Source of the DNA: Kiritimatiellia bacterium
Lineage (GTDB): Bacteria; Verrucomicrobiota; Kiritimatiellia; JAAZAB01
Assembly: GCA_028718125.1 (NCBI GenBank)
Contig: JAQUMN010000016.1
Span: 12,041 to 76,040 of the forward strand
Direction: 5' to 3'
Length of the DNA stretch: 64,000 nucleotides
Below are positions 1 through 64,000 of this stretch, piece after piece. The stretch's first letter is position 1. Every line of letters starts with the position of its first letter. The translations under genes were made by a program, and so were the position numbers. The notes below the pieces were generated by a model, which saw only the letters and a program-made list of their open reading frames with translations, was not told the origin of the DNA and did no database searches.

Positions 1-857
1 GCGTCATGTGCCCGCACGAAAAAATGCAGCGTCCCCAGGGGATCATGCCGTGGGAAACGTTCACGAAAATCATAGACGATTGCAAAACCTTTGAAGGGCG
101 CGGGCTGGTGCTGATTCTTCACAAGGATGGCGAGCCGCTGCTGGACCCGCTCCTGTGCCGGCGGATCGGGCACATTCGCGCCACCCTCAAAAAAAGCAAG
201 ATCATGTTCAGTTCGAACGGGGCCGCGCTTACCGAAAAAATAGCCGACGAGCTTCTGCGGTGCCCGCCGGACCAGATCGGCTTCAGCGTGGACGGCGCTT
301 CAGCCGCAACTTATGAAAGCATTCGGACCGGATTGCGCTATGCCACGGTGGTAGAGAACATCCACGCGTTCCTTGCCAAGCGCAAGGCATCCGGCGCCAA
401 GGTGCGGGTGGTCATCCAGATGGTCACGAACCTGACCAATCAACCGGAACACGACGAATATCTCCGGATCTGGGGCCCGGAAGCGGATGAAATCGTATTT
501 AAAGACATGCACAATTTTCTCGTGCAGGGCACATCCGTACGTGGCGCCGGGTTATACCGTGAGCAGAAATACAGGTGCATCCAGCCATTCACCCGGTCCG
601 TGATTTACTGGAACGGGGATCTTGCCCTTTGCTGCTGGGATTGCGATCACGCGTATGCGCTGGGCAACGTGATGGACAAGGACCTGGTCACCCTGTTCAA
701 CCAGCCGGCGTTCGACCCGGTGCGCAGGGCCATGGCTAGGAAGGAATGCAAGGGCATTACGCTCTGCAATGTATGCACGCAGATTTACGGAGAGGATAAT
801 CCCCTTGGCGTGCGCCGGCGCCCGGCGGACGCGCCCGAGACCGATCCCGCCCGGTGA
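1..857 (+). CDS. radical SAM / SPASM-domain protein (5' end cut by window edge)
   Basis: ORF 6..857 is in frame from window start. Cys-rich C-terminal SPASM/twitch-like region (LALCCWDCDH ... ITLCNVC). The CxxxCxxC cluster is presumably upstream of the window. Confidence 0.6.
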   Translation, partial: VMCPHEKMQRPQGIMPWETFTKIIDDCKTFEGRGLVLILHKDGEPLLDPLLCRRIGHIRATLKKSKIMFSSNGAALTEKIADELLRCPPDQIGFSVDGASAATYESIRTGLRYATVVENIHAFLAKRKASGAKVRVVIQMVTNLTNQPEHDEYLRIWGPEADEIVFKDMHNFLVQGTSVRGAGLYREQKYRCIQPFTRSVIYWNGDLALCCWDCDHAYALGNVMDKDLVTLFNQPAFDPVRRAMARKECKGITLCNVCTQIYGEDNPLGVRRRPADAPETDPAR

Positions 858-890
858 CGGGTTGTTCCGCCTATTATTCGAAAGCGCCGT

Positions 891-1934
891 ATGCCGAGTC
901 TCCGTCAGTTCAAACATAAATTGGCATCAGGCCTCGCCTGGCTGCCCGTTTCCCTGTCCCGGCGGCTGAACTGCCGGCGGCCGATGATCGCGGTGTATCA
1001 CGTTGTCAGCGATCACCCCCATCCGCATTACCGGCATATCCTGGAATGTAAGAGCGCCGAGGACTTTGCCAAGGACATGGATTTCCTCCTGCGCCACTAT
1101 GCGCCGCTGGATCTTAAGCAGCTTATCGATGCGGTCAGGAACGGCCGGCCGATGAGCAACCGGACATTTCATGTTACCTTTGACGACGGGCTGCGCGACA
1201 CATGGATCAATGCCGGGCCGATTCTCAGGCAGAAAGGGATCCCGGCCACGTTTTTCCTGAACACGGCGTTCATCGACAACCGCGCCATGGGCTACCGGCA
1301 CAAGACAAGCCTGCTGATCGAGCGGCTGGCCAGGGAGCCGGCCGGGGAATTGAGGGGACAGATTGAGTGCATCCTGGGCGGCGCCGGGATTCCCGGCCGG
1401 ACGGAAGAAGAGCGCATCTTCAGGGTACGGTACCGCCAGGCGGGATTACTGGACAACATCGCGCGGGTTCTGCAGGTGGACTTTGCGGAGTACCTGGCCG
1501 GGCAGCAGCCGTACATGACCGGCGGCGACATTGAAGACCTGATCAAGCAGGGGTTTACCATTGGCGCCCACAGCATTGACCACCCATACTATGCGGATCT
1601 AACCCCAGACGAGCAGTTGCGGCAGACCCGTGAAAGCGTTGAATACCTGGTCGGACGTTTTGCGCTGCCGTACCGCGCGTTTGCGTTTCCTTATGCGGAC
1701 ATCGGGGTTTCCCCGGTTCTTTTTGACATTGCCCGCAAGACTGGTATGCTCGATATTAGCTTCGGCACATGCGGCGTGAGGGAGGACGCCTGCCGCATGA
1801 ATCTGCAGCGAACCATGATGGATGGATACGGCCTGTCGGCCAGGCAGCGCATCGTCAATGCATACCTCGGATACTCACTGCGGGCCCTGGTTGGCCGCGG
1901 CAGGATCAACAGGAACGATACTCATGCGCGGTGA
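891..1934 (+). CDS. polysaccharide deacetylase (NodB-homology / ArnD-PgaB-like) family protein
   Basis: Motifs HVTFDDGLRDT, ATFFLNTAF, IGAHSIDHP are typical of the carbohydrate esterase 4 / NodB fold. ATG at 891. Confidence 0.7.
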   Translation: MPSLRQFKHKLASGLAWLPVSLSRRLNCRRPMIAVYHVVSDHPHPHYRHILECKSAEDFAKDMDFLLRHYAPLDLKQLIDAVRNGRPMSNRTFHVTFDDGLRDTWINAGPILRQKGIPATFFLNTAFIDNRAMGYRHKTSLLIERLAREPAGELRGQIECILGGAGIPGRTEEERIFRVRYRQAGLLDNIARVLQVDFAEYLAGQQPYMTGGDIEDLIKQGFTIGAHSIDHPYYADLTPDEQLRQTRESVEYLVGRFALPYRAFAFPYADIGVSPVLFDIARKTGMLDISFGTCGVREDACRMNLQRTMMDGYGLSARQRIVNAYLGYSLRALVGRGRINRNDTHAR

Positions 1935-2715
1935 GGAAACACGTGCTGCGGAATACTGGGACATGGAAGCCAGGCGCTATGAACAGCTGGCATCGGCGGA
2001 AAACGCCCGCCGGATTTACCCCATGCACGAATTCCGCAACAAGTATGTCCTTGAGTTGCTTGGCGACAAGCCCTGCCGCCATCTCGAGATAGGGTGCGGG
2101 CCCGGCCGGGCGATCCTCGGGCTCATGCAACAGGGATGGCGCGAGGTGTCCGGAGTGGACATATCGCCCGGGATGATCGAGCTGGCTAAGCGCACCATAG
2201 CCGGCGCGGGTTATGATCCGGCGCAGGCGGACCTTAAAACCGCCGGCATCGAGGCGCTGCCCTTCAAGGACGGCACGTTCGATTCCGTTGCCTGCGTGGG
2301 CGTGATCGAGTATATCCGGGACGAGGATTCGGCCCTGAGGGAAATCGCCCGGGTCATGAAGCCCGGCGGCAACCTGGTGATAACCGTGCGCAACAGGATG
2401 TGCCTATACCGGCCGTCTGATCTGGTGGCGCCCCTGCTTCACCGGGTGCAAGGCGGCGAACACGGCGCGTGGTTCCGGACGCATATTCCCTGGAAGTTCT
2501 CCGGGAAACTGGCGCAGCACGGCCTGGTGAAAAAGGCGCACGCCTACTATCATTTTTACGTTGTGCCGGCCCCGTTCGACCGGTATCTGCACGGGCGCTG
2601 GCTGGCGCCGGCCATCGCCATGGAACGGCTGTCCGCATGCGGGATTTCAGCCCTGCTGGCGTCCGGGCTCATCGTAAAGGCGCAAAAAAATCGCAATCCG
2701 GAAAAAGGAGATTAG
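1924..2715 (+). CDS. class I SAM-dependent methyltransferase
   Basis: SAM-binding motif LEIGCGPGRAI plus VMKPGGNLVI. First in-frame ATG at 1924 overlaps the deacetylase stop by 11 nt. Confidence 0.7.
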   Translation: MRGEETRAAEYWDMEARRYEQLASAENARRIYPMHEFRNKYVLELLGDKPCRHLEIGCGPGRAILGLMQQGWREVSGVDISPGMIELAKRTIAGAGYDPAQADLKTAGIEALPFKDGTFDSVACVGVIEYIRDEDSALREIARVMKPGGNLVITVRNRMCLYRPSDLVAPLLHRVQGGEHGAWFRTHIPWKFSGKLAQHGLVKKAHAYYHFYVVPAPFDRYLHGRWLAPAIAMERLSACGISALLASGLIVKAQKNRNPEKGD

Positions 2716-2717
2716 CC

Positions 2718-4796
2718 ATGACAAGGACTATGACAAAGCGGATGGGTGTCGTGAACCAGATGGCCCTGGCAGCCATCGTATTGTGGGCGATCGGTTTGTC
2801 CGGCGCGGGCTGGGCGCAAAAGGAGGGCGATGCTTCCGCGCCCAATGCCAAACAGCAGGTGCTGGCCAAACAACGCGAATTCAAACAGGTTGCCGCGGCC
2901 AATCCGGATTCGCCCGAACTTGCCGCCGCGATGCGCGACTATGAAACCGCGGTCACGGCCCTCGAAGACGGACGACCGGAGGAGGCGTTGCACATTTTGA
3001 ACGGGGCCATTGCCAGGCTGTCGCCGGGTGCTGCCCAAAAAAGTTCCGCGGCAGGCGATAAGTCATCGAAATCGGGTGATGAGACATCAAAACCAAGTGG
3101 TGAACAATCAAAGTCCGGCAGCGAGCCATCGAAGGCCGGCAGTAAATCGAGCGGCCGCGCGGACAAGGCCACGTGGGAAACCAGCCTGCGCCAGTTCAAG
3201 CGTCTGCACACGGCCAAGGTGGAGCAGGGCCAGGACGCTTCCGCCGCCATGAACAAATATGGCGAAGCGGAGCAAATGGGGCAGCAAGGCGATTGGGTTG
3301 GGGCGCAAAGCAAGATCAATGAAGCCATTGCGCTGTTGCAGGCGGATGGTTCCGCCCCGGCCGGAAAGAGCGCGGCTGGCGCAAAAAGGCCGTCGGGCGC
3401 GAGCATCGGCCCGCAGGTGGCGAGCGTCGTGAGCAGCGCGGTAATTGCCGGGGGCCCTTACCCGAACTCGCCTTTCGGCATGCATCCCGCCCGGAGCGAG
3501 GACACGGCGGATCCTTATGCGTTTGCCTTGGATATCGGCGTGCGTTTCGACCGGCTGCGTTCCTATTTCATGTGGGGCGAGATCCAGCAGGATATTAATC
3601 AAAGGGTCTATGTCTGGGATGCGCCGCTCAAGGGCTCTATCGGCTATGATACGTTGATGCTCTCGGTGCCGCAGGGCATGTGCGTCGTGGCCAACATCAG
3701 CGGGGCGCCCTATTATAACGGGGATTCCTTTACGCCGGTGGATACCGAGGCCTATACGGCCTTCGTGCGCGCCGTGGTGGAACGGTATGACGGCGATGGC
3801 GTCCAGGACATGCCGGGGTTGAAAGCGCCCATCAAATACTGGCAGGTGGAGAACGAGCCGCTGCCCGGCCAGGCGGACTATGCCGACCTGCTGCGCATCA
3901 CGGCGACGGCCATCAAGGCCGCCGACCCGGCCGCGACCGTGCTGGCGGCGGGCATCGTCCCCATGATGGATTCGCGGGGACGCTTCAGCCCGGACGCCTT
4001 GCGCATTTACAAAAAAAATATGATCGAAAAAATGTCCACAGCCGCGGTCGATGTTTTCGATATCCATTACTACGGCAACGCCGTGGGCGATTATCGGAAA
4101 TTCAAGGACCTGTATGACTATTACCGGCAGGCCCTGGACCAGCAGGGGCTGTCGAGCGTTAAGATCTGGGTCACCGAGATGGGCACCTACAGCGGGGCGC
4201 CGCAGGGCAAGGAAACCGAAAAGGTGATGCATGTGCCGGCCGGGGCATCCACCTACCAGTCCGAGGCGCTGCAGGCGGCCGACGTGCTGAAACGCTATGT
4301 CTTTACGCTTTCCCTCGGGGTCAAGAAGGTTTTCCTGGCCTTCGGTCTGAAGGAAGGATTTGAGAATAACGGTAATTTCTTCGACATGACCGGACTGGTT
4401 TTCGACGGACGTTTTGCCAACGACCGCGGCAACAACGTTCCGAAAATCGCATACTATACCTACAAGATGATGGCCGAAAAACTTGCCGACTACGATATGA
4501 GTCAGATCGAGAGCATTGCCGTTGCCCGGAAAAACGTATCGGTCTACAAAATCAGCAAAGCCAATTCATCGGAATATCTCTACGTGGCGTGGTGGGACTG
4601 GTTTAACGAGCCGCAAGGTCTTCAAGGCGTCGCCTGCCGCGTGGAATTGCCCTTTGCCGGCCGCACGGCGGCGGCCATCACGCAGGCCGTGACGGGTCTT
4701 CAGGGCCAGCGCACGACGGAGCGCATCCCGGTGCAGGACAATAAGATTCCGATCCAGCTGGGCCAAAGCCCGGTTTTCGTGGAACGCAGCAACTGA
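2718..4796 (+). CDS. secreted glycoside hydrolase, clan GH-A (GH5/GH39-like), with Ser/Lys-rich linker
   Basis: RBS AAAGGAG before ATG 2718. N-terminal signal peptide (MTRTMTKRMGVVNQMALAAIVLWAIGLSGAGWA). Low-complexity S/K/G-rich linker. Catalytic acid/base-like WQVENEP and nucleophile-like IWVTEMG about 125 aa apart, as in clan GH-A. Confidence 0.55.
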   Translation: MTRTMTKRMGVVNQMALAAIVLWAIGLSGAGWAQKEGDASAPNAKQQVLAKQREFKQVAAANPDSPELAAAMRDYETAVTALEDGRPEEALHILNGAIARLSPGAAQKSSAAGDKSSKSGDETSKPSGEQSKSGSEPSKAGSKSSGRADKATWETSLRQFKRLHTAKVEQGQDASAAMNKYGEAEQMGQQGDWVGAQSKINEAIALLQADGSAPAGKSAAGAKRPSGASIGPQVASVVSSAVIAGGPYPNSPFGMHPARSEDTADPYAFALDIGVRFDRLRSYFMWGEIQQDINQRVYVWDAPLKGSIGYDTLMLSVPQGMCVVANISGAPYYNGDSFTPVDTEAYTAFVRAVVERYDGDGVQDMPGLKAPIKYWQVENEPLPGQADYADLLRITATAIKAADPAATVLAAGIVPMMDSRGRFSPDALRIYKKNMIEKMSTAAVDVFDIHYYGNAVGDYRKFKDLYDYYRQALDQQGLSSVKIWVTEMGTYSGAPQGKETEKVMHVPAGASTYQSEALQAADVLKRYVFTLSLGVKKVFLAFGLKEGFENNGNFFDMTGLVFDGRFANDRGNNVPKIAYYTYKMMAEKLADYDMSQIESIAVARKNVSVYKISKANSSEYLYVAWWDWFNEPQGLQGVACRVELPFAGRTAAAITQAVTGLQGQRTTERIPVQDNKIPIQLGQSPVFVERSN

Positions 4797-4850
4797 TAAC
4801 AGTCGGCTGTTCAACCGGCGCCGTTCGTGGCGGCCCACGCCGGGCATGGC

Positions 4851-6410
4851 ATGCTTAGCGGCCGAGGGGAAGACGTGAATCACAGCAGACAGCTATCGGT
4901 GACGCTGAAGGTGCTGGCCGGCGTAGTGGCGGGCGCCGGTGCCGGCCTGGCCGCGGCGATATTTCCGTGGCAATTGCTTTTGGTCATCCTGCCTTTGGCT
5001 GTGTTCGTTTTATGGGGGCTGATTGATTCCCGCATGGCCGTTTGCGTGGTCCTGAGCACGGCGTTCTTTGTCCAGGCGGAATGCGTTGCGCGGACCAATC
5101 ACCTGGCGGTCACGATCGGCCTCTTCCCCGATGCGCTGACCGTTCAACTGCCCTATATTTACTTCTCGGTCACCGCCCTGTATGTGTTCTGGTACGGGCT
5201 GGGGGCGCTGGCCGCGCGCCGACTGCGCTGGAGCGGCAACAGCTATCTGCCGCCCTTGCTGGGGCTATTGGCTTATTCCCTGGTCACGCTTTGCTGGACG
5301 CGCAACGGGAACTGGTCGTTCGTGTGGCAGGTTTACTTTACGGCCCATCTCCTGTCCTTCTGTCTCGTCTACGGATTACTCGACCGGTATACAAAAATCA
5401 GGCAGGTCATGCGGTGGATGGTTGTCGTCGGGACGGTCAATGCCGTTATCACGGTGATCTTTCTCTTCCTGGAACCGGTGTCGCTTAAGTTCGAGCTGGC
5501 CGACCATGCCACGCTCAGCCTGCTGACGGGCGGCGGGGGCTTGAATGCCGTTGTGCGCCATTCGACGGGCACATTCGGCCGCCGAACCTTGCTCGTTGAT
5601 TTTCACCTGAGTCCGACCATCGCGAATATTCTCCTGGCCATATGCGTCGGCTTGCTCGTCAGCCGGCGGCAGAACCGGGTTAGTTACGGGGTGCTGGCGT
5701 GCATGGCGCTGCTGTTTCTCTACCAGAGCACAACCGGCGACGCCCGCGCGCCGTTCGTCGGCCTGGTCATGATGGTCGGCTACCTGCTGCTGACGGTCCC
5801 GCAACTGCGCAACCGGATGGTCCTATATGGCAGCGTTGTCGTGATATGCACGGCGGTGTTTGTGGGGACGGATATCCACTTGCGCCGGCTCATATCGAAT
5901 GAGCCGGAGTATTCGCGGGTCCTGTCGCTGATTCCCGTGGTGGGCGGGGAACTGGCCGGCGGACGGGGCGAGTGGACGGTGGACGCGAGCGGCTCGGTGC
6001 AGTCGGCGGCCCGGAGCGGACTTTTTGCGCAGGGGTTCAAGCATTTTCTGGTGTCCGACGCCCTGGGGGGCGGGACGGAAAATGCCCGGTTGCCGGCGCC
6101 GCAAGGGGAAGGCTTGTACGTGCATAATCTGTGGCTGTCGCTGCTGCAGGATTTTGGACTGCCGGGGATGGCGTGCGTCATCTGGTTTGGCCTTGTTTTT
6201 TTCAAGAGTTACCTGGGGCTCGTGCGTGCGCCCGACAGCGAACGCCGGATACTCGGCCTGGCGGCGACGGGCGGGGTGGTGGCCATCCTGGTAACAAGCC
6301 TCGCCGATTTCGTGTATGATGATCCTTTTTTGTGGCCGACCCTGGGCTTGATCGCCGCCGCCATGGATCGGGCGAGGACGGAAGAGAGCCCCGCCAATCC
6401 GGCGGAGTGA
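4851..6410 (+). CDS. O-antigen ligase / polymerase-like (Wzy_C family) polytopic membrane protein
   Basis: About 10 predicted TM helices. A periplasmic loop carries a His motif (VHNLWLSLLQDFGLPG) as in the WaaL/Wzy_C family. Start is uncertain (GTG 4827 or ATG 4851). Confidence 0.5.
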   Translation: MLSGRGEDVNHSRQLSVTLKVLAGVVAGAGAGLAAAIFPWQLLLVILPLAVFVLWGLIDSRMAVCVVLSTAFFVQAECVARTNHLAVTIGLFPDALTVQLPYIYFSVTALYVFWYGLGALAARRLRWSGNSYLPPLLGLLAYSLVTLCWTRNGNWSFVWQVYFTAHLLSFCLVYGLLDRYTKIRQVMRWMVVVGTVNAVITVIFLFLEPVSLKFELADHATLSLLTGGGGLNAVVRHSTGTFGRRTLLVDFHLSPTIANILLAICVGLLVSRRQNRVSYGVLACMALLFLYQSTTGDARAPFVGLVMMVGYLLLTVPQLRNRMVLYGSVVVICTAVFVGTDIHLRRLISNEPEYSRVLSLIPVVGGELAGGRGEWTVDASGSVQSAARSGLFAQGFKHFLVSDALGGGTENARLPAPQGEGLYVHNLWLSLLQDFGLPGMACVIWFGLVFFKSYLGLVRAPDSERRILGLAATGGVVAILVTSLADFVYDDPFLWPTLGLIAAAMDRARTEESPANPAE

Positions 6411-6429
6411 CTTACGGCAGCGCGATACG

Positions 6430-7878
6430 ATGAATATGAATGAACCAGTAACAGACGCCCCGGCATTGCGCGGTGAAGGATGCGCGGGTCATGGGGCGCG
6501 GTGGCTGAAGAAAATGGGCAATCCCCATTTCGTTTTCGGGATCGCGCTCCTCGTGCATGTCGGCTGTGTGCTTGCGATGCAGCATTATCGGCATCCGGTT
6601 TGGATGGAGAGCGGGGCCATTGCCAGCTTCATGTACGAAGGCAAAGGCTTTTCCATCCTGCCGAAGTCGGAACAGCGCCTGTATTCGGAGGAGGCCAAGA
6701 GCCGGGCCATCGAGCGCGTCCAAAAAGGCGGGACCATTCCCTTTTCGGAATTGCACCCCACGAGCCTGCATTCACCCGGCTATCCCTATGTGCTTTATGC
6801 GGTCTGGAAAGTATTGGGCCGCAATCCAACCGCCTTCCTGGTCATTTCCCTGTTGCAGGCGCTGCTGATCAGCTCGCTCGTGTTCCCGTTGCGTTGGTTG
6901 ACGGCGCGATGGTTTGGCGACCGGGCGGCTGCCTGGGCCATGTGGATCGCGGCCCTGATGCCGCTTTACGCCTATTATGCCACGCGCTTGTTGCCCGTGG
7001 CGGTGTTCATCTCGCTGCATCCGTGGCTATGGATGGCGTGGCTGAGGTTGCGCGATAAAAATACCATAACCAGGGCCGCGGGCGTGGGCGCCGTGACCGG
7101 ACTGGCCAGCCTGTTCCAGCCGCTCCTGCTCGCCATTTTCGGATTGCTGGGGGCCGGCTGGTTGGTAGGCGCACTTCGGCGTAAAGACCTGCGCCAGGCC
7201 GGTCTGTTGATCGGCTGTGCCATGCTGGCCGTGGCCGTCCTGGCGCCATGGACGGTGCGCAATTTCCGGATCCACGGCGAACTCGTTCTTGTCCGGTGCG
7301 GATCGGGTCCCTTTTGGATTGGCAACAATCCCCATGCCACCGGGGCCGCGGTCATTGCCGGCGGCGCCGAGGATATCTACCTGGCCTATCCGCCGGCGTG
7401 CATCACGCAGGGCACGGAGCTCACGGAGATTCAATATCACCGCGCCCTGCGGAAGGAAGCGCTCGATTATATTTTCCGGGAGCCGGGGGCTTTTATGAAT
7501 CGGACGCTGCGGAAGATCAGCTGGTTCTGGACTTGGGTGCCCGATAAGTACCTGGTGAATAGACCGGGCGAAACGGCCGGCGTGCAGTTCCGCTGGCTCA
7601 GCATCGGGTCCTGGCTGGCGTTGCTCGTCCTGGCGACGCTGGCGCGGTGGCGCAGGCGTTGGCCCGCGGAGTACCTGATCATGCTCGGCCTTTACGTTGT
7701 CGTCTATTCCGTCACCTACGGCCTGCTGCATGTCGGCCAAGCGCGATTCCGGGGCGAAATTGAGTTTATCCTGATCCCGGCGGCGGCGGCCGGGATCAGC
7801 CTGATATGGAGTTGGATGGCCCATGAGTCTGGATTGCGTCGAGAACAGTCTCGCGAGAGCTCGACCCTCCATGAATGA
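6430..7878 (+). CDS. GT-C fold glycosyltransferase-like membrane protein (ArnT/PMT family-like)
   Basis: Polytopic. An acidic first extracytoplasmic loop, hydrophobic core and periplasmic C-domain resemble GT39/GT83 topology. Confidence 0.4.
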   Translation: MNMNEPVTDAPALRGEGCAGHGARWLKKMGNPHFVFGIALLVHVGCVLAMQHYRHPVWMESGAIASFMYEGKGFSILPKSEQRLYSEEAKSRAIERVQKGGTIPFSELHPTSLHSPGYPYVLYAVWKVLGRNPTAFLVISLLQALLISSLVFPLRWLTARWFGDRAAAWAMWIAALMPLYAYYATRLLPVAVFISLHPWLWMAWLRLRDKNTITRAAGVGAVTGLASLFQPLLLAIFGLLGAGWLVGALRRKDLRQAGLLIGCAMLAVAVLAPWTVRNFRIHGELVLVRCGSGPFWIGNNPHATGAAVIAGGAEDIYLAYPPACITQGTELTEIQYHRALRKEALDYIFREPGAFMNRTLRKISWFWTWVPDKYLVNRPGETAGVQFRWLSIGSWLALLVLATLARWRRRWPAEYLIMLGLYVVVYSVTYGLLHVGQARFRGEIEFILIPAAAAGISLIWSWMAHESGLRREQSRESSTLHE

Positions 7879-7985
7879 TAATTTTTTCGCGATATTGGAG
7901 GGCGGAGCTCCGGCGACGCCGTTGGTTTCAGCATGAATGACGCAGCCGTGGTCCGTATGTGACGTGGACAGGAAAGGGCATTGAC

Positions 7986-9647
7986 ATGAGACGCATCGGA
8001 GCATATGTGGCTAACTGGTTCGCGATGGCGTACCGGGAACAAACGCCGACGTCGCCCGGCGCCGCAAGTTACGGACTGGTTCCCCGCCGGTGGTTTTTGT
8101 TCTTGCTGATCTGCTACTGCCTGGCGGGGATCGCGCTGGCACCCGCTTTTCGCTACGCGCTCGACACGGATGGCATCGCCTATATTTCCGAAGCGCTCAA
8201 ATTCGCCGACGGGGACTGGTTTGCCGCCGTCAACGGACACTGGTCGCCGCTGCTGCCGCTGGTCTTATCCCTGTTATTCCGGCTGGGCATCCCGGAAACG
8301 CTGGCGGTCAAGGTCGCCGGCCTGGGGATGGGCCTCCTGACCTTGATCGGCGTCTGGCGCCTGTCGGCGCGCTTCAAGCTTTCGGATGCTATCAGGAAAG
8401 CCGTGTTAATTACCCTGGGTATCATGATTCTCAACTATGCGCTGATCCGCCCGACCCCCGACCTGATGGCGGTCGGTCTGCTGGTGTTTTATCTGACGAT
8501 AGTCTTCGATCCCGGCTATGGTCAGCGGCGCTATGCCGGGATGGCCTGCGGGTTCCTGGGCGCCTGCGGCTATTTTGCCAAGGCTTATATCCTGCCGTTC
8601 TTCGTGCTTCATTTTTCGGTGATGAACCTGTTTTATTTTTGCGCTTGCCGCGGCTGGCCGCAAAGAAAAAAGATCATCGGGAAAACCGTGGCGGGCTTTG
8701 CGATGCTTGCCATCGTGACGCTGCCCTGGGTCGGCGCCTTGAGCGCCAAGTATCACGCGTTCAGCCTCAGCACGGCCGGGGCCTACAATTGGAGCATGCG
8801 GCATCCCGATTCGCCGGGCGAATTGGTGCCGGGCCTTGGATTTCTGCCGCCCGCGCACACGAACGATATCAGCGCCTGGGATGATCCGGCCCTGCTGCCC
8901 AAATTGCCCTGGAGCCCCTGGGACTCGCCTCAGAACATGCAGCACATGCTGCGCGTGATCATGTGGAACGGCGTAGTCATCACGCTGGCGCTCGTGAAAG
9001 GATCGGTGCTGGCTATCCCGATCGTGTTGCTGGGCTTCCTGGTGTTTGCCGTCCGCTGGCGGTCCTGGCGCGATTTGCCGCAATGGCTCCTGCCCCTGGT
9101 CACCGTGATCTTGTTTCCCAGCGGCTATGTCCTGCTCGATGTCAACGATCGGCTCCTCTGGATCATGAATGTCCTGATCCTGTTCCTGGGAGCGCAGCTG
9201 CTGGCCGGGATGCTGGAGCGCTGCGCCGACCGCCGGCTGACCCGGTTCTGGATCATCGTGTTTTGCCTGACCTTTGCCTGGTATCCCGTGACGCGCATCG
9301 GCCTGTGTTACAATAACGGCAAGGAGTTGCCGGTTTTGGCCGAGAAACTGCGCGTGGAGTATGGTGTCGGCGGCCGCCTCGCCTCCCACAACCGCTATCG
9401 CGAATCGCTATTCCTGGCTTATTTTATGAAGGCCCAATACTGCAACACGCCCCGCCACGATTGGAGCGAGGCGGAGATCGTAAAGCAGTTGCAAGCCCTG
9501 AACGTTGATTGCTATATCGTCTGGAACGATGGGCAGCCGCCGCCGCGGTTCCTGGAACCATACCGTGAAGTCACGCAAGGAGCCATCCCCGCCTTGCGCG
9601 TGTATGCGCTCCGCGCGGACGGGGCGCCCAAGGCTGATCCTCGATGA
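7986..9647 (+). CDS. polytopic membrane protein, possible GT-C-like glycosyltransferase
   Basis: More than 10 TM helices. D-x-D motif (ALDTDGIAYISEA) right after the first TM. ATG 7986 has a GGAAAGGG RBS; the six-frame ORF begins 7959. Confidence 0.35.
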   Translation: MRRIGAYVANWFAMAYREQTPTSPGAASYGLVPRRWFLFLLICYCLAGIALAPAFRYALDTDGIAYISEALKFADGDWFAAVNGHWSPLLPLVLSLLFRLGIPETLAVKVAGLGMGLLTLIGVWRLSARFKLSDAIRKAVLITLGIMILNYALIRPTPDLMAVGLLVFYLTIVFDPGYGQRRYAGMACGFLGACGYFAKAYILPFFVLHFSVMNLFYFCACRGWPQRKKIIGKTVAGFAMLAIVTLPWVGALSAKYHAFSLSTAGAYNWSMRHPDSPGELVPGLGFLPPAHTNDISAWDDPALLPKLPWSPWDSPQNMQHMLRVIMWNGVVITLALVKGSVLAIPIVLLGFLVFAVRWRSWRDLPQWLLPLVTVILFPSGYVLLDVNDRLLWIMNVLILFLGAQLLAGMLERCADRRLTRFWIIVFCLTFAWYPVTRIGLCYNNGKELPVLAEKLRVEYGVGGRLASHNRYRESLFLAYFMKAQYCNTPRHDWSEAEIVKQLQALNVDCYIVWNDGQPPPRFLEPYREVTQGAIPALRVYALRADGAPKADPR

Positions 9648-11275
9648 AAACGAATCGCCACACTATTCAATTCCTAATTTTCCTGGCCTTCGCGGTGCTG
9701 CTCAACGGCCGCTATGCCTGGGAAGGCGCCCGGCAAGGAGCCTCCATGCTGGTCACCGACCAGGTCAATTTTTTGACCATTTGTGCGCGGAACGATTATC
9801 CCGATCGGCTGGATGGCGACATGATTGCAGGCGAGGCGCAGAGCGCGCATTATTATATCCCGGCCTTCGTGGATCTGGTCCGCCTGTGCTCCCAGCCGGA
9901 CCACGACTACCTGCGCGGCTTGAGCCTGCTGCTCTTTTTGACCGGGATGCTTTATATGGCGGGCTGGTATCTGGTCTTCAGGATGCGGGCCGATGGCTTT
10001 ACCGCCGCCGTCCTGGCGTTTTTTGTCCGGGCGGTTTGCCCGCTGCCCGGATGGGAGCTATGGGGCATTGCCGGCCGCTGGACCATGCTGGCACGCACGC
10101 TTGTCCTGGCCCTGGTCCCCTGGATTCTGTGGCTGTGGTTGAAGCGCCGTCCTCAACGGCGTTACTGGTTTGGCGCCTGCCTGTTCAGCGGCCTGGCAAT
10201 TGCTTTCCACCCGCTCAGCGGCCTGTCGTTGGCGGCAGCCATGCTGCTGGCCGAGACTTTTTTTTATTTCTGGCAAAGTCGGCGGATTGGATCCACGCTC
10301 CGCCGATTGTTCCTGGGCGTGCTGGGCGTGGCCTGCGGTCTGCTGCCCTTGCTGATCGTCTGCGGGTTGCCGCCGGTAGGGGCCTATGCCGGAATTGATT
10401 TGGATCGGTTTAACGAAGCGTTGCGCCAGCGATTTCCCCCGGAGCTCCTGCAACCCGCTCTGGCGTTGCGGTTGTGGCTCGATCCGCGGCTCCTGGCGGT
10501 CCTGATATTGCCGTGGATGGCTTATGCGGCTATTCCGCGCGCCGAGAAACTTTCATTGCATGAGATCCATGGCTTGATGGTCCTGTTCCTCGTCGGTTGC
10601 CTGGGCGTGGCGCTGCTGCCGGTCGGGCTGGGGCTGGTGTTGCCGGGCAGCAGCAAGTCGGTTCAATATACGTTTGAAATGATTCGGTCCTTGAAACACA
10701 TGGTGATCCCCGGCGTGGTGGTCGGCGCGTTGGTCTGCGGTTGGGTTGCGGCAAAGCTGACGGCCCGCCGGCGGTATGGCCGGGTGCTGTGGGGCTCGGT
10801 TCTTATCGCGGCCGTTTTGCTGACGCTGGCCGGCCGCCATCCGGCATTCGATCGTGTGCCGGTGCTAGGCAGTTCCACGGTCCGATGCCTGTGGCCCGGT
10901 CTCTGGGAAACCCATGCCATCGAGAAGCGCCATGATCAGAAGCTTGATGGGGTGATGGCCTGGATTGGCAAGCATACCTCCGAGCGCGCCCGCTTTGTCG
11001 GACCGGGCTTGATCCGGGTGGCAGCGTTGCGGAGCGTGGTCCACGATCATAAGGGCGGAAGCATGCTGATCCGGGAAAATCCGGCTGGTTTTGTAGACTG
11101 GGGCCGGCGCGAAACCCGGGCGCGGGAGATCGGGAGCGAAAACGCGATGAAATTGCCGGCGTTGTATCGTTCCTGGGGGGCCGACTATTGGGTGACCGAC
11201 CGCGGCGTGGCCGGTCTCAAGCCCTGCTATCAGGACGATCACTGGTTCATCTACGATGTGGCGCCCCGGCAGTGA
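9644..11275 (+). CDS. polytopic membrane protein with C-terminal periplasmic domain, possible GT-C-like
   Basis: ATGA start/stop overlap with the previous gene. Multiple TM helices and a soluble C-terminal ~130 aa domain. Confidence 0.35.
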   Translation: MKTNRHTIQFLIFLAFAVLLNGRYAWEGARQGASMLVTDQVNFLTICARNDYPDRLDGDMIAGEAQSAHYYIPAFVDLVRLCSQPDHDYLRGLSLLLFLTGMLYMAGWYLVFRMRADGFTAAVLAFFVRAVCPLPGWELWGIAGRWTMLARTLVLALVPWILWLWLKRRPQRRYWFGACLFSGLAIAFHPLSGLSLAAAMLLAETFFYFWQSRRIGSTLRRLFLGVLGVACGLLPLLIVCGLPPVGAYAGIDLDRFNEALRQRFPPELLQPALALRLWLDPRLLAVLILPWMAYAAIPRAEKLSLHEIHGLMVLFLVGCLGVALLPVGLGLVLPGSSKSVQYTFEMIRSLKHMVIPGVVVGALVCGWVAAKLTARRRYGRVLWGSVLIAAVLLTLAGRHPAFDRVPVLGSSTVRCLWPGLWETHAIEKRHDQKLDGVMAWIGKHTSERARFVGPGLIRVAALRSVVHDHKGGSMLIRENPAGFVDWGRRETRAREIGSENAMKLPALYRSWGADYWVTDRGVAGLKPCYQDDHWFIYDVAPRQ

Positions 11276-11373
11276 TTTATCCGTCTGGAACTGCATAACC
11301 TGCATAAGAAACAAGCCTCATGGAATCCTGCCGGGGCGAACAGGTTGGCGTCATCCTTCTCCACGGACGCCGT

Positions 11374-11428
11374 GTGAGGGCACACGGCCTACAGAAAATA
11401 ACCGAAATTGTAGGACCGGTGCCCTCAC
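11374..11428. repeat. long imperfect hairpin (~20-bp stem, 15-nt loop) in intergenic region
   Basis: GTGAGGGCACACGGCCTACA ... TGTAGGACCGGTGCCCTCAC. The arms are near-perfect reverse complements. Confidence 0.6.
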
Positions 11429-11464
11429 CGGGCGTGGGCTGGCCGAGAATAGCGAAGCCCGTGC

Positions 11465-11490
11465 CGTGAAAAGTCTGTCGTGAAAAGTCT
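11465..11490. promoter_or_regulatory. tandem direct repeat CGTGAAAAGTCT x2 upstream of DegT operon (candidate operator)
   Basis: Exact 12-nt unit repeated with a 14-nt period, about 135 bp upstream of ATG 11624. Confidence 0.35.
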
Positions 11491-11623
11491 TGCTATCCCG
11501 CCCGGCGCCGGTTATGATTGCAAACATTAGGGTGGTGGAGTTTGGATAACTGCTGGCCGGCATGGCGGGTGAGCGTCAAGAGTGCGACAGCGTTGACCAT
11601 GAATACAGCGACGGAGGGTAGCC

Positions 11624-12739
11624 ATGATCCAGATTTTTTCTAATTCAATGGGATCGGAAGAACTCGCGGCCGTCCAGGCGGTCTTTAATTCCAAGTGGTT
11701 GGGGTTTGGCAAGGAGACGCAGCAGTTTCAGGAGGAATTGGGAGCTAAAATCGGCAGCTTCCGCACACTATGCGTAAATTCCGCCACCTCGGCCTGTTTT
11801 ATGGCCATGCGGATACTGGATATCGGGCCGGGCGATGAGGTCATTATTGCGTCGGTCAATTTCGTCGGGTGTGCCAACGCGATCATCGATCGCGGGGCGA
11901 TCCCCGTTTTTGCGGATGTCGATTCCCGGTACCTGAATATGGCGCCGGCTGAAATCAGCCGGCTTCGGACCAAGCGCACCAAGGCCATCCTGCTGTTGCA
12001 CTACGGCGGGCATCCCGCCGACATGGATGCCATCTGGCGCGAAGCAGGGGATCTGCCGATCATCGAGGACAGTTGTTGCGCGCCTTTTTCAACATACAAG
12101 GGCCGAAATTGCGGCACGCTGGGGGACATCGGCTTTTTCAGTTTCGATCCGATGAAAATTCTCGTTGTGGGTGACGGCGGCGCCATCATTCTAAAGAACG
12201 ATGTCCTGCTGAATCGCGCCAAGGAGATCCGCTACATGGGCGTCGCCAACCGCCAGTCCGGGATCGACGGCCTCAAGACCGGCACCCAGCGCTGGTGGGA
12301 GATCGAGCTGAATACAATTTCCGGCCGCTTCGTGCCGAACGATATCACCTCCGCGATCGGCCGGGTGCAGCTGCGCAGGGTGGACGGGTTTATCGCGCGC
12401 CGCAAGGAGATCTGGGATTTTTATCAACGCGAGCTGGCAGGCTGCCGCGGGCTGAGCTGTCCCCCGGAACCGCTGCCCGGCACCACGAGTTCCTATTACC
12501 TCTACTGGCTGACGGTGCCGGAGCGGCGCGATGCCCTGGCCGCCTGGCTCACGTCGAAGGGGATCTATTGCACGTTCCGGTACTTTCCCCTCCATCTCAT
12601 CAAGCATTACGGGAGCCGTCAGCGTTTGCCGAACAGCGAGTCGGCCAACGAGACGACCTTGAATATTCCGCTCCATCAGAACCTGCAACAAAACGAGATC
12701 GAGTCCATCGTTCGCGCCGTTCGGGAGTTTTTCGGTTAA
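11624..12739 (+). CDS. DegT/DnrJ/EryC1/StrS-family PLP-dependent sugar aminotransferase (ArnB-like)
   Basis: RBS GGAGGG. Family motifs include the PLP-Lys region SFDPMKIL, and the overall fold-type-I AAT pattern. Confidence 0.8.
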   Translation: MIQIFSNSMGSEELAAVQAVFNSKWLGFGKETQQFQEELGAKIGSFRTLCVNSATSACFMAMRILDIGPGDEVIIASVNFVGCANAIIDRGAIPVFADVDSRYLNMAPAEISRLRTKRTKAILLLHYGGHPADMDAIWREAGDLPIIEDSCCAPFSTYKGRNCGTLGDIGFFSFDPMKILVVGDGGAIILKNDVLLNRAKEIRYMGVANRQSGIDGLKTGTQRWWEIELNTISGRFVPNDITSAIGRVQLRRVDGFIARRKEIWDFYQRELAGCRGLSCPPEPLPGTTSSYYLYWLTVPERRDALAAWLTSKGIYCTFRYFPLHLIKHYGSRQRLPNSESANETTLNIPLHQNLQQNEIESIVRAVREFFG

Positions 12740-12754
12740 GCAAGGAAGCCGCAC

Positions 12755-14050
12755 ATGCTGGTTGATTTAATCAGGGTTCCAGATCCCCGCTGTATCGATG
12801 ACCTGCTGGATGAGCCGCTCGGCCTGATGTATCTGGCTGCCAGTGTCAGGGAGGCCGGCCACCAGGTGCGGATCACCAATCTGGCCGGGTGTACGGACGC
12901 CAACTGGCAGGAGCGCTTGGCTGAGGCTGACGTCTACGGCATCCAGCTCTATACGCCCACGGTGTTCCTGGGAATCAAGATTGCCGAGTATCTGCGCACG
13001 CGCTTCCCGCGCGCCAAACGGCTATGCGGCGGCGCCCATCCCTCGGCCCTGCCCGATGCGCCGGAACTGGCGGTGTTCGATGCGATTGTGGCGGGCGAGG
13101 GCGAAACCGCCATCGTGGAAATCGTCAACCGCTGGCAGCAGGGCGCCCCGGTCCCGCGGGTGTGGCGCAGTCCTCTGATCAAGAATCTTGACAGCCTGCC
13201 CCTGCCGGCCCGCGATCTGGTGGATATGAACCTGTTTCATCGCAAGGTGGATGGCGCGCGCTGCTTCGGCATCCTCGCCTCGCGGGGGTGCGTTTACAAG
13301 TGCGCTTTCTGCGACCAGTCCGTCTTCGGCCACCGCGTGCGATTCCGTTCGCTCGACAACCTCATGCAGGAAATCAACGGCATTATCGCCGCCTACGGGA
13401 TCCGGCACTTTGAATTCTTTGACGACATGTTTGCCGACAACCACAAACTGGTGACGGCGTTTCGAGAACGCATGGCGGGAGGAGGCATCATCTATCGCTG
13501 CAACGGGCGCACGGACCGGGCCGATCTGGATAACTATCGCGTGCTGTATGATTCCGGCTGCCGGGTAATCTGTTACGGCATCGAGTCGGGCTCGCAATAC
13601 ATGCTGGATCGCATGAATAAGCACAATACCGTGGCCAACGCGCGCCGGGCCATCGATATGGCGCATGAAGCCGGTATGTTGGTCAACGGATACTTTATCA
13701 TCGGATTTCCGGGAGAAACGGCGGAGACGATCGAGGCCACCATGGAGTTTATCCGCACCACCGGCATTGACCAGGCGCAGGGGTATACTTTTGTGCCTCT
13801 GCCGGGGTGCGATGTGTCGCGCAACCCCGAGAAATACGGCATTATTTCGATGTCCAAGGATTACTCGGAATACTACCTGATTTTCGGGACCGAGGGGATG
13901 GGAGGGCGGACCATCTCGACCAAATACCTTTCGGCCGAACAGCTCGAGGCCCAGGTCCGCCGGTTCCGGCAGTTTCTGAAGGAACGTCCGACGCGCGGCA
14001 AGGTCCAGGACTATTATTCCCGCGTCTTACATTACAATATCAAACCTTGA
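12755..14050 (+). CDS. cobalamin (B12)-binding radical SAM enzyme
   Basis: N-terminal B12-binding-like Rossmann region followed by CVYKCAFC (CxxxCxxC). RBS AAGGAAG. Confidence 0.75.
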   Translation: MLVDLIRVPDPRCIDDLLDEPLGLMYLAASVREAGHQVRITNLAGCTDANWQERLAEADVYGIQLYTPTVFLGIKIAEYLRTRFPRAKRLCGGAHPSALPDAPELAVFDAIVAGEGETAIVEIVNRWQQGAPVPRVWRSPLIKNLDSLPLPARDLVDMNLFHRKVDGARCFGILASRGCVYKCAFCDQSVFGHRVRFRSLDNLMQEINGIIAAYGIRHFEFFDDMFADNHKLVTAFRERMAGGGIIYRCNGRTDRADLDNYRVLYDSGCRVICYGIESGSQYMLDRMNKHNTVANARRAIDMAHEAGMLVNGYFIIGFPGETAETIEATMEFIRTTGIDQAQGYTFVPLPGCDVSRNPEKYGIISMSKDYSEYYLIFGTEGMGGRTISTKYLSAEQLEAQVRRFRQFLKERPTRGKVQDYYSRVLHYNIKP

Positions 14051-14097
14051 GGCGGGCATAGGCGCCGCCGGCCTGAATGCTAAGGAGTTTAAATCCG

Positions 14098-14168
14098 GGT
14101 AGCCGCGCCCGTGAGGGCGTGGATTCTTCCGGGCGGCCACGGCGTCACCGCCGCGGCTACGTGAAACA
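14098..14168. repeat. ~70-nt palindromic intergenic repeat element, copy 1
   Basis: About 85% identical to 47889..47957. The ends form an inverted repeat (GTAGCCGCGCCCGTGA ... TCACCGCCGCGGCTAC). Confidence 0.6.
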
Positions 14169-14233
14169 AGATTTCAGCGGCCGCCTTTGGCCTAATTAAT
14201 TTGCTGCCATGATTTCCAGAGAGAGGGAATCCC

Positions 14234-15013
14234 ATGAGCGTCCGCGTTCCTGATAAGAAAATCATTGCCGTCATTATCGCTTATAATGCGGAACGGACGA
14301 TCCGGCAGACCTACGACGATATCCCCAAGGACTGGGTGGATGAAATCCTGATCGGCGATGACTGCAGCCAGGATGAGACTTTCAAGGTGGCCAGCACGCT
14401 GCAGGGCGTCAAGGCCATCCGTCACGCCAAAAATCAGCACATGGGCGGCAACCAGACCATCCTGTATGATCGCGCCCTGGAAATGGGCGCGGATATCGTC
14501 GTCCTCCTGCACGGCGACAACCAGTTTGACCCGCACAAGCTCCCGGATATGGTCCGCCCGATTGTCGCCGGCGAGGCCGACGCTGTCCTGGGCTCCCGGA
14601 TTCTGGGGCAGTTGACCAAGGAGGGCGGAATGCCGCTCTGGAAATTTTTCGGCAACAACCTGCTCAATTTCATCCAGAACTGCGCGTTCCGCTTGCAGCT
14701 CACGGACTACGCCACGGGCTACAAAGCCTACAGCCGCAAGGTGCTGGAGACGATTCCCTATCACCGGAACCGGCGCGATTTCATTTTTGACGAGGAATTC
14801 AACGCGCAGATTGTGCATTTCGGCTTCCGCCTGGCCCAGGTGCCGATTCCCACGAAATACTTCGACGAGGCGTCCACCGTCAATTTCCGGCAGAGCGTGC
14901 ATTACGGCATTTTTACGGTGTGGACGGTACTCAAGTATCGCCTGTTCCTCTGGGGGTTGATGAAACCGGCGTTCCTGCTGCCCAAGGACGGCCAGGCGGC
15001 CGCTCCGCGGTGA
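14234..15013 (+). CDS. GT2 glycosyltransferase, DPM-synthase / ArnC-like (polyprenyl-phosphate sugar synthase-like)
   Basis: VIIAYNAERTI ... IGDDCSQDET is a GT-A DxD-type signature. About 259 aa with a C-terminal amphipathic/TM segment, as in ArnC/Dpm1. Confidence 0.7.
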   Translation: MSVRVPDKKIIAVIIAYNAERTIRQTYDDIPKDWVDEILIGDDCSQDETFKVASTLQGVKAIRHAKNQHMGGNQTILYDRALEMGADIVVLLHGDNQFDPHKLPDMVRPIVAGEADAVLGSRILGQLTKEGGMPLWKFFGNNLLNFIQNCAFRLQLTDYATGYKAYSRKVLETIPYHRNRRDFIFDEEFNAQIVHFGFRLAQVPIPTKYFDEASTVNFRQSVHYGIFTVWTVLKYRLFLWGLMKPAFLLPKDGQAAAPR

Positions 15014-15035
15014 GCGTTGGAGGTGCAGGGTCGCT

Positions 15036-16484
15036 ATGATTATTTCGGCGCCATTTTTCCGGAATTCAGTCTTCGTGCTGGTTGCCCGGCTGACCGAACT
15101 CCTGGCCGGGATTCTCGCGGTCGGATGGGTAACCCGGTACCTGGGCGCCGAGCGCTTTGGCGAATATTCCTTTGTCTGGGCCACGGCCACCGCCCTGGCG
15201 CCGCTGGTGGCGCTGGGCTGCGGGCGAATTCTTATCCGGGACCTTGCGGTGGATGCGGCGCGTACGGGCACGCTGGTGGCCTCCGCGTTGCTGTTGAACG
15301 GAGCCCTGGCGCTGCTGGCCCTGGGCGTCATGTGGGGGATAGTCGGGATCATGCTGCCTTCGCCGCTAGCTCTGCTCGCGGCCACCCTGGCAATCGCGGC
15401 CCAGTCGCTTCTGGTCATGCAGCAAACGGTATCGGCGGTGTTCATTGCCCGCGAGCGCATGATCTATGATCCCTTAATCGTAATCGTCACCCGTGTTCTG
15501 CTGCTGGCGCTTTTGCTGGCCATTATGGCGGCGCACCTGTCGTATCCCTTCCTGTTCCTGGCTAATGGCGTGGCCGGGCTCATCGGTCTGGCCCTGGCGT
15601 CCGGGATCCTGATGCGGCGCTTTGCCCGGCCGGTCTGGGGTGTCCGGCGCGCGGAGCTGGCCTATCTGGCTGCCCAATCGGCGCCGGTGGCGGGTTATAA
15701 TTTTCTGGGCCAGAGCTTCGCTTTCGCCGGCGTCCTGCTCCTGACGCAATTTCAGACGCTGGAACAGGTCTCGTTCTTCCAGGCGCCGCAACGGGTGATC
15801 GCTCCGCTGATGATCCTGCCGATGTCCCTGCTCTTTGCCTTCACGCCGGCCATTGCCCGGCTGGGGGCGGATGCCGGACAGGGCGCTGCCCTGCGGGCGT
15901 TCTATGCGCTGGCGTTGCGGCTGATCCTTGTCGTGGTTTTGCCGGTTTGCCTGCTCATGAGTTGGCTGGCCCCGCAACTGGTGCGCGGGTTGTTTGGGGC
16001 GGACTTCGCCGGCGCCGCACGGTCGTTCGGCATTCTTGGCTGGTCCATTGCGGGCTTTGCGCTGAGCGCCCTCCTGAACACGATCCTGACGTCGCTCAAG
16101 AAACAGAATGGCCTCATCATTACGCACCTGGCGGCCCTGGGGGTCAACCTGGCGATCGGACCATGGCTGGTTATGCGCTACGGCAGCGCGGGGGCCAGCG
16201 CGGCCTTCCTGGTGTCGTTCACTTGCCTTTTTCTGTTCAATCATTACTATCTCGCTGCCCAGATTGGTTCCCTGCCGTTGTGGAGCGCCGTGTGGCGGCC
16301 TTGCCTGGCGACCCTGGGGGCCGGCGGCCTGTGGTGGCTTGGTGCGGACCGCGTGGCGCCGATAGCGCTGATTATTGTGGCAGGCCTGGTCTACGCCGGA
16401 CTGGCCTTGGCCCTGCGCGCCGTCAGCGTGGACGACATCAATCAACTGGTCAATCGCCGCGCGCCGGGCTCCGCGTGTTCTTAA
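15036..16484 (+). CDS. Wzx-like oligosaccharide flippase (MOP/PST superfamily)
   Basis: About 14 TM helices with PST-family architecture. RBS GGAGG. Confidence 0.7.
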   Translation: MIISAPFFRNSVFVLVARLTELLAGILAVGWVTRYLGAERFGEYSFVWATATALAPLVALGCGRILIRDLAVDAARTGTLVASALLLNGALALLALGVMWGIVGIMLPSPLALLAATLAIAAQSLLVMQQTVSAVFIARERMIYDPLIVIVTRVLLLALLLAIMAAHLSYPFLFLANGVAGLIGLALASGILMRRFARPVWGVRRAELAYLAAQSAPVAGYNFLGQSFAFAGVLLLTQFQTLEQVSFFQAPQRVIAPLMILPMSLLFAFTPAIARLGADAGQGAALRAFYALALRLILVVVLPVCLLMSWLAPQLVRGLFGADFAGAARSFGILGWSIAGFALSALLNTILTSLKKQNGLIITHLAALGVNLAIGPWLVMRYGSAGASAAFLVSFTCLFLFNHYYLAAQIGSLPLWSAVWRPCLATLGAGGLWWLGADRVAPIALIIVAGLVYAGLALALRAVSVDDINQLVNRRAPGSACS

Positions 16485-16509
16485 ACGTTCTTAACTCAGG
16501 TCATCAGCC

Positions 16510-17424
16510 ATGATTGCACACCGCAACATAATTAAGGATTTTGGGCGGGTTCTTTTCTGGTACCCGCTCCGATGGATCGTGCTCATTTTGCCTTTCGGGC
16601 TGGTCTACCGGCTGTGCGGGTTGCTTGGGCGGCTGGAATACGCGCTCTCGGGCCGCCGGCAAACCGACCGGATGCGGCAGAATATCGAGCGGGCTTTCGG
16701 TTGCAGCCCCACCAAGGCGGACGCCATTCTCCGGCGCAACGTGGAGAACCACGCCATGAACATGATGGAGTTTCTGAAGTATCCTCAGGTCAATCCGCGC
16801 AACTGCAGCAGCCTGGTCGTGTGGGAGGGCCGTGAACATCTGGACGCCGCCCTGACAAAGGGCCGCGGCGTTGTCCTATGCACCGCGCATTTCGGGGCCA
16901 AACAAATACTGCAGGTGGCGCTGGGCCATGCCGGCTACCGCGTCAACCAGATCAACTACCATCTGGAGGGCGATCGCCTGTCTTTCGTCCAGAAGAATGT
17001 GGCGCAGCGGAACCGCATGCGGATCGAGGCGCGGATTCCCTGCCGGTTCATCTCCGCCGGCAGGTTCCTGCGCGCCGCGTTCAGGTGCCTGCATGCCAAC
17101 GAGATCCTGATCGTCGCGGCCGACGGCGCGGGCCGGAAGGAAAACATGGACGACTCCTTCCATCCGTTTCCTTTCTTGGGCCGGACCATGCTCTTTCCGA
17201 CGAACTATGTCGAACTTGCCCGGCGCACCGGCGCGGTGCTCGCGCCGGTTTTTGCGATACGGGAACAAGCGCATCACCGGATTGTGTTTTTTCCGCCGCT
17301 GGATACGGAGACCGGGGATCCTGTCCGGCAGTATATAGCGCTGCTGGAGCGCCATGTCCGTCAGTATCCCCATCTCTGGGAGTTTTGGGAAGAATTCGAA
17401 GAGGGAGAATTGCTGGTAAATTGA
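16510..17424 (+). CDS. lipid A biosynthesis lauroyl/myristoyl acyltransferase-like (LpxL/HtrB family)
   Basis: N-terminal TM anchor, LPLAT family pattern (CTAHFG HxxxxD-like box), length about 304 aa. Confidence 0.6.
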   Translation: MIAHRNIIKDFGRVLFWYPLRWIVLILPFGLVYRLCGLLGRLEYALSGRRQTDRMRQNIERAFGCSPTKADAILRRNVENHAMNMMEFLKYPQVNPRNCSSLVVWEGREHLDAALTKGRGVVLCTAHFGAKQILQVALGHAGYRVNQINYHLEGDRLSFVQKNVAQRNRMRIEARIPCRFISAGRFLRAAFRCLHANEILIVAADGAGRKENMDDSFHPFPFLGRTMLFPTNYVELARRTGAVLAPVFAIREQAHHRIVFFPPLDTETGDPVRQYIALLERHVRQYPHLWEFWEEFEEGELLVN

Positions 17425-17610
17425 TCAGGGGAATTTTCCGCCAGAGGCGGATCCGCCTACGGCGGACAATCCGTAGCGGTTCTAACCTGCCCGCAGTGCT
17501 ACGCACAGCGTTGCAGGCGGGCCATCATCCGGTGTAGAGGCCGTTCGATAGAACGGCAAAGTCGCCCCACTTCGGGGCCTAATGGTCATAATAAGACGGT
17601 TCTTCAGGCT

Positions 17611-18765
17611 ATGTACAAGATCGTGAACAAGCGGAAATTATGGGCAACGCGCATGGCCGACGGGCTGGGCAAATTGTTTTTTCTGCCGCGGCGCCTGTTT
17701 TTCAAAAGCGAGCCGATTGATCCCGGAAAGGTGCGCAGCATCCTCGTCATCCGCACCGCCTATCTCGGCGATGTGATGATGACGTTGCCGATGCTCAAGC
17801 CTCTGCGGCAGCGGTTCCCTGATGCCACACTTTCTTTTCTCACCTCGGCGGCGGCCGGGCCATTGCTGGAAAACAATCCCGATGTGGATGAAATCATCAC
17901 CTACGACCCGTTCTGGTTTTATCCGTCAAAACCGTGTGATTACGGGGCGTTTATCCGGAGTATGCGCAAGCGGCGCTTCGATCTGGTAATCGAGGCGCGC
18001 GGCGATCTCCGCGAGATCCTGGCCCTGGTTGCGCCGCTCCGGGCAAGGTACAAAGTCAGCTACGGCGTGGGAGGCGGGGGATACCTGCTCACGCATGTTG
18101 TCCCTTATCCGGGGCTGAAGCACAAGGTCGAATACCATCTCGATATCGTCCGCTATCTCGGTTGCGATGTCGGCAAGGAAGTCGAATGGAAACTGAGGCT
18201 GGCGGATGCGGAGCGGGCCGTCGGGCGTCGGCTTCTGGAAACAGCCGGGGTAAAACGTCCCTTTGTCTGTGTTCACCCCGGGGGACGGCTCCCGCTCAAA
18301 CGCTGGGGCGCGAACAAGTTCGCGGCGTTGGGCGACAGGATCGAGCATGATCTTGGCCTTGGGGTTGTCCTGCTCGGCTCGCAGGACGAACAGGAGCTGG
18401 CCGCCCGTGTCAGTGCCGGCATGAACACACGTCAGTGTTGCCTGGCCGGACAACTAAATTTACGGGAAATGGCCGGGGTATTGGCGGAGGCCGCGTTGTT
18501 CATCGGCAACGACAGCGGCCCAATGCATATTGCGACCGCGATGGGCACGCCGACGGTGGCGATTTTCGGTCCATCCAAGTCGGTTGAGACCCGTCCCTAC
18601 GGCGACGCGCACCAGATAGTGGAAAAATCCTTCACCTGTCGGGCCGAATGCGACGAGAGCCACTGCCGCAACAGCGAACGCCAGGCGTGCCTGAAATCCA
18701 TTACGCCGGAAGATGTTCTCAACGCTGCCAGGAGCATCCTCCGCAAGCCCGGAAAAACATCCTGA
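17611..18765 (+). CDS. GT9 family ADP-heptose:LPS heptosyltransferase-like
   Basis: ILVIRTAYLGDVMMTLP is typical of the RfaC/RfaF-type N-terminus; GPMHIATAMGTPTVAIFGP is the C-terminal motif. Confidence 0.75.
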   Translation: MYKIVNKRKLWATRMADGLGKLFFLPRRLFFKSEPIDPGKVRSILVIRTAYLGDVMMTLPMLKPLRQRFPDATLSFLTSAAAGPLLENNPDVDEIITYDPFWFYPSKPCDYGAFIRSMRKRRFDLVIEARGDLREILALVAPLRARYKVSYGVGGGGYLLTHVVPYPGLKHKVEYHLDIVRYLGCDVGKEVEWKLRLADAERAVGRRLLETAGVKRPFVCVHPGGRLPLKRWGANKFAALGDRIEHDLGLGVVLLGSQDEQELAARVSAGMNTRQCCLAGQLNLREMAGVLAEAALFIGNDSGPMHIATAMGTPTVAIFGPSKSVETRPYGDAHQIVEKSFTCRAECDESHCRNSERQACLKSITPEDVLNAARSILRKPGKTS

Positions 18766-18801
18766 TTGTATCGAGTATGGCTGCCGATTTTGATTTTCAG
18801 G

Positions 18802-19851
18802 CTAGACCTGCTGTCGGCGGAGGGGCGGCCTGAGAAGCCCCATGTGTATGTACCACTGGACGGTTTCGCGAATCCCCTGCGCAAGGTCATACACAGGCAG
18901 GTATCCCAGTTCACGGCGGGCCTTGGAGATATCCACGAAGAGGCGGCTTTCGGATAACCAGGCAACCGATTTGCGGGAGAACGGCGGGCGGCCGGTCTGG
19001 GGAATGATGAAAGGATAAAAGGGCAGGACTTTGGCCAGCAGCTCCAGCGTCAAGCCCATGGAACGCGCCAGCGGAACGGGAATATGCGGCTTCCAGGGGC
19101 GCACGCCCAGCTCGGCGGCGATGGCGTCAATGATTTCTTCAATCGCATAGGGCCGCTCGTCCGATATGAAATAAACCTCCCCCGGCCGGCCGCGGTCCGC
19201 CGCGAGACGGATGCCATGGACCTGGTTCTTGACGTAGCAGAACTCGGTTAAGGCCTTGCCGCTTCCGATCAGCGGGTAGAACCCTTTTGCAATGAGCTTG
19301 AACATCCGCGTGAGGAGCAGCATCTCGCGCGGGCCGTAGGTCATGGGAGGGCGCACGACCACCGTCTCGACGCCCTGCTGCGAGTTAAAGGCTCTCACCA
19401 GGTTTTCGGCTTCCAGTTTGGTCCGGCCGTAAATATTCCGGGGATTCTGCGGTGAGTCTTCGGTCAGCGGGCTGCCGTCCCGCGACAGGCCGACCGCCTC
19501 GATCGTTCCGGTAAAGACTACCCGCCGCACACCCGCCGCGGCCGCCGATTCAAGAATATTTTTTGTTCCCTCCACATTCACGGCATGGTATTCTGCTTCA
19601 CAGATTTTGGCATCATGCCGGGAAATGGCGGCGAGGTGATAAACAGTTGCGATGTTCCGCATGGCCGCGCCCAGACAGGCCGGATCCCGAATGTCGCCGG
19701 GAACAATCTCGGCCCCGGATTCTTTCAGATTCGAGAGATTCGAGCCCGGCAGGACGAGGGCGCGGACCGGGAGGCCGTCCGCCGAGAGGGAGGCAACAAG
19801 CTGGCTTCCAATAAAGCCGGCCGCGCCTGTTACCAGGATCGTTGCGTTCAT
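18802..19851 (-). CDS. NAD-dependent epimerase/dehydratase (extended SDR)
   Basis: N-terminal VTGAAGFIGSQL Rossmann motif and YxxxK-type SDR core. Confidence 0.8.
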   Translation of the reverse strand: MNATILVTGAAGFIGSQLVASLSADGLPVRALVLPGSNLSNLKESGAEIVPGDIRDPACLGAAMRNIATVYHLAAISRHDAKICEAEYHAVNVEGTKNILESAAAAGVRRVVFTGTIEAVGLSRDGSPLTEDSPQNPRNIYGRTKLEAENLVRAFNSQQGVETVVVRPPMTYGPREMLLLTRMFKLIAKGFYPLIGSGKALTEFCYVKNQVHGIRLAADRGRPGEVYFISDERPYAIEEIIDAIAAELGVRPWKPHIPVPLARSMGLTLELLAKVLPFYPFIIPQTGRPPFSRKSVAWLSESRLFVDISKARRELGYLPVYDLAQGIRETVQWYIHMGLLRPPLRRQQV

Positions 19852-19907
19852 GGATTAATTCAATCATGGTAGATGCGCTTGTGTCAAGCGCAACGCCGTT
19901 TCTTCGG

Positions 19908-21392
19908 ATGAACGAGCCTACACCTATGAAGATCTGGGTGCTTAATCCGCCTTTTTTGCCGAAGTTCTCGCGGTCGCAACGCAGTCCGGCCGTGACCAAG
20001 AGCGGGACGATGTATTTCCCAATCTGGCTGGCATACTGCGTGGGCGTGCTGGAAGAAGCCGGCCATGAAGTCATATTTACGGATGCGCCCGCGCGCGGTC
20101 TCACCCACGATGAAATCTTCGCAATGGCCGGGCAGATCCAGCCGCGGCTGATCGTGATGGATACCTCCACGCCAAGCATTGCGAATGACCTGCGCGTGGC
20201 GGAAGGTTTGAAAAAGCACGCGCCCGGGGCATTCATCACCCTGGTCGGCACCCACGTATCGGCGCTTGCGGAAGAGACCCTGCGCGCAAGCGAATCCGTG
20301 GATGCCATTGCGCGTCGGGAGTACGAGCATACTATCCGCGAATTGGCCGCCCTCCTTTCCCGGTCCGGCGCGGGGTTGCAACCGCAACTGGACGTCTTGA
20401 GGGGGTTGTCCTTCAGGAGCAATGGCAACATCGTCCACAACGCAGATCGGCCGCACATTGAAAATCTGGACGAGCTTCCCTGGGTAAGCCGGGTCTACAA
20501 GAAGCATCTCCGGATCGCCGACTATTTCAATGCAAATGCGCTCTACCCCATGGTCACGTTGATTTCCGGTCGCGGGTGCCCCTTCCGCTGCAGTTTCTGC
20601 GTGTATCCGCAGACCCTGACGGGCAGGCGCTACCGGTTCCGCAGCATCAGCGATGTGGTTGACGAAATGGAATACGTGATTCGGGAATTTCCCGAGGCCA
20701 GGTCGGTCTTCTTCGAAGACGACACCCTCACGGCAAACAGGAAGCGTTGTCTCGAGCTGGCCGATGCGATCATTGTGCGCGGCGTGAAGATTCCCTGGGA
20801 AGCCAATGCGCGCGCCGATCTGGACCTCGCCACCATGCGGAAATTGAGAGCCGCAGGCTGCCGGGAGCTATGCGTCGGATTTGAAAGCGGGAACCAGACA
20901 TCGCTGACCGGCATGCGCAAGGGCATCGAGATCGAACAGATGTTCCAGTTCATGCGCGACGCGCGGACGGCCGGGGTGCTCGTGCACGGCTGTTTCATGT
21001 TCGGATTCCCCGGTGAGACGCGGGCGAGCATCCTGAACACGATCGCCTTGGCTGTGAGGTTGAAACCCGACACCGCGCAATTCTACCCGGTGATGGTTTA
21101 CCCCGGAACGGAGGCCTACGTAGAATACCGCGTCAAAGGCTGGCTCACGGCCGATTCATACGCCGGCTGGCTGACGCCGGAAGGGCTGCACAACTGCGTG
21201 GTGAAAAACGAGCATTTGTCCTCCAGGGAATTAGTGCAGCTTGCCGACCACGCGCGGCGCAGCTTCTATCTGCGGCCGACATACGTTGTCGGTAAAATGC
21301 TCCAGGCCCTGAAAGAACCGGGGGAGTTCCGCCGGACGGCGCGAGCCGCCTCCGTCTTTTTCAAGCACCTGGCGCGAGGCTCACGGGTCTAA
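19908..21392 (+). CDS. cobalamin (B12)-binding radical SAM enzyme (paralog of 12755..14050)
   Basis: ISGRGCPFRCSFCVYPQ radical SAM cluster. The N-terminal B12-binding-like region aligns with the first B12-rSAM. Alternative start 19926. Confidence 0.75.
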   Translation: MNEPTPMKIWVLNPPFLPKFSRSQRSPAVTKSGTMYFPIWLAYCVGVLEEAGHEVIFTDAPARGLTHDEIFAMAGQIQPRLIVMDTSTPSIANDLRVAEGLKKHAPGAFITLVGTHVSALAEETLRASESVDAIARREYEHTIRELAALLSRSGAGLQPQLDVLRGLSFRSNGNIVHNADRPHIENLDELPWVSRVYKKHLRIADYFNANALYPMVTLISGRGCPFRCSFCVYPQTLTGRRYRFRSISDVVDEMEYVIREFPEARSVFFEDDTLTANRKRCLELADAIIVRGVKIPWEANARADLDLATMRKLRAAGCRELCVGFESGNQTSLTGMRKGIEIEQMFQFMRDARTAGVLVHGCFMFGFPGETRASILNTIALAVRLKPDTAQFYPVMVYPGTEAYVEYRVKGWLTADSYAGWLTPEGLHNCVVKNEHLSSRELVQLADHARRSFYLRPTYVVGKMLQALKEPGEFRRTARAASVFFKHLARGSRV

Positions 21393-21565
21393 GGCGGGCT
21401 AACGCCCGCAACCCAAGAGAATTAACCACGGATTTCACGGATAGAGAGCCACATATTAAAATAAAAAGGACTCTGTTTTTGTAAGAGCCGTGCCCATCCG
21501 TGTTGTCCGTGGGTCCGCCTGTGCGGATCCGCCGGGGCGGAAAAAATCTTTGCTGGCGCAGCTCC

Positions 21566-24010
21566 TCAGTACGCGCCCTTGCCGCGCAGGACGATGGGAA
21601 TCGTCTTGAGTAAAATGGTCAGATCGAGCAGCAGGGATTGATTCTTGATGTAGTAGAAATCGTACTCCAGGCTTTCATGCAAGGGCAGGTCTTTCCTGCC
21701 CATGATCTGCCAAAGTCCGGTCAGTCCCGGCTTGACTTTCAGCCGCTGGCGTTCCCAGCTCTTGTATTTTTCCACAATGAACGGCATTTCCGGCCGGGGA
21801 CCCACCAGGCTCATTTCCCCCTTGAGAACATTGATCAATTGAGGGAATTCGTCGAGGCTGGTTTTCCTCAGGAACTTGCCGACCTTGGTAATGCGGGGGT
21901 CGCCCGGGGCGGACGGCGAGTAATCGAACTGGGGAACATTGGAATGCATTGTGCGGAATTTGAAGATCCTGAAAATCCTGCCGTTCTTTCCCACCCGTTC
22001 CTGCCTGAACACGGCCGACCCATGGCTCTCCAGCCTGATCGCGATCGTGATAACGATCCAGATGGGCAGCGTAACAACCAGTATGAAAGCAGAGGCGGTA
22101 ATATCCAGCAGCCGCTTGACGGCCATGGAGAGCAATTCGGCCGGTTCGTTTTTGAGATAGGTGATCGGAAGACTGTTTTCCTCGAACATGTCAACTTCGC
22201 CCGCGATCATGTCGAATATGCTGGATACGATGTGAAAATGGACACCGCGCCGACCGCCGTGGCGATCCAGAATATCGATCAGCTCGTCCTGCGGCAGGAA
22301 GGGCAGGGACACGAACACGTCGGTAACCTTGAATTGTTCAATAAGCTTCCCGAGATCAGCGAGCGACCCCACGATTTCGTGCCCGTCAATTTTCCGGCCA
22401 ACCTCATCCGGCGCCTGGCTCACAAAACCCACAATGTCACTGGCCAGCGCCGACGTGTTTTCGAGTTTGCGCGCGATCAGCATGGCCAGCTCCCCCGTTC
22501 CGGCGATCATGACGCGGGGTGTGGGCTCTCCGCCGGTAACGCGCACATAGTGAGCGTAGAGCTTGCGTGCGCACGACCTGAGGATCGCGGTAAAAACCCA
22601 GAGGTAGAAACAAAGCAGGACCAGGATCAGGCGCGAGTGCGGGCTCTTTGTGAGGTAAAGGACGGCCATGAACATGATGCCGATATAGGTCACGGCCTTG
22701 GTCAGCACCACGAATTCAGTGACTTCCGAGAATGTCCGTGCGGGCTTGTAGAGCCCGGAAACGAAGAACACGGCGAGGATCAGCACGAAAGCGATGGGTA
22801 CAAACTGAAGATACATGTCGATGGGGAAATCGGGCGCGTGAAACACGCGATCGAGGATATAGCCCCAGGTGGCATGCGCGGCAATCAGCGCACAGCAAAT
22901 CGCAAGAACATCGCCGAGCAGGATCAAAAAGACCTGGCTGAAACGGCCCTGGCGCATCCAACGCGGCAGCAGACTCCAAAGGATACCCAGGCCCATCGCC
23001 AGCCCGCGGGCAAACAGCATGAAAGGCGAAACCAGGAGCAGGAACAGTCCTTTCATCGGCGGCTGGCGAGTTAACGCCATGAAAAGCGGTATGGCGCTCA
23101 AAATGAAAAGCGCCAGGCAGATATATAAAAATATTTGGTACTTCCCAAAATACAGCCAGACGGCCAGCGCGGCGAGTATCATGAACGACAGCAAAATCTG
23201 GAGTTTGAGGGTTTGGGGAGTGTATGAGTCGGACTTGATTTTTTCAGGATAAGTCCGGTAAACCGCCATCCGCCAGAATGCGCGGCCAAATTTCTGCTTG
23301 AGATATTTAAAGATTGTGGCGGGATGGCGATGGTAAACCGCGGCGGCCGGGTTGAATACCAGTTTGTAGCCTTTTGAGGCCAGGCGGTATGAAAAATCAA
23401 CGTCTTCATTGTTGGCTTCAGGGAATGAGGTGTCAAAGCCTCCCAGCGAGGCAAAAACAGTCTTCTTGAATGCCGCAGAATACGTGTCGATAAAATCAAC
23501 ATACTTCAATTTCCGCATCTTCCTGTAGCGGCCTTCGAATTCCATCTGCGCGAAGCGCGCAACAACGCTCTCCTGCCGTGTCCGGTACACGCCTTTTACG
23601 CCGGTTATTTCCGTGCTTGTATCCGAAAAGGGGCGGCACATCTCCTGCAGCCAGTTCGTCGCCGGCTCGCAGTCGGCATCCGTAAAAACCAGGATTTGTC
23701 CCTCGGCTTCCCTGGCCCCGTGATTTCGCGCCGATGCCGGGCCCTGGTTCGTCTGCCGAAAATACCGGATTATGGGGGATCCGCTTCGAGCGGCGTATTG
23801 GCGCACTACCTCGGGCGTAGTGTCGGTTGATCCGTCGTCGACAACGATCACTTCGTAGCGATCGGCGGGGAAGTCTTGAGATACGAGCGCATTCAGGCAG
23901 GCGGGCAAAGTATCAGCGCCGTTGTATGCGGGAACAACAACCGACGCGTAGATGGCAGTGTTTGAGGCGGCCTTATCAGGTTGGCTTTCTTTCCCGTCAG
24001 GAACATTCAT
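21566..24010 (-). CDS. fusion protein: N-terminal GT2 glycosyltransferase + TM region + WbaP/WcaJ-type polyprenyl-phosphate hexose-1-phosphate transferase (bacterial sugar transferase domain)
   Basis: GT2: VVVPAYNGADT ... VVDDGSTD ... TDAD. C-terminus: full PGPT catalytic domain (LVGPRPE ... GLTGLWQI ... DLTILLKT) preceded by a Rossmann/CoA-binding-like segment. Start taken at ATG 24010 (MNVPDG). Confidence 0.7.
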   Translation of the reverse strand: MNVPDGKESQPDKAASNTAIYASVVVPAYNGADTLPACLNALVSQDFPADRYEVIVVDDGSTDTTPEVVRQYAARSGSPIIRYFRQTNQGPASARNHGAREAEGQILVFTDADCEPATNWLQEMCRPFSDTSTEITGVKGVYRTRQESVVARFAQMEFEGRYRKMRKLKYVDFIDTYSAAFKKTVFASLGGFDTSFPEANNEDVDFSYRLASKGYKLVFNPAAAVYHRHPATIFKYLKQKFGRAFWRMAVYRTYPEKIKSDSYTPQTLKLQILLSFMILAALAVWLYFGKYQIFLYICLALFILSAIPLFMALTRQPPMKGLFLLLVSPFMLFARGLAMGLGILWSLLPRWMRQGRFSQVFLILLGDVLAICCALIAAHATWGYILDRVFHAPDFPIDMYLQFVPIAFVLILAVFFVSGLYKPARTFSEVTEFVVLTKAVTYIGIMFMAVLYLTKSPHSRLILVLLCFYLWVFTAILRSCARKLYAHYVRVTGGEPTPRVMIAGTGELAMLIARKLENTSALASDIVGFVSQAPDEVGRKIDGHEIVGSLADLGKLIEQFKVTDVFVSLPFLPQDELIDILDRHGGRRGVHFHIVSSIFDMIAGEVDMFEENSLPITYLKNEPAELLSMAVKRLLDITASAFILVVTLPIWIVITIAIRLESHGSAVFRQERVGKNGRIFRIFKFRTMHSNVPQFDYSPSAPGDPRITKVGKFLRKTSLDEFPQLINVLKGEMSLVGPRPEMPFIVEKYKSWERQRLKVKPGLTGLWQIMGRKDLPLHESLEYDFYYIKNQSLLLDLTILLKTIPIVLRGKGAY

Positions 24011-24292
24011 TATGACCAGCCTCCGGATAATATCAATCTCACTAATGAAATTGTATAAGGCACTTGGCCTGAATTTGCAAGTGAAGATTGTCCGGGAGAA
24101 CACGCGTGGTCGCTTTCTTCCTTGACCTCCAAATCCCCCCCGCGTATTTTGCATACCTATGACCAGGCCCGCAACCTTTACCCGCTCAGGGCGGTGCCAG
24201 GCTCATCGCCGAACTCGTGCGTCCTCTTTTTCACGTTGTTCCCGTAGCCGGGGCAGAGGACAATCGGTAATTTTGGCGCAACGGGGTATTTC

Positions 24293-26215
24293 ATGAACTG
24301 GATCTTCTGGTTGAGCCTCAATCTTTTCCTTGTCTATGTTAATGCGAAATTTTTCGCCAGAATTTATCCCCAGCACGGGGTGCCCTATCAGATGGCGCTT
24401 CTGTCAAGCACGGCCCATGCCCTGTTCTTGACGTGCGTGCTGGCCATCTTGCGCGACAAACTTCGCAATTGGGTCAAGCCGGGTTCATGGAAAGAGAGCG
24501 CCTTTTACGTTATTGTCGGGCTATTGGCTGCCGCGTATGTCATTAACTCAGCCATTTACTGCATCTTCGGGTTTGATCTTCCGTTAATCTTGAGCTACTT
24601 CCGGACGGGTGGCGCTACGGAAATTGTTGCTGTTCTGGCGGCAGCCAAAATATCGTCTAATAACACCGCCCTGATCGTGGGATTCATCCTTGCTTTGCCT
24701 TTCGGCCTCTGGTTCTATGCCGTCATCAGCGCAAGGCTTTCCCGCGGCTTTTTCAGGAGCGGAAGCGGGCGGTGTTTGGGGAAAGTGGCGGCGATTATTG
24801 CTTTGGCGGCTTTCCTGGTAATTCCCCTGGAACAAAAGCTAAGCTACAAATACAAGGAGCAGGAAACCTGGCAAAAGGAGCAAAATGCAAGCCTCCTCTA
24901 TTTCCCGTTCTATCAGCCCAAAAACATTCAGCCGTTGGTCCCGGTCCGTATTCTTCCTTATAACCGCATGGATACCCGCGCAGCCCAGGCGCGGTCCGGG
25001 CAAGCGGCTGTTCCCGAGGAAGCAAATGTTTTCCTGATCGTGGCCGAAACCATGCGCTTAAGCTTCATGCAACCGGAGATTGCGCCCAATTTAGCGGCGT
25101 TTGATCTCGAGAATTTGTCGTTTACGCACACTTTGACATCGGCGAACAGCACCCATTACTCCTGGTTTTCCATTTATTATTCGAGCTATCCGTTTTATTG
25201 GAATGCCCAGCGACATCTTCCGGATCAATTAGGTTCGCCGGCGCTGATCGCATTCAAGAATGCCGGGTTTAAAATCCACGTCTTCACGACGGAAGCCAAT
25301 CAAAAGTACCTCGGCTCAGAGACCCTTTATTACGGTGAAAACGGCCGGTTAATTGATGATGTTTACGCCGATCCCTCCGCATACCCGCCGGAAAGCGATC
25401 AGCACGTAATTGACAATTTGCGCGGGCTTTTCAAAACGGGCGCGCCTCCGGGCCGAAATCTCTACGTCATCCACCTGGAGAGCACGCATCACAATTACTT
25501 CTTCACGAAAGAATATAAGCACAAGTTTCAACCCATTGTTACCGACTTCGACTATTTCAAGGTTAACTACTCGTCGGAGTATGTTTTGGGAATGCGGAAT
25601 CGGTACAAAAACTCCCTGGCTTACCTCGACTCTGTTTTTGGTGAATTAATCGGAACATTGAAGGCGGCCGGGATTTACGAGGCGGCAATCATTGGCTTCA
25701 CAGGGGACCACGGCGAAGAATTCATGGAGCACGGCACCCTGACCCACGGCAGCAACCTGTTCGCGCCGCAAACGGAAGTGCCGATTATTTTCCGGATTCC
25801 GGGAAAACGCGGCCAGAAAATTGATCGCGTGGTGGCCGGTATGGATATGCTTCCCACCCTGTTGGATGCTGTAGGGCTCTATGATCCGGTAAGGCCCTTC
25901 CTTTTTGGCAGGTCGGCCCTGAGAGCTCCGGAGCCCGATGCGGGGCAGGGCTGCGTTTTGCTTACAAACGGGCGGGGCGACTTGGTTCCAAAACAGTTCG
26001 CTCTTTTTAACGGCCGCTACAAAATATGCTTTGAACTGGAGGGCTCTAATCCAATGGCCGCAAAATTCATAAGGTTTACCTGGCTTTACGATGATCAGGA
26101 TCGGAAGTTCATTCCAGGTGAAGGCCGGCGTTCAGACTACCTGGCGTTTATACGCAAGGAGTTTGCCGAAGGGATCCGGGGCATAAAATTCATGGAGTTG
26201 GTCGGAGGGATTTAA
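24293..26215 (+). CDS. membrane-anchored sulfatase-superfamily transferase (LtaS/EptA/OpgB-like phosphoethanolamine or phosphoglycerol transferase)
   Basis: N-terminal 5-TM domain plus C-terminal alkaline-phosphatase-superfamily domain (FTGDHGEEF, HxxY region). Confidence 0.65.
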   Translation: MNWIFWLSLNLFLVYVNAKFFARIYPQHGVPYQMALLSSTAHALFLTCVLAILRDKLRNWVKPGSWKESAFYVIVGLLAAAYVINSAIYCIFGFDLPLILSYFRTGGATEIVAVLAAAKISSNNTALIVGFILALPFGLWFYAVISARLSRGFFRSGSGRCLGKVAAIIALAAFLVIPLEQKLSYKYKEQETWQKEQNASLLYFPFYQPKNIQPLVPVRILPYNRMDTRAAQARSGQAAVPEEANVFLIVAETMRLSFMQPEIAPNLAAFDLENLSFTHTLTSANSTHYSWFSIYYSSYPFYWNAQRHLPDQLGSPALIAFKNAGFKIHVFTTEANQKYLGSETLYYGENGRLIDDVYADPSAYPPESDQHVIDNLRGLFKTGAPPGRNLYVIHLESTHHNYFFTKEYKHKFQPIVTDFDYFKVNYSSEYVLGMRNRYKNSLAYLDSVFGELIGTLKAAGIYEAAIIGFTGDHGEEFMEHGTLTHGSNLFAPQTEVPIIFRIPGKRGQKIDRVVAGMDMLPTLLDAVGLYDPVRPFLFGRSALRAPEPDAGQGCVLLTNGRGDLVPKQFALFNGRYKICFELEGSNPMAAKFIRFTWLYDDQDRKFIPGEGRRSDYLAFIRKEFAEGIRGIKFMELVGGI

Positions 26216-26247
26216 AATGCTTGTGCGCTTCTGTTTCCCGGCCGCAT

Positions 26248-27297
26248 TTATAGCTCGGCGCCGGAAGCCAGTTTCAAGCCCGCTTTGCGCACGATTGACC
26301 GTAAATAATCGTCCTGAGGTGTAATCCGCTTCGTAGAATATATCGGAAACAGGCGCTTGAAATGCGCCGGGGTTCCGTCGTGGACCGTGACCGTATTAGC
26401 GCCAGCCATCAATCCCAGGTATTGCCCGCCTCGGCGGGCTTTTTCCAGCGAACTGGTTGTGGGAATCATCCGGTCGGGATACATGATCCGCATCAGCGCC
26501 ATCATGTTCAATGTCAGGTCAAGATCGCCCATCGGTGCAGCAGCGCATTTAGTTTTTTCACCCGGAATGAAGACCGAACAACTCTGCGTGACCAACTTGT
26601 ACTTCCCCAGCAGGTACAGATCGTTGACCAGGTCGTCAGTGGTCTGTCCCGGCAAACCTACCATATTGCCGCTGCCCACCTCGAAACCGGCGCGCAGGAG
26701 GCTTGCGATGCATCCCAGGCGGTGCGCCAGCGTATCGCGCGGCTTTAATTTGCGGTAAAGCTTGGCATTGGAGGTCTCGAACTTCAGAATGTACCATGCC
26801 GCTCCGGCCGCATGCAGTTGCCGGTATTGCGCCGTCTTCATGTTGCCGAGGCAGAGGATGATCTTGAGATCGCGGTGACGCGGCGTCAATGCTTTCAGGC
26901 AGCCGCAGACGTGGTTCACGAAAGTCTTTGAGTCGTTTTCACCCGATTGGATCAGCAGGACCCGCCGCTTCTTGTTATATATGTGATCGGCCAGCGCCAG
27001 GAACTCGGCATGCGTGATCACATAATGTGACTGGCCAATGCGTCCGATGCTGCAAAAATTACACCGCTGATGGCAGATGTTTGAAATCTCAATCACACTG
27101 CGCATTTGGACCGCACGGCTGGGGAAATGCTCTTCACGCCTTTGCCGTGCCAGGGCAAAAAGTTGCCGCTGGGCCGGCCCGCGGAAGGCCAGGGCCTGCG
27201 TCAGCGTTTCCCGACTGTAATCGCCCGTATTAAGTTTCCGAATCAGCATGCACTGCCCGACAATTTGTTCTATGGGACGATGCTTAATTAAATGCAT
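26248..27297 (-). CDS. radical SAM protein (BioB/HydE/ThiH-like)
   Basis: CHQRCNFC cluster near the N-terminus; about 349 aa. Confidence 0.65.
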   Translation of the reverse strand: MHLIKHRPIEQIVGQCMLIRKLNTGDYSRETLTQALAFRGPAQRQLFALARQRREEHFPSRAVQMRSVIEISNICHQRCNFCSIGRIGQSHYVITHAEFLALADHIYNKKRRVLLIQSGENDSKTFVNHVCGCLKALTPRHRDLKIILCLGNMKTAQYRQLHAAGAAWYILKFETSNAKLYRKLKPRDTLAHRLGCIASLLRAGFEVGSGNMVGLPGQTTDDLVNDLYLLGKYKLVTQSCSVFIPGEKTKCAAAPMGDLDLTLNMMALMRIMYPDRMIPTTSSLEKARRGGQYLGLMAGANTVTVHDGTPAHFKRLFPIYSTKRITPQDDYLRSIVRKAGLKLASGAEL

Positions 27298-27320
27298 AGG
27301 AATTTCAATCCGCCTTTGTT

Positions 27321-27381
27321 GTCATTCCGAGCGTAGCGAGGAATCTCGCCGCGAGAGATCCTTCACTGCGTTCAGGATGAC
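27321..27381. repeat. 27-nt-arm inverted repeat (GTCATTCCGAGCGTAGCGAGGAATCTC / GAGATCCTTCACTGCGTTCAGGATGAC), small palindromic element
   Basis: Arms pair 27/27 in the +-strand RNA if G-U wobbles are allowed (3 A/C mismatches in the - strand sense). 7-nt loop. Confidence 0.6.
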
Positions 27382-27395
27382 AATTCGAACAGAAT

Positions 27396-27426
27396 AAAAA
27401 TCGCCCCGCCCTGCGGGGCTTAGTTT
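27396..27426. terminator. candidate bidirectional rho-independent terminator
   Basis: AAAAA-GCCCCGC-CCT-GCGGGGC-TTAGTTT: 7-bp GC stem flanked by an A-run on one side and T-rich sequence on the other. Confidence 0.45.
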
Positions 27427-27723
27427 AAATTGATCGCCCTCCCAAAAAACGCAAAAGTTAACCAGACCACGCCATATTTTCCAAGCGAAAACAATTTTAA
27501 CCTGAATCTTTGAAAAAGAATAGTTCATAAATCCATACCTGTCAATCCTTAACTAAAGAGCTGTGGCGGGAAAATTTTCCGGTTCGTTATACGGGCTTGA
27601 CGCAACGGGACGCGGCCAGCGGTGCGAACGGTCCATCGCCAATATTTTCACGTGCAGGCTTGAGCCAAAACTAATGTGAAATTGTAATGTAAAAATCGTG
27701 AAAAAGCCAGTGCCCGGCTTGGC

Positions 27724-27733
27724 GGGGGGGGGG
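27724..27733. repeat. homopolymeric G10 tract in intergenic region
   Basis: cttggcGGGGGGGGGGagaggg. Confidence 0.8.
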
Positions 27734-27845
27734 AGAGGGCGCAACGAGCGTGTCTTGCGCAACTGCATTCACAAAGATACTTGGGCCGCCTAGTATGTTG
27801 CCGGAACCAATGCGGGGGAGTTGCTGCGGCATGTCGATGGATATG

Positions 27846-28670
27846 TTAAGAGCGATGCTTGCGGTGGATTTTTTTCAGCAGTCCCGGTGTGATTTCTTTG
27901 CCCCGGTATAACACATTATTAAGGAATTTACGCCGCGAAATCCCCCATTTCTTTCGAAAGTAGGCCTTGGAATCAATCAATTCTTTATCGTCATATCTGG
28001 ACACGGTCTTGCGCGCAAAGTGATAAACCAGGCTTGTGCCCACGCCAATAAACAGACTACAGCCATAATTGTACATTTTCATGGCCAAATCAGGATCACT
28101 TCCAAATCCCGGGAAGTAATTTTCGTCGAAACCGCCAATGGCATCCCAATTAGATTTTGGGATTACCGACGGCGTCCAGGTGCTGAACATATTATACGGG
28201 CGCTTGAGCTTCCGGTAATCGCGCAGGAGATCATCTTCACGAAAGTTCTGGGGCGAGGTGCCGTAATCGCAGAACCCTATCGCACATGGATTGGCCTTTC
28301 CCGGCTCAACAGGCGTGCTTGAAATCCAGATTTTGTCGCTTATCTCCAGATATGGTTGAAGCGCCATATCCCAGCCGGGCAGCGGATACATATCGTCGTT
28401 CATGTAGCAAATGTAGTCTGTCGTCGCCAGTTTCGCCGCGCGGTTAACTGCGGCGCAAACGCCGAGATTTACAAGCGAAGAATCGGAAATAACCGCCTTG
28501 CCGGCGACCCACTTTTCCGCTTCCTCCCCATATTCATTGAAAAACACGATGATTTCATGCTCAATCGTGCTGTTAAGCTTCACCCCTTTGTAGACTAGAT
28601 CCAGTAATGCAATATTCTTCCAGGAAGGAATGATTACGGAAAATTGCTTCATTGTTGTTGATCTTGACAT
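27846..28670 (-). CDS. GT2 family glycosyltransferase
   Basis: FSVIIPSWKN ... DDDMYPLPGW-type GT-A features. Lower GC than neighbours. Confidence 0.6.
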   Translation of the reverse strand: MSRSTTMKQFSVIIPSWKNIALLDLVYKGVKLNSTIEHEIIVFFNEYGEEAEKWVAGKAVISDSSLVNLGVCAAVNRAAKLATTDYICYMNDDMYPLPGWDMALQPYLEISDKIWISSTPVEPGKANPCAIGFCDYGTSPQNFREDDLLRDYRKLKRPYNMFSTWTPSVIPKSNWDAIGGFDENYFPGFGSDPDLAMKMYNYGCSLFIGVGTSLVYHFARKTVSRYDDKELIDSKAYFRKKWGISRRKFLNNVLYRGKEITPGLLKKIHRKHRS

Positions 28671-28807
28671 TACATTCAGGCAGTTGTCAACATCGATTCA
28701 TCGCCGTGTCAATTCATCGCCGCGCCTGGAGAAAAGAAGCCTTGGCGGCTGCCGGCGGCTGGTTGAGGCGGGGCGACGGAACAGCGGAATTGACTCAGGG
28801 CTGCGTG

Positions 28808-28835
28808 CTCCCGCGAGACCGTTCTTGACGCAACC
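28808..28835 (+). promoter_or_regulatory. conserved upstream motif TCCCGCGAGACCGTTCTTGACGCAACC (copy 1; shared with 52641..52667)
   Basis: 25/27 identical to the sequence upstream of the paralogous kinase gene. Contains TTGACG. Confidence 0.45.
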
Positions 28836-28990
28836 CTGGGAATTGACGCCGCCTTAATATTATACTGGACCGGCCCCTCCGTTACCGGTATTATAACCAA
28901 TGGGGTAAGTGTCATGACAAGGAGCATGAGGATAGAACAAGCGGAGCCGGAAGATGAATAAAACGGTCGGCAGATAAAGGAAGCAGACTA

Positions 28991-31414
28991 ATGTCAAAAG
29001 AGAATAATACCAGAAAATTCCCGGGTAAAATATCGATATCATCAAAGAGTCTGAGCAACCAGCTGTCAATTGCATACGCTTTGATGACGATTTTACCAAT
29101 GATGTCTCTTTCTTATTTCCTGGTCATATATCTGATACCGAGCACTACGACCAGCGAGAACATTTTTCTAGTTTTTTTCTTCAGCCTGATATTGTCGCTG
29201 GCGGGTTATATAATCCTGATTAAAATCACAAAATCGATCCTGGAATTGAAAAATTATGTTGAGAATGTTGCCATGGGCAATCTAAAGCCGCCGGCGCTCC
29301 ATGATAACGCGGCAGAAGTTGATGATATCATAGAACTTGTATCGCGCATTCATCAGAAACTGCAGGATGTAGAGCAAGCACGAGCTCAAATGGAAAAGGC
29401 GGCAATTATTGAAGCAATGCCCGATCCGTTGTTTGTCATAGATCTTGATGGCATCATAATGCGTACAAATCCTGCCCAGGAAAAGGTGTTTGGCAGGAAA
29501 GCGGCAACAATGGTTGGTAAAAGGTTTGATGAACTCCTTCATGCCGTCAGGCCTCTAAATCCGGAGGAGTTTGCGCAGCTCCCGGGCAAGGTAATTGAAA
29601 CCGGAGAAGCCGGACCTGAGGAAATAGTGATTATTACCAGCGATGGCAGAGAAATACCCGCGAGCATAAAATATTCGTTATTGAAGAATGCCGAGGGAAT
29701 GCCCGTGTATATTGTTGCGGTGATGAGGGACATCACTGAGCTCAAGCGCGCGTCGGCGAAAGAAAAGGAGCTTGCCGCAGTAACCGCAGAAGCAATTGTA
29801 GAGAAGAAAAAGGCAGCCGAGCTGGAGAAAACATATAAAGAATTGAAAAGAGCAGACGAAGCATTGCGGGAGAACGAGAAGAACCAGCGGCGGCTCTTGG
29901 AAAGCATGATCAATGCATTCGCTATTTTCGAGTCGGTTTTCGATGATGCCGGCCAATTCATCAGTTGTCGGTTTGTCTTCATTAACGACGCTTATGAGCT
30001 CATCACCGGGGTAAAATACAAGGAGGTAAAAGGCAAGACCATCCATGAGGTATGGCCCAGGACAGAACCGGAATGGATCAATAGGTTAGGCGAGGTCGCT
30101 GTCACGGGCATTTTCCAGACGTTCGATATGTACCACGATCCGACACAAAAATCCTATCATTGCAATGTCTATCGTCCGTGGAATACAAAGGATCGCTTTT
30201 GCGTAATATTCGAAGACATCACCGATATCAAACGCGCGGCGGCGGAGAACGCAAAACTCGAAAACGAGCTTCAACAAGCCCATAAAATGGAATCAGTGGG
30301 CCGATTGGCCGGCGGCGTGGCGCATGACTTCAACAATATCCTGCAGATCATCCTGGGCAATATTGAACTGGCCCTGGCCCGAATGGAGCCGGACGACCCG
30401 CTCCGCGATGATCTTGAGGAGGTTCAAATAGCTGGCCGGCGCGCCGCTGATCTAACTCGTCAGTTGCTTGGCTTCGCCCGCAAGCAGACGATCGCTCCCC
30501 GGACGATGGACCTGAACGCAACCGTGGCAAGTATGCTCAAAATGTTGCGCCGCCTCATGGGCGAGGATATCGAGACGGTGTGGACGCCCGGTGCAGGCCT
30601 GTGGCCAATCAGGATGGACCCGGTCCAGATTGACCAGATTCTGGTCAACTTATGCGCCAACGCGCGCGATGTCATTACCGACACCGGCACGGTGCAAATC
30701 GCGACGGAAAACGTCCGTGTGGATGAACAGCATGCGGCGCGTCATGACGGGGTTGTTCCCGGCGACTATGTATTATTGAAGGTCAGCGACACCGGTTGCG
30801 GCATGGATGCGGAGACGCAAAGCAAAATCTTCGAACCGTTTTTTACGACCAAGCCGCCGGGGAAGGGCGCCGGGTTGGGGCTGGCCACCGTATACGGCAT
30901 CGTCAAGCAGAACCATGGATATATCGGCGTTTACAGCGAACCGGGCATGGGCACGACCTTACACATCTACCTGCCCCGGTACATGGGCAACGAAAAGGCG
31001 CCCGCCGTGGAAAGTCCGGCGAAGCCTCTCACCAGGGGAAGCGGGCTGATATTGCTGGTGGAGGACGATTTGTCCCTGCTGGGTATGTGCAGCCAGATAT
31101 TAACTAAATTAGGCTATGGCGTGCTGGCGGCCGGGACGCCGGATAAGGCCTGTTATCTGGCGGAAGAACATGCCGACGAGATTCGAGTGCTGGTGACCGA
31201 CGTCATCATGCCTGGCATGAACGGACGCGAACTGGCCACGCGGATAAAGACGCGCTATCCACATATCAATTGTCTGTTCATGTCCGGATTTACGGCGGAC
31301 ATCATCGCCCGTCAGGGCCTGCTGAAAAAAAGCGATCATTTCATCCAAAAGCCCTTTTCGATGGGGGATCTGGCCGCCAAAATAAATGAAACGTTGAACG
31401 ACAGTGCCGGCTGA
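28991..31414 (+). CDS. hybrid sensor histidine kinase / response regulator (membrane-anchored N-terminus, PAS domains, HisKA, HATPase_c, REC)
   Basis: RBS AAAGGAAG. H-box VAHDFNNILQ, G-box region, C-terminal REC (VTDVIMPGMNG). Confidence 0.85.
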   Translation: MSKENNTRKFPGKISISSKSLSNQLSIAYALMTILPMMSLSYFLVIYLIPSTTTSENIFLVFFFSLILSLAGYIILIKITKSILELKNYVENVAMGNLKPPALHDNAAEVDDIIELVSRIHQKLQDVEQARAQMEKAAIIEAMPDPLFVIDLDGIIMRTNPAQEKVFGRKAATMVGKRFDELLHAVRPLNPEEFAQLPGKVIETGEAGPEEIVIITSDGREIPASIKYSLLKNAEGMPVYIVAVMRDITELKRASAKEKELAAVTAEAIVEKKKAAELEKTYKELKRADEALRENEKNQRRLLESMINAFAIFESVFDDAGQFISCRFVFINDAYELITGVKYKEVKGKTIHEVWPRTEPEWINRLGEVAVTGIFQTFDMYHDPTQKSYHCNVYRPWNTKDRFCVIFEDITDIKRAAAENAKLENELQQAHKMESVGRLAGGVAHDFNNILQIILGNIELALARMEPDDPLRDDLEEVQIAGRRAADLTRQLLGFARKQTIAPRTMDLNATVASMLKMLRRLMGEDIETVWTPGAGLWPIRMDPVQIDQILVNLCANARDVITDTGTVQIATENVRVDEQHAARHDGVVPGDYVLLKVSDTGCGMDAETQSKIFEPFFTTKPPGKGAGLGLATVYGIVKQNHGYIGVYSEPGMGTTLHIYLPRYMGNEKAPAVESPAKPLTRGSGLILLVEDDLSLLGMCSQILTKLGYGVLAAGTPDKACYLAEEHADEIRVLVTDVIMPGMNGRELATRIKTRYPHINCLFMSGFTADIIARQGLLKKSDHFIQKPFSMGDLAAKINETLNDSAG
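30371..30990. repeat. near-identical (~97%) 620-bp segment, copy 1 (kinase core of hybrid HK)
   Basis: Nucleotide-level comparison with 53820..54439 shows about 19 differences in about 620 nt. Confidence 0.85.
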
Positions 31415-31561
31415 ATACATTCCATATATCCGGCGCATGCAGATTGCCCGATATCCGGGGCAGACGGCGGGTCGCCTCAAGACATTAATGCGAACTCTAC
31501 GGCACAGGTAAACCCTGTGTGGTCTGACATACCAAAGCCAATCGGATCTTCTTCCGGAGAT

Positions 31562-32722
31562 TTACCAGTTGGCGTTGAGAATGGGCATCACCGGCGTGAT
31601 GTTGTTGAGGGCCAGGTTGAGTATGCCGAACTGGATGCCGTCAAGCTCCTGGCAGAAATTAACTATGCCGAATTGAAAACCGGTAAGTTTGCCGGTCATG
31701 TTGACGCCTGACCATTGCACCCCGTCTGTATTCCTTGCATAGTTCACGCCCAGCAGCGGCAAAACAATCTGAGCGCCGCTGACGTCGCCCATGGCAAGAT
31801 TGACGCCGATCAGGCCCGCGACTTGCGCCCCGCTGACGTTGTTCAAGACAAAGTCTGCGCCGATGACGCTGAATTGACCTCCGGCCACCTGGTCGAGCGT
31901 GACATTCAAGCCGGCGCCCATTATCTGGGCATCGGCCGATCCCGCCACCCAGTTCGCGCCGGCGACCCCGAGCTGGGCCCCTTGTGCATTGCCGTTGACA
32001 TAGTTGGCGCCAAAGCCGCAGATTTGCTTGTCGGCGACATCCAGGGAAGCGTTTGCGCCCGCGGCCACAAATTGCCCGGCATTAATGGCGCCCAATGACA
32101 GGTTAAGCCCGGCGCCCAGAATCTGCAGGTCGGCATCACTACCGGCGAAATTCAAGCCGGCCGCGACTATCTGGCCGCCATTGGCTTTTTCGGTGGCCCA
32201 GTTGGCGCCTATTCCGGAAATCTGGTTGTCGGAATCAGCGCCGGTAAAATTGAGACCAATACCATTGAACTGGCCGCCATCGTGCTTGCCCATCGTCATA
32301 TTGATCCCGGCCAGGGTCAGTTGCCATCCGCCGGCCTGGGCGCCGACGTAGTTCAAGCCAACGGGCGCCAGCTGCACCCCCTGGCCATTTTCTAAAATTA
32401 CGTTGCCAAGACTGAGCTGAAATGACTGGGCCTGGCTTTCAACGATATTGACGATGCCTAATTGGGCGCCCTTCAGGTTGCCCATCAGGTCGTTAATCAC
32501 CCCGATGTCCATGCCGGTCAAGTCGTTGTTAAGTCCATAGATCAGGTTGATGCGCAACCCGTGGATGGAACATTCGGCGTCCTGAATCTGGATCGGGGTC
32601 ACAAGGGACAACTGGAAATTTGAGACGTTATTGTTCGGGGTGGACGCGGCATCCTGGGCGCCGCATGCCATTGCCCATGCCAACGCCAGTAAGCTGACTG
32701 CGGCTGCGACGATTCGGTTCAT
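31562..32722 (-). CDS. secreted tandem-repeat protein (about 18 imperfect 16-18-aa G/A/N/Q-rich repeats; beta-solenoid-like)
   Basis: Signal peptide MNRIVAAAVSLLALAWAMA. Repeating Q(L/F/I)xx(A/I)G(L/A)N(F/W/Y)xxGxxAxxG units. Confidence 0.5.
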   Translation of the reverse strand: MNRIVAAAVSLLALAWAMACGAQDAASTPNNNVSNFQLSLVTPIQIQDAECSIHGLRINLIYGLNNDLTGMDIGVINDLMGNLKGAQLGIVNIVESQAQSFQLSLGNVILENGQGVQLAPVGLNYVGAQAGGWQLTLAGINMTMGKHDGGQFNGIGLNFTGADSDNQISGIGANWATEKANGGQIVAAGLNFAGSDADLQILGAGLNLSLGAINAGQFVAAGANASLDVADKQICGFGANYVNGNAQGAQLGVAGANWVAGSADAQIMGAGLNVTLDQVAGGQFSVIGADFVLNNVSGAQVAGLIGVNLAMGDVSGAQIVLPLLGVNYARNTDGVQWSGVNMTGKLTGFQFGIVNFCQELDGIQFGILNLALNNITPVMPILNANW

Positions 32723-32939
32723 TGCATTCTCCCGGTTGATTGTTAACCGCATTATAACATTATTGAAACGCTCAGGCTTAGTTGATTTCTACAATTTCCG
32801 CAAAATAAATGCAACCATCATTTATACACAGCCGTGCTTTGATGCGCTCCCGCGGAGAATGCCGCTTGGCAAATGGAGTGGCTTTGCGATAATATATCCG
32901 TGTTCTGTTGAGCACACCATTTGAAATGAGGGGCAGTGC

Positions 32940-35249
32940 ATGAAAGCTGAAGCAACAACAGGGGTGCCGGAAATAGACCGGCTGGCTGGCGGAATAATTC
33001 CCGGCGACAATATTGTCTGGGAAGTTGATTCAGGCGTGCCGGTCGAACGCTTTGTGGTCAGTTTTCTCGCCGCCTGTGCGCACGAAAAATCTTTGGTCAT
33101 CTACGTCAGCTTCAATTCATCCCCGCAGACGATAACGAACAAATACGCATCCCTGTTGCCGAAAGGGGACTTTGTGTTGGTGGATTGTTTTTCTTCGGGT
33201 AAGGGAAACAACGACAGGGTATTTTTAGATTTTTTCAAGACAACCGAAAGCAACACGCCCAATGCGACCGTTCATCTGGAGAACCCCTCTGATCCCGGCA
33301 AGCTCGAACAATTGTTGATCAAACTTGGAACCCATGGTCAAAGGAGAGTGCGGTATATATTTGACAGTCTCACGGGCATGTTGGATCTGTGGGGTGATGA
33401 GGAAAGCGTTGTAAGATTGTTTGGGCACATTTGCCCGAGACTTTATGATCTTAACACGATTGCCTGCTGGATATTGGAGAAGGGGGCCCACTCCCCTTCG
33501 TTTTTGGCCAAGATCCGGCATATCACCCAGGTTGTATTCGATGTTGCGGTTTCGCGCGGTGTTCACACTCTGACGATCAGGAAAGCAAGCAATCGCCGCT
33601 GTGAGTATGTCGGCATTCCCCAGCAATTAATTCTGCAAGACGGGACAATCAGCGTGGCCGTCGAGACGCGGGAAGGGCGTGAATTGGGGCTGCTGACCAG
33701 AATGGGCGAGGTGTTGGGCAGCGCCCTTGATCCGAACTCGTTTTTCGAGCAAACCATGAAAGCTTTGGCCAACGAGCTTGGCATGGTTCGGGGAACCATC
33801 GTCCTTCTGGATAAAACCTGCAATAGATTAAAGATTGTTGCCGCCCATGGTCTTTCGGACGAGGAACAGTCCCGGGGACAATACGCAATTGGCGAGGGAA
33901 TAACAGGACAGGTTGTAAAAACCGGGGTTGCGGAAATAATTCCTGACATCGGCAAGAACGGGCGTTTCCTTAACCGGACGATTGCCCGTAAAAACGACAT
34001 TGCCGGCCCAATCGCTTTTATTTGTGTTCCCTTGAAAGTCGATGATGAAATCGTCGGCGCCTTGAGCGTAGATCGTCCTTTTGCCTTTGACAGTGCGCTT
34101 CAAAAAGACCTGAGAATGCTTTCGATCGTGGCCACCATCGTTTCCCAGGTCCTGAAAATCAACTCCCTGATCCGGGTGGAAAAAGAAGAAATTCTGGACC
34201 GCGATCAGGGTCGGCTTCGGGAACTTCGCAGCCGCTATCGCCTTGATAATGTGATCGGCGAGAGCGAAGCCATCCGGAAGGTTATGGCTATGGCGGCCAC
34301 GGCGGCAAAATCGCGAGCCTCTATCCTTGTTACCGGCGAAACCGGAACGGGCAAGGAACTGGTTGCCAAGGTGGTTCATTATAACAGCGCCCGAACCTCG
34401 GGTCCCTTGATCAAGGTCAATTGCGGAGCGCTTCCGGAGGACTTGCTGGAATCCGAACTCTTTGGGCATGTCAAGGGGGCGTTCACGGGAGCCTTGCATG
34501 ACAGGAAGGGACGCTTCGAAATGGCCGATGGCGGCACTCTCTTCCTGGATGAAATCGGAGAAATGAGTCCGCGGCTTCAGGTTAAACTGTTGCGCGTTCT
34601 TCAGGAGCGGGAATTCGAACCGGTCGGCAGTCCGAGGACGGTTGCGGTTAACGTGCGCGTGGTTACGGCAACCAGCAAGGATCTCAGGGAAGAAGTGCGC
34701 AAGGGTCGTTTTCGGGAGGATCTCTATTATCGCCTGAATGTGATTCCAATCCACCTGCCGCCCCTGCGTGAGCGCCGGGAGGATATTCCCTTGCTGATTA
34801 ACCATTTCCTGGAAATATTCAATCGGGAAAACCACAAGAATGTTCGGAAGTTGTCCCGGAAAGTGCTCGATATCCTTCTCGACTATCCGTGGCCCGGCAA
34901 TGTGCGCGAGTTGGAGAATTGCATGGAACGCGTGGTGGTGATGATCGAGGGGGATGCTTTATCCGCCGATTTATTGCCGTCGGAAATCCTCGATCATGAT
35001 CGCCAGGGATCTCTCAAGCGCAAGCAACCGTCTTCCGCGGATATACTGGACATCCGGGCGGCGGCCGAACGGCTCTGCGCCGGAACGAACGATCTGGCAT
35101 CCGCCAGGATCCTTCTGCTGCAAACGATGGAAGAGGTCGTGATTCGCCATGGTCTTCTTAAAAAAGCCAGCCAACGCGATCTTGCCAACAAGCTGGGCAT
35201 AAGCAGGATGACGCTACGCAAGAAATTGCAGTCATACGACCTGAAGTGA
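32940..35249 (+). CDS. sigma-54-dependent transcriptional regulator with N-terminal degenerate KaiC/RecA-like domain and GAF domain
   Basis: AAA+ sigma-54 activator core (GETGTGKE ... GAFTGA ... ESELFGH) and C-terminal HTH. The N-terminal ~260 aa has KaiC-like order ([15 protein letters not shown] ... FDSLTGML) but no GxxxxGKT. Confidence 0.8.
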
Positions 35250-35307
35250 AGCGCCTCGCCATTACCGCGCCGCCGTTCTCTTTTCCACGTTCTCCCCCGG
35301 CTGTTTT

Positions 35308-35393
35308 TTGCCGGTGGCAATTCGATAGCCCCAGGTCTAATTATTAGACCACGCCTTGTCCTGGTTGCCGGCCAGGCCAAAGCAAGCCGGCAA
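35308..35393. promoter_or_regulatory. candidate enhancer (UAS) palindromes upstream of sigma-54 promoter
   Basis: TTGCCGGTGGCAA (35308-35320), GTCTAATTATTAGAC (35335-35349), TTGCCGGC-N13-GCCGGCAA (35365-35393). Confidence 0.4.
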
Positions 35394-35465
35394 TTGCGTA
35401 GCATCTTTATCCTCACCGGCTTACATCATTTAGCGCACGGCTTATCCTGGCATGATCCGCTCTGT

Positions 35466-35481
35466 TGGCACGAATCGTGCT
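35466..35481 (+). promoter_or_regulatory. sigma-54 (-24/-12) promoter of glnN
   Basis: TGGCACG-AATC-GTGCT with GG-N10-GC spacing. About 60 bp upstream of ATG 35542. Confidence 0.65.
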
Positions 35482-35541
35482 ATTTTATTTAGCCCGTCGG
35501 GGGGAGGCGGTCATTGCCGACATATAAAAGGAACGAATGCG

Positions 35542-37668
35542 ATGGATACCAATAGCTACGACGACTTGAAAAACATTGTCCCGGAACTGTATGGCGCGGA
35601 CGTTTTCAGCGATGCCGTCATGCGCGAGCGTCTGCCGAAGTCCGTATACAGGAAACTACGCGCCACTATCGAGGACGGGACGGCTATGGATGCTTCCATT
35701 GCCGACGTGATTGCCACAGCCATGAAAGATTGGGCGCTCGAGAAGGGCGCCACGCATTTCTCGCACTGGTTCCAGCCAATGACCGGGAGTACAGCCGAGA
35801 AACATGATGCGTTCATTGCGCCCAGGAATGACGGCACGACCATCATGGAATTCAGCGGGAAGGAATTAATCAAGGGCGAACCGGATGCTTCGAGTTTCCC
35901 ATCCGGCGGCTTGCGCGCTACTTTCGAAGCCCGCGGTTACACGGCCTGGGATTGTACAAGTCCTGTGTTTGTGAAGAAAGACGGGGAAAACACTGCGCTT
36001 TTCATCCCCTGCGCGTTCTGCTCCTACACGGGCGAGGCCTTGGACGCCAAGACGCCCCTGCTCAGGTCGATGGAGGTGCTGAACCGGCAGGCGGTGCGGG
36101 TGTTGCGGGCGCTGGGCAATACGACAAGCAAGCGTGTAACGGCCACGCTCGGCGCGGAACAGGAATACTTCCTGGTGGATCGTCGTTTTGTGGAACGCCG
36201 GCTCGATCTGATGCTGACCGGCAGAAGCCTGTTCGGTGCGCCAAGCCCGAAAGGCCAGGAGATGGAAGACCAGTATTTCGGAACGCTGCACGATCGCATA
36301 GGGTCGTTCATGGCTGATTTGAACAAGCAGCTCTGGAAACTCGGCGTTTCCGCAAAGACCCAGCACAATGAAGTCGCGCCGGGCCAGTATGAAATCGCTC
36401 CGATCTTCGGGACGGTAAACGTCGCCACGGACTGGAACCAGTTGACGATGGAGACGCTTGAGGATGTGGCGCTGCGGCATGGTTTTGTGTGCCTGCTGCA
36501 TGAGAAACCCTTTGCGGGCGTGAATGGCTCCGGCAAGCACAATAATTGGTCCATGGCAACCGATGACGGGCTGAACCTGCTGGAGCCGGGGTTGATGCCG
36601 CACGAGAACATGGTGTTCCTGGTTTGCCTCTGTGCGGTGATCCAGGCGGTGTCCAGGTACAGCAAACTTCTGAGGGCGACGGTAGCTACGCCGGGTAACG
36701 ATTACCGGCTCGGCGCCAATGAAGCGCCGCCCGCGATCGTCTCCGTCTTCCTTGGCGAGCAGCTTAGCGGCATCTTCGAACAACTTGCCGGGGGCGAGGC
36801 CAAAGGCAGGGGCCCGGACATTAAGGACATCTTCCTGGGCGCGTCGACGCTTCCCAAGCTGCCCAAGGATATGACCGATCGCAATCGGACGTCGCCTTTC
36901 GCGTTCACCGGTAACAAGTTCGAATTCCGGATGCTTGGCTCATCCCAGTCCCCGGCGATGGCAAATTCTGTGTTGAACACGATCGTAGCCGAGTCCTTGC
37001 GCGAGATGGCGGATGCGCTGGAGAAGTCGCGCGATGTTGCGGCCACGGCGCGGGAGTTGTGCGTGGCCATTGCCAAGGCCCACCGCAAGGTGATTTTCAA
37101 CGGCAACGGCTATTCTGCGGAGTGGCAAAGGGAGGCCGCCAAACGCGGCCTGCCGAACATAAAGAACTGCGTGGACAGCATCCTGGCGTTGCGCGAAAAG
37201 GAGAACGGCGACGTGCTCGCGAAACACGGCATCCTGAGCAAGGCTGAGCTGCATTCGCGCGTGGACATAATGTTGGATCATTATATCAAGACCCTCAATA
37301 TCGAGGCCCGAACCTGCCTGCACATGGCAAAGCGGCAGATCATCCCGACTGTGGTCGCTTTCAGCGGGCAGGTGGCTGGTGTCGTGCTGGCGCTCAAGGC
37401 GGCGGGCGCCAAGAATGGAGTTGCGGCCAGCCTTCTTAAAAAAGCGACCGCGCTGGCGGACAAACTGGACAAGGATGTGGCTGCGCTCGAACAGAAGCTG
37501 GAAAGTGCCGGCGGCGAGGAGAACCTGGAAAAGCAAGCCAAGGTGTTTCGCGACCAGGTTCTAAGCGGCATGAATGCCGTGCGCGAATCGGCGGATGCGC
37601 TCGAATCAATTGTCGATAGCTCGCTCTGGCCGTTGCCTTCATACGCTGAAATGCTGTTCTACCGCTGA
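35542..37668 (+). CDS. glnN: glutamine synthetase type III
   Basis: About 709 aa. GSIII-specific N-terminal region and catalytic core. Confidence 0.85.
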   Translation: MDTNSYDDLKNIVPELYGADVFSDAVMRERLPKSVYRKLRATIEDGTAMDASIADVIATAMKDWALEKGATHFSHWFQPMTGSTAEKHDAFIAPRNDGTTIMEFSGKELIKGEPDASSFPSGGLRATFEARGYTAWDCTSPVFVKKDGENTALFIPCAFCSYTGEALDAKTPLLRSMEVLNRQAVRVLRALGNTTSKRVTATLGAEQEYFLVDRRFVERRLDLMLTGRSLFGAPSPKGQEMEDQYFGTLHDRIGSFMADLNKQLWKLGVSAKTQHNEVAPGQYEIAPIFGTVNVATDWNQLTMETLEDVALRHGFVCLLHEKPFAGVNGSGKHNNWSMATDDGLNLLEPGLMPHENMVFLVCLCAVIQAVSRYSKLLRATVATPGNDYRLGANEAPPAIVSVFLGEQLSGIFEQLAGGEAKGRGPDIKDIFLGASTLPKLPKDMTDRNRTSPFAFTGNKFEFRMLGSSQSPAMANSVLNTIVAESLREMADALEKSRDVAATARELCVAIAKAHRKVIFNGNGYSAEWQREAAKRGLPNIKNCVDSILALREKENGDVLAKHGILSKAELHSRVDIMLDHYIKTLNIEARTCLHMAKRQIIPTVVAFSGQVAGVVLALKAAGAKNGVAASLLKKATALADKLDKDVAALEQKLESAGGEENLEKQAKVFRDQVLSGMNAVRESADALESIVDSSLWPLPSYAEMLFYR

Positions 37669-37684
37669 CATCGGTGAGGACTCT

Positions 37685-38410
37685 ATGATTGCCCTGGAGG
37701 ACAAAATATCAAAGTGGATTGCCCAGAACGTCCATGATGCGGGCGCCAAGGGAGCTGTGGTAGGGCTCAGCGGCGGCATAGACTCTGCGGTCACCGTTAC
37801 GCTTTGTGAAAAAGCGCTGGGGGCCAATGTGCTGGGCGTCAACATGCCGTGCGAGTCCGATCCTAATGAGAAAGAGGACGCCATGTTGATCACAACAAAA
37901 CTGGGGGTCATGACACTAACGGTGAGGCTTGACGAAACATATCAGGCGCTTATTGCCGGATTATCCGATGGTACGCGAATGGCAACTGCCAATTTAAAGG
38001 CCAGACTCCGGATGGCCATCTTGTACTTCCTGGCGAACACGCTCTCATATCTTGTCGTTGGCACAGGCAACAAGACGGAACTGATGGTGGGCTATTTTAC
38101 AAAATATGGAGATGGGGGCGTCGACATTCTTCCGCTGGGCGGTCTTTACAAGACTCAGGTTTGGGAACTTGCCCGTGCGCTCAAAATACCCGATAAAATC
38201 ATCAATACGACTCCTTCAGCCGGATTATGGCCCGGCCAGCGTGATGAGGAAGAATTAGGCATTTCATACGCCGAACTTGATTGTACCCTTCAGGCCGTTA
38301 ACGCTCGATGCCCCCGTAGTATTCCACAGGAAAATATCCGGCGGGTCTGGCAAATGGTCGAATCTTCGGCTCACAAACGTCGGCCGGCGCCCGTTTTCGA
38401 AATTTGCTGA
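37685..38410 (+). CDS. nadE: NH3-dependent NAD+ synthetase
   Basis: PP-loop SGGIDS; about 241 aa with no glutaminase domain. Confidence 0.85.
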   Translation: MIALEDKISKWIAQNVHDAGAKGAVVGLSGGIDSAVTVTLCEKALGANVLGVNMPCESDPNEKEDAMLITTKLGVMTLTVRLDETYQALIAGLSDGTRMATANLKARLRMAILYFLANTLSYLVVGTGNKTELMVGYFTKYGDGGVDILPLGGLYKTQVWELARALKIPDKIINTTPSAGLWPGQRDEEELGISYAELDCTLQAVNARCPRSIPQENIRRVWQMVESSAHKRRPAPVFEIC

Positions 38411-38424
38411 GAGGAAAGTGGCCA

Positions 38425-41400
38425 ATGGAACCGCGTCAGGGACTTTATGACCCGCGCTATGAACACGATGCCTGTGGCGTGGGTTTTGTCGCCCATATCG
38501 ATGGGAAGCCCTCCCATGAGATCGTGGCGCATGGCATCCGGGTCCTGGAGAACCTGCTGCATCGCGGCGCGACCGGCGGCGACAAGACCGGCGATGGCGC
38601 GGGCATCCTGATTCAAATTCCGGACACGTTTCTGCAGCGCGTCTGCGCCAAGCTGGGACTGAAATTACCGCCGGCGGGCGGGTATGGCGTCGGCATGTTC
38701 TTTCTACCTCCGGATCAAAAGCTGGCCGGACAATGCCGGGCGCTCTTTGAGCAGACTGTCGGCGAGGAAGGTTTGTCTTTCCTGGGATGGCGGGAGGTGC
38801 CCGTCAATCCGGCCGCCTTGGGGACCAAGGCCCGCCAGGAACAACCGTTGATTGCGCAATGTTTTATCGGCGGGGGGAGGGATGACCCCGTCATCCTGGA
38901 GTGCAAGCTGTATGTCCTTCGGAAGCTGGCGGAGCGCCGCATCGCGGCGCAGTTGCCGCCGGGAGCGGGCTGTTATATTCCCAGCCTTTCGTGCCGAACG
39001 ATCGTCTACAAGGGATTGTTGCTGGGCACCCAGCTGGGCGAGTTTTACGCCGACTTGCAGGCTGCGGATTTCAGCAGCGCCGTGGCGGTGATTCACCAGC
39101 GCTATAGCACGAACACGTTCCCCTCCTGGAAACTGGCGCAGCCCTTCCGCTACCTGGGGCATAACGGGGAAATCAACACGCTGCGGGGCAACATCCGGCA
39201 CATGCGTTCGCGGGAGGCGCTGCTATGCTCCAAGCGATTGAACGGCGCCATCGCGAAACTCCTGCCCATTATCGATGCCGAAGGCAGCGATTCGGGCTGC
39301 CTGGACAATGCCTTGGAGCTGCTGGTGGCCGGAGGGCGTGATCTGCCGCATGCCATGATGATGCTGATTCCCCAGGCCTGGGGGCCCAAATACCCCATGG
39401 GGCCGGATCTGAGAGGGTTCTTCGAGTATAACTCGGGATTGATGGAGCCCTGGGACGGCCCGGCGGCCGTGGCGTTTACGGATGGCGCCGTGGCGGGCGC
39501 GCTTCTGGACCGCAACGGGCTCCGGCCTTGCCGCTACACCATTACCAAGGATGGCTTGATGGTGCTGGCCTCGGAAACAGGGGTCCTGGATTTTGCGCCC
39601 GGCGAAATCGCCGAGAAAGGCGCCCTGCGCCCCGGCGAAATGATCCTCGTCGATTTTGATAAGCGGCGCGTATTAAAGGACCGGGAGATCAAGAACGACT
39701 ATGCACGCCGGCTGCCGTATCGACGCTGGGTGGAAGAGCACAAGATCATGCTCCATGGCCTGTTTAACGATGTGGCGCCAGTGGTGCCGGACACGGCGCG
39801 GCTGTTCCTGCGCCAGAAAATATTCGGCTATACCCGCGAGGATTTGGAGCTGGTGATCAATGTCATGGCCTCCAAGGCGCGCGAGCCGGTCGGGTCCATG
39901 GGTTGCGACACACCCCTTGCGGTCCTGTCGGAAAAGCCGCAATTGCTCTATGCGTATTTCAAGCAGTTGTTTGCCCAGGTGACCAACCCGCCGATCGATC
40001 CGATCCGCGAAGAGCTGGTCATGTCGTTGATGACCTTCATGGGCAATCCCGCCAATATCCTTACGGAAAAGCCGCAGCATAGCCGCTTGATCAAACTCCG
40101 CCACCCTATTCTTTCCAACGAGGACCTGGGCAGGATTAAAACGCTGAATCTGAAGGATTTTACGATTGCCACCCTGCCGATCGGATTTCCTGCCGACGCT
40201 TCGCCGGAATCCCTGGCGCTCGCCCTGGATCAACTAGGCCGGGAAACGGAAGCGGCGATCCACGCCGGGAGAACGGTGATCATTTTGAGCGATCGCGATT
40301 TGCCGGCGGCGATGATTCCCATTCCGGCCCTGCTGGCGGTATCGGCGGTCAACCAGGTGGTGGTCCGCCTGGGCAAGCGCACCGGCGCGGCCATCATCCT
40401 GGAAAGCGGGGAGCCCCGCGAAGTGCATCATTTTGCTTTGCTGCTGGGCTACGGCGCGACGGCGATCAATCCCTACCTCGCATTCGATATCGTGGCGGAT
40501 ATGGCTTGCAAAGGGCAACTGGAAGGCCGCCTTGGCGTCACCCAAGCCCTGGAAAATTACATCGAGGCCGTTTGCAAGGGATTGCTCAAGGTCATGTCCA
40601 AGATGGGCATCTCGACGTTGCGCAGCTACCGGAGCGCCCAGGTTTTTGAAGCGATCGGGCTAAGCACCGCCTTGATTGAACGCTGCTTCCCGGGTACCGC
40701 CTCCCGGATCCAGGGCATCGGGCTGGCTGAAATCGCCGCCGAAGCGCGCGCGCGCCACGCGGCGGCCTACGACGGCGCGCCGGACGCGCCGCGCGTGCTT
40801 CCCGGCGGGGGCCGTTATCGCTATCGCAAGGATGGCGAGCGCCATCTCTGGACGCCGGAAAGCATAACCAAGCTCCAGCAGGCGGCGCGCAACAACGACG
40901 AGCGCCTTTACCGGGAGTATGCCAGGCTGATCAACGATCATACCCGCCAGGCCGGCACCTTGCGGGGCCTGTTCCAATTCAAAGAATGTCAGGCCATTCT
41001 GATCGAGGATGTCGAGAGCGCCGCCGGGATTATGAAACGGTTCGTGACCTCGGCCATGTCGTTCGGCTCCATCAGCCGGGAGGCGCACGAGACACTCGCG
41101 ACGGCCATGAACCGCATTGGTGCCATGAGCAACAGCGGGGAAGGCGGCGAGGATCCCGAGCGCTACGCCCCCTTGCCGAATGGCGACAACCGCGGCAGCG
41201 CGGTCAAGCAGGTTGCCAGCGGCCGGTTTGGCGTGACGACCGAATACCTCGTGCACGCCCGGGAATTGCAGATCAAGATGGCGCAAGGCGCCAAGCCCGG
41301 CGAAGGTGGACAATTGCCCGGGTTCAAGGTCGGCCCGGAGATTGCGCGCGTGCGCCATACCACGCCGGGGGTGACGCTGATTTCACCGCCGCCGCATCAT

Positions 41401-42939
41401 GACATATATTCCATCGAGGACATCAAGCAGTTGATCTTCGATTTGAAGAACGTCAATCCCGCGGCCAAAGTCTCCGTCAAACTGGTCTCCGAGGTCGGCG
41501 TGGGCACGATTGCCGCCGGCGTGGTGAAAGGCGGCGTGGACAAGGTCCTGATCAGCGGACACGACGGCGGCACCGGGGCTTCGCCGCTTTCCTCGATCCA
41601 CTTCACGGGCGCTCCGTGGGAGCTCGGCCTGGCGGAAACTCAGCAGACGCTCATGCTGAACAACCTGCGCCGTCGCGTGCGGCTGCAGGTGGATGGCCAG
41701 TTGAAAACCGGCCGGGATGTGATCGTCGCGGCCTTGCTGGGGGCCGAGGAGTTCGGCTTTGCCACGGCGCCGCTGGTCGTCTGCGGCTGCGTGATGATGC
41801 GCAAATGCAACGAGAATATCTGCCCGGCCGGGATTGCGACGCAGAATCCCGATCTGCGCAAACGCTTTGCGGGGAAGCCCGAACACGTCATTCATTTCTT
41901 CACGATGCTTGCCGACGAGGTTAGGGAATACATGGCGCGCCTGGGCTTTCGCCGGCTGGACGACCTGATCGGCCGCAGCGATCTGCTGGAAATAAATCCG
42001 GCGATTGAGTTCTGGAAGACCCGCCACCTGGACTTTGCGGCGATCTTCCGGCCGGCGGCCGGGACTGGCCCGCGGCGCAGTGTCGAAGCGCAGCCATGCG
42101 AACTGGAGCAAGTCATGGATGTCGATTTGATCAAGGTTGCCAAGCCTGCCCTGGAGAAACGCGCGGCCGTCGCGATGGATCGGGTCATCCAGAATGTCAA
42201 CCGCGCGACGGGCGCGATGCTTTCCGGTGAAATTGTGCGCCGCTACGGCGGGGCCGGCTTGCCGGATGATACCGTGCTCTGCCGCTTCAAGGGCTCGGCC
42301 GGCCAGAGTTTCGGCGCCTTTGGCGCAAAGGGACTGACCCTGCGACTGGAGGGCGATGCCAACGATTACCTGGGGAAAGGCCTTTCCGGCGCCCGGCTGA
42401 TTGTCGTGCCGCCGGCGGAGGCCCGCTTCGATCCCTCCGCCAATACGATTTGTGGCAATGTGCTCCTGTACGGCGCCACCGCCGGTGAAGCCTACATTTA
42501 TGGCCGTGCGGGGGAACGGTTTGCGATCCGGAACAGCGGAGCGTATGCCGTGGTCGAGGGGGTGGGCGATCACGCCTGCGAATACATGACGGGCGGGCGG
42601 GTTGTCGTCCTGGGCAAAACGGGCGTGAACTTTGCCGCGGGCATGAGCGGAGGGATTGCCTACGTATACGATCCGGAAGGGAGCTTTGACGATCGGTGCA
42701 ATCTGGAAATGGTCGATTTGAACAGGGTAACGGACGCCGCCGATATCCAGGAATTGCGCACGATGCTTCAAGCCCATCTGCACCACACCGGGAGCCGGCA
42801 AGCCGCCCATATCCTGGAGCACTGGCCGGAATCCCTGCCCTTGTTTGTGCAGGTGTTCCCCATGGAGTATCGCCGGGCGCTGGGACGGATGAGCAAAGAG
42901 GACGAAGCCACCAAACGGGAGGGCTTGGCCGATGGGTAA
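38425..42939 (+). CDS. gltB: glutamate synthase large subunit
   Basis: N-terminal Ntn Cys (MEPRQGLYDPRYEHDACGVGF), FMN/Fe-S central domain, GXXG C-terminal domain; about 1504 aa. Confidence 0.95.
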   Translation: MEPRQGLYDPRYEHDACGVGFVAHIDGKPSHEIVAHGIRVLENLLHRGATGGDKTGDGAGILIQIPDTFLQRVCAKLGLKLPPAGGYGVGMFFLPPDQKLAGQCRALFEQTVGEEGLSFLGWREVPVNPAALGTKARQEQPLIAQCFIGGGRDDPVILECKLYVLRKLAERRIAAQLPPGAGCYIPSLSCRTIVYKGLLLGTQLGEFYADLQAADFSSAVAVIHQRYSTNTFPSWKLAQPFRYLGHNGEINTLRGNIRHMRSREALLCSKRLNGAIAKLLPIIDAEGSDSGCLDNALELLVAGGRDLPHAMMMLIPQAWGPKYPMGPDLRGFFEYNSGLMEPWDGPAAVAFTDGAVAGALLDRNGLRPCRYTITKDGLMVLASETGVLDFAPGEIAEKGALRPGEMILVDFDKRRVLKDREIKNDYARRLPYRRWVEEHKIMLHGLFNDVAPVVPDTARLFLRQKIFGYTREDLELVINVMASKAREPVGSMGCDTPLAVLSEKPQLLYAYFKQLFAQVTNPPIDPIREELVMSLMTFMGNPANILTEKPQHSRLIKLRHPILSNEDLGRIKTLNLKDFTIATLPIGFPADASPESLALALDQLGRETEAAIHAGRTVIILSDRDLPAAMIPIPALLAVSAVNQVVVRLGKRTGAAIILESGEPREVHHFALLLGYGATAINPYLAFDIVADMACKGQLEGRLGVTQALENYIEAVCKGLLKVMSKMGISTLRSYRSAQVFEAIGLSTALIERCFPGTASRIQGIGLAEIAAEARARHAAAYDGAPDAPRVLPGGGRYRYRKDGERHLWTPESITKLQQAARNNDERLYREYARLINDHTRQAGTLRGLFQFKECQAILIEDVESAAGIMKRFVTSAMSFGSISREAHETLATAMNRIGAMSNSGEGGEDPERYAPLPNGDNRGSAVKQVASGRFGVTTEYLVHARELQIKMAQGAKPGEGGQLPGFKVGPEIARVRHTTPGVTLISPPPHHDIYSIEDIKQLIFDLKNVNPAAKVSVKLVSEVGVGTIAAGVVKGGVDKVLISGHDGGTGASPLSSIHFTGAPWELGLAETQQTLMLNNLRRRVRLQVDGQLKTGRDVIVAALLGAEEFGFATAPLVVCGCVMMRKCNENICPAGIATQNPDLRKRFAGKPEHVIHFFTMLADEVREYMARLGFRRLDDLIGRSDLLEINPAIEFWKTRHLDFAAIFRPAAGTGPRRSVEAQPCELEQVMDVDLIKVAKPALEKRAAVAMDRVIQNVNRATGAMLSGEIVRRYGGAGLPDDTVLCRFKGSAGQSFGAFGAKGLTLRLEGDANDYLGKGLSGARLIVVPPAEARFDPSANTICGNVLLYGATAGEAYIYGRAGERFAIRNSGAYAVVEGVGDHACEYMTGGRVVVLGKTGVNFAAGMSGGIAYVYDPEGSFDDRCNLEMVDLNRVTDAADIQELRTMLQAHLHHTGSRQAAHILEHWPESLPLFVQVFPMEYRRALGRMSKEDEATKREGLADG

Positions 42940-44422
42940 GCCCGGAGGGTTTTTGGAACACGGCCGCCAGGGTCCGGCCTATCGTCCCGCGGAGGAACGG
43001 ACCCGGGATTTTAAGGCCGTTGAAATTCCGCTCGCGCCGGAAGCGCTGCGTTTGCAGCTGGCGCGTTGCCAGGAGTGCGGGACGCCTTTCTGTCACGGGG
43101 TCGGTTGTCCGTTGGCGAATGTCATCCCCGAGCTGAATAACCTTGCCTGGCAAGAACGCTGGGAAGAGGCGCTCGCGCTCCTGCTGGCCAATAATCCATT
43201 CCCGGAATTCACCGGGCGGCTCTGCCCGGCCCTGTGCGAAGCCTCCTGTGTGCTCGGCATCCATGACGAGGCGGTAACGATCCGGCAAATTGAACTGGCG
43301 GTCATCGAAAGGGGCTTTGACCAGGGGTATCTGCGGCCGGCGCCGCCGCCGGCGCGTTTTGTGGAGCGGATCGCGGTGGTCGGAAGCGGGCCGGCCGGCT
43401 TGGCCGTGGCCGATGCGCTCAACAAGGCCGGCTACCCAGTCGTGGTTTATGAACACGCCGCCAAGATCGGTGGGATCTTGCGCTATGGTATCCCGGACTT
43501 CAAACTGGAAAAAGGAGTGTTGGACCGCAGAATTCACCTCATGGAGGACGAAGGCGTCCGTTTCGAGACCGGGGTCGCCGTTGGGACGGATTTGTCTTTC
43601 CGTTATTTGCAAAGCCGTTACCAAGCCATTTGCCTCTGCGGCGGCGCGCGCGAACCCAGGGATTTGCAGGTGAGCGGCCGCGACCTGGCGGGTATTCATT
43701 TTGCCATGGACTACCTGATGGCCCAGAATTTGAAACACTCGGGCGGCCATGTGAACGCGGCGGAAGATATCGATGCGCGCGGCAAGAAGGTCGTGATTAT
43801 CGGCGGCGGCGACACCGGCGCCGACTGCCTGGGGACGGCCATCCGGCAAGGCGCCCAGAGCGTCATGCAGGTGGAGATTTTGCCGGAGCCGCCGGGCGCC
43901 AGGCCCGCGCACACCCCGTGGCCGATGTGGCCGGCCATGCGCCGCGATTCGACCAGTCATAAAGAAGGGGGCATCCGGCGCTGGGGCGTCAGTGCCACAC
44001 GTTTCAGGGGGCTGAAGGATGCCGTCAGCCGGATAGACTGCGTGGAAGTGCGTTCGGTGCGCCATGCCGATGGACGCCTGGAATTCGTTCCACTTTCGGG
44101 CACGGAATTCGAGCTGGAGGCCGACTTGGTCCTGCTGGCGCTTGGGTTTGTTTCCTCGGATCGGCAGGGCTTTATGAAAGAGCTCGCGCTTGAACGCAGC
44201 GCCCAAGGGACCATTAAAGCCGATGACGATCATCAAACCAGCGTGCCGGGCGTGTTTGTGGCCGGCGACATGCGTAACGGGCCGGCGCTGGTTGCACGGG
44301 CAATTGCGGATGGACTGTCAGCCGCGCGCGGAATCAGGCGCTGGATAAAAAAAGCTGTCGGGGGAAAAGCAAAAGTGGAAGGTGGGAGCGAGAAAAAAGT
44401 GGAAAGTGTTTGGGGTGAGTAA
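42932..44422 (+). CDS. gltD: glutamate synthase small subunit (NADPH)
   Basis: Fe-S Cys motifs followed by FAD/NAD Rossmann VVGSGPAG. 8-nt overlap with gltB. Confidence 0.9.
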   Translation: MGKPGGFLEHGRQGPAYRPAEERTRDFKAVEIPLAPEALRLQLARCQECGTPFCHGVGCPLANVIPELNNLAWQERWEEALALLLANNPFPEFTGRLCPALCEASCVLGIHDEAVTIRQIELAVIERGFDQGYLRPAPPPARFVERIAVVGSGPAGLAVADALNKAGYPVVVYEHAAKIGGILRYGIPDFKLEKGVLDRRIHLMEDEGVRFETGVAVGTDLSFRYLQSRYQAICLCGGAREPRDLQVSGRDLAGIHFAMDYLMAQNLKHSGGHVNAAEDIDARGKKVVIIGGGDTGADCLGTAIRQGAQSVMQVEILPEPPGARPAHTPWPMWPAMRRDSTSHKEGGIRRWGVSATRFRGLKDAVSRIDCVEVRSVRHADGRLEFVPLSGTEFELEADLVLLALGFVSSDRQGFMKELALERSAQGTIKADDDHQTSVPGVFVAGDMRNGPALVARAIADGLSAARGIRRWIKKAVGGKAKVEGGSEKKVESVWGE

Positions 44423-44775
44423 GAGGGGGAAGTAAGGGAGTATGAAACGCTGATAGACAAAGGTTTATGAAGGGAAATGGCAAGGATGAGGCGCCCCCTA
44501 GGGGGCGGGTGCCCGTGGAGCGAGCAAAAGTGGAAAACGGCCTATACTGGCCGCATGAAAAAACAAATAGGTTCACGGTTGGGCTTGCCGCACGTGCAGG
44601 ACGTGCTCAAGCAAGTATTGCGCACCTTGATTCCGCTTGGTAAGCTCAAAGCCCGTTTGGTAGAGATGCCTCGATATCCCCTCTTTTTTTGGTGTTAGGC
44701 CATGGGGGTGGTGTTGTTTTAGTGTGTAGGTGCTTCCGGCGGCACAAAATAAATTTCGCGGAGAGGAGTTGAGCC

Positions 44776-46233
44776 ATGGCATTAAATGATCCGGAGAGAT
44801 ATCCGCGGGAGGCGTGCGGATTATTTGGCGTCTACGGCGTGCCCGATGCGGCGCCCCTGATTTACCAGGGTTTGTTTTCGCTCCAGCATCGCGGGCAGGA
44901 AGGCGCTGGGATTGTAACCAGCGACGGCCAGAAGGTGCGCTCAATCAAGGGGATTGGGCTGGTCAACGACGTGTTTACGGCCAGGTCGTGGGATGAGTTG
45001 CCGGGACACATTGGCATCGGGCATGTGCGCTATTCCACGACCGGCTCCACCCGAATCCAGAATGTCCAGCCGTTGGTCGTGGAATGCAGTGACGGCATAT
45101 GGGCCATCGCCCATAACGGCAACCTGACCAATGCCGGGAGCCTGCGCCGGATGTACCGGGACGCCGGCGCGATTTTCCAGACCAGCACGGACAGCGAAGT
45201 CCTGGTCCATCTGCTGGCCGACCCCATGTATCGCTTGCGCCCGCTACGGGTGGCGCGCGCCTTGAACGAACTCAAGGGCGCTTTTACCTTTCTGCTGATG
45301 ACCCGGGATTGTGTGATGGCGGCGCGGGATCCGCTGGGGTTCAAGCCGCTCTCGATCGGGCGGCTGGGCAAGGGGTATGTCTTTGCCAGCGAAACCTGCG
45401 CGCTGGTCCAGACAGGAGCGGAATATATCCGGGATGTCCAACCGGGGGAGTTGGTGGTCGTGGATAAAAATGGCATGTCATGTTCGCCGTTCGCCTCCGC
45501 GCCGGGTCAGGGCCAGGCGCAATGTATTTTCGAGCATGTTTATTTTGCCCGGCCGGATAGCCAGGTGTTCGGCGAGAGCGTCCATGGCATCCGCTGTCAG
45601 CTGGGATTACGGCTGGCCCGGGAACAGCCGACCGACGCGGATATTGTCATAGCGGTGCCCGACAGCGGCAATGCGGCGGCGCTGGGATACTCGCGGGGAA
45701 GTGGTATTCCGCTGGATTACGGGTTTATCCGCAACCATTACGTGGGCCGGACGTTCATCATGCCGGAGGCGCACCAGCGGTCCGACAGCGCGGACATGAA
45801 ACTGGCGGTGGTCCGGGACGTGGTGAACGGCAAGCGCGTGGTGGTGGTGGATGATTCCATCATCCGCGGGACCACGGCGCGTCGGCGGGTCGCCGCATTG
45901 AAGCAAGCGGGGGCCCGTGAAATCCACCTGCGAATTGCGTGTCCGCCGGTCATGCACCCCTGTTTTTTCGGCATTGATTTTCCCACGCAAGCGGAACTGA
46001 TCGCCGGGCAGCGGTCGGTTGACGAGATTTGCAGATTTCTTAACGCGGATTCGCTGGGCTACTTGAGCATGGAGGGGCTGCTGGCGCCTTTCCGGTTTCC
46101 ACGCGCCTATTGCACCGCCTGTTTTTCCGGGACGTATCCGGTTGATGTCAGCGCGGTACAGGGCAAGACGGCATTGGAAGACGGCGCTCCGCTGCAGCAG
46201 GGTGAAGGCCTGTTGCCTAAATTCAGTTTCTGA
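44776..46233 (+). CDS. purF: amidophosphoribosyltransferase
   Basis: Propeptide then CGLFGV (Ntn Cys), PRTase motif [24 protein letters not shown]. Confidence 0.95.
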
Positions 46234-46253
46234 GTAGATACGAGGGAGGTTCA

Positions 46254-47954
46254 ATGAAGGCATCGCCCCATGTGACCAAACACATCTTTATAACCGGCGG
46301 CGTGGTGTCCTCTCTGGGCAAGGGTATCACAGCGGCGTCGCTGGGGCTCCTGCTGGCCCGGCGGGGCTACCGCGTCCGCATGCAGAAGCTGGATCCCTAT
46401 CTCAACGTGGATGCCGGTACCATGTCGCCGTTCCAACACGGCGAGGTGTATGTAACCGCCGACGGGGCGGAAACGGATCTGGATCTGGGCCATTACGAGC
46501 GGATTGCCGGAGTTGCCTGCACGCGCGACAGCAACTACACTACCGGCCGCATTTACAGCGCCGTCATTGCCCGCGAGCGGCAGGGCGGCTACCTCGGCAA
46601 AACCGTCCAGGTGGTTCCGCATATCACCGACGAAATCAAGGCGGCGATCCGTTCACTCGATGGCGACAACGTGGATATTGCCATCACCGAAATAGGGGGC
46701 ACGGCCGGGGATATCGAATCCCTGCCGTTCCTGGAAGCCATTCGCGAGTACCGCCAGGCCATTGGGCGCCAAAATGGTTTGTTTATTCACCTGACGCTTG
46801 TGCCCTTCATCAAGGCGGCAGGCGAGTTGAAAACCAAACCCTCCCAGCAGTCAGTGGGCATTTTGCGGACTATAGGCATAATTCCCGATATCCTGGTGTG
46901 CCGCTGTGAACAACATTTGACGCGTGAGCACCGGGAAAAAATGGCCTTGTTTTGCAACGTGGAATTGAACCTGGTCATTGAGGAAGTTGACGTGGAGCAC
47001 TCGATTTACGAGGTGCCGCTTGACCTGGCACGGCAGAGCATGGACGTGTATATCCTGGAAATGCTGGATCTCCATGTGTGCCCGTTGGCAATGCAGGACT
47101 GGGAAGCCATGCTGACCGCGCAGTTGAATCCGGAAGCCGGCACAGTGGAGATCGCCGTGGTCGGCAAATACGTGAGCCTGAAAGATGCCTATAAAAGCAT
47201 TTATGAGGCCCTGATGCATGCCGGCATTGCGCACCATGCGGATGTCCATATCCGCCGCGTGGAGTCAGAGGATATTGAGAAGCAGGGATGCGAGCCATTG
47301 CTCAAGGGTGTCCAGGGCATCCTGGTCCCCGGCGGATTCGGCGACCGCGGCATCGAGGGCAAGATCGCGGCGGTGCAATATGCCCGTGTTCACGGCGTGC
47401 CTTTCCTGGGCATCTGCCTCGGCATGCAGTGCGCCGTGATCGAATTTGCCCGCAACGTGTGCGCCCTGGAGCGGGCCAACAGCACGGAATTTGAGCCGCA
47501 AACGCCGCACCCCGTCGTGGATCAGATGGCGGACCAGAAGCGCCAGACGGCCAAGGGCGGCACCATGCGGCTCGGACTGTTTCCCTGTGCCCTGGGCGAA
47601 GCCACGAAGGCCCGGGCGGCGTATGGCGCGGCCGAAGTTGCGGAACGGCACCGCCATCGCTATGAATTTAACAGCCGCTATCGCGAAAAAATGGAGGCGC
47701 AGGGCATGGTCTTTTCGGGGATCAATCCGGCATCAAATCTCGTCGAAGTCATCGAACTGGCTGAGCACCCGTGGTTCGTCGCCTGCCAGTTTCACCCCGA
47801 GTTCCAGTCAACGCCGCTAAAAGCCCATCCGTTGTTCAAGCGGTTTATCGGCGCGGCCATGGCGTTCCGGGGTCCGGCGGTCAATCTTGGAAGCCGCGCC
47901 GGTGACGGAGCGGATTCCTGCGGCGGCCACGGCGGCACCGCCGCGGCTACATGA
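46254..47954 (+). CDS. pyrG: CTP synthase
   Basis: [16 protein letters not shown] and GATase GICLGMQ. The ORF runs about 20 aa past the usual C-terminus through a repeat element. Confidence 0.95.
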
Positions 47955-47957
47955 AAT
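47889..47957. repeat. ~70-nt palindromic repeat element, copy 2 (overlaps the 3' end of pyrG)
   Basis: About 85% identical to 14098..14168. Encodes the pyrG tail ...[17 protein letters not shown]. Confidence 0.6.
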
Positions 47958-47998
47958 TCAGCATCGGAAATCGAAAATCGAAATTTGAAAATTGAGTC

Positions 47999-50900
47999 AT
48001 GCCGAAACGCGAAGACATAAAAAAGATCATGCTTGTCGGGGCCGGTCCGATCGTCATTGGCCAGGCCTGCGAGTTCGATTATTCCGGGGTGCAGGCGTGC
48101 AAGGCGCTCAAGGAAGAGGGCTACGAACTCGTGCTGGTCAACAGCAACCCGGCCACGATCATGACCGATCCGGAATTCGCCGACCGGACCTACCTGGAGC
48201 CGCTGACCGAACCGATTCTTGAGGAAATCATCCGCCGCGAGCGGCCGGATGCGCTCCTGCCGACGTTGGGCGGCCAAACGGCGCTGAACCTGGCCATCGC
48301 CCTTCATGATCAGGGCGTGCTGAAGCGTTACCAGATGGAAATGATCGGCGCGCGGGCGGAAGTGATCCGCAAAGCGGAGGATCGGAACCTGTTCAAGGAG
48401 GCCATGACGAAAATCGGCATGGATGTGCCGCGCGGGCAGTCTGCCCATTCCCTCGCCGAGGCGCTGAAGATTCAGGCCGCCATGGCCGTTTTTCCGCTGA
48501 TCATCCGTCCGGGATTTACCTTGGGCGGGTCCGGCGGGGGCATTGCCCGGAATGAGGCGGAATTTAGGACCATCGTGGAGCGCGGTCTGGCATACAGCCT
48601 CAATTCCGAGGTGCTGATCGAGGAATCGGTGATCGGCTGGAAGGAATTCGAGTTGGAGGTCATGCGGGACAAGAAGGATAATTGCGTCATCGTCTGTTCC
48701 ATCGAAAATGTCGATCCCATGGGGATTCACACGGGCGACAGTGTGACCGTGGCCCCGGCGCAGACGCTGACGGATCGCGAATATCAACGCATGCGGGACG
48801 CCACCCTGGCCGTCATCCGCGAGATCGGCGTGGAAACCGGCGGAGCGAATGTCCAGTGGGCGGTCAATCCGGCCAATGGCCGCATGGTGATTATCGAGAT
48901 GAACCCGCGGGTGTCGCGGTCCAGTGCGCTGGCATCCAAGGCCACGGGGTTTCCCATTGCCCGGATTGCGGCCAAGCTGGCCGTCGGCTATACGCTGGAT
49001 GAATTACGCAACGACATTACCCGTGAAACGCCGGCTTGTTTCGAGCCCGCCATCGATTATGTGGTGACCAAGGTGCCGCGGTTTGCGTTCGAGAAGTTTC
49101 CTGCCGCCGATACCACCCTGGGAACGCAAATGAAGTCGGTGGGCGAGACTATGAGCATCGGGCGGACGTTCAAAGAGTCGTTCCAGAAAGCCTTGCGCTC
49201 CCTTGAAACCGGCCGGGCCGGTTTTGGCGCCGACGGCAAGGATGGGCCGCAGGAACGCCTGTCGGATGCCGAATTGACCAGCGAGCTGGAGCGGCCGAAT
49301 GCCCAGCGCCTGTTTGCCGTCCGGGCGGCTTTCAAGCGGGGATGGACGGTGTCCCGCATTACGGAGCTGACGCAGATCGATCCCTGGTTCCTGGGACACC
49401 TGGAGGAACTGGCGGCCTTTGAAGAAGAAATCCGATCGGCGCACAATCTTGACGGGCTGAAACAAAACTTAGCCCTGTTTCGGCAGGCCAAGGAATACGG
49501 CTATTCGGACCGGCAGATTGCCTTCCTGCTGGCGGCCACGGAAACGGGAGTGCGCCAGGCTCGTGAGTCCATCGGCCTGAAACCGGTTTTCAACCTTGTG
49601 GATACCTGCGCGGCGGAGTTCAAGGCCTTGACGCCTTATTATTATTCGACCTATGGCACGATGGACGAATATCGCCCTGACAATCGCCGGAAGATCATGA
49701 TCCTGGGAGGGGGGCCGAATCGGATCGGGCAGGGGATTGAATTCGATTATTGTTGCGTCCACGCCTCATTCGCGCTGCGTCAAGCCGGGTTTGCCACCAT
49801 CATGGTCAACAGTAATCCGGAGACCGTCAGCACGGATTACGACACAAGCGATCGTCTGTACTTCGAGCCGTTGACCCTGGAAGATGTCCTTAATATTTAT
49901 CGCCGGGAGCAATGCTGGGGCGCCATCGTCCAGTTCGGCGGCCAGACCCCGCTCAACCTTACCAAGGCTTTGGAACAGAACGGCGTCCGTATCATTGGCA
50001 CGCCGCCGGCCAGTATCGAGATGGCGGAGGACCGCAAGCTGTTTCAGGAACTGATTACGCGTCTGGGTATCCGCCAGCCGAACAGCGGGTTGGCTACCAG
50101 CGTCGAGCAGGCCGAGCGGATTGCCGACCGGATCGGTTTCCCGATCCTTATGCGGCCTTCCTTCGTGCTCGGCGGGCGCGCCATGGTCATCGTTTACAAC
50201 CAGGAGTCCCTGCGGAAATATATGGCGGAAGCCGTTGAAGTGTCGGAGGATCGCCCGGTCCTGATCGACGACTTTCTCGATAATGCCGTGGAGGTGGATG
50301 TGGACTGTATTGCCGATGGCGAGAGCGTGGTCATCGGCGGGATTATGGAGCACGTCGAACAGGCGGGCATCCATTCCGGCGACAGCGCCTGCATGCTTCC
50401 GGCCCCCACGCTCTCCGAACCGATTAAGGCCACGATCCGCAAGCACACGATCGAGATGGCCCTGGCCTTGAAGGTCTGCGGCTTGATGAATGTCCAGTAT
50501 GCGATCAAGGATGGCGAAGTGTATGTGCTGGAGGTGAATCCCCGTGCCTCGCGGACCGTCCCCTTTGTCAGCAAGGCCATCGGGGTGCCGTTGGCCAAGC
50601 TGGCGGCGCTGGTGATGGCCGGGAGCAAGTTGAAAGGCCTGGGCTTTACCCGCGAGGTTCTGCCGCGGCATGCATCGGTGAAGGAAGCCGTGTTCCCGTT
50701 TGTGCGCTTTCCCGGCATCGATACCGTCCTCAGTCCCGAGATGAAGTCGACGGGCGAGGTCATGGGGATCGACATGAATATCGGGATGGCGTTTTTGAAA
50801 AGCCAGGTGGCCGCGGGGAGTGTGCTCCCGGTTGACGGCAACGTTTTTGTGAGTGTCCGCGACTCGGACAAGGACGCCGTCATTCCCTTGGCGCGGCGCT

Positions 50901-51277
50901 TGTGCGCCCTGGGGTTTACCGTGTATGCCACGGAAGGAACCAGCACGGTCCTGCGGGATCATGGCATTCCCAGCCAGGCGATCTTTCGTATCTCCAAAGG
51001 CCGGCCCCACGTGCTGGATATGATCAGGGAAAAACAGGTCGGTTGGATTGTGAGCACGCCGTCCAGCGGAGAAACTCCCCGCGTGGACGAAGTGAAAATG
51101 CGGGCTGAAGCCGTGATCCGGGGGATTCCCATCACGACCACGCTCAACGGCCTGGAATCGGCGGTGAAAGGCCTGGAAACGTTTCGGGAGACCCGGCGGA
51201 TGGAAGTGTGCAGTCTTCAGGAATACCATCGGCATGCTCCGCGTCTGAAATTGACCGCGGTGGAGAAAATCGCATGA
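47999..51277 (+). CDS. carB: carbamoyl-phosphate synthase large subunit
   Basis: Duplicated ATP-grasp halves and an MGS-like C-terminal domain; about 1092 aa. Confidence 0.95.
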
Positions 51278-52431
51278 ATTCAAGGTGGCATTGGCGCGCG
51301 CAACGGGAAAAAACAGCCTTCCTTGCCCTGGCGGATGGAACGGTATTCCACGGCTATTCCGTGGGCGCACCCGTGGATGCGCTGGGCGAGGTGGTCTTCA
51401 ATACCGGCATGACCGGCTACCAGGAAATTCTCAGCGATCCTTCCTACAGCGGGCAGCTGGTGACCATGACCTGCCCGGAAATCGGGAATACCGGGATCAA
51501 TGCCGCGGACATGGAATCGGCCCGGTTATTTGCCAACGGATTCATCCTGCACGAGATGAATGCGCCCCACAACTGGCGCTCGGAGCTCTCGCTTGAAGAA
51601 TGCCTGCTACGCAACGCCATTCCGGCAATCGCCGGCATTGATACCCGCGCGCTCACCTCAAAGCTTCGGGATCAAGGAACGCTCAAAGGCTATCTGGTGG
51701 TGTCCGGTAAAATTGCCGAGCCACAGGCCGTCCGGCTTGCGGCGGAGTGGGGCGGGCTGGATGGGCAGGATTATGCCGCCAAGGTCACGTGCAAGCAGCC
51801 CTATCGATGGGATGAGCAAGGCAAGTTGTCGGCCTCATGGGGAATCGCCGATAGTCTGCCGGAAGCCGATCTGAAGATCGTTGCCTATGATTTTGGGATC
51901 AAGTGGAACATTCTCAGGAGCATGCGCAGGAACGGCATGGCGGTCACAGTGGTGCCCGCAACAACTTCCGCCGACGAGGTGCTGGCGCTGAAGCCCCAGG
52001 GAGTCTTCCTTTCAAATGGTCCCGCCGACCCGGCTGCTGTGACCTATGCGATTGACAGTGCGCGTCAACTGCTGGGGAAGGTGCCGCTCATGGGGATATG
52101 TCTTGGACATCAGATTCTGGGGCTGGCTGGCGGCGGCCGGACCTTGCGTCTTAAGTTCGGGCACCACGGGTGCAACCATCCGGTCAAAGATTTAAAAACC
52201 GGTCGGATTGAAATCACATCGCAAAACCATAATTTCACCGTGGATCCGCAGTCCCTTGATCCGGCAAAGATTGAGATTACCCATATCAACTTGAACGATC
52301 TGACGGTTGAAGGTATCGAACATAAACACGCACCCATGTTTTCGGTACAGTATCATCCCGAAGCAAGTCCGGGTCCGCATGATCCGTATTACCTGTTCGG
52401 CCGGTTTAGAGAACTCATTATCAGGGCATGA
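51274..52431 (+). CDS. carA: carbamoyl-phosphate synthase small subunit (glutamine amidotransferase)
   Basis: CPSase small-chain N-domain plus class I GATase GICLGHQ. ATGA overlap with carB. Confidence 0.9.
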
Positions 52432-52640
52432 CCGGCCCAGCCAGGCCCGGAAGTTCTTAGGCGAACGCAAAGTGCGCTCGCTATTCAGATTTGCCGCCAG
52501 AATCCTCCCCGGCGGTCTTTTCCCAAGGGATAACGATCGTCACCCCTTGATTCGATTGGACGCCATCCAATATCGCGAAAGAATTGGCATTCGTGTCATG
52601 GGCAGCCTGCCCGCCATAGCCTCCTGGCGACGGCGGGAAC

Positions 52641-52667
52641 TCCTGCGAGACCGTTCTTGACGCACCC
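52641..52667 (+). promoter_or_regulatory. conserved upstream motif TCCTGCGAGACCGTTCTTGACGCACCC (copy 2)
   Basis: Matches 28808..28835. It is followed by an exact tandem repeat CTTTTTCCACTGG x2 at 52688-52713. Confidence 0.45.
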
Positions 52668-52876
52668 GGCCGTCTCCGTCTCGCCTTCTTTTTCCACTGG
52701 CTTTTTCCACTGGCTTGTCTGAATGGATCCTGTTATATTAGCAAAAAATCTACTCGCGTCCGGGGCGGGCGATCCGGACAAAGACGCATTTCCTGTTCGC
52801 AGAACGGACCTTTGCCTGTCCCGAAGGTCGCCAGAATTCGGATATAACCAATGAGTCGATTACGGCCCGCAGAATA

Positions 52877-54850
52877 ATGACCGCCATGGCAAAAAAATTA
52901 AAAGTCACAACCGCTTCCGTTGAAAACAAGGACATCACCGGGCGCAAGCAGGCGGAAGAAACGCTGTGGGAGAGCGAGGGCCAAAAAAAAGCGATTCTGG
53001 ATGGCATCACCATCAACATTGCCCTGGTCGATAAGGAATTAAAAATCCTCTGGGCGAACAAAACGGCCGCAAAATCTGCCAATAAGCGGCCGGAAGACAT
53101 GGTTGGCCGCCCCTGCTATTCATTTTGGGGCGATCCTGTCAGGCCATGCGCGAATTGCCCCGCATTCAAGGCGTTTCGGACAAGACAATCGGAACATATA
53201 ATCATAAAGACCCCCGATGGCAAGATTTGGGATGAAAGAGGCGAACCGGTATTTGACAAGGACGGAAATGTGATCGCCGTTGTCGAGATTGCCCAGGACA
53301 TCACCGAGCGCAAGCGGACCGAAGATGCGCTCCAGGAGAGCCGCGAGCTATTCTTGCTCTTCATGCGCCACTCCCCCATTTACACCTTCATCAAGGAAGT
53401 CACGGCCACCGAAATCCGGGTCCTGATGGCCAGTGACAATTATCAGAAGATGATCGGCATCCCGAACTCGGAGATGATAGGCAAGACCATGGAGGAGTTG
53501 TTTCCCCCGGAATTTGCGGCGAAGATCAGTGTCGATGATCGAACCGTCGTGGCCAAGGGCGAGGCGCTGAAATTGCATGAGGAACTTAACGGCCGCCAAT
53601 ATACCACGATAAAGTTCCCAATTGTCCTTCAAGGAAAGACCCTGCTGGCGGGATACACCATCGACATTACCGACCTCAAACAAGCAGAAATGGATAACGC
53701 CAAACTCGAAAACGAGCTTCATCAGGCCCAGAAAATAGAGGCCGTGGGTCGGCTGGCCGGCGGCGTGGCGCACGATTTCAACAATATCCTGCAAATTATC
53801 CTGGGCAATGTTGAACTGGTCCTGGCCCGGATGGAGCCGGACGACCCGCTCCGCGATGATCTTGAGGAGGTTCAAATAGCTGGCCGGCGCGCCGCTGATC
53901 TAACCCGCCAGTTGCTTGGCTTCGCCCGCAAGCAGACGATCGCTCCCCGGACGATGGACCTGAACGCAACCGTGGCAAGTATGCTCAAAATGTTGCGCCG
54001 CCTCATGGGCGAGGATATCGAGATGGTGTGGACGCCCAGCGCAGGCCTGTGGCCAATCAGGATGGACCCGGTCCAGATTGACCAGATTCTGGTCAACTTA
54101 TGCGTCAACGCGCGCGACGTCATTACCGACACCGGCACGGTGCAAATCGCGACGGAAAACGTCCGTGTGGATGAACAGCATGCGGCGCGTCATGACGGGG
54201 TTGTTCCTGGCGACTACGTATTATTGAAGGTCAGCGACACCGGTTGCGGCATGGATGCGGAGACGCAAAGCAAAATCTTCGAACCGTTTTTTACGACCAA
54301 GCCGCCGGGGAAGGGCGCCGGGTTGGGGCTGGCCACCGTATACGGCATTGTCAAGCAGAACCAGGGATATGTCGGCGTTTACAGCGAACCGGGAATGGGT
54401 GCGACCTTACACATCTACCTGCCCCGGTATATGGGCAAAGATGCGGCGCCTGCCGCGGAAGTTCCGGCGCAGCCGCTTGCCCGGGGCAGCGGGACCTTGT
54501 TGCTGGTGGAGGACGATTCGTCCCTGTTGAGCATGTGTGAAAAGATATTACTGAGCTTGGGATATAGCGTGCTGGCCGCCGGCACGCCGGAGGCGGCGCT
54601 TCGCCTTGCGAATGAATATGCCGACGATATTCGGTTGATAGTGACCGACGTCGTCATGCCCGGAATGAACGGCCGCGAGCTTGTCGGGCGACTGAAGGTG
54701 CACCATCCGAATCTCAAGTGCCTCTTCATGTCCGGCTTCACGGCGGACATCATTGTCCATCAGGACATACTGGAAAAAGGCGGGTATTTTATCCAAAAGC
54801 CATTTTCGATGTCAGACCTGGCCGCCAAGGTAAAGGAGGCGCTGGAGTAG
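52877..54850 (+). CDS. hybrid sensor histidine kinase / response regulator (cytoplasmic PAS domains, HisKA, HATPase_c, REC); paralog of 28991..31414
   Basis: No TM segments. PAS/PAC repeats, H-box VAHDFNNILQ, REC VTDVVMPGMNG. Confidence 0.85.
   Translation: MTAMAKKLKVTTASVENKDITGRKQAEETLWESEGQKKAILDGITINIALVDKELKILWANKTAAKSANKRPEDMVGRPCYSFWGDPVRPCANCPAFKAFRTRQSEHIIIKTPDGKIWDERGEPVFDKDGNVIAVVEIAQDITERKRTEDALQESRELFLLFMRHSPIYTFIKEVTATEIRVLMASDNYQKMIGIPNSEMIGKTMEELFPPEFAAKISVDDRTVVAKGEALKLHEELNGRQYTTIKFPIVLQGKTLLAGYTIDITDLKQAEMDNAKLENELHQAQKIEAVGRLAGGVAHDFNNILQIILGNVELVLARMEPDDPLRDDLEEVQIAGRRAADLTRQLLGFARKQTIAPRTMDLNATVASMLKMLRRLMGEDIEMVWTPSAGLWPIRMDPVQIDQILVNLCVNARDVITDTGTVQIATENVRVDEQHAARHDGVVPGDYVLLKVSDTGCGMDAETQSKIFEPFFTTKPPGKGAGLGLATVYGIVKQNQGYVGVYSEPGMGATLHIYLPRYMGKDAAPAAEVPAQPLARGSGTLLLVEDDSSLLSMCEKILLSLGYSVLAAGTPEAALRLANEYADDIRLIVTDVVMPGMNGRELVGRLKVHHPNLKCLFMSGFTADIIVHQDILEKGGYFIQKPFSMSDLAAKVKEALE
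53820..54439. repeat. near-identical (~97%) 620-bp segment, copy 2
   Basis: See 30371..30990. Confidence 0.85.
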
Positions 54851-55194
54851 AAGGTCCCGGATTTCAGGCAGAGAACGTTGAACCAGGCGGGCAGGGGCAA
54901 TAAATAGGCGGCTCCAGAATCCGAATGTCCCTTCGGCGCGGGCGCTTTTATCGCGTCCTGGCCGGTGATAAGATGCAAATCTGCGTCCTAGCAATGTTTG
55001 GGAATCGACTTGCGAAGGGCGTTTATACCCTCAAGGTAAACGGGTTGCGGCGCTTTTCTGGATCTGATGGTCCTGGATAAACCGACCAAAGGTTGTTTCA
55101 TAATGGCAAGGTCAGTTTCAAAACCAATTATTGAATATTGGAACCTATTCCCAATATCTCTTGGTCGGACAGGAAAAATGAAGGAAGAAAACAG

Positions 55195-55995
55195 ATGGCG
55201 GACATACTCGTAACCAACGATGACGGAATAGAGTCTCCAGGACTCCGGGCTGCGGTCGAAGCTGTTCTCTCTTTGGGAAGCGTTATCGTAGTCGCTCCAT
55301 CATGTCAGCAGACTTCAACCGGCCGCAGTTTCCGGGGGGACAAGAATTCATTTCTGCAGCCGGTGAAATTCCCTGTGAACGGGACCGGGGTGAGAGCCTA
55401 TCACTGCGAATGCACTCCTGCCCGAGCCGTGCTGCATGCCTTTGATGTTCTGTTCAGCAGGAAGAAGCCGGATTTGGTCGTCTCCGGGATCAACTATGGC
55501 GAGAACCTGGGAACGAATTCCACGATATCCGGCACCATCGGCGCTGCGCTCCAAGCCGCGACGCACGGGGTTAGGGGGTTGGCGGTCTCTTTGCAGACGG
55601 AAATCGAGAACCACCGCAAGCACGTCGCACTCGAATGGAGCGTGGCGCGTCATTTCTGCCGTGAATTCGCCAGACTCATGCTGGAAAGAACGTTGCCGGC
55701 CGATGTGGATGTATTGAACGTGAATGTGCCGGCTTCCGCAAAAGTTAATACGCCGTGGACGGTGGCGCGTCTTTCTCGGCAGGGATATTTCAGCAATTTG
55801 ATAACTGCACCCACGCCGGCCAGCAAAATTGGGGATGCCGTGTGCCGTTACGGGTTTGATGCGGCAACGCTTGAGCCGGATTCCGACATCCTGGCCGTCT
55901 GCAACGGCCTGGTCTCGGTCACGCCCGTCAGCATGGATCTGACATCGCGAGTGGATCTGAAATCATTTCTGAAGGACGTCAAACTGAATGCCTGA
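55195..55995 (+). CDS. surE: 5'/3'-nucleotidase SurE
   Basis: ILVTNDDGIESPGL N-terminal motif. Confidence 0.85.
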   Translation: MADILVTNDDGIESPGLRAAVEAVLSLGSVIVVAPSCQQTSTGRSFRGDKNSFLQPVKFPVNGTGVRAYHCECTPARAVLHAFDVLFSRKKPDLVVSGINYGENLGTNSTISGTIGAALQAATHGVRGLAVSLQTEIENHRKHVALEWSVARHFCREFARLMLERTLPADVDVLNVNVPASAKVNTPWTVARLSRQGYFSNLITAPTPASKIGDAVCRYGFDAATLEPDSDILAVCNGLVSVTPVSMDLTSRVDLKSFLKDVKLNA

Positions 55996-56216
55996 CGGGC
56001 CGGCGGCTAGTATTAAAGAGAAACTCAAGGATGCGGATTAACCCGCATATTTTTCTAAGGAAGAAGGGGATCGGAAACTGCTTGAATGGAAAAACAAATC
56101 GGTATCGGAGAAGAATGCCGGGAGCTAAGAAGGGGAGGTAAAAAACAATAAGACCACAGGAGAGAAGAGACATATTCGGATCTCGGTTTGCTAATATTTA
56201 AAACGGAGCACTGGCA

Positions 56217-56756
56217 ATGAACAGGATTAAAATGTCGGCATGTGATATTGTATTGGCCGGACTGATGGTTGGCGGCGGTTTCCTCCAGGCAGCCTTGGGC
56301 GCCGAATCGGTGAACTTGATCAAAAACCCCGGATTTACCGACGGCATGGCGAATTGGAAAGCGGAAAGCAAGTTGTTTCCTGAAGGCGTCACCCATGAAT
56401 TGGATTCGGCAGCGAAAAAAGGGGATACCGGCAGCAGTTTAAAAATATCCACAAAACTGCAGATAATTACACGTATGATTCAATCGCCCGATTTCGCGGT
56501 GGCACCGGGCGAAAAATATACACTGAGCGCATGGGTTAAGACTTCCGGCTCAGCACAAGCAGCTGTAGTTGTGAAGCTTGGTGGAAAATATACGGGAACC
56601 AACTATAAAGAATCAGTTGGTCCGGACTTCAGAAAGGTGGAGATGTTTTTTGTAATACCTGACGGAGTTACATCGTTAAGTTATATTGCTTTGTATCTTA
56701 AAGGCAGCGATGGATCCGTCTGGTTCGATGATGTGTCGCTGGCAAAACAGCCATAA
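56217..56756 (+). CDS. small secreted protein with CBM4/9-like carbohydrate-binding beta-sandwich
   Basis: Signal peptide. NPGFTDG ... W motif as in CBM_4_9. Confidence 0.4.
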   Translation: MNRIKMSACDIVLAGLMVGGGFLQAALGAESVNLIKNPGFTDGMANWKAESKLFPEGVTHELDSAAKKGDTGSSLKISTKLQIITRMIQSPDFAVAPGEKYTLSAWVKTSGSAQAAVVVKLGGKYTGTNYKESVGPDFRKVEMFFVIPDGVTSLSYIALYLKGSDGSVWFDDVSLAKQP

Positions 56757-57172
56757 AGTGAAGCGCATCCCAACATGTCGTAAGTCGGAAACCCCTTTGG
56801 CAAAAAACCAAATGAGGATAGGGCGGTCGAATGGCCGAGTTTCGTGGCGTGGCGGGCTTGTCCGGTACAGTGACTGGACACTCATGTAAACCGATGAGCA
56901 GAAAATCAAATGTTGCCGTGCTATCCTCGCCAAAATTGCCAATGATGGGGTTAAAATGCGGATACTCTGAGAATTCGCGACAGAACGGCGATGGAATTCA
57001 TCCTGCGATATAGATGAGTTCTCCCGTCGACGGACATCACCATTGCGAATCGACGTCTTGGAAACTGCTGCACAACCGACAATTCTCTCGTTCTGGAATT
57101 GGAGGGGTGCTATGGTTTCCGCGAATTTGGAGTTTCTTCCGGCTGACTCAAGCAATATGCGCGGAATGTACT

Positions 57173-57865
57173 ATGATCCCTTTGCTTCAGAAGAATGCGA
57201 ATAGCAGCACGGACGATCGAGATTTGGTTCGCGCCGCCAAGAACGGCAACCTGGGCGCGTTCGAGACATTGGTCAAGCGGCATGAGCGTCGGATCTACGG
57301 CCTGGCCCGCCGTCTGACTGACTCCGAGCATGAAGCCCGGGATGTGACGCAACAAACGTTTTTCAGCGCCGTAAAAAACTTATCGGGCTTCCGGGAAACC
57401 GCGGCGTTCTCCACCTGGCTTACCGCCATCGCTGCCAACGCAGCGCTGAAGATGATCCGCAAGCGCCGCGGCCTGCCTACAACATCCCTGGATGAAGCCA
57501 CCGAACCGGATGAGGACGGGCAGATTCCGCACCCGGAATACATCGCCGACTGGCGCGAAACTCCCGACCGCCTGGCCCAGCGCGCCGAAACACATCAGTT
57601 GCTCAATGCAGCGATAGCCGAACTGGGCGCCGGGCATCGCGCCGTCTTCCTGCTGCGGGATGTGGAAGACTTGTCGGTCAGGGACACTGCCAGAGCATTA
57701 GGGATCAGTGAAGCCAATGTGAAGGTCCGGCTTTTGCGCGCGCGCCTGCAGTTGCGCGAGCGCCTAACCCGCATTTTTGGCGATGAAGAGCATCGCTACG
57801 AACCGGGGCGCCACCTGCGCGGCCTCACCTCAAGTCACACATTACAGGAGAAAACCCATGACTAA
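57173..57865 (+). CDS. ECF-type RNA polymerase sigma-70 factor
   Basis: Region 2 (RDVTQQTFFSAVKNLSGF) and region 4 HTH (LSVRDTARALGISEANVKVRLLRAR). Confidence 0.8.
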   Translation: MIPLLQKNANSSTDDRDLVRAAKNGNLGAFETLVKRHERRIYGLARRLTDSEHEARDVTQQTFFSAVKNLSGFRETAAFSTWLTAIAANAALKMIRKRRGLPTTSLDEATEPDEDGQIPHPEYIADWRETPDRLAQRAETHQLLNAAIAELGAGHRAVFLLRDVEDLSVRDTARALGISEANVKVRLLRARLQLRERLTRIFGDEEHRYEPGRHLRGLTSSHTLQEKTHD

Positions 57866-58169
57866 GAAGCGCGCCAAAACCCATGTGATCGGGGGCAAGC
57901 ACGGAGCCACATGCGGCGAACTCCTTGCCCTGCTCAATGAGTATGTGGATGGCGGCGTTGACCCCTCGGTCTGCAAGGAACTTGAATCCCATCTTGCGCA
58001 GTGCAACCCGTGCCGGGTCGTGGTGGATAACGTGCGCAAGACAATCACACTCTACCGCAATGACGTACCCTGCGAACTGCCGGCCAAGTTCCGCGACCGA
58101 CTGCATTCCGCCCTGCGCAAATGCTGGGAAGAGGCCGGGCCGGGCAAAAAGCGCCCAAAAACCTGTTGA
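57858..58169 (+). CDS. zinc-binding anti-sigma factor (ZAS / RsrA-like, cytoplasmic)
   Basis: ATGA overlap with the sigma gene. HLAQCNPC (H-x3-C-x2-C) plus an upstream Cys. No TM segment. Confidence 0.6.
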   Translation: MTKKRAKTHVIGGKHGATCGELLALLNEYVDGGVDPSVCKELESHLAQCNPCRVVVDNVRKTITLYRNDVPCELPAKFRDRLHSALRKCWEEAGPGKKRPKTC

Positions 58170-58271
58170 AAAATGGTGTTGCGCTTGTTCTTTCCGATTT
58201 CCTGTAACTTTTCATCGTTTTGCGGCTCTAACCCCTATAGCGACAAAAAATCCAAATAGGAGGGAGAAGCT

Positions 58272-58634
58272 ATGAATGGAGTAAAACAATTGCAGGAAGT
58301 GGATTTTCAGAAAGAAGTTATCGACTCGGACGTGCCGGTGGTGGTGGATTTCTTTGCACCCTGGTGCGGCCCATGCCGAGCCCTGGCGCCCGCGTTGGAA
58401 GACGTGGCCAAGGCCTACGATGGCCGTCTGAAGGTCATGAAGGTGAACGTGGACGATGCGCAGCAACTGACCGCCAACTATCGCATACGCGGTGTGCCCA
58501 CGCTGATGTTCTTCAAGGACGGGGAAGTCGTGGACACCATTGTCGGCCTGCCGCCCGTCAATGCCCTGCGGGCGAAACTTGACGCCGTCGCATCCTCGCC
58601 GACGCGGGTTGGTGTATGCGGGTGCAGCGCATGA
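58272..58634 (+). CDS. trxA: thioredoxin
   Basis: WCGPC active site; about 120 aa. Confidence 0.85.
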   Translation: MNGVKQLQEVDFQKEVIDSDVPVVVDFFAPWCGPCRALAPALEDVAKAYDGRLKVMKVNVDDAQQLTANYRIRGVPTLMFFKDGEVVDTIVGLPPVNALRAKLDAVASSPTRVGVCGCSA

Positions 58635-58648
58635 AAAGGAGGTGGCCC

Positions 58649-58813
58649 ATGAGCGGTCGATTGGTTATTGGTATAGTGGTCGGAGGACTCTTGGGATACG
58701 GTATGTACCGGTTTATCGGCTGTTCCATCGGCACATGCCCCATCACGTCTAACCCCTGGGTGAGCACGATCGTAGGTATGGTGATCGGCGGCATGTTCGC
58801 TGGGGGTTTTTAA
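58649..58813 (+). CDS. small 2-TM membrane protein with GCxxGTCP motif
   Basis: RBS AAAAGGAGG. 54 aa, Gly-rich hydrophobic. Confidence 0.45.
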   Translation: MSGRLVIGIVVGGLLGYGMYRFIGCSIGTCPITSNPWVSTIVGMVIGGMFAGGF

Positions 58814-58832
58814 GAAGGAAAGGGGAAGCGTA

Positions 58833-59045
58833 ATGACAACGGAACGTTACATTCGCATGGCGGCCGGCATCTTAGTGCTAGCCAGCCTGGCGCTGGGTTA
58901 TTGGGTGCATCACGGCTGGTTCTTATTAACGGCTTTCGTGGGGTTGAACCTGTTCCAATCGGCATTCACCGGAGTATGTCCGTTGGAGTTGATCCTCCGG
59001 CATTACGGTGTGCCGTCGGCCGCGGGCGGTTGCGGCGCTAAGTGA
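58833..59045 (+). CDS. DUF2892 (YgaP C-terminal-like) small membrane protein
   Basis: ERYIRMAAG ... QSAFTGVCP motif. RBS AGGAAAGGGGAAG. Confidence 0.55.
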   Translation: MTTERYIRMAAGILVLASLALGYWVHHGWFLLTAFVGLNLFQSAFTGVCPLELILRHYGVPSAAGGCGAK

Positions 59046-59175
59046 CAGATTAGGCGCCCGTCCTTTCGGTCGACCAGCCGGTAGGCTTGATGTATTGCAG
59101 GTTCTCTGCTATAAAAAATACTCAGGCTAGCTTGCACGGCTACATGGCGCCGTAACCATATACTCTGAAGAAAGG

Positions 59176-60522
59176 ATGACCAACATGACATCCATGAAAT
59201 CTTGGCGCCGTATCGCCGCCGCGATCCTGTTGGCGATGCTCCTCCATAACCCCGGCGCCTCCGCCGTTACGCTCGACGAATGTATTACGGCCTCGCTTCG
59301 CAGCAATCCGGACGTGCGCGCCGCGACAGAACGCGTTCAGGCCGCCCGGGCGGCCATCAAGGAGGCCCAGTCGGCCTATTACCCCGTGCTCTTCGGTTCG
59401 GCCGCCTATGCTCTGACGGACAACCCCCCCCAGGCCTTCATGATGCTGCTGAACCAGCGCCGCGTTTCCATGGATTCCGATTTCAATAACCCCTCCGACA
59501 CCGACAATCTCGCCCTGAGTCTTGGTGTGAAGTATCGTCTGTTCGATTTCGGCCGGCGCGGACTGGACAACGAGATGGCCCGGGGCGGCGCCGAGGTCTC
59601 GCGTCTGGTGCTGCGGGGTTTGCAGAATGACTTGATCCATCAGGTCACGCGCGGGTATTATACGCTCCTCCAGGCGGGCGCTTTCGTCACGGTGCAGGAG
59701 GAGTCGGTCAAGTCGCTGCAGGAAAGCCTGCGTGTCGCGAGCGAGCGCCTGAAAGCGGGCGGCGCGGTGAAGACCGATGTCCTGAACCTTGAAGTCCAGC
59801 TCGCTCAGGCGAAGGAAGATCTGATCCGTGCCCGCAATGGCGTCAAGTTGGCGTTGGCCGCTCTGAATACGGCCATCGGCGCCAACCTGGTCGACTCCGC
59901 CAACATACCTGCCAAGGTTGAGCCGCAGGAAATTAAATTGCCTGAGAGCGAAGACTTGAGCGCCATCCAGAACCGGCCGGAACTGCTGGCGGCTCAAAAG
60001 ATGGCCGAAATCCAGCAAGCCGCCCTGAAGAAGGCCCGGCATCAATACTGGCCCACGGTCAACGCTTTTGGATCCGCGGATTGGAACAGCGCCATGTCGA
60101 TCAACTTTGAAAGCAGTTATATTGTTGGCGTGGCGGCCGAGATGGATTTTTTCGACGGCTTCCGCCGTAGCGCAGCGGCTTCTGGCGCCGGCGCCCAGCA
60201 GCGGGCCGCTGCGGCCGAGGAGGAAAAAGCAGCTAACAACCTCCGACTCGACCTTACCTCCGCATCCATCCAAGCCAGCGAGGCGTGTGAGCGGCGGGAT
60301 GTTGTCCGCAAGAGCATCGAGAACGCCGAGGAAGCTTTGCGAATCACGCAACAGCGATATCAGCAGGGCGCAGCCGACTTGCCCGAATTGCTTACCGCCC
60401 AGGTGGGCCTCACCGGAACACGTACGCGTAATGTCGCCGCGCTTTATGACTACCTTACCGCTCTCTCAAACCTGGAACGTGCGCGAGGTCAACTAGTCGA
60501 CAGTTATGCCAAGGGCGAATGA
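59176..60522 (+). CDS. outer membrane efflux protein (TolC/CzcC-like OMF)
   Basis: Signal peptide. Two OEP repeats. Confidence 0.8.
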   Translation: MTNMTSMKSWRRIAAAILLAMLLHNPGASAVTLDECITASLRSNPDVRAATERVQAARAAIKEAQSAYYPVLFGSAAYALTDNPPQAFMMLLNQRRVSMDSDFNNPSDTDNLALSLGVKYRLFDFGRRGLDNEMARGGAEVSRLVLRGLQNDLIHQVTRGYYTLLQAGAFVTVQEESVKSLQESLRVASERLKAGGAVKTDVLNLEVQLAQAKEDLIRARNGVKLALAALNTAIGANLVDSANIPAKVEPQEIKLPESEDLSAIQNRPELLAAQKMAEIQQAALKKARHQYWPTVNAFGSADWNSAMSINFESSYIVGVAAEMDFFDGFRRSAAASGAGAQQRAAAAEEEKAANNLRLDLTSASIQASEACERRDVVRKSIENAEEALRITQQRYQQGAADLPELLTAQVGLTGTRTRNVAALYDYLTALSNLERARGQLVDSYAKGE

Positions 60523-60537
60523 CAAGGAGATTGCACC

Positions 60538-61626
60538 ATGACCGAAGAAAAGAACAACGAGGAAATCAAGAGCGAAGCGCCGCCGACGCCCGGGCGCGTG
60601 TGGGGGCGCATCGCGAAGCCGTTGGTGGGCCTGGCGATTCTGGTGGTGGTCATTCTCTGGAGTGTCGGCGTGTTCCGCTCGCGTACATCCTCGGAACGCG
60701 TGGAGTACCAGGCCGGACTTGCTGTGCCACCGAATGCCAAACTGTTTACGGTGAAACAGGAATCCATCGCTCCGCGCGTGGACGTGGTGGGCACGGTGGC
60801 CTCTGGCGTGAAGGTGAACCTGAGCGCGCGAATCCCGGCCTACGTGAAGGAGGTTTTCGTTTCCGCCGGCAGCCCAGTCAAAAAGGGACAGCAGCTCATC
60901 ACCCTTGACGACCGCGAAATCAAGGAGCAGGTTACGGCGGCCGAGGCGCAGTTCAAACAGGCTGAAACCGAGTTCAATCGCGCCCGTCAACTTTTCGACA
61001 ACAAGGCGACTACCGAGCAGGCCCTTACGGCGGCGCAGTCCATGTTTACAGCCGCCCGCGCCCAGTGGGATCGCAGTAAGATCATGCTGACCTACGCGCA
61101 GATCACCTCGCCCATGGATGGCGTGGTCACTGATCGGCGCATCGAGCCCGGCGACATGGCCAATCCGGGCCAGGTGCTTCTGGCAATCTACGACCCCGCC
61201 AACATGCAGCTCGAAGTCCCTGTTCCCGCACGCCTCCTCGCGAAGCTCCCCGTCGGCCAGGCCGTGGAGGTCACACTGGACCGGCCCGCCACCAACTTCC
61301 AGGGCCGGGTGCGGCAGATCGTGAGCGAGATCGATCCGCTCAGCCGGACCCAGCTTGTCAAGGTCCACATCGAGGGGCCCTCCAGCGACGTGTTGCCGGG
61401 AACCTTCGGCCGGCTCTGGGTGGCCGATGACATCCGCCAGACCATCGTCATTCCGGCCTCCGCCATTTACTCGGTCGGCCAAATCGAGCTGGTTCAGGTC
61501 GTCAGGGACCAACGCGCCATGCGCCGCGCGGTCCGGTCGGGGCCGAAACACGGCGCGTCCGTGGAAATACTTTCCGGTCTGGATGCCGGAGACGTCGTCC
61601 TGGTGAAGCCGATTCAGGAGAACTGA
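60538..61626 (+). CDS. efflux RND periplasmic adaptor (MFP, HlyD/CzcB-like)
   Basis: N-terminal TM anchor, coiled-coil hairpin, beta-barrel domains. Confidence 0.8.
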   Translation: MTEEKNNEEIKSEAPPTPGRVWGRIAKPLVGLAILVVVILWSVGVFRSRTSSERVEYQAGLAVPPNAKLFTVKQESIAPRVDVVGTVASGVKVNLSARIPAYVKEVFVSAGSPVKKGQQLITLDDREIKEQVTAAEAQFKQAETEFNRARQLFDNKATTEQALTAAQSMFTAARAQWDRSKIMLTYAQITSPMDGVVTDRRIEPGDMANPGQVLLAIYDPANMQLEVPVPARLLAKLPVGQAVEVTLDRPATNFQGRVRQIVSEIDPLSRTQLVKVHIEGPSSDVLPGTFGRLWVADDIRQTIVIPASAIYSVGQIELVQVVRDQRAMRRAVRSGPKHGASVEILSGLDAGDVVLVKPIQEN

Positions 61627-61629
61627 CGC

Positions 61630-64000
61630 ATGGACATCGAGCCCAAACACTCTGTCGTCAGCGGGATCATCGAGGCATTCCTCAAGGGGAACCTTGCCGT
61701 CCTCCTGATCATCATCGCGCTGGCCGCCGGCGCGGCGGCGCTATTCCTCACGCCGCGCGAGGAGGAGCCGCAGATCGTCGTGCCCCTGGCCGATGTCATG
61801 GTCATGTATCCCGGCGGGTCGGCCCAGGAGGTTGAGCGGCTGGTCTCTTCACGCCTCGAACGCATGCTGTACCAGGTTGATGGCGTCGAGTATGTATACT
61901 CAATATCCCGTCCGGGCATGGCCGTAGTTACAGTGCGCTTCAGGGTCGGCGAGGACCGCGAGAAGAGCCTGATCAAACTTTATAACAAGATCTTCCAGAA
62001 CATCGACAAGGCCACGCCTGGCATCGCCGGGTGGGTCGTGAAGCCGATCGAGATCGACGATGTCCCGATCGTCACCGTGGCGCTCTACAACGATCGCTAC
62101 GATGAACACACCCTCTATCGCGTAGGCGAAGAAGTCGTCGCCCGACTCCAACACATTCCCAACACCGGGAACATAACCCTGCACGGCGGCCGGCGCCGCG
62201 TGCTCCACGTATATCTCGACATGGAGCGCATCGCGGCCTACGGGCTTTCGCCAATGGAGATCGCGGGCGCTCTAAAGGTCTCCAACGCACAGATGGAAAG
62301 CGGCGGGTTCGAGCAGGCTAACGCTTCGCTGCGTGTCGAGGCCGGGCCGTTCCTTCGCACCGCCGCCGAGATCCGCAACCTGATGGTGGGAACGCACGCG
62401 GATCGGCCGGTCTACCTGCGCGACGTGGCGAAGGTCGTGGATGGCCCGGAGGAGCTTCAGTCATACACCCGCATCGGCTTCAGCGCCGCCGCGGCCCTGG
62501 CGACCAACGATGGTGCGAAAGGGGCGTCCTTCCCCGCCGTCACTATCGCCGTGGCCAAGAAAAAGGGCAGCAACGCGGTGTGGGTCTCCCGCGAGGTGGA
62601 GCGCACGCTCGAAGCCATGCGGGGCAGGATCATCCCGGACGAGATGTGGTTCCGCATCACGCGCGATTATGGCGAAACCGCCAATGACAAAGTCAACGGC
62701 CTGGTCGAAAGCCTTGTCCTGGCCATCATCACGGTGATCGTGCTGATCGCCGTTACCATGACCTTGCGGGTCAGTCTCATTGTGGCCCTGGCTGTACCCA
62801 TCACTTATGCCATCACGCTTTTGATCAACTATCTCGCCGGCTACACGATCAACCGCGTCACGCTTTTCGCGTTGATCCTCGCGCTCGGCCTTCTCGTGGA
62901 CGACCCCATCGTAGCAGTGGAGAATATCTACCGCCACCTCAAGATGCGCCGTTACCCGCGTCTTCAAGCCATCGCCATGGCAATGAACGAAGTCATGCCG
63001 CCGGTCATCCTGGCCACGTTTGCCGTTGTCGTGGCGTTCATCCCCATGTTCTTCATCACCGGGATGATGGGGCCTTACATGCGTCCCATGGCCCTGAACG
63101 TGCCGCTCGCCATGCTGGCCTCGATGCTCGTTTCATTCGCCATCACCCCTTGGGTGTCCAGCAAACTACTGCGTGCCGATCACGACGAGGCTGTCATAGA
63201 CGTCCGCCAGACGCGTACCTACCGCGTTTACAGTGCCATCCTGCGCCCCTTCGCCGATTCCCGGCGTAAAGGCGCGCTTCTGCTGTTGGTCACCGGCGCC
63301 CTGTTCGCCATGTCGCTCCTGCTGATCCCCACCGGCGGCGTGCCTCTCAAGATGCTGCCGTTCGACAACAAGAACGAGTTCCAGATGCTCGTGGACATGC
63401 CGGAAACGGCCACGCTGGAGACCACGGATGGAGTGGTACGGGATCTGGAAGCCTATTTGCGTACGCTTCCTGAAGTCACGGACTTCACGTCCACCGTGGG
63501 CGCCGGCTCTCCCATGGACTTCAACGGTCTGGTGCGCCACTACTACCTGCGGCAGGGTCCGCATGTCGCCGATATCCGAGTCAGCCTCTTGCCCCGCAAC
63601 AATCGGGAAATGGACAGCCACTCCATCATCCTGCGCATCCGAAACGATATTGCCGCCATAGGCAGGCGCTGGAACGCACGCGTCAAACTCGTGGAGGCGC
63701 CGCCGGGGCCGCCCGTGCTTTCGACTGTCGTTGCCGAGATCTACGGACAGCCGCACCACGCCTACAAGGACCTGGCTGATGCGGCGCGGGTGGTCAAGGC
63801 CCGCCTGGAAACTGAGCCGGGCGTCGTGGATGTTGACGACACCGTCGAGGCGGATCAGCGCGAGTTATTCTTCCACGTGGACCGTGAGAAGGCCGGCCTG
63901 AACGGCATCTCCACCGAGGATATCACGCAGACCCTATACCTGACTCTCAACGGCATGTCTGGCGGCACGGTGCATGTGCCGGACCAGCAGAATGAAGTGC
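61630..64000 (+). CDS. RND efflux permease (AcrB/CzcA family), 3' end beyond window
   Basis: ATG 61630 is 4 nt after the MFP stop. It translates as MDIEPKHSVVSGIIEAFLKG ... and stays in frame to the window end. It is missing from the ORF track because no stop occurs inside the window. Confidence 0.85.
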   Translation, partial: MDIEPKHSVVSGIIEAFLKGNLAVLLIIIALAAGAAALFLTPREEEPQIVVPLADVMVMYPGGSAQEVERLVSSRLERMLYQVDGVEYVYSISRPGMAVVTVRFRVGEDREKSLIKLYNKIFQNIDKATPGIAGWVVKPIEIDDVPIVTVALYNDRYDEHTLYRVGEEVVARLQHIPNTGNITLHGGRRRVLHVYLDMERIAAYGLSPMEIAGALKVSNAQMESGGFEQANASLRVEAGPFLRTAAEIRNLMVGTHADRPVYLRDVAKVVDGPEELQSYTRIGFSAAAALATNDGAKGASFPAVTIAVAKKKGSNAVWVSREVERTLEAMRGRIIPDEMWFRITRDYGETANDKVNGLVESLVLAIITVIVLIAVTMTLRVSLIVALAVPITYAITLLINYLAGYTINRVTLFALILALGLLVDDPIVAVENIYRHLKMRRYPRLQAIAMAMNEVMPPVILATFAVVVAFIPMFFITGMMGPYMRPMALNVPLAMLASMLVSFAITPWVSSKLLRADHDEAVIDVRQTRTYRVYSAILRPFADSRRKGALLLLVTGALFAMSLLLIPTGGVPLKMLPFDNKNEFQMLVDMPETATLETTDGVVRDLEAYLRTLPEVTDFTSTVGAGSPMDFNGLVRHYYLRQGPHVADIRVSLLPRNNREMDSHSIILRIRNDIAAIGRRWNARVKLVEAPPGPPVLSTVVAEIYGQPHHAYKDLADAARVVKARLETEPGVVDVDDTVEADQRELFFHVDREKAGLNGISTEDITQTLYLTLNGMSGGTVHVPDQQNEV

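Follow-up and report, generated by a model that had tools for sequence, protein, structure and literature searches.

A gene on the plus strand of the analysed window (the whole stretch of 64,000 nt), at positions 32940-35249, was found to encode a sigma-54 enhancer-binding protein (EBP) of 769 aa whose N-terminal ~245 aa are supported, by family profile and predicted fold, as a KaiC-family RecA-like domain. The residues for ATP hydrolysis have been replaced in this domain throughout its family, while the domain itself has been strongly conserved. The best explanation of the whole, which we hold with moderate confidence, is that the protein is a NifA-like sigma-54 activator of ammonia assimilation with a KaiC-derived input for nitrogen status. 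Hundreds of unstudied regulators are headed by the same module.

Domain layout and the KaiC-like module

The protein was 100% identical to the NCBI entry 'sigma 54-interacting transcriptional regulator [Kiritimatiellae bacterium]' and consisted, in this order, of the KaiC-like module, a connecting helix, a GAF domain, an AAA+ domain and a helix-turn-helix (HTH), all given here in plus-strand coordinates. The module, which is our proposed input domain, comprises residues 1-243 (32940-33668) and is joined by a conserved helix (residues 244-262, 33669-33725; helix 244-261 in the model) to a NifA-like GAF domain at residues 263-405 (33726-34154; PF01590, E=3.4e-13, Pfam span 264-404). The sigma-54 interaction AAA+ domain and its lid occupied residues 438-691 (34251-35012), with Pfam matches to Sigma54_activat (PF00158, E=1.6e-72) at residues 438-605 and to AAA_lid_14 (PF25601) at residues 610-691. 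Its motifs were complete, i.e. Walker A GETGTGKE at residue 466, Walker B LFLDE at 534, REDLYYRL at 592 and LRERREDI at 609, and the sigma-54-contacting GAFTGA loop was present at 513. A Fis-type HTH DNA-binding domain was assigned to residues 735-769 (35142-35246), where the match to HTH_8 (PF02954, residues 735-766, E=1.8e-4) reached 21.6 bits, marginally under the cutoff of 22. A consensus scan gave a candidate sigma-70-type promoter of the regulator gene at 32866-32893 on the plus strand (TTGGCA-16-GATAAT with a TG extension, 10/12 consensus matches, ~47 nt before the ATG); since such sites were not significantly more numerous here than in shuffled sequences, this candidate is a weak one.

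The N-terminal domain alone gave sub-threshold matches or none against Pfam, NCBIfam and the PDB. The window protein by itself matched PF06745 (KaiC) with E=0.028 and 14.2 bits, below the cutoff of 26.6, and phmmer of the domain against the PDB returned no match. Single-sequence searches being insufficient, family profiles and a structure model were needed. A profile of 111 family sequences matched KaiC chains with E=3e-7 and PH0284 with E=2e-6, and 11 of 40 family members matched PF06745 individually (E<=0.01, best 1.3e-9). The AF2 model of the module had a pLDDT of 91.3 and a pTM of 0.88. Its top Foldseek matches were PH0284, KaiC, Sso2452, PH0186 and FlaH (E=1.7e-13 to 1e-11, probability 1.0), the best TM-score being 0.79 to PH0284 (E=1.7e-13), and the KaiC match included the CI domain. 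The earlier note had proposed a KaiC/RecA-like N-terminal domain followed by GAF, AAA+ and HTH, and had let the first part depend on profile searches and a structure prediction. Pfam agreed with the second part; for the first, the profiles found KaiC/RecA similarity, the model had a KaiC-type fold and the residue-level alignment pointed the same way. The strings quoted in that note were located at residues 8-22, 27-34 (WEVDSGVP) and 143-148 (SLTGML).

According to the model, the module has the same fold and strand order as KaiC, PH0284, PH0186, Sso2452 and ArlH (FlaH), and the elements TGI-x-x-D-x-L-GG, the pre-P-loop strand, xSFxxSPQ, Walker B hhhDS and a Lys-bearing hairpin correspond to those of KaiC. 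It differs from KaiC in being a single domain instead of a CI-CII tandem, in its fusion to transcription-factor or signalling outputs, in the replacement of the Walker A Lys/Thr and the catalytic Glu pair in all members, and, in the window protein, in missing the Pfam threshold. A KaiC-type clock was considered and rejected, as the domain is single and has no P-loop, and as neither the Pfam-scanned window ORFs nor the annotated conserved neighbours included a KaiA- or KaiB-like partner.

The remodelled nucleotide site

In the HMM alignment, the former Walker A position (residues 27-36, 33018-33047, plus strand) lay over GTSGTGKT in the KaiC segment 'LVSGTSGTGKT', with V35 in place of the P-loop Lys and E36 in place of the Thr, so that the replacement of Walker A by WEVDSGVP, as claimed earlier, holds at the level of single residues. 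The loss went beyond the P-loop noted at first: 'VSFNSSPQT' aligned to KaiC 'VTFEESPQD', which places N59-S60 at the catalytic Glu pair. The Walker B Asp was retained as D142 in 'YIFDSLTGM', and this position held Asp in 106 of 111 members and Glu in the other 5. The pattern GxxxxGK[ST] occurred in none of the 151 family rows (0/111 and 0/40) and in none of 20 distant relatives. Across the relatives, the Walker A Lys had been replaced by Val, Tyr, Ser and others and the Thr by Asp or Glu, and the catalytic Glu position was Asn in 107/111 members and Glu in none. From these replacements, we propose that the module is a pseudo-ATPase that has lost ATP hydrolysis.

Near-invariant columns (>=95% identical) made up 34% of the module and 0% of the true linker in 121 orthologues. 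Mean identity was 58% in the module, 29% in the true linker and 81% in the connecting helix, the latter being the highest of any segment (107 orthologues). The replacement motifs were kept across phyla and across unrelated output domains. As the motif losses are family-wide and the module is under strong purifying selection, the domain appears to have been remodelled and not to be decaying. The description as a 'degenerate' KaiC domain, used in the earlier note, is therefore misleading.

In the model, invariant polar residues followed directly after consecutive beta strands, i.e. in the classical nucleotide crevice: E28/D30/S31/G32, N59/S61, K88, D142/S143/T145 and E180/H184. The secondary structure of the model suggests that these residues gather into one pocket. 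The invariant K88 is part of a Gly-rich SGKG loop after strand 3. Another invariant lysine, K215, fell over the trans-acting Lys224 of KaiC, with R219 nearby, in an hhalign alignment of 10.9% probability to KaiC, which is a lead only. Acidic residues, two or three in number (E28, D30 and E/D36), now occupy the former P-loop place and would argue against phosphate binding without naming a ligand.

Distribution, nitrogen genes and the glnN promoter

More than 500 homologues of the module were found, 410 clusters were counted at 50% identity, and all members sampled come from MAGs or metagenomes. The full architecture of the window protein was present in >120 clusters at 90% identity, with 62-91% identity to it, and was often met in uncultured Kiritimatiellae, Verrucomicrobiota, Planctomycetota and Brocadiaceae; it predominated in the best 80 of at least 456 genome loci. 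The earlier remark that this architecture is unfamiliar among EBPs proved right in so far as no description of it or of the module was found in the searchable literature (subscription-only papers lie outside that scope), but the cluster counts show that it is not rare. Acidobacteriota carried a form lacking the GAF domain (19 loci), indicating that the module alone can act as the regulatory domain. By sequence, the module is not restricted to EBPs: always in N-terminal position, it also headed XRE and XRE-cupin regulators, and more distant P-loop-less relatives, from which the SGKG loop is missing, headed histidine kinases, GGDEF-EAL proteins and PPDK-type kinases (PPDK_N). Stand-alone forms of 253 aa were rejected as a further architecture, since they were either contig fragments or the first part of a split gene, with the sigma-54 AAA+ part in an ORF of its own behind it.

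Linkage to nitrogen genes was counted in a top-scoring subset of the at least 456 genome loci. Genes for GOGAT-like, GlnN, Amt, PII or PurF-like proteins were located downstream on the same strand within 5 kb in 44 of 56 EBP loci; in the other 12 a recognised nitrogen gene was not found by the crude ORF calling. A Glu_synthase gene (PF01645) was situated immediately 3' of the XRE-cupin gene in 57 of 62 loci, the XRE-only form (P0022) preceded amt, and the split form preceded GOGAT genes. In two EBP loci (L001 and L005) amt-glnK was inserted between the EBP gene and glnN. PII genes were present in 6 XRE-type loci, and NrpR homologues co-occurred in 22 of 80 loci of this type. Neither the scanned window ORFs nor the annotated conserved neighbour clusters included a recognised nif gene, a PII gene was absent from the scanned window ORFs, and no single small partner gene among the neighbours was conserved across the architectures. 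The hybrid PAS kinase gene upstream (28991-31414) was considered as a partner and rejected, as its adjacency was not conserved elsewhere, with a weak match in one locus only (L020). The occurrence of one module on varied outputs, nearly always beside GS, GOGAT, Amt or PII genes, suggests that these regulators share it as their input for nitrogen status; among input domains of this sort, it is probably of a new kind.

Behind the regulator gene, a motif scan revealed a sigma-54 (-24/-12) promoter candidate, TGGCACGAATCGTGCT, at 35466-35481 on the plus strand, ~60 nt before the start of glnN. It had one mismatch to TGGCAC-N5-TTGCW, was the best match in the window and was conserved in the loci L001, L005 and L006; it also scored as a hairpin with a T-run. 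Sigma-54 promoters within 700 nt after the EBP stop codon were found in 33 of 70 loci, which is 23 times the density elsewhere. A candidate enhancer (UAS), composed of the tandem dyads TGGCAATTCGATAGCCCCA and the perfect palindrome GGTCTAATTATTAGACC with the half-sites GGTCTAAT/ATTAGACC, was located at 35315-35350, 115-151 nt upstream of the -24 element. Of 34 loci, 19 had dyads of the form TGG-N12/13-CCA at this distance. This relaxed dyad, which was first spotted by eye and then tested for enrichment, was positionally clustered and had a density of 4.0 per kb versus a background of 0.78 per kb (~5-fold). Enumeration of exact inverted repeats in the promoter-upstream regions gave no motif common to all clades, and the TGG-N12/13-CCA dyad was absent from the Brocadiaceae loci, where TGCAC-N5-GTGCA-like repeats were found instead. 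We infer from these dyads that the regulator binds at 35315-35350.

The gene glnN, encoding a type III glutamine synthetase, was assigned to 35542-37668 (GSIII_N, E=3.7e-78; Gln-synt_C; Gln-synt_C-ter). Its likely start is 35542, preceded by an AAAGGA ribosome-binding site; with a start at 35452, as listed for the ORF, the gene would overlap with the promoter. It is probably the first gene of the target operon and is followed on the same strand by nadE (37682-38410; NAD_synthase), the ORF gltB (38404-42939) and gltD (42932-44422; Pyr_redox_2/Fer4_20). These three genes (37682-44422) are tightly packed or overlapping, and the spacing suggests that they are probably co-transcribed with glnN. Both Pfam and the promoter candidate agree with the earlier statement that the regulator sits directly upstream of a glnN driven by sigma-54. 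As far as sequence can tell, the hallmarks of a sigma-54 activator were all present, namely the AAA+ domain with Walker A, Walker B, R-finger and sensor II, the GAFTGA loop, the HTH at the C-terminus and, at a target gene, a candidate -24/-12 promoter preceded by a putative enhancer; an rpoN gene did not turn up in the scanned window ORFs.

The protein resembles NifA, the activator of nitrogen-fixation genes, in its GAF and AAA+ domains, which aligned to the nifA model TIGR01817 over residues 252-682 (NCBIfam), in its complete AAA+ motifs, in its Fis-type HTH and in its nitrogen-related regulon. It is distinguished from NifA by the additional 243-aa KaiC-like module and helix before the GAF domain, by its targets, which here are glnN, GOGAT and amt genes, and by its candidate enhancer, which is TGG-N12/13-CCA whereas NifA binds TGT-N10-ACA. 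NifA identity was rejected, as the score of 496.1 bits was below the equivalog cutoff of 528.85 and no nif genes were recognised among the annotated neighbours. Annotation pipelines often name regulators of the window type 'Nif-specific regulatory protein'. With NtrC (NR-I), which activates glnA and nitrogen assimilation in Proteobacteria, the protein probably shares its task, the sigma-54-dependent activation of GS, GOGAT and amt genes from upstream enhancers. It also has in common with NtrC a core of AAA+ and HTH domains (residues 432-764, 345 bits to TIGR01818). Unlike NtrC, it has no receiver domain, no adjacent NtrB-type kinase was conserved across the loci, and its input would come via the KaiC-like module (and GAF) instead of phosphorylation. 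NtrBC is reported to be poorly conserved in Planctomycetota (PMC12316311).

Proposed mechanism, alternatives and related systems

According to the mechanism that we propose, the regulator would bind to the tandem dyads upstream of glnN, and its intact AAA+ ring would remodel the sigma-54 RNA polymerase at the promoter 35466-35481 and so drive the glnN-nadE-gltB-gltD operon. The KaiC-family domain, lacking ATP hydrolysis, would have been retained and reshaped to take in signals. In KaiC-type rings the nucleotide crevice is found at the interface between subunits; in its remodelled form here it may bind a nitrogen-status metabolite, with 2-oxoglutarate as the best guess and glutamine as the alternative. 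Occupancy by the ligand would shift the oligomeric state of the module, and this shift might be relayed via helix 244-262 to the GAF and AAA+ domains, gating the assembly of the active hexamer.

The GAF domain could, however, be the true metabolite sensor in the window protein and the module a mere scaffold; the GAF domain of A. vinelandii NifA is reported to bind 2-oxoglutarate. In this unlikely but best surviving alternative, the module binds no ligand and serves as a scaffold for oligomerisation, its KaiC-like ring or dimer pre-organising or restraining the AAA+ subunits, and the nitrogen signal is read by the GAF domain, by the cupin or through control of regulator expression. The hexameric rings of the KaiC family would match AAA+ hexamers, the catalytic residues of the module have been lost, and a second sensor is often at hand, as a NifA-like GAF here and frequently as a cupin in the XRE forms. 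The linkage to nitrogen genes is nevertheless kept in regulators that have no second sensor, i.e. the 19 acidobacterial EBPs and the XRE-only P0022. Moreover, in the model the invariant polar residues cluster at the former nucleotide crevice instead of being dispersed over a surface, and a pure scaffold would not need an invariant K88, D142 and H184.

An explanation that we consider still less likely takes the crevice as a protein-protein interface and the module as a docking platform for a signal-bearing partner, either PII (GlnB/GlnK) or glutamine synthetase, by analogy with the control exerted by PII on NifA and on NtcA/PipX and by GS on TnrA/GlnR. KaiC-family proteins are known as partner-binding hubs, e.g. 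for KaiB/KaiA and in ArlH-ArlI, and PII genes do stand beside the regulator in several loci (L001, L005 and six of the XRE type). The adjacency of PII is confined to a minority of loci, though, and does not extend to the scanned window ORFs; the neighbours likewise offer neither a conserved small partner gene nor a KaiA- or KaiB-like one.

It is improbable that nucleotide binding, perhaps with slow turnover, persists in the module by means of non-canonical residues, which would make it an energy-charge sensor or a slow timer like KaiC instead of a pseudo-ATPase. Such binding could make use of the retained Walker B Asp (with Glu in the remaining 5 of the 111 members), of the invariant K88 as a relocated lysine in its Gly-rich loop, and of the lysine that fell over the trans-acting Lys of KaiC in the low-probability hhalign lead. 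Against it are the acidic P-loop place, which never holds Lys or Ser/Thr at the former Walker A positions, the Asn that stands for the catalytic Glu in nearly all members, and the absence of the whole SGKG loop from the distant relatives. That the region is a functionless remnant, a decaying ATPase on an ordinary NifA-type activator, might be read from the lost ATPase motifs and from the failure of Pfam to recognise the domain in the window protein, but is already contradicted by the conservation data (replacement motifs kept across phyla and outputs, near-invariant columns as opposed to none in the real linker), the confident model and the 410 clusters, and is hardly credible.

The metabolite-sensing module that we favour may be part of a larger picture, which we put forward tentatively and, taken as a joint claim, as possible rather than probable. 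The P-loop-less module, recognisable by the signature 'GDNxVWE...SFNxSPQT...DCFxSGKG...FDSLTGM', would represent an unrecognised class of cytoplasmic sensors. Its SGKG-loop subfamily would bind 2-oxoglutarate or glutamine in the remodelled nucleotide pocket between subunits and would be the master input for nitrogen assimilation in uncultured Planctomycetota, Kiritimatiellae/Verrucomicrobiota, Acidobacteriota, Brocadiaceae (anammox) and Nitrospirota/Thermodesulfobacteriota, lineages in which canonical NtrBC is seemingly limited. Beyond this subfamily, the superfamily as a whole would act as a generic switch in which a ligand controls oligomerisation, with histidine kinases, c-di-GMP enzymes and PPDK-type kinases among its outputs as well.

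Nitrogen sensing in uncultured anaerobes (PVC superphylum, Acidobacteriota, anammox bacteria and Nitrospirota) thereby gains a widespread and concrete candidate, a regulator family defined by a KaiC-derived pseudo-ATPase module beside GS, GOGAT or Amt genes, whatever its output domain. Should the module prove to sense a metabolite, the few direct sensors of nitrogen status (PII, NtcA, NrpR, the NifA GAF domain and GS) would be joined by one with a new fold, and the module would be a clear case in which an ATPase ring, stacked on top of an AAA+ motor, has become a switch for assembly that is gated by a ligand. With the help of the conserved motifs, these regulators could be recognised in metagenomes and annotated together with their regulons; at present they go under the wrong names 'Nif-specific regulatory protein' or 'helix-turn-helix domain-containing protein'. 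A broader superfamily of input domains, for which Pfam has no model, is suggested by the distant relatives on kinases and c-di-GMP enzymes.

NrpR, NtcA, GlnR/TnrA and AmtR are comparable in the proposed direct reading of nitrogen status beside GS and GOGAT genes, but their sensor folds are unrelated and are not known to include a RecA-like domain. The pseudo-ATPases Elp4/5/6 (PAXNEB, PF05625) also have a RecA fold without canonical ATPase motifs and have stayed conserved, functioning as a ring or binding platform; the similarity is at the superfamily level only, and they form a subcomplex for tRNA modification in eukaryotes and archaea that is not known to be connected with nitrogen or with the input of transcription factors. 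Weak precomputed matches to PF05625 were observed on several XRE-type members. GvpD, a regulator of haloarchaeal gas-vesicle genes (COG0467, 'KaiC/GvpD/RAD55'), is likewise a case of a KaiC-like domain in transcriptional regulation, but has a functional P-loop and acts as a separate protein on the activator GvpE. The haloarchaeal DUF7090 (PF23365) was matched by 12 of 40 members, in each case under the gathering score and over residues ~96-199 only. A few members had been given COG0467 names by JGI.

The regulator and its N-terminal domain

The sigma-54 enhancer-binding protein (EBP) gene corresponds to an ORF at exactly 32940..35249 on the forward strand; its 769-aa product is 100% identical to a MAG-derived NCBI entry, 'sigma 54-interacting transcriptional regulator [Kiritimatiellae bacterium]'. 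Behind the N-terminal domain, Pfam placed all three domains proposed in the earlier note, namely GAF (residues 264-404), an AAA+ engine consisting of Sigma54_activat (residues 438-605, E=1.6e-72) and AAA_lid_14 (residues 610-691), and a Fis-type HTH (residues 735-766), the last scoring marginally below the cutoff. Motif reading showed the engine to be complete, with Walker A (GETGTGKE), GAFTGA, Walker B (LFLDE), REDLYYRL and LRERREDI present. Judged by its sequence-defined features, all of which were found, the protein is a bacterial EBP. It resembles NifA, yet it fails the NifA equivalog test (the top NCBIfam model, nifA, reached 496 bits over residues 252-682 against a cutoff of 528.85) and no nif genes were recognised among the scanned ORFs of the window; it is a sigma-54 activator of the NifA-like kind, its motor intact.

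The N-terminal domain (residues 1-243), referred to together with its homologues on other proteins as the module, had been described as KaiC/RecA-like. On its own it remained below threshold with PF06745 (E=0.028, 14.2 bits, cutoff 26.6) and gave no match in a phmmer search of the PDB, but the similarity was significant at the level of the family, which numbers more than 500 homologues. A profile of 111 module sequences matched solved KaiC chains (E=3e-7) and the archaeal KaiC-like protein PH0284 (E=2e-6), and 11 of 40 family members reached PF06745 individually (best 1.3e-9). An AlphaFold2 model built from the family alignment (pLDDT 91.3, pTM 0.88) retrieved PH0284, KaiC (CI and full length), Sso2452, PH0186 and FlaH as top ranks in Foldseek (E=1.7e-13 to 1e-11, probability 1.0, TM up to 0.79). 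Because family profile, individual members, model and Foldseek all gave matches, the proposed relationship was upheld, and by its predicted fold the domain belongs to the KaiC/RecA-like superfamily. The COG0467 label assigned by JGI to a few module-bearing proteins shows that automated pipelines have already caught the KaiC similarity. Searches of Pfam with the module and its distant relatives yielded no Pfam model for the domain.

Residues were compared between KaiC and the EBP by means of HMM alignments. In Walker A (KaiC LVSGTSGTGKT), Lys and Thr are replaced by V35 and E36, consistent with the earlier pseudo-ATPase reading, and the catalytic pair is gone too, EE of KaiC VTFEESPQD corresponding to N59-S60 in VSFNSSPQT; the Walker B Asp (KaiC VVIDSITA, EBP YIFDSLTGM) is retained as D142. 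Among the family members compared, Lys never occurred at the Walker A Lys position, Asn occupied the catalytic Glu position in 107 of 111, and GxxxxGK[ST] was found in none of the 111 + 40 family members and 20 distant relatives. Catalytically, then, the module does not qualify as a KaiC-family ATPase, and it is also devoid of KaiC clock features.

The term 'degenerate' is a poor fit, since the domain is strongly conserved rather than decaying. In 107 orthologues of the EBP, each less than 75% identical, the module showed 58% identity with 34% of columns at least 95% identical, the values for the true linker (residues 692-734) being 29% and 0%. The highest identity of all segments (81%) was observed in the helix connecting module and GAF domain (residues 244-262). 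The module is therefore a conserved KaiC-fold domain without the catalytic residues. H184 and K88, the latter part of an SGKG loop, have become invariant, and R167, H194, K215 and R219 nearly so. In the predicted model, the invariant polar residues sit right behind strands 1-5, i.e. in the classical nucleotide crevice, and we conclude that the old nucleotide site has been remodelled and kept. K215 appears opposite the trans-acting Lys224 of KaiC CI, a correspondence that is a lead only, its hhalign probability being just 10.9%.

Distribution of the module

The architecture, unfamiliar to the earlier note among described EBPs, is not rare. Kiritimatiellae, Verrucomicrobiota and Sedimentisphaerales contribute more than 120 clusters (90% identity level) with the full-length form (62-91% identical, ~99% coverage), usually under the automatic name 'Nif-specific regulatory protein'. 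The module itself is encoded at 456 loci in GTDB (one genome per species), and when 1.84 billion representatives were searched exhaustively (E<=1e-3), 410 module clusters at 50% identity emerged. Among the 80 best loci, all from MAGs, those of the PVC group and Brocadiaceae encode module-GAF-AAA+-HTH, and 19 from Acidobacteriota a GAF-less module-AAA+-HTH. The module was also N-terminal on XRE (~320 aa) and XRE-cupin (~420 aa) regulators of Nitrospirota, Thermodesulfobacteriota and Spirochaetota. In one clade it is encoded apart, by a 253-aa ORF that runs into the start of a sigma-54 AAA+ ORF; at one such locus (L082:8001-9811) its stop overlaps the start of the 350-aa Sigma54_activat ORF by 4 nt, suggesting that the module may act in trans.

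Distant relatives were found on PAS-GGDEF-EAL, histidine kinase, PilJ-HAMP-PAS, PAS-GAF-PAS and PPDK_N proteins (P0310, P0339, P0343, P0346, P0320, P0330, P0327, P0344, P0374 and P0361), with the module N-terminal except in P0361, where it is internal. P-loop and SGKG loop are absent from all of them, and GDNxVW, YxFDNLS, CPxLYELETVAYF and RDTTQ are common motifs; no Pfam model matched their module region.

A full-text literature search, most subscription journals lying outside it, brought up no paper that describes the regulator family, its architecture or the module. All sampled members derive from uncultured organisms, which may explain this absence. A 2025 cross-phylum sigma-54 regulon study reported limited NtrBC conservation in Planctomycetota and leaves the module and regulator family unmentioned (PMC12316311). 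We rate the input module, on the EBP and its sister regulators, as the new element.

Nitrogen genes beside the module

Downstream of the EBP gene, glnN (type III GS), nadE, gltB and gltD are overlapping or tightly packed, followed by a PurF-type amidotransferase gene (44776-46233), pyrG, carB and carA; only the first four look like one operon behind a sigma-54 promoter. The co-directional run at 35542-52431 (+) is an unusually complete 'amide-nitrogen' cluster, in which every enzyme uses ammonia or glutamine.

Neighbours were counted in the 80 best-scoring loci per scan, with crudely called ORFs. Downstream sequence of 2.5 kb or more was available at 56 EBP-type loci; in 44 of these, a split/FMN-type GOGAT, GlnN, Amt, PII or PurF-like gene follows on the same strand, no more than 5 kb away. 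The next same-strand gene encoded a PF01645 Glu_synthase protein in 57 of 62 XRE-cupin loci, with NrpR, Fer4-Glu_synthase, GXGXG/GltD-like and PII genes recurring nearby. An XRE-only form lies upstream of an ammonium transporter gene and the split form upstream of Glu_synthase and GXGXG genes. The genomic tie of the module to GS/GOGAT/Amt genes is tight, and it persists when the output domain changes; therefore nitrogen assimilation goes with the module and not with the output domain.

NrpR is the archaeal 2-oxoglutarate-responsive nitrogen repressor. Bacterial homologues (PF01995 + wHTH) were observed at L108:6957-7958, in 21 other metagenome loci and at L081:11335-12387, one or two genes from XRE-cupin-type module regulators and beside archaeal-type split glutamate synthase genes. 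In addition, loci from Sedimentisphaerales, Pirellulales and Acidobacteriota have a small Cys-rich ORF (~100-130 aa, two sequence clusters) without a Pfam match, placed after the sigma-54 promoter and ahead of the split GOGAT genes (L029:3394-3705 and L032:11680-12030; equivalents in L009, L010, L018, L027, L037, L043, L044, L047, L054, L063 and L075). Its product might be an unannotated Fe-S/zinc protein, or it might serve the GOGAT operon as a regulatory subunit.

Promoters, candidate enhancers and a possible mechanism

The best match to a sigma-54 promoter within the window, TGGCACGAATCGTGCT (35466-35481, +), precedes glnN, in agreement with the sigma-54-driven glnN noted directly downstream. 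It lies ~60 nt ahead of position 35542, where glnN probably begins (ribosome-binding site AAAGGA); the ORF start as listed, 35452, overlaps with it. In the closest loci the element is kept, ahead of amt-glnK-glnN or glnN. In 33 of 70 loci, a same-strand sigma-54 site (at most 1 mismatch) lies no more than 700 nt past the stop codon of the EBP gene, a density 23 times that of the remainder of these loci. In 19 of 34 loci, TGG-N12/13-CCA dyads, AT-rich at the centre and frequently tandem, occurred 115-151 nt upstream of the -24 element (4.0 per kb vs a background of 0.78 per kb); the window's candidates occupy 35315-35333 and 35334-35350, the second being a perfect palindrome, GGTCTAATTATTAGACC. 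Putative promoters and dyads thus occupy the expected positions, and the layout is that of classical EBP enhancers, at which the protein would bind. The promoter element TGGCACGAATCGTGCTA is self-complementary in part and, together with the TTTTATTT that follows (35466-35492, +), resembles the short hairpin and T-run of an intrinsic terminator; it may also serve to terminate transcription of the regulator gene. In Brocadiaceae, an anammox lineage, repeated NtrC-site-like TGCAC-N5-GTGCA-like motifs instead of TGG-N12/13-CCA were observed between the EBP stop and the sigma-54 promoter of an FMN-type Glu_synthase gene (L061, L062, L066, L070, L071 and L073), which suggests that DNA specificity differs within the regulator family.

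We propose that the EBP binds the dyads and activates glnN-nadE-gltBD, with the module as nitrogen-status input, since the Acidobacterial and XRE-only forms have no other regulatory domain. A small metabolite would bind in the remodelled crevice, perhaps 2-oxoglutarate, possibly via a metal coordinated by D142, E28 and D30, or alternatively glutamine. Ligand-dependent oligomerisation would be relayed via helix 244-262 and gate assembly of the AAA+ hexamer. The module could also be a ligand-free scaffold or a docking platform for PII or GS, or might bind nucleotide non-canonically through K88. A functionless remnant is contradicted by the observed conservation.

PAS-HisKA-HATPase-REC hybrid histidine kinase genes flank the nitrogen cluster on both sides (28991-31414 and 52877-54850, +). 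The upstream kinase was considered as an associate of the regulator and is probably unrelated, because it is not kept beside the regulator in other loci. Divergent from the regulator gene, 31562-32752 (-) encodes a 396-aa protein with a hydrophobic N-terminus and Gly/Gln/Asn-rich repeats of ~20 aa (GxQxxxxGxN...), for which no Pfam match was obtained. Five consecutive large ORFs at 2469-11275 (+; 775, 527, 482, 562 and 543 aa), without Pfam matches at 1e-6, lie within a polysaccharide/LPS biosynthesis cluster that also contains B12-radical-SAM genes at 12755-14050 and 19842-21392.
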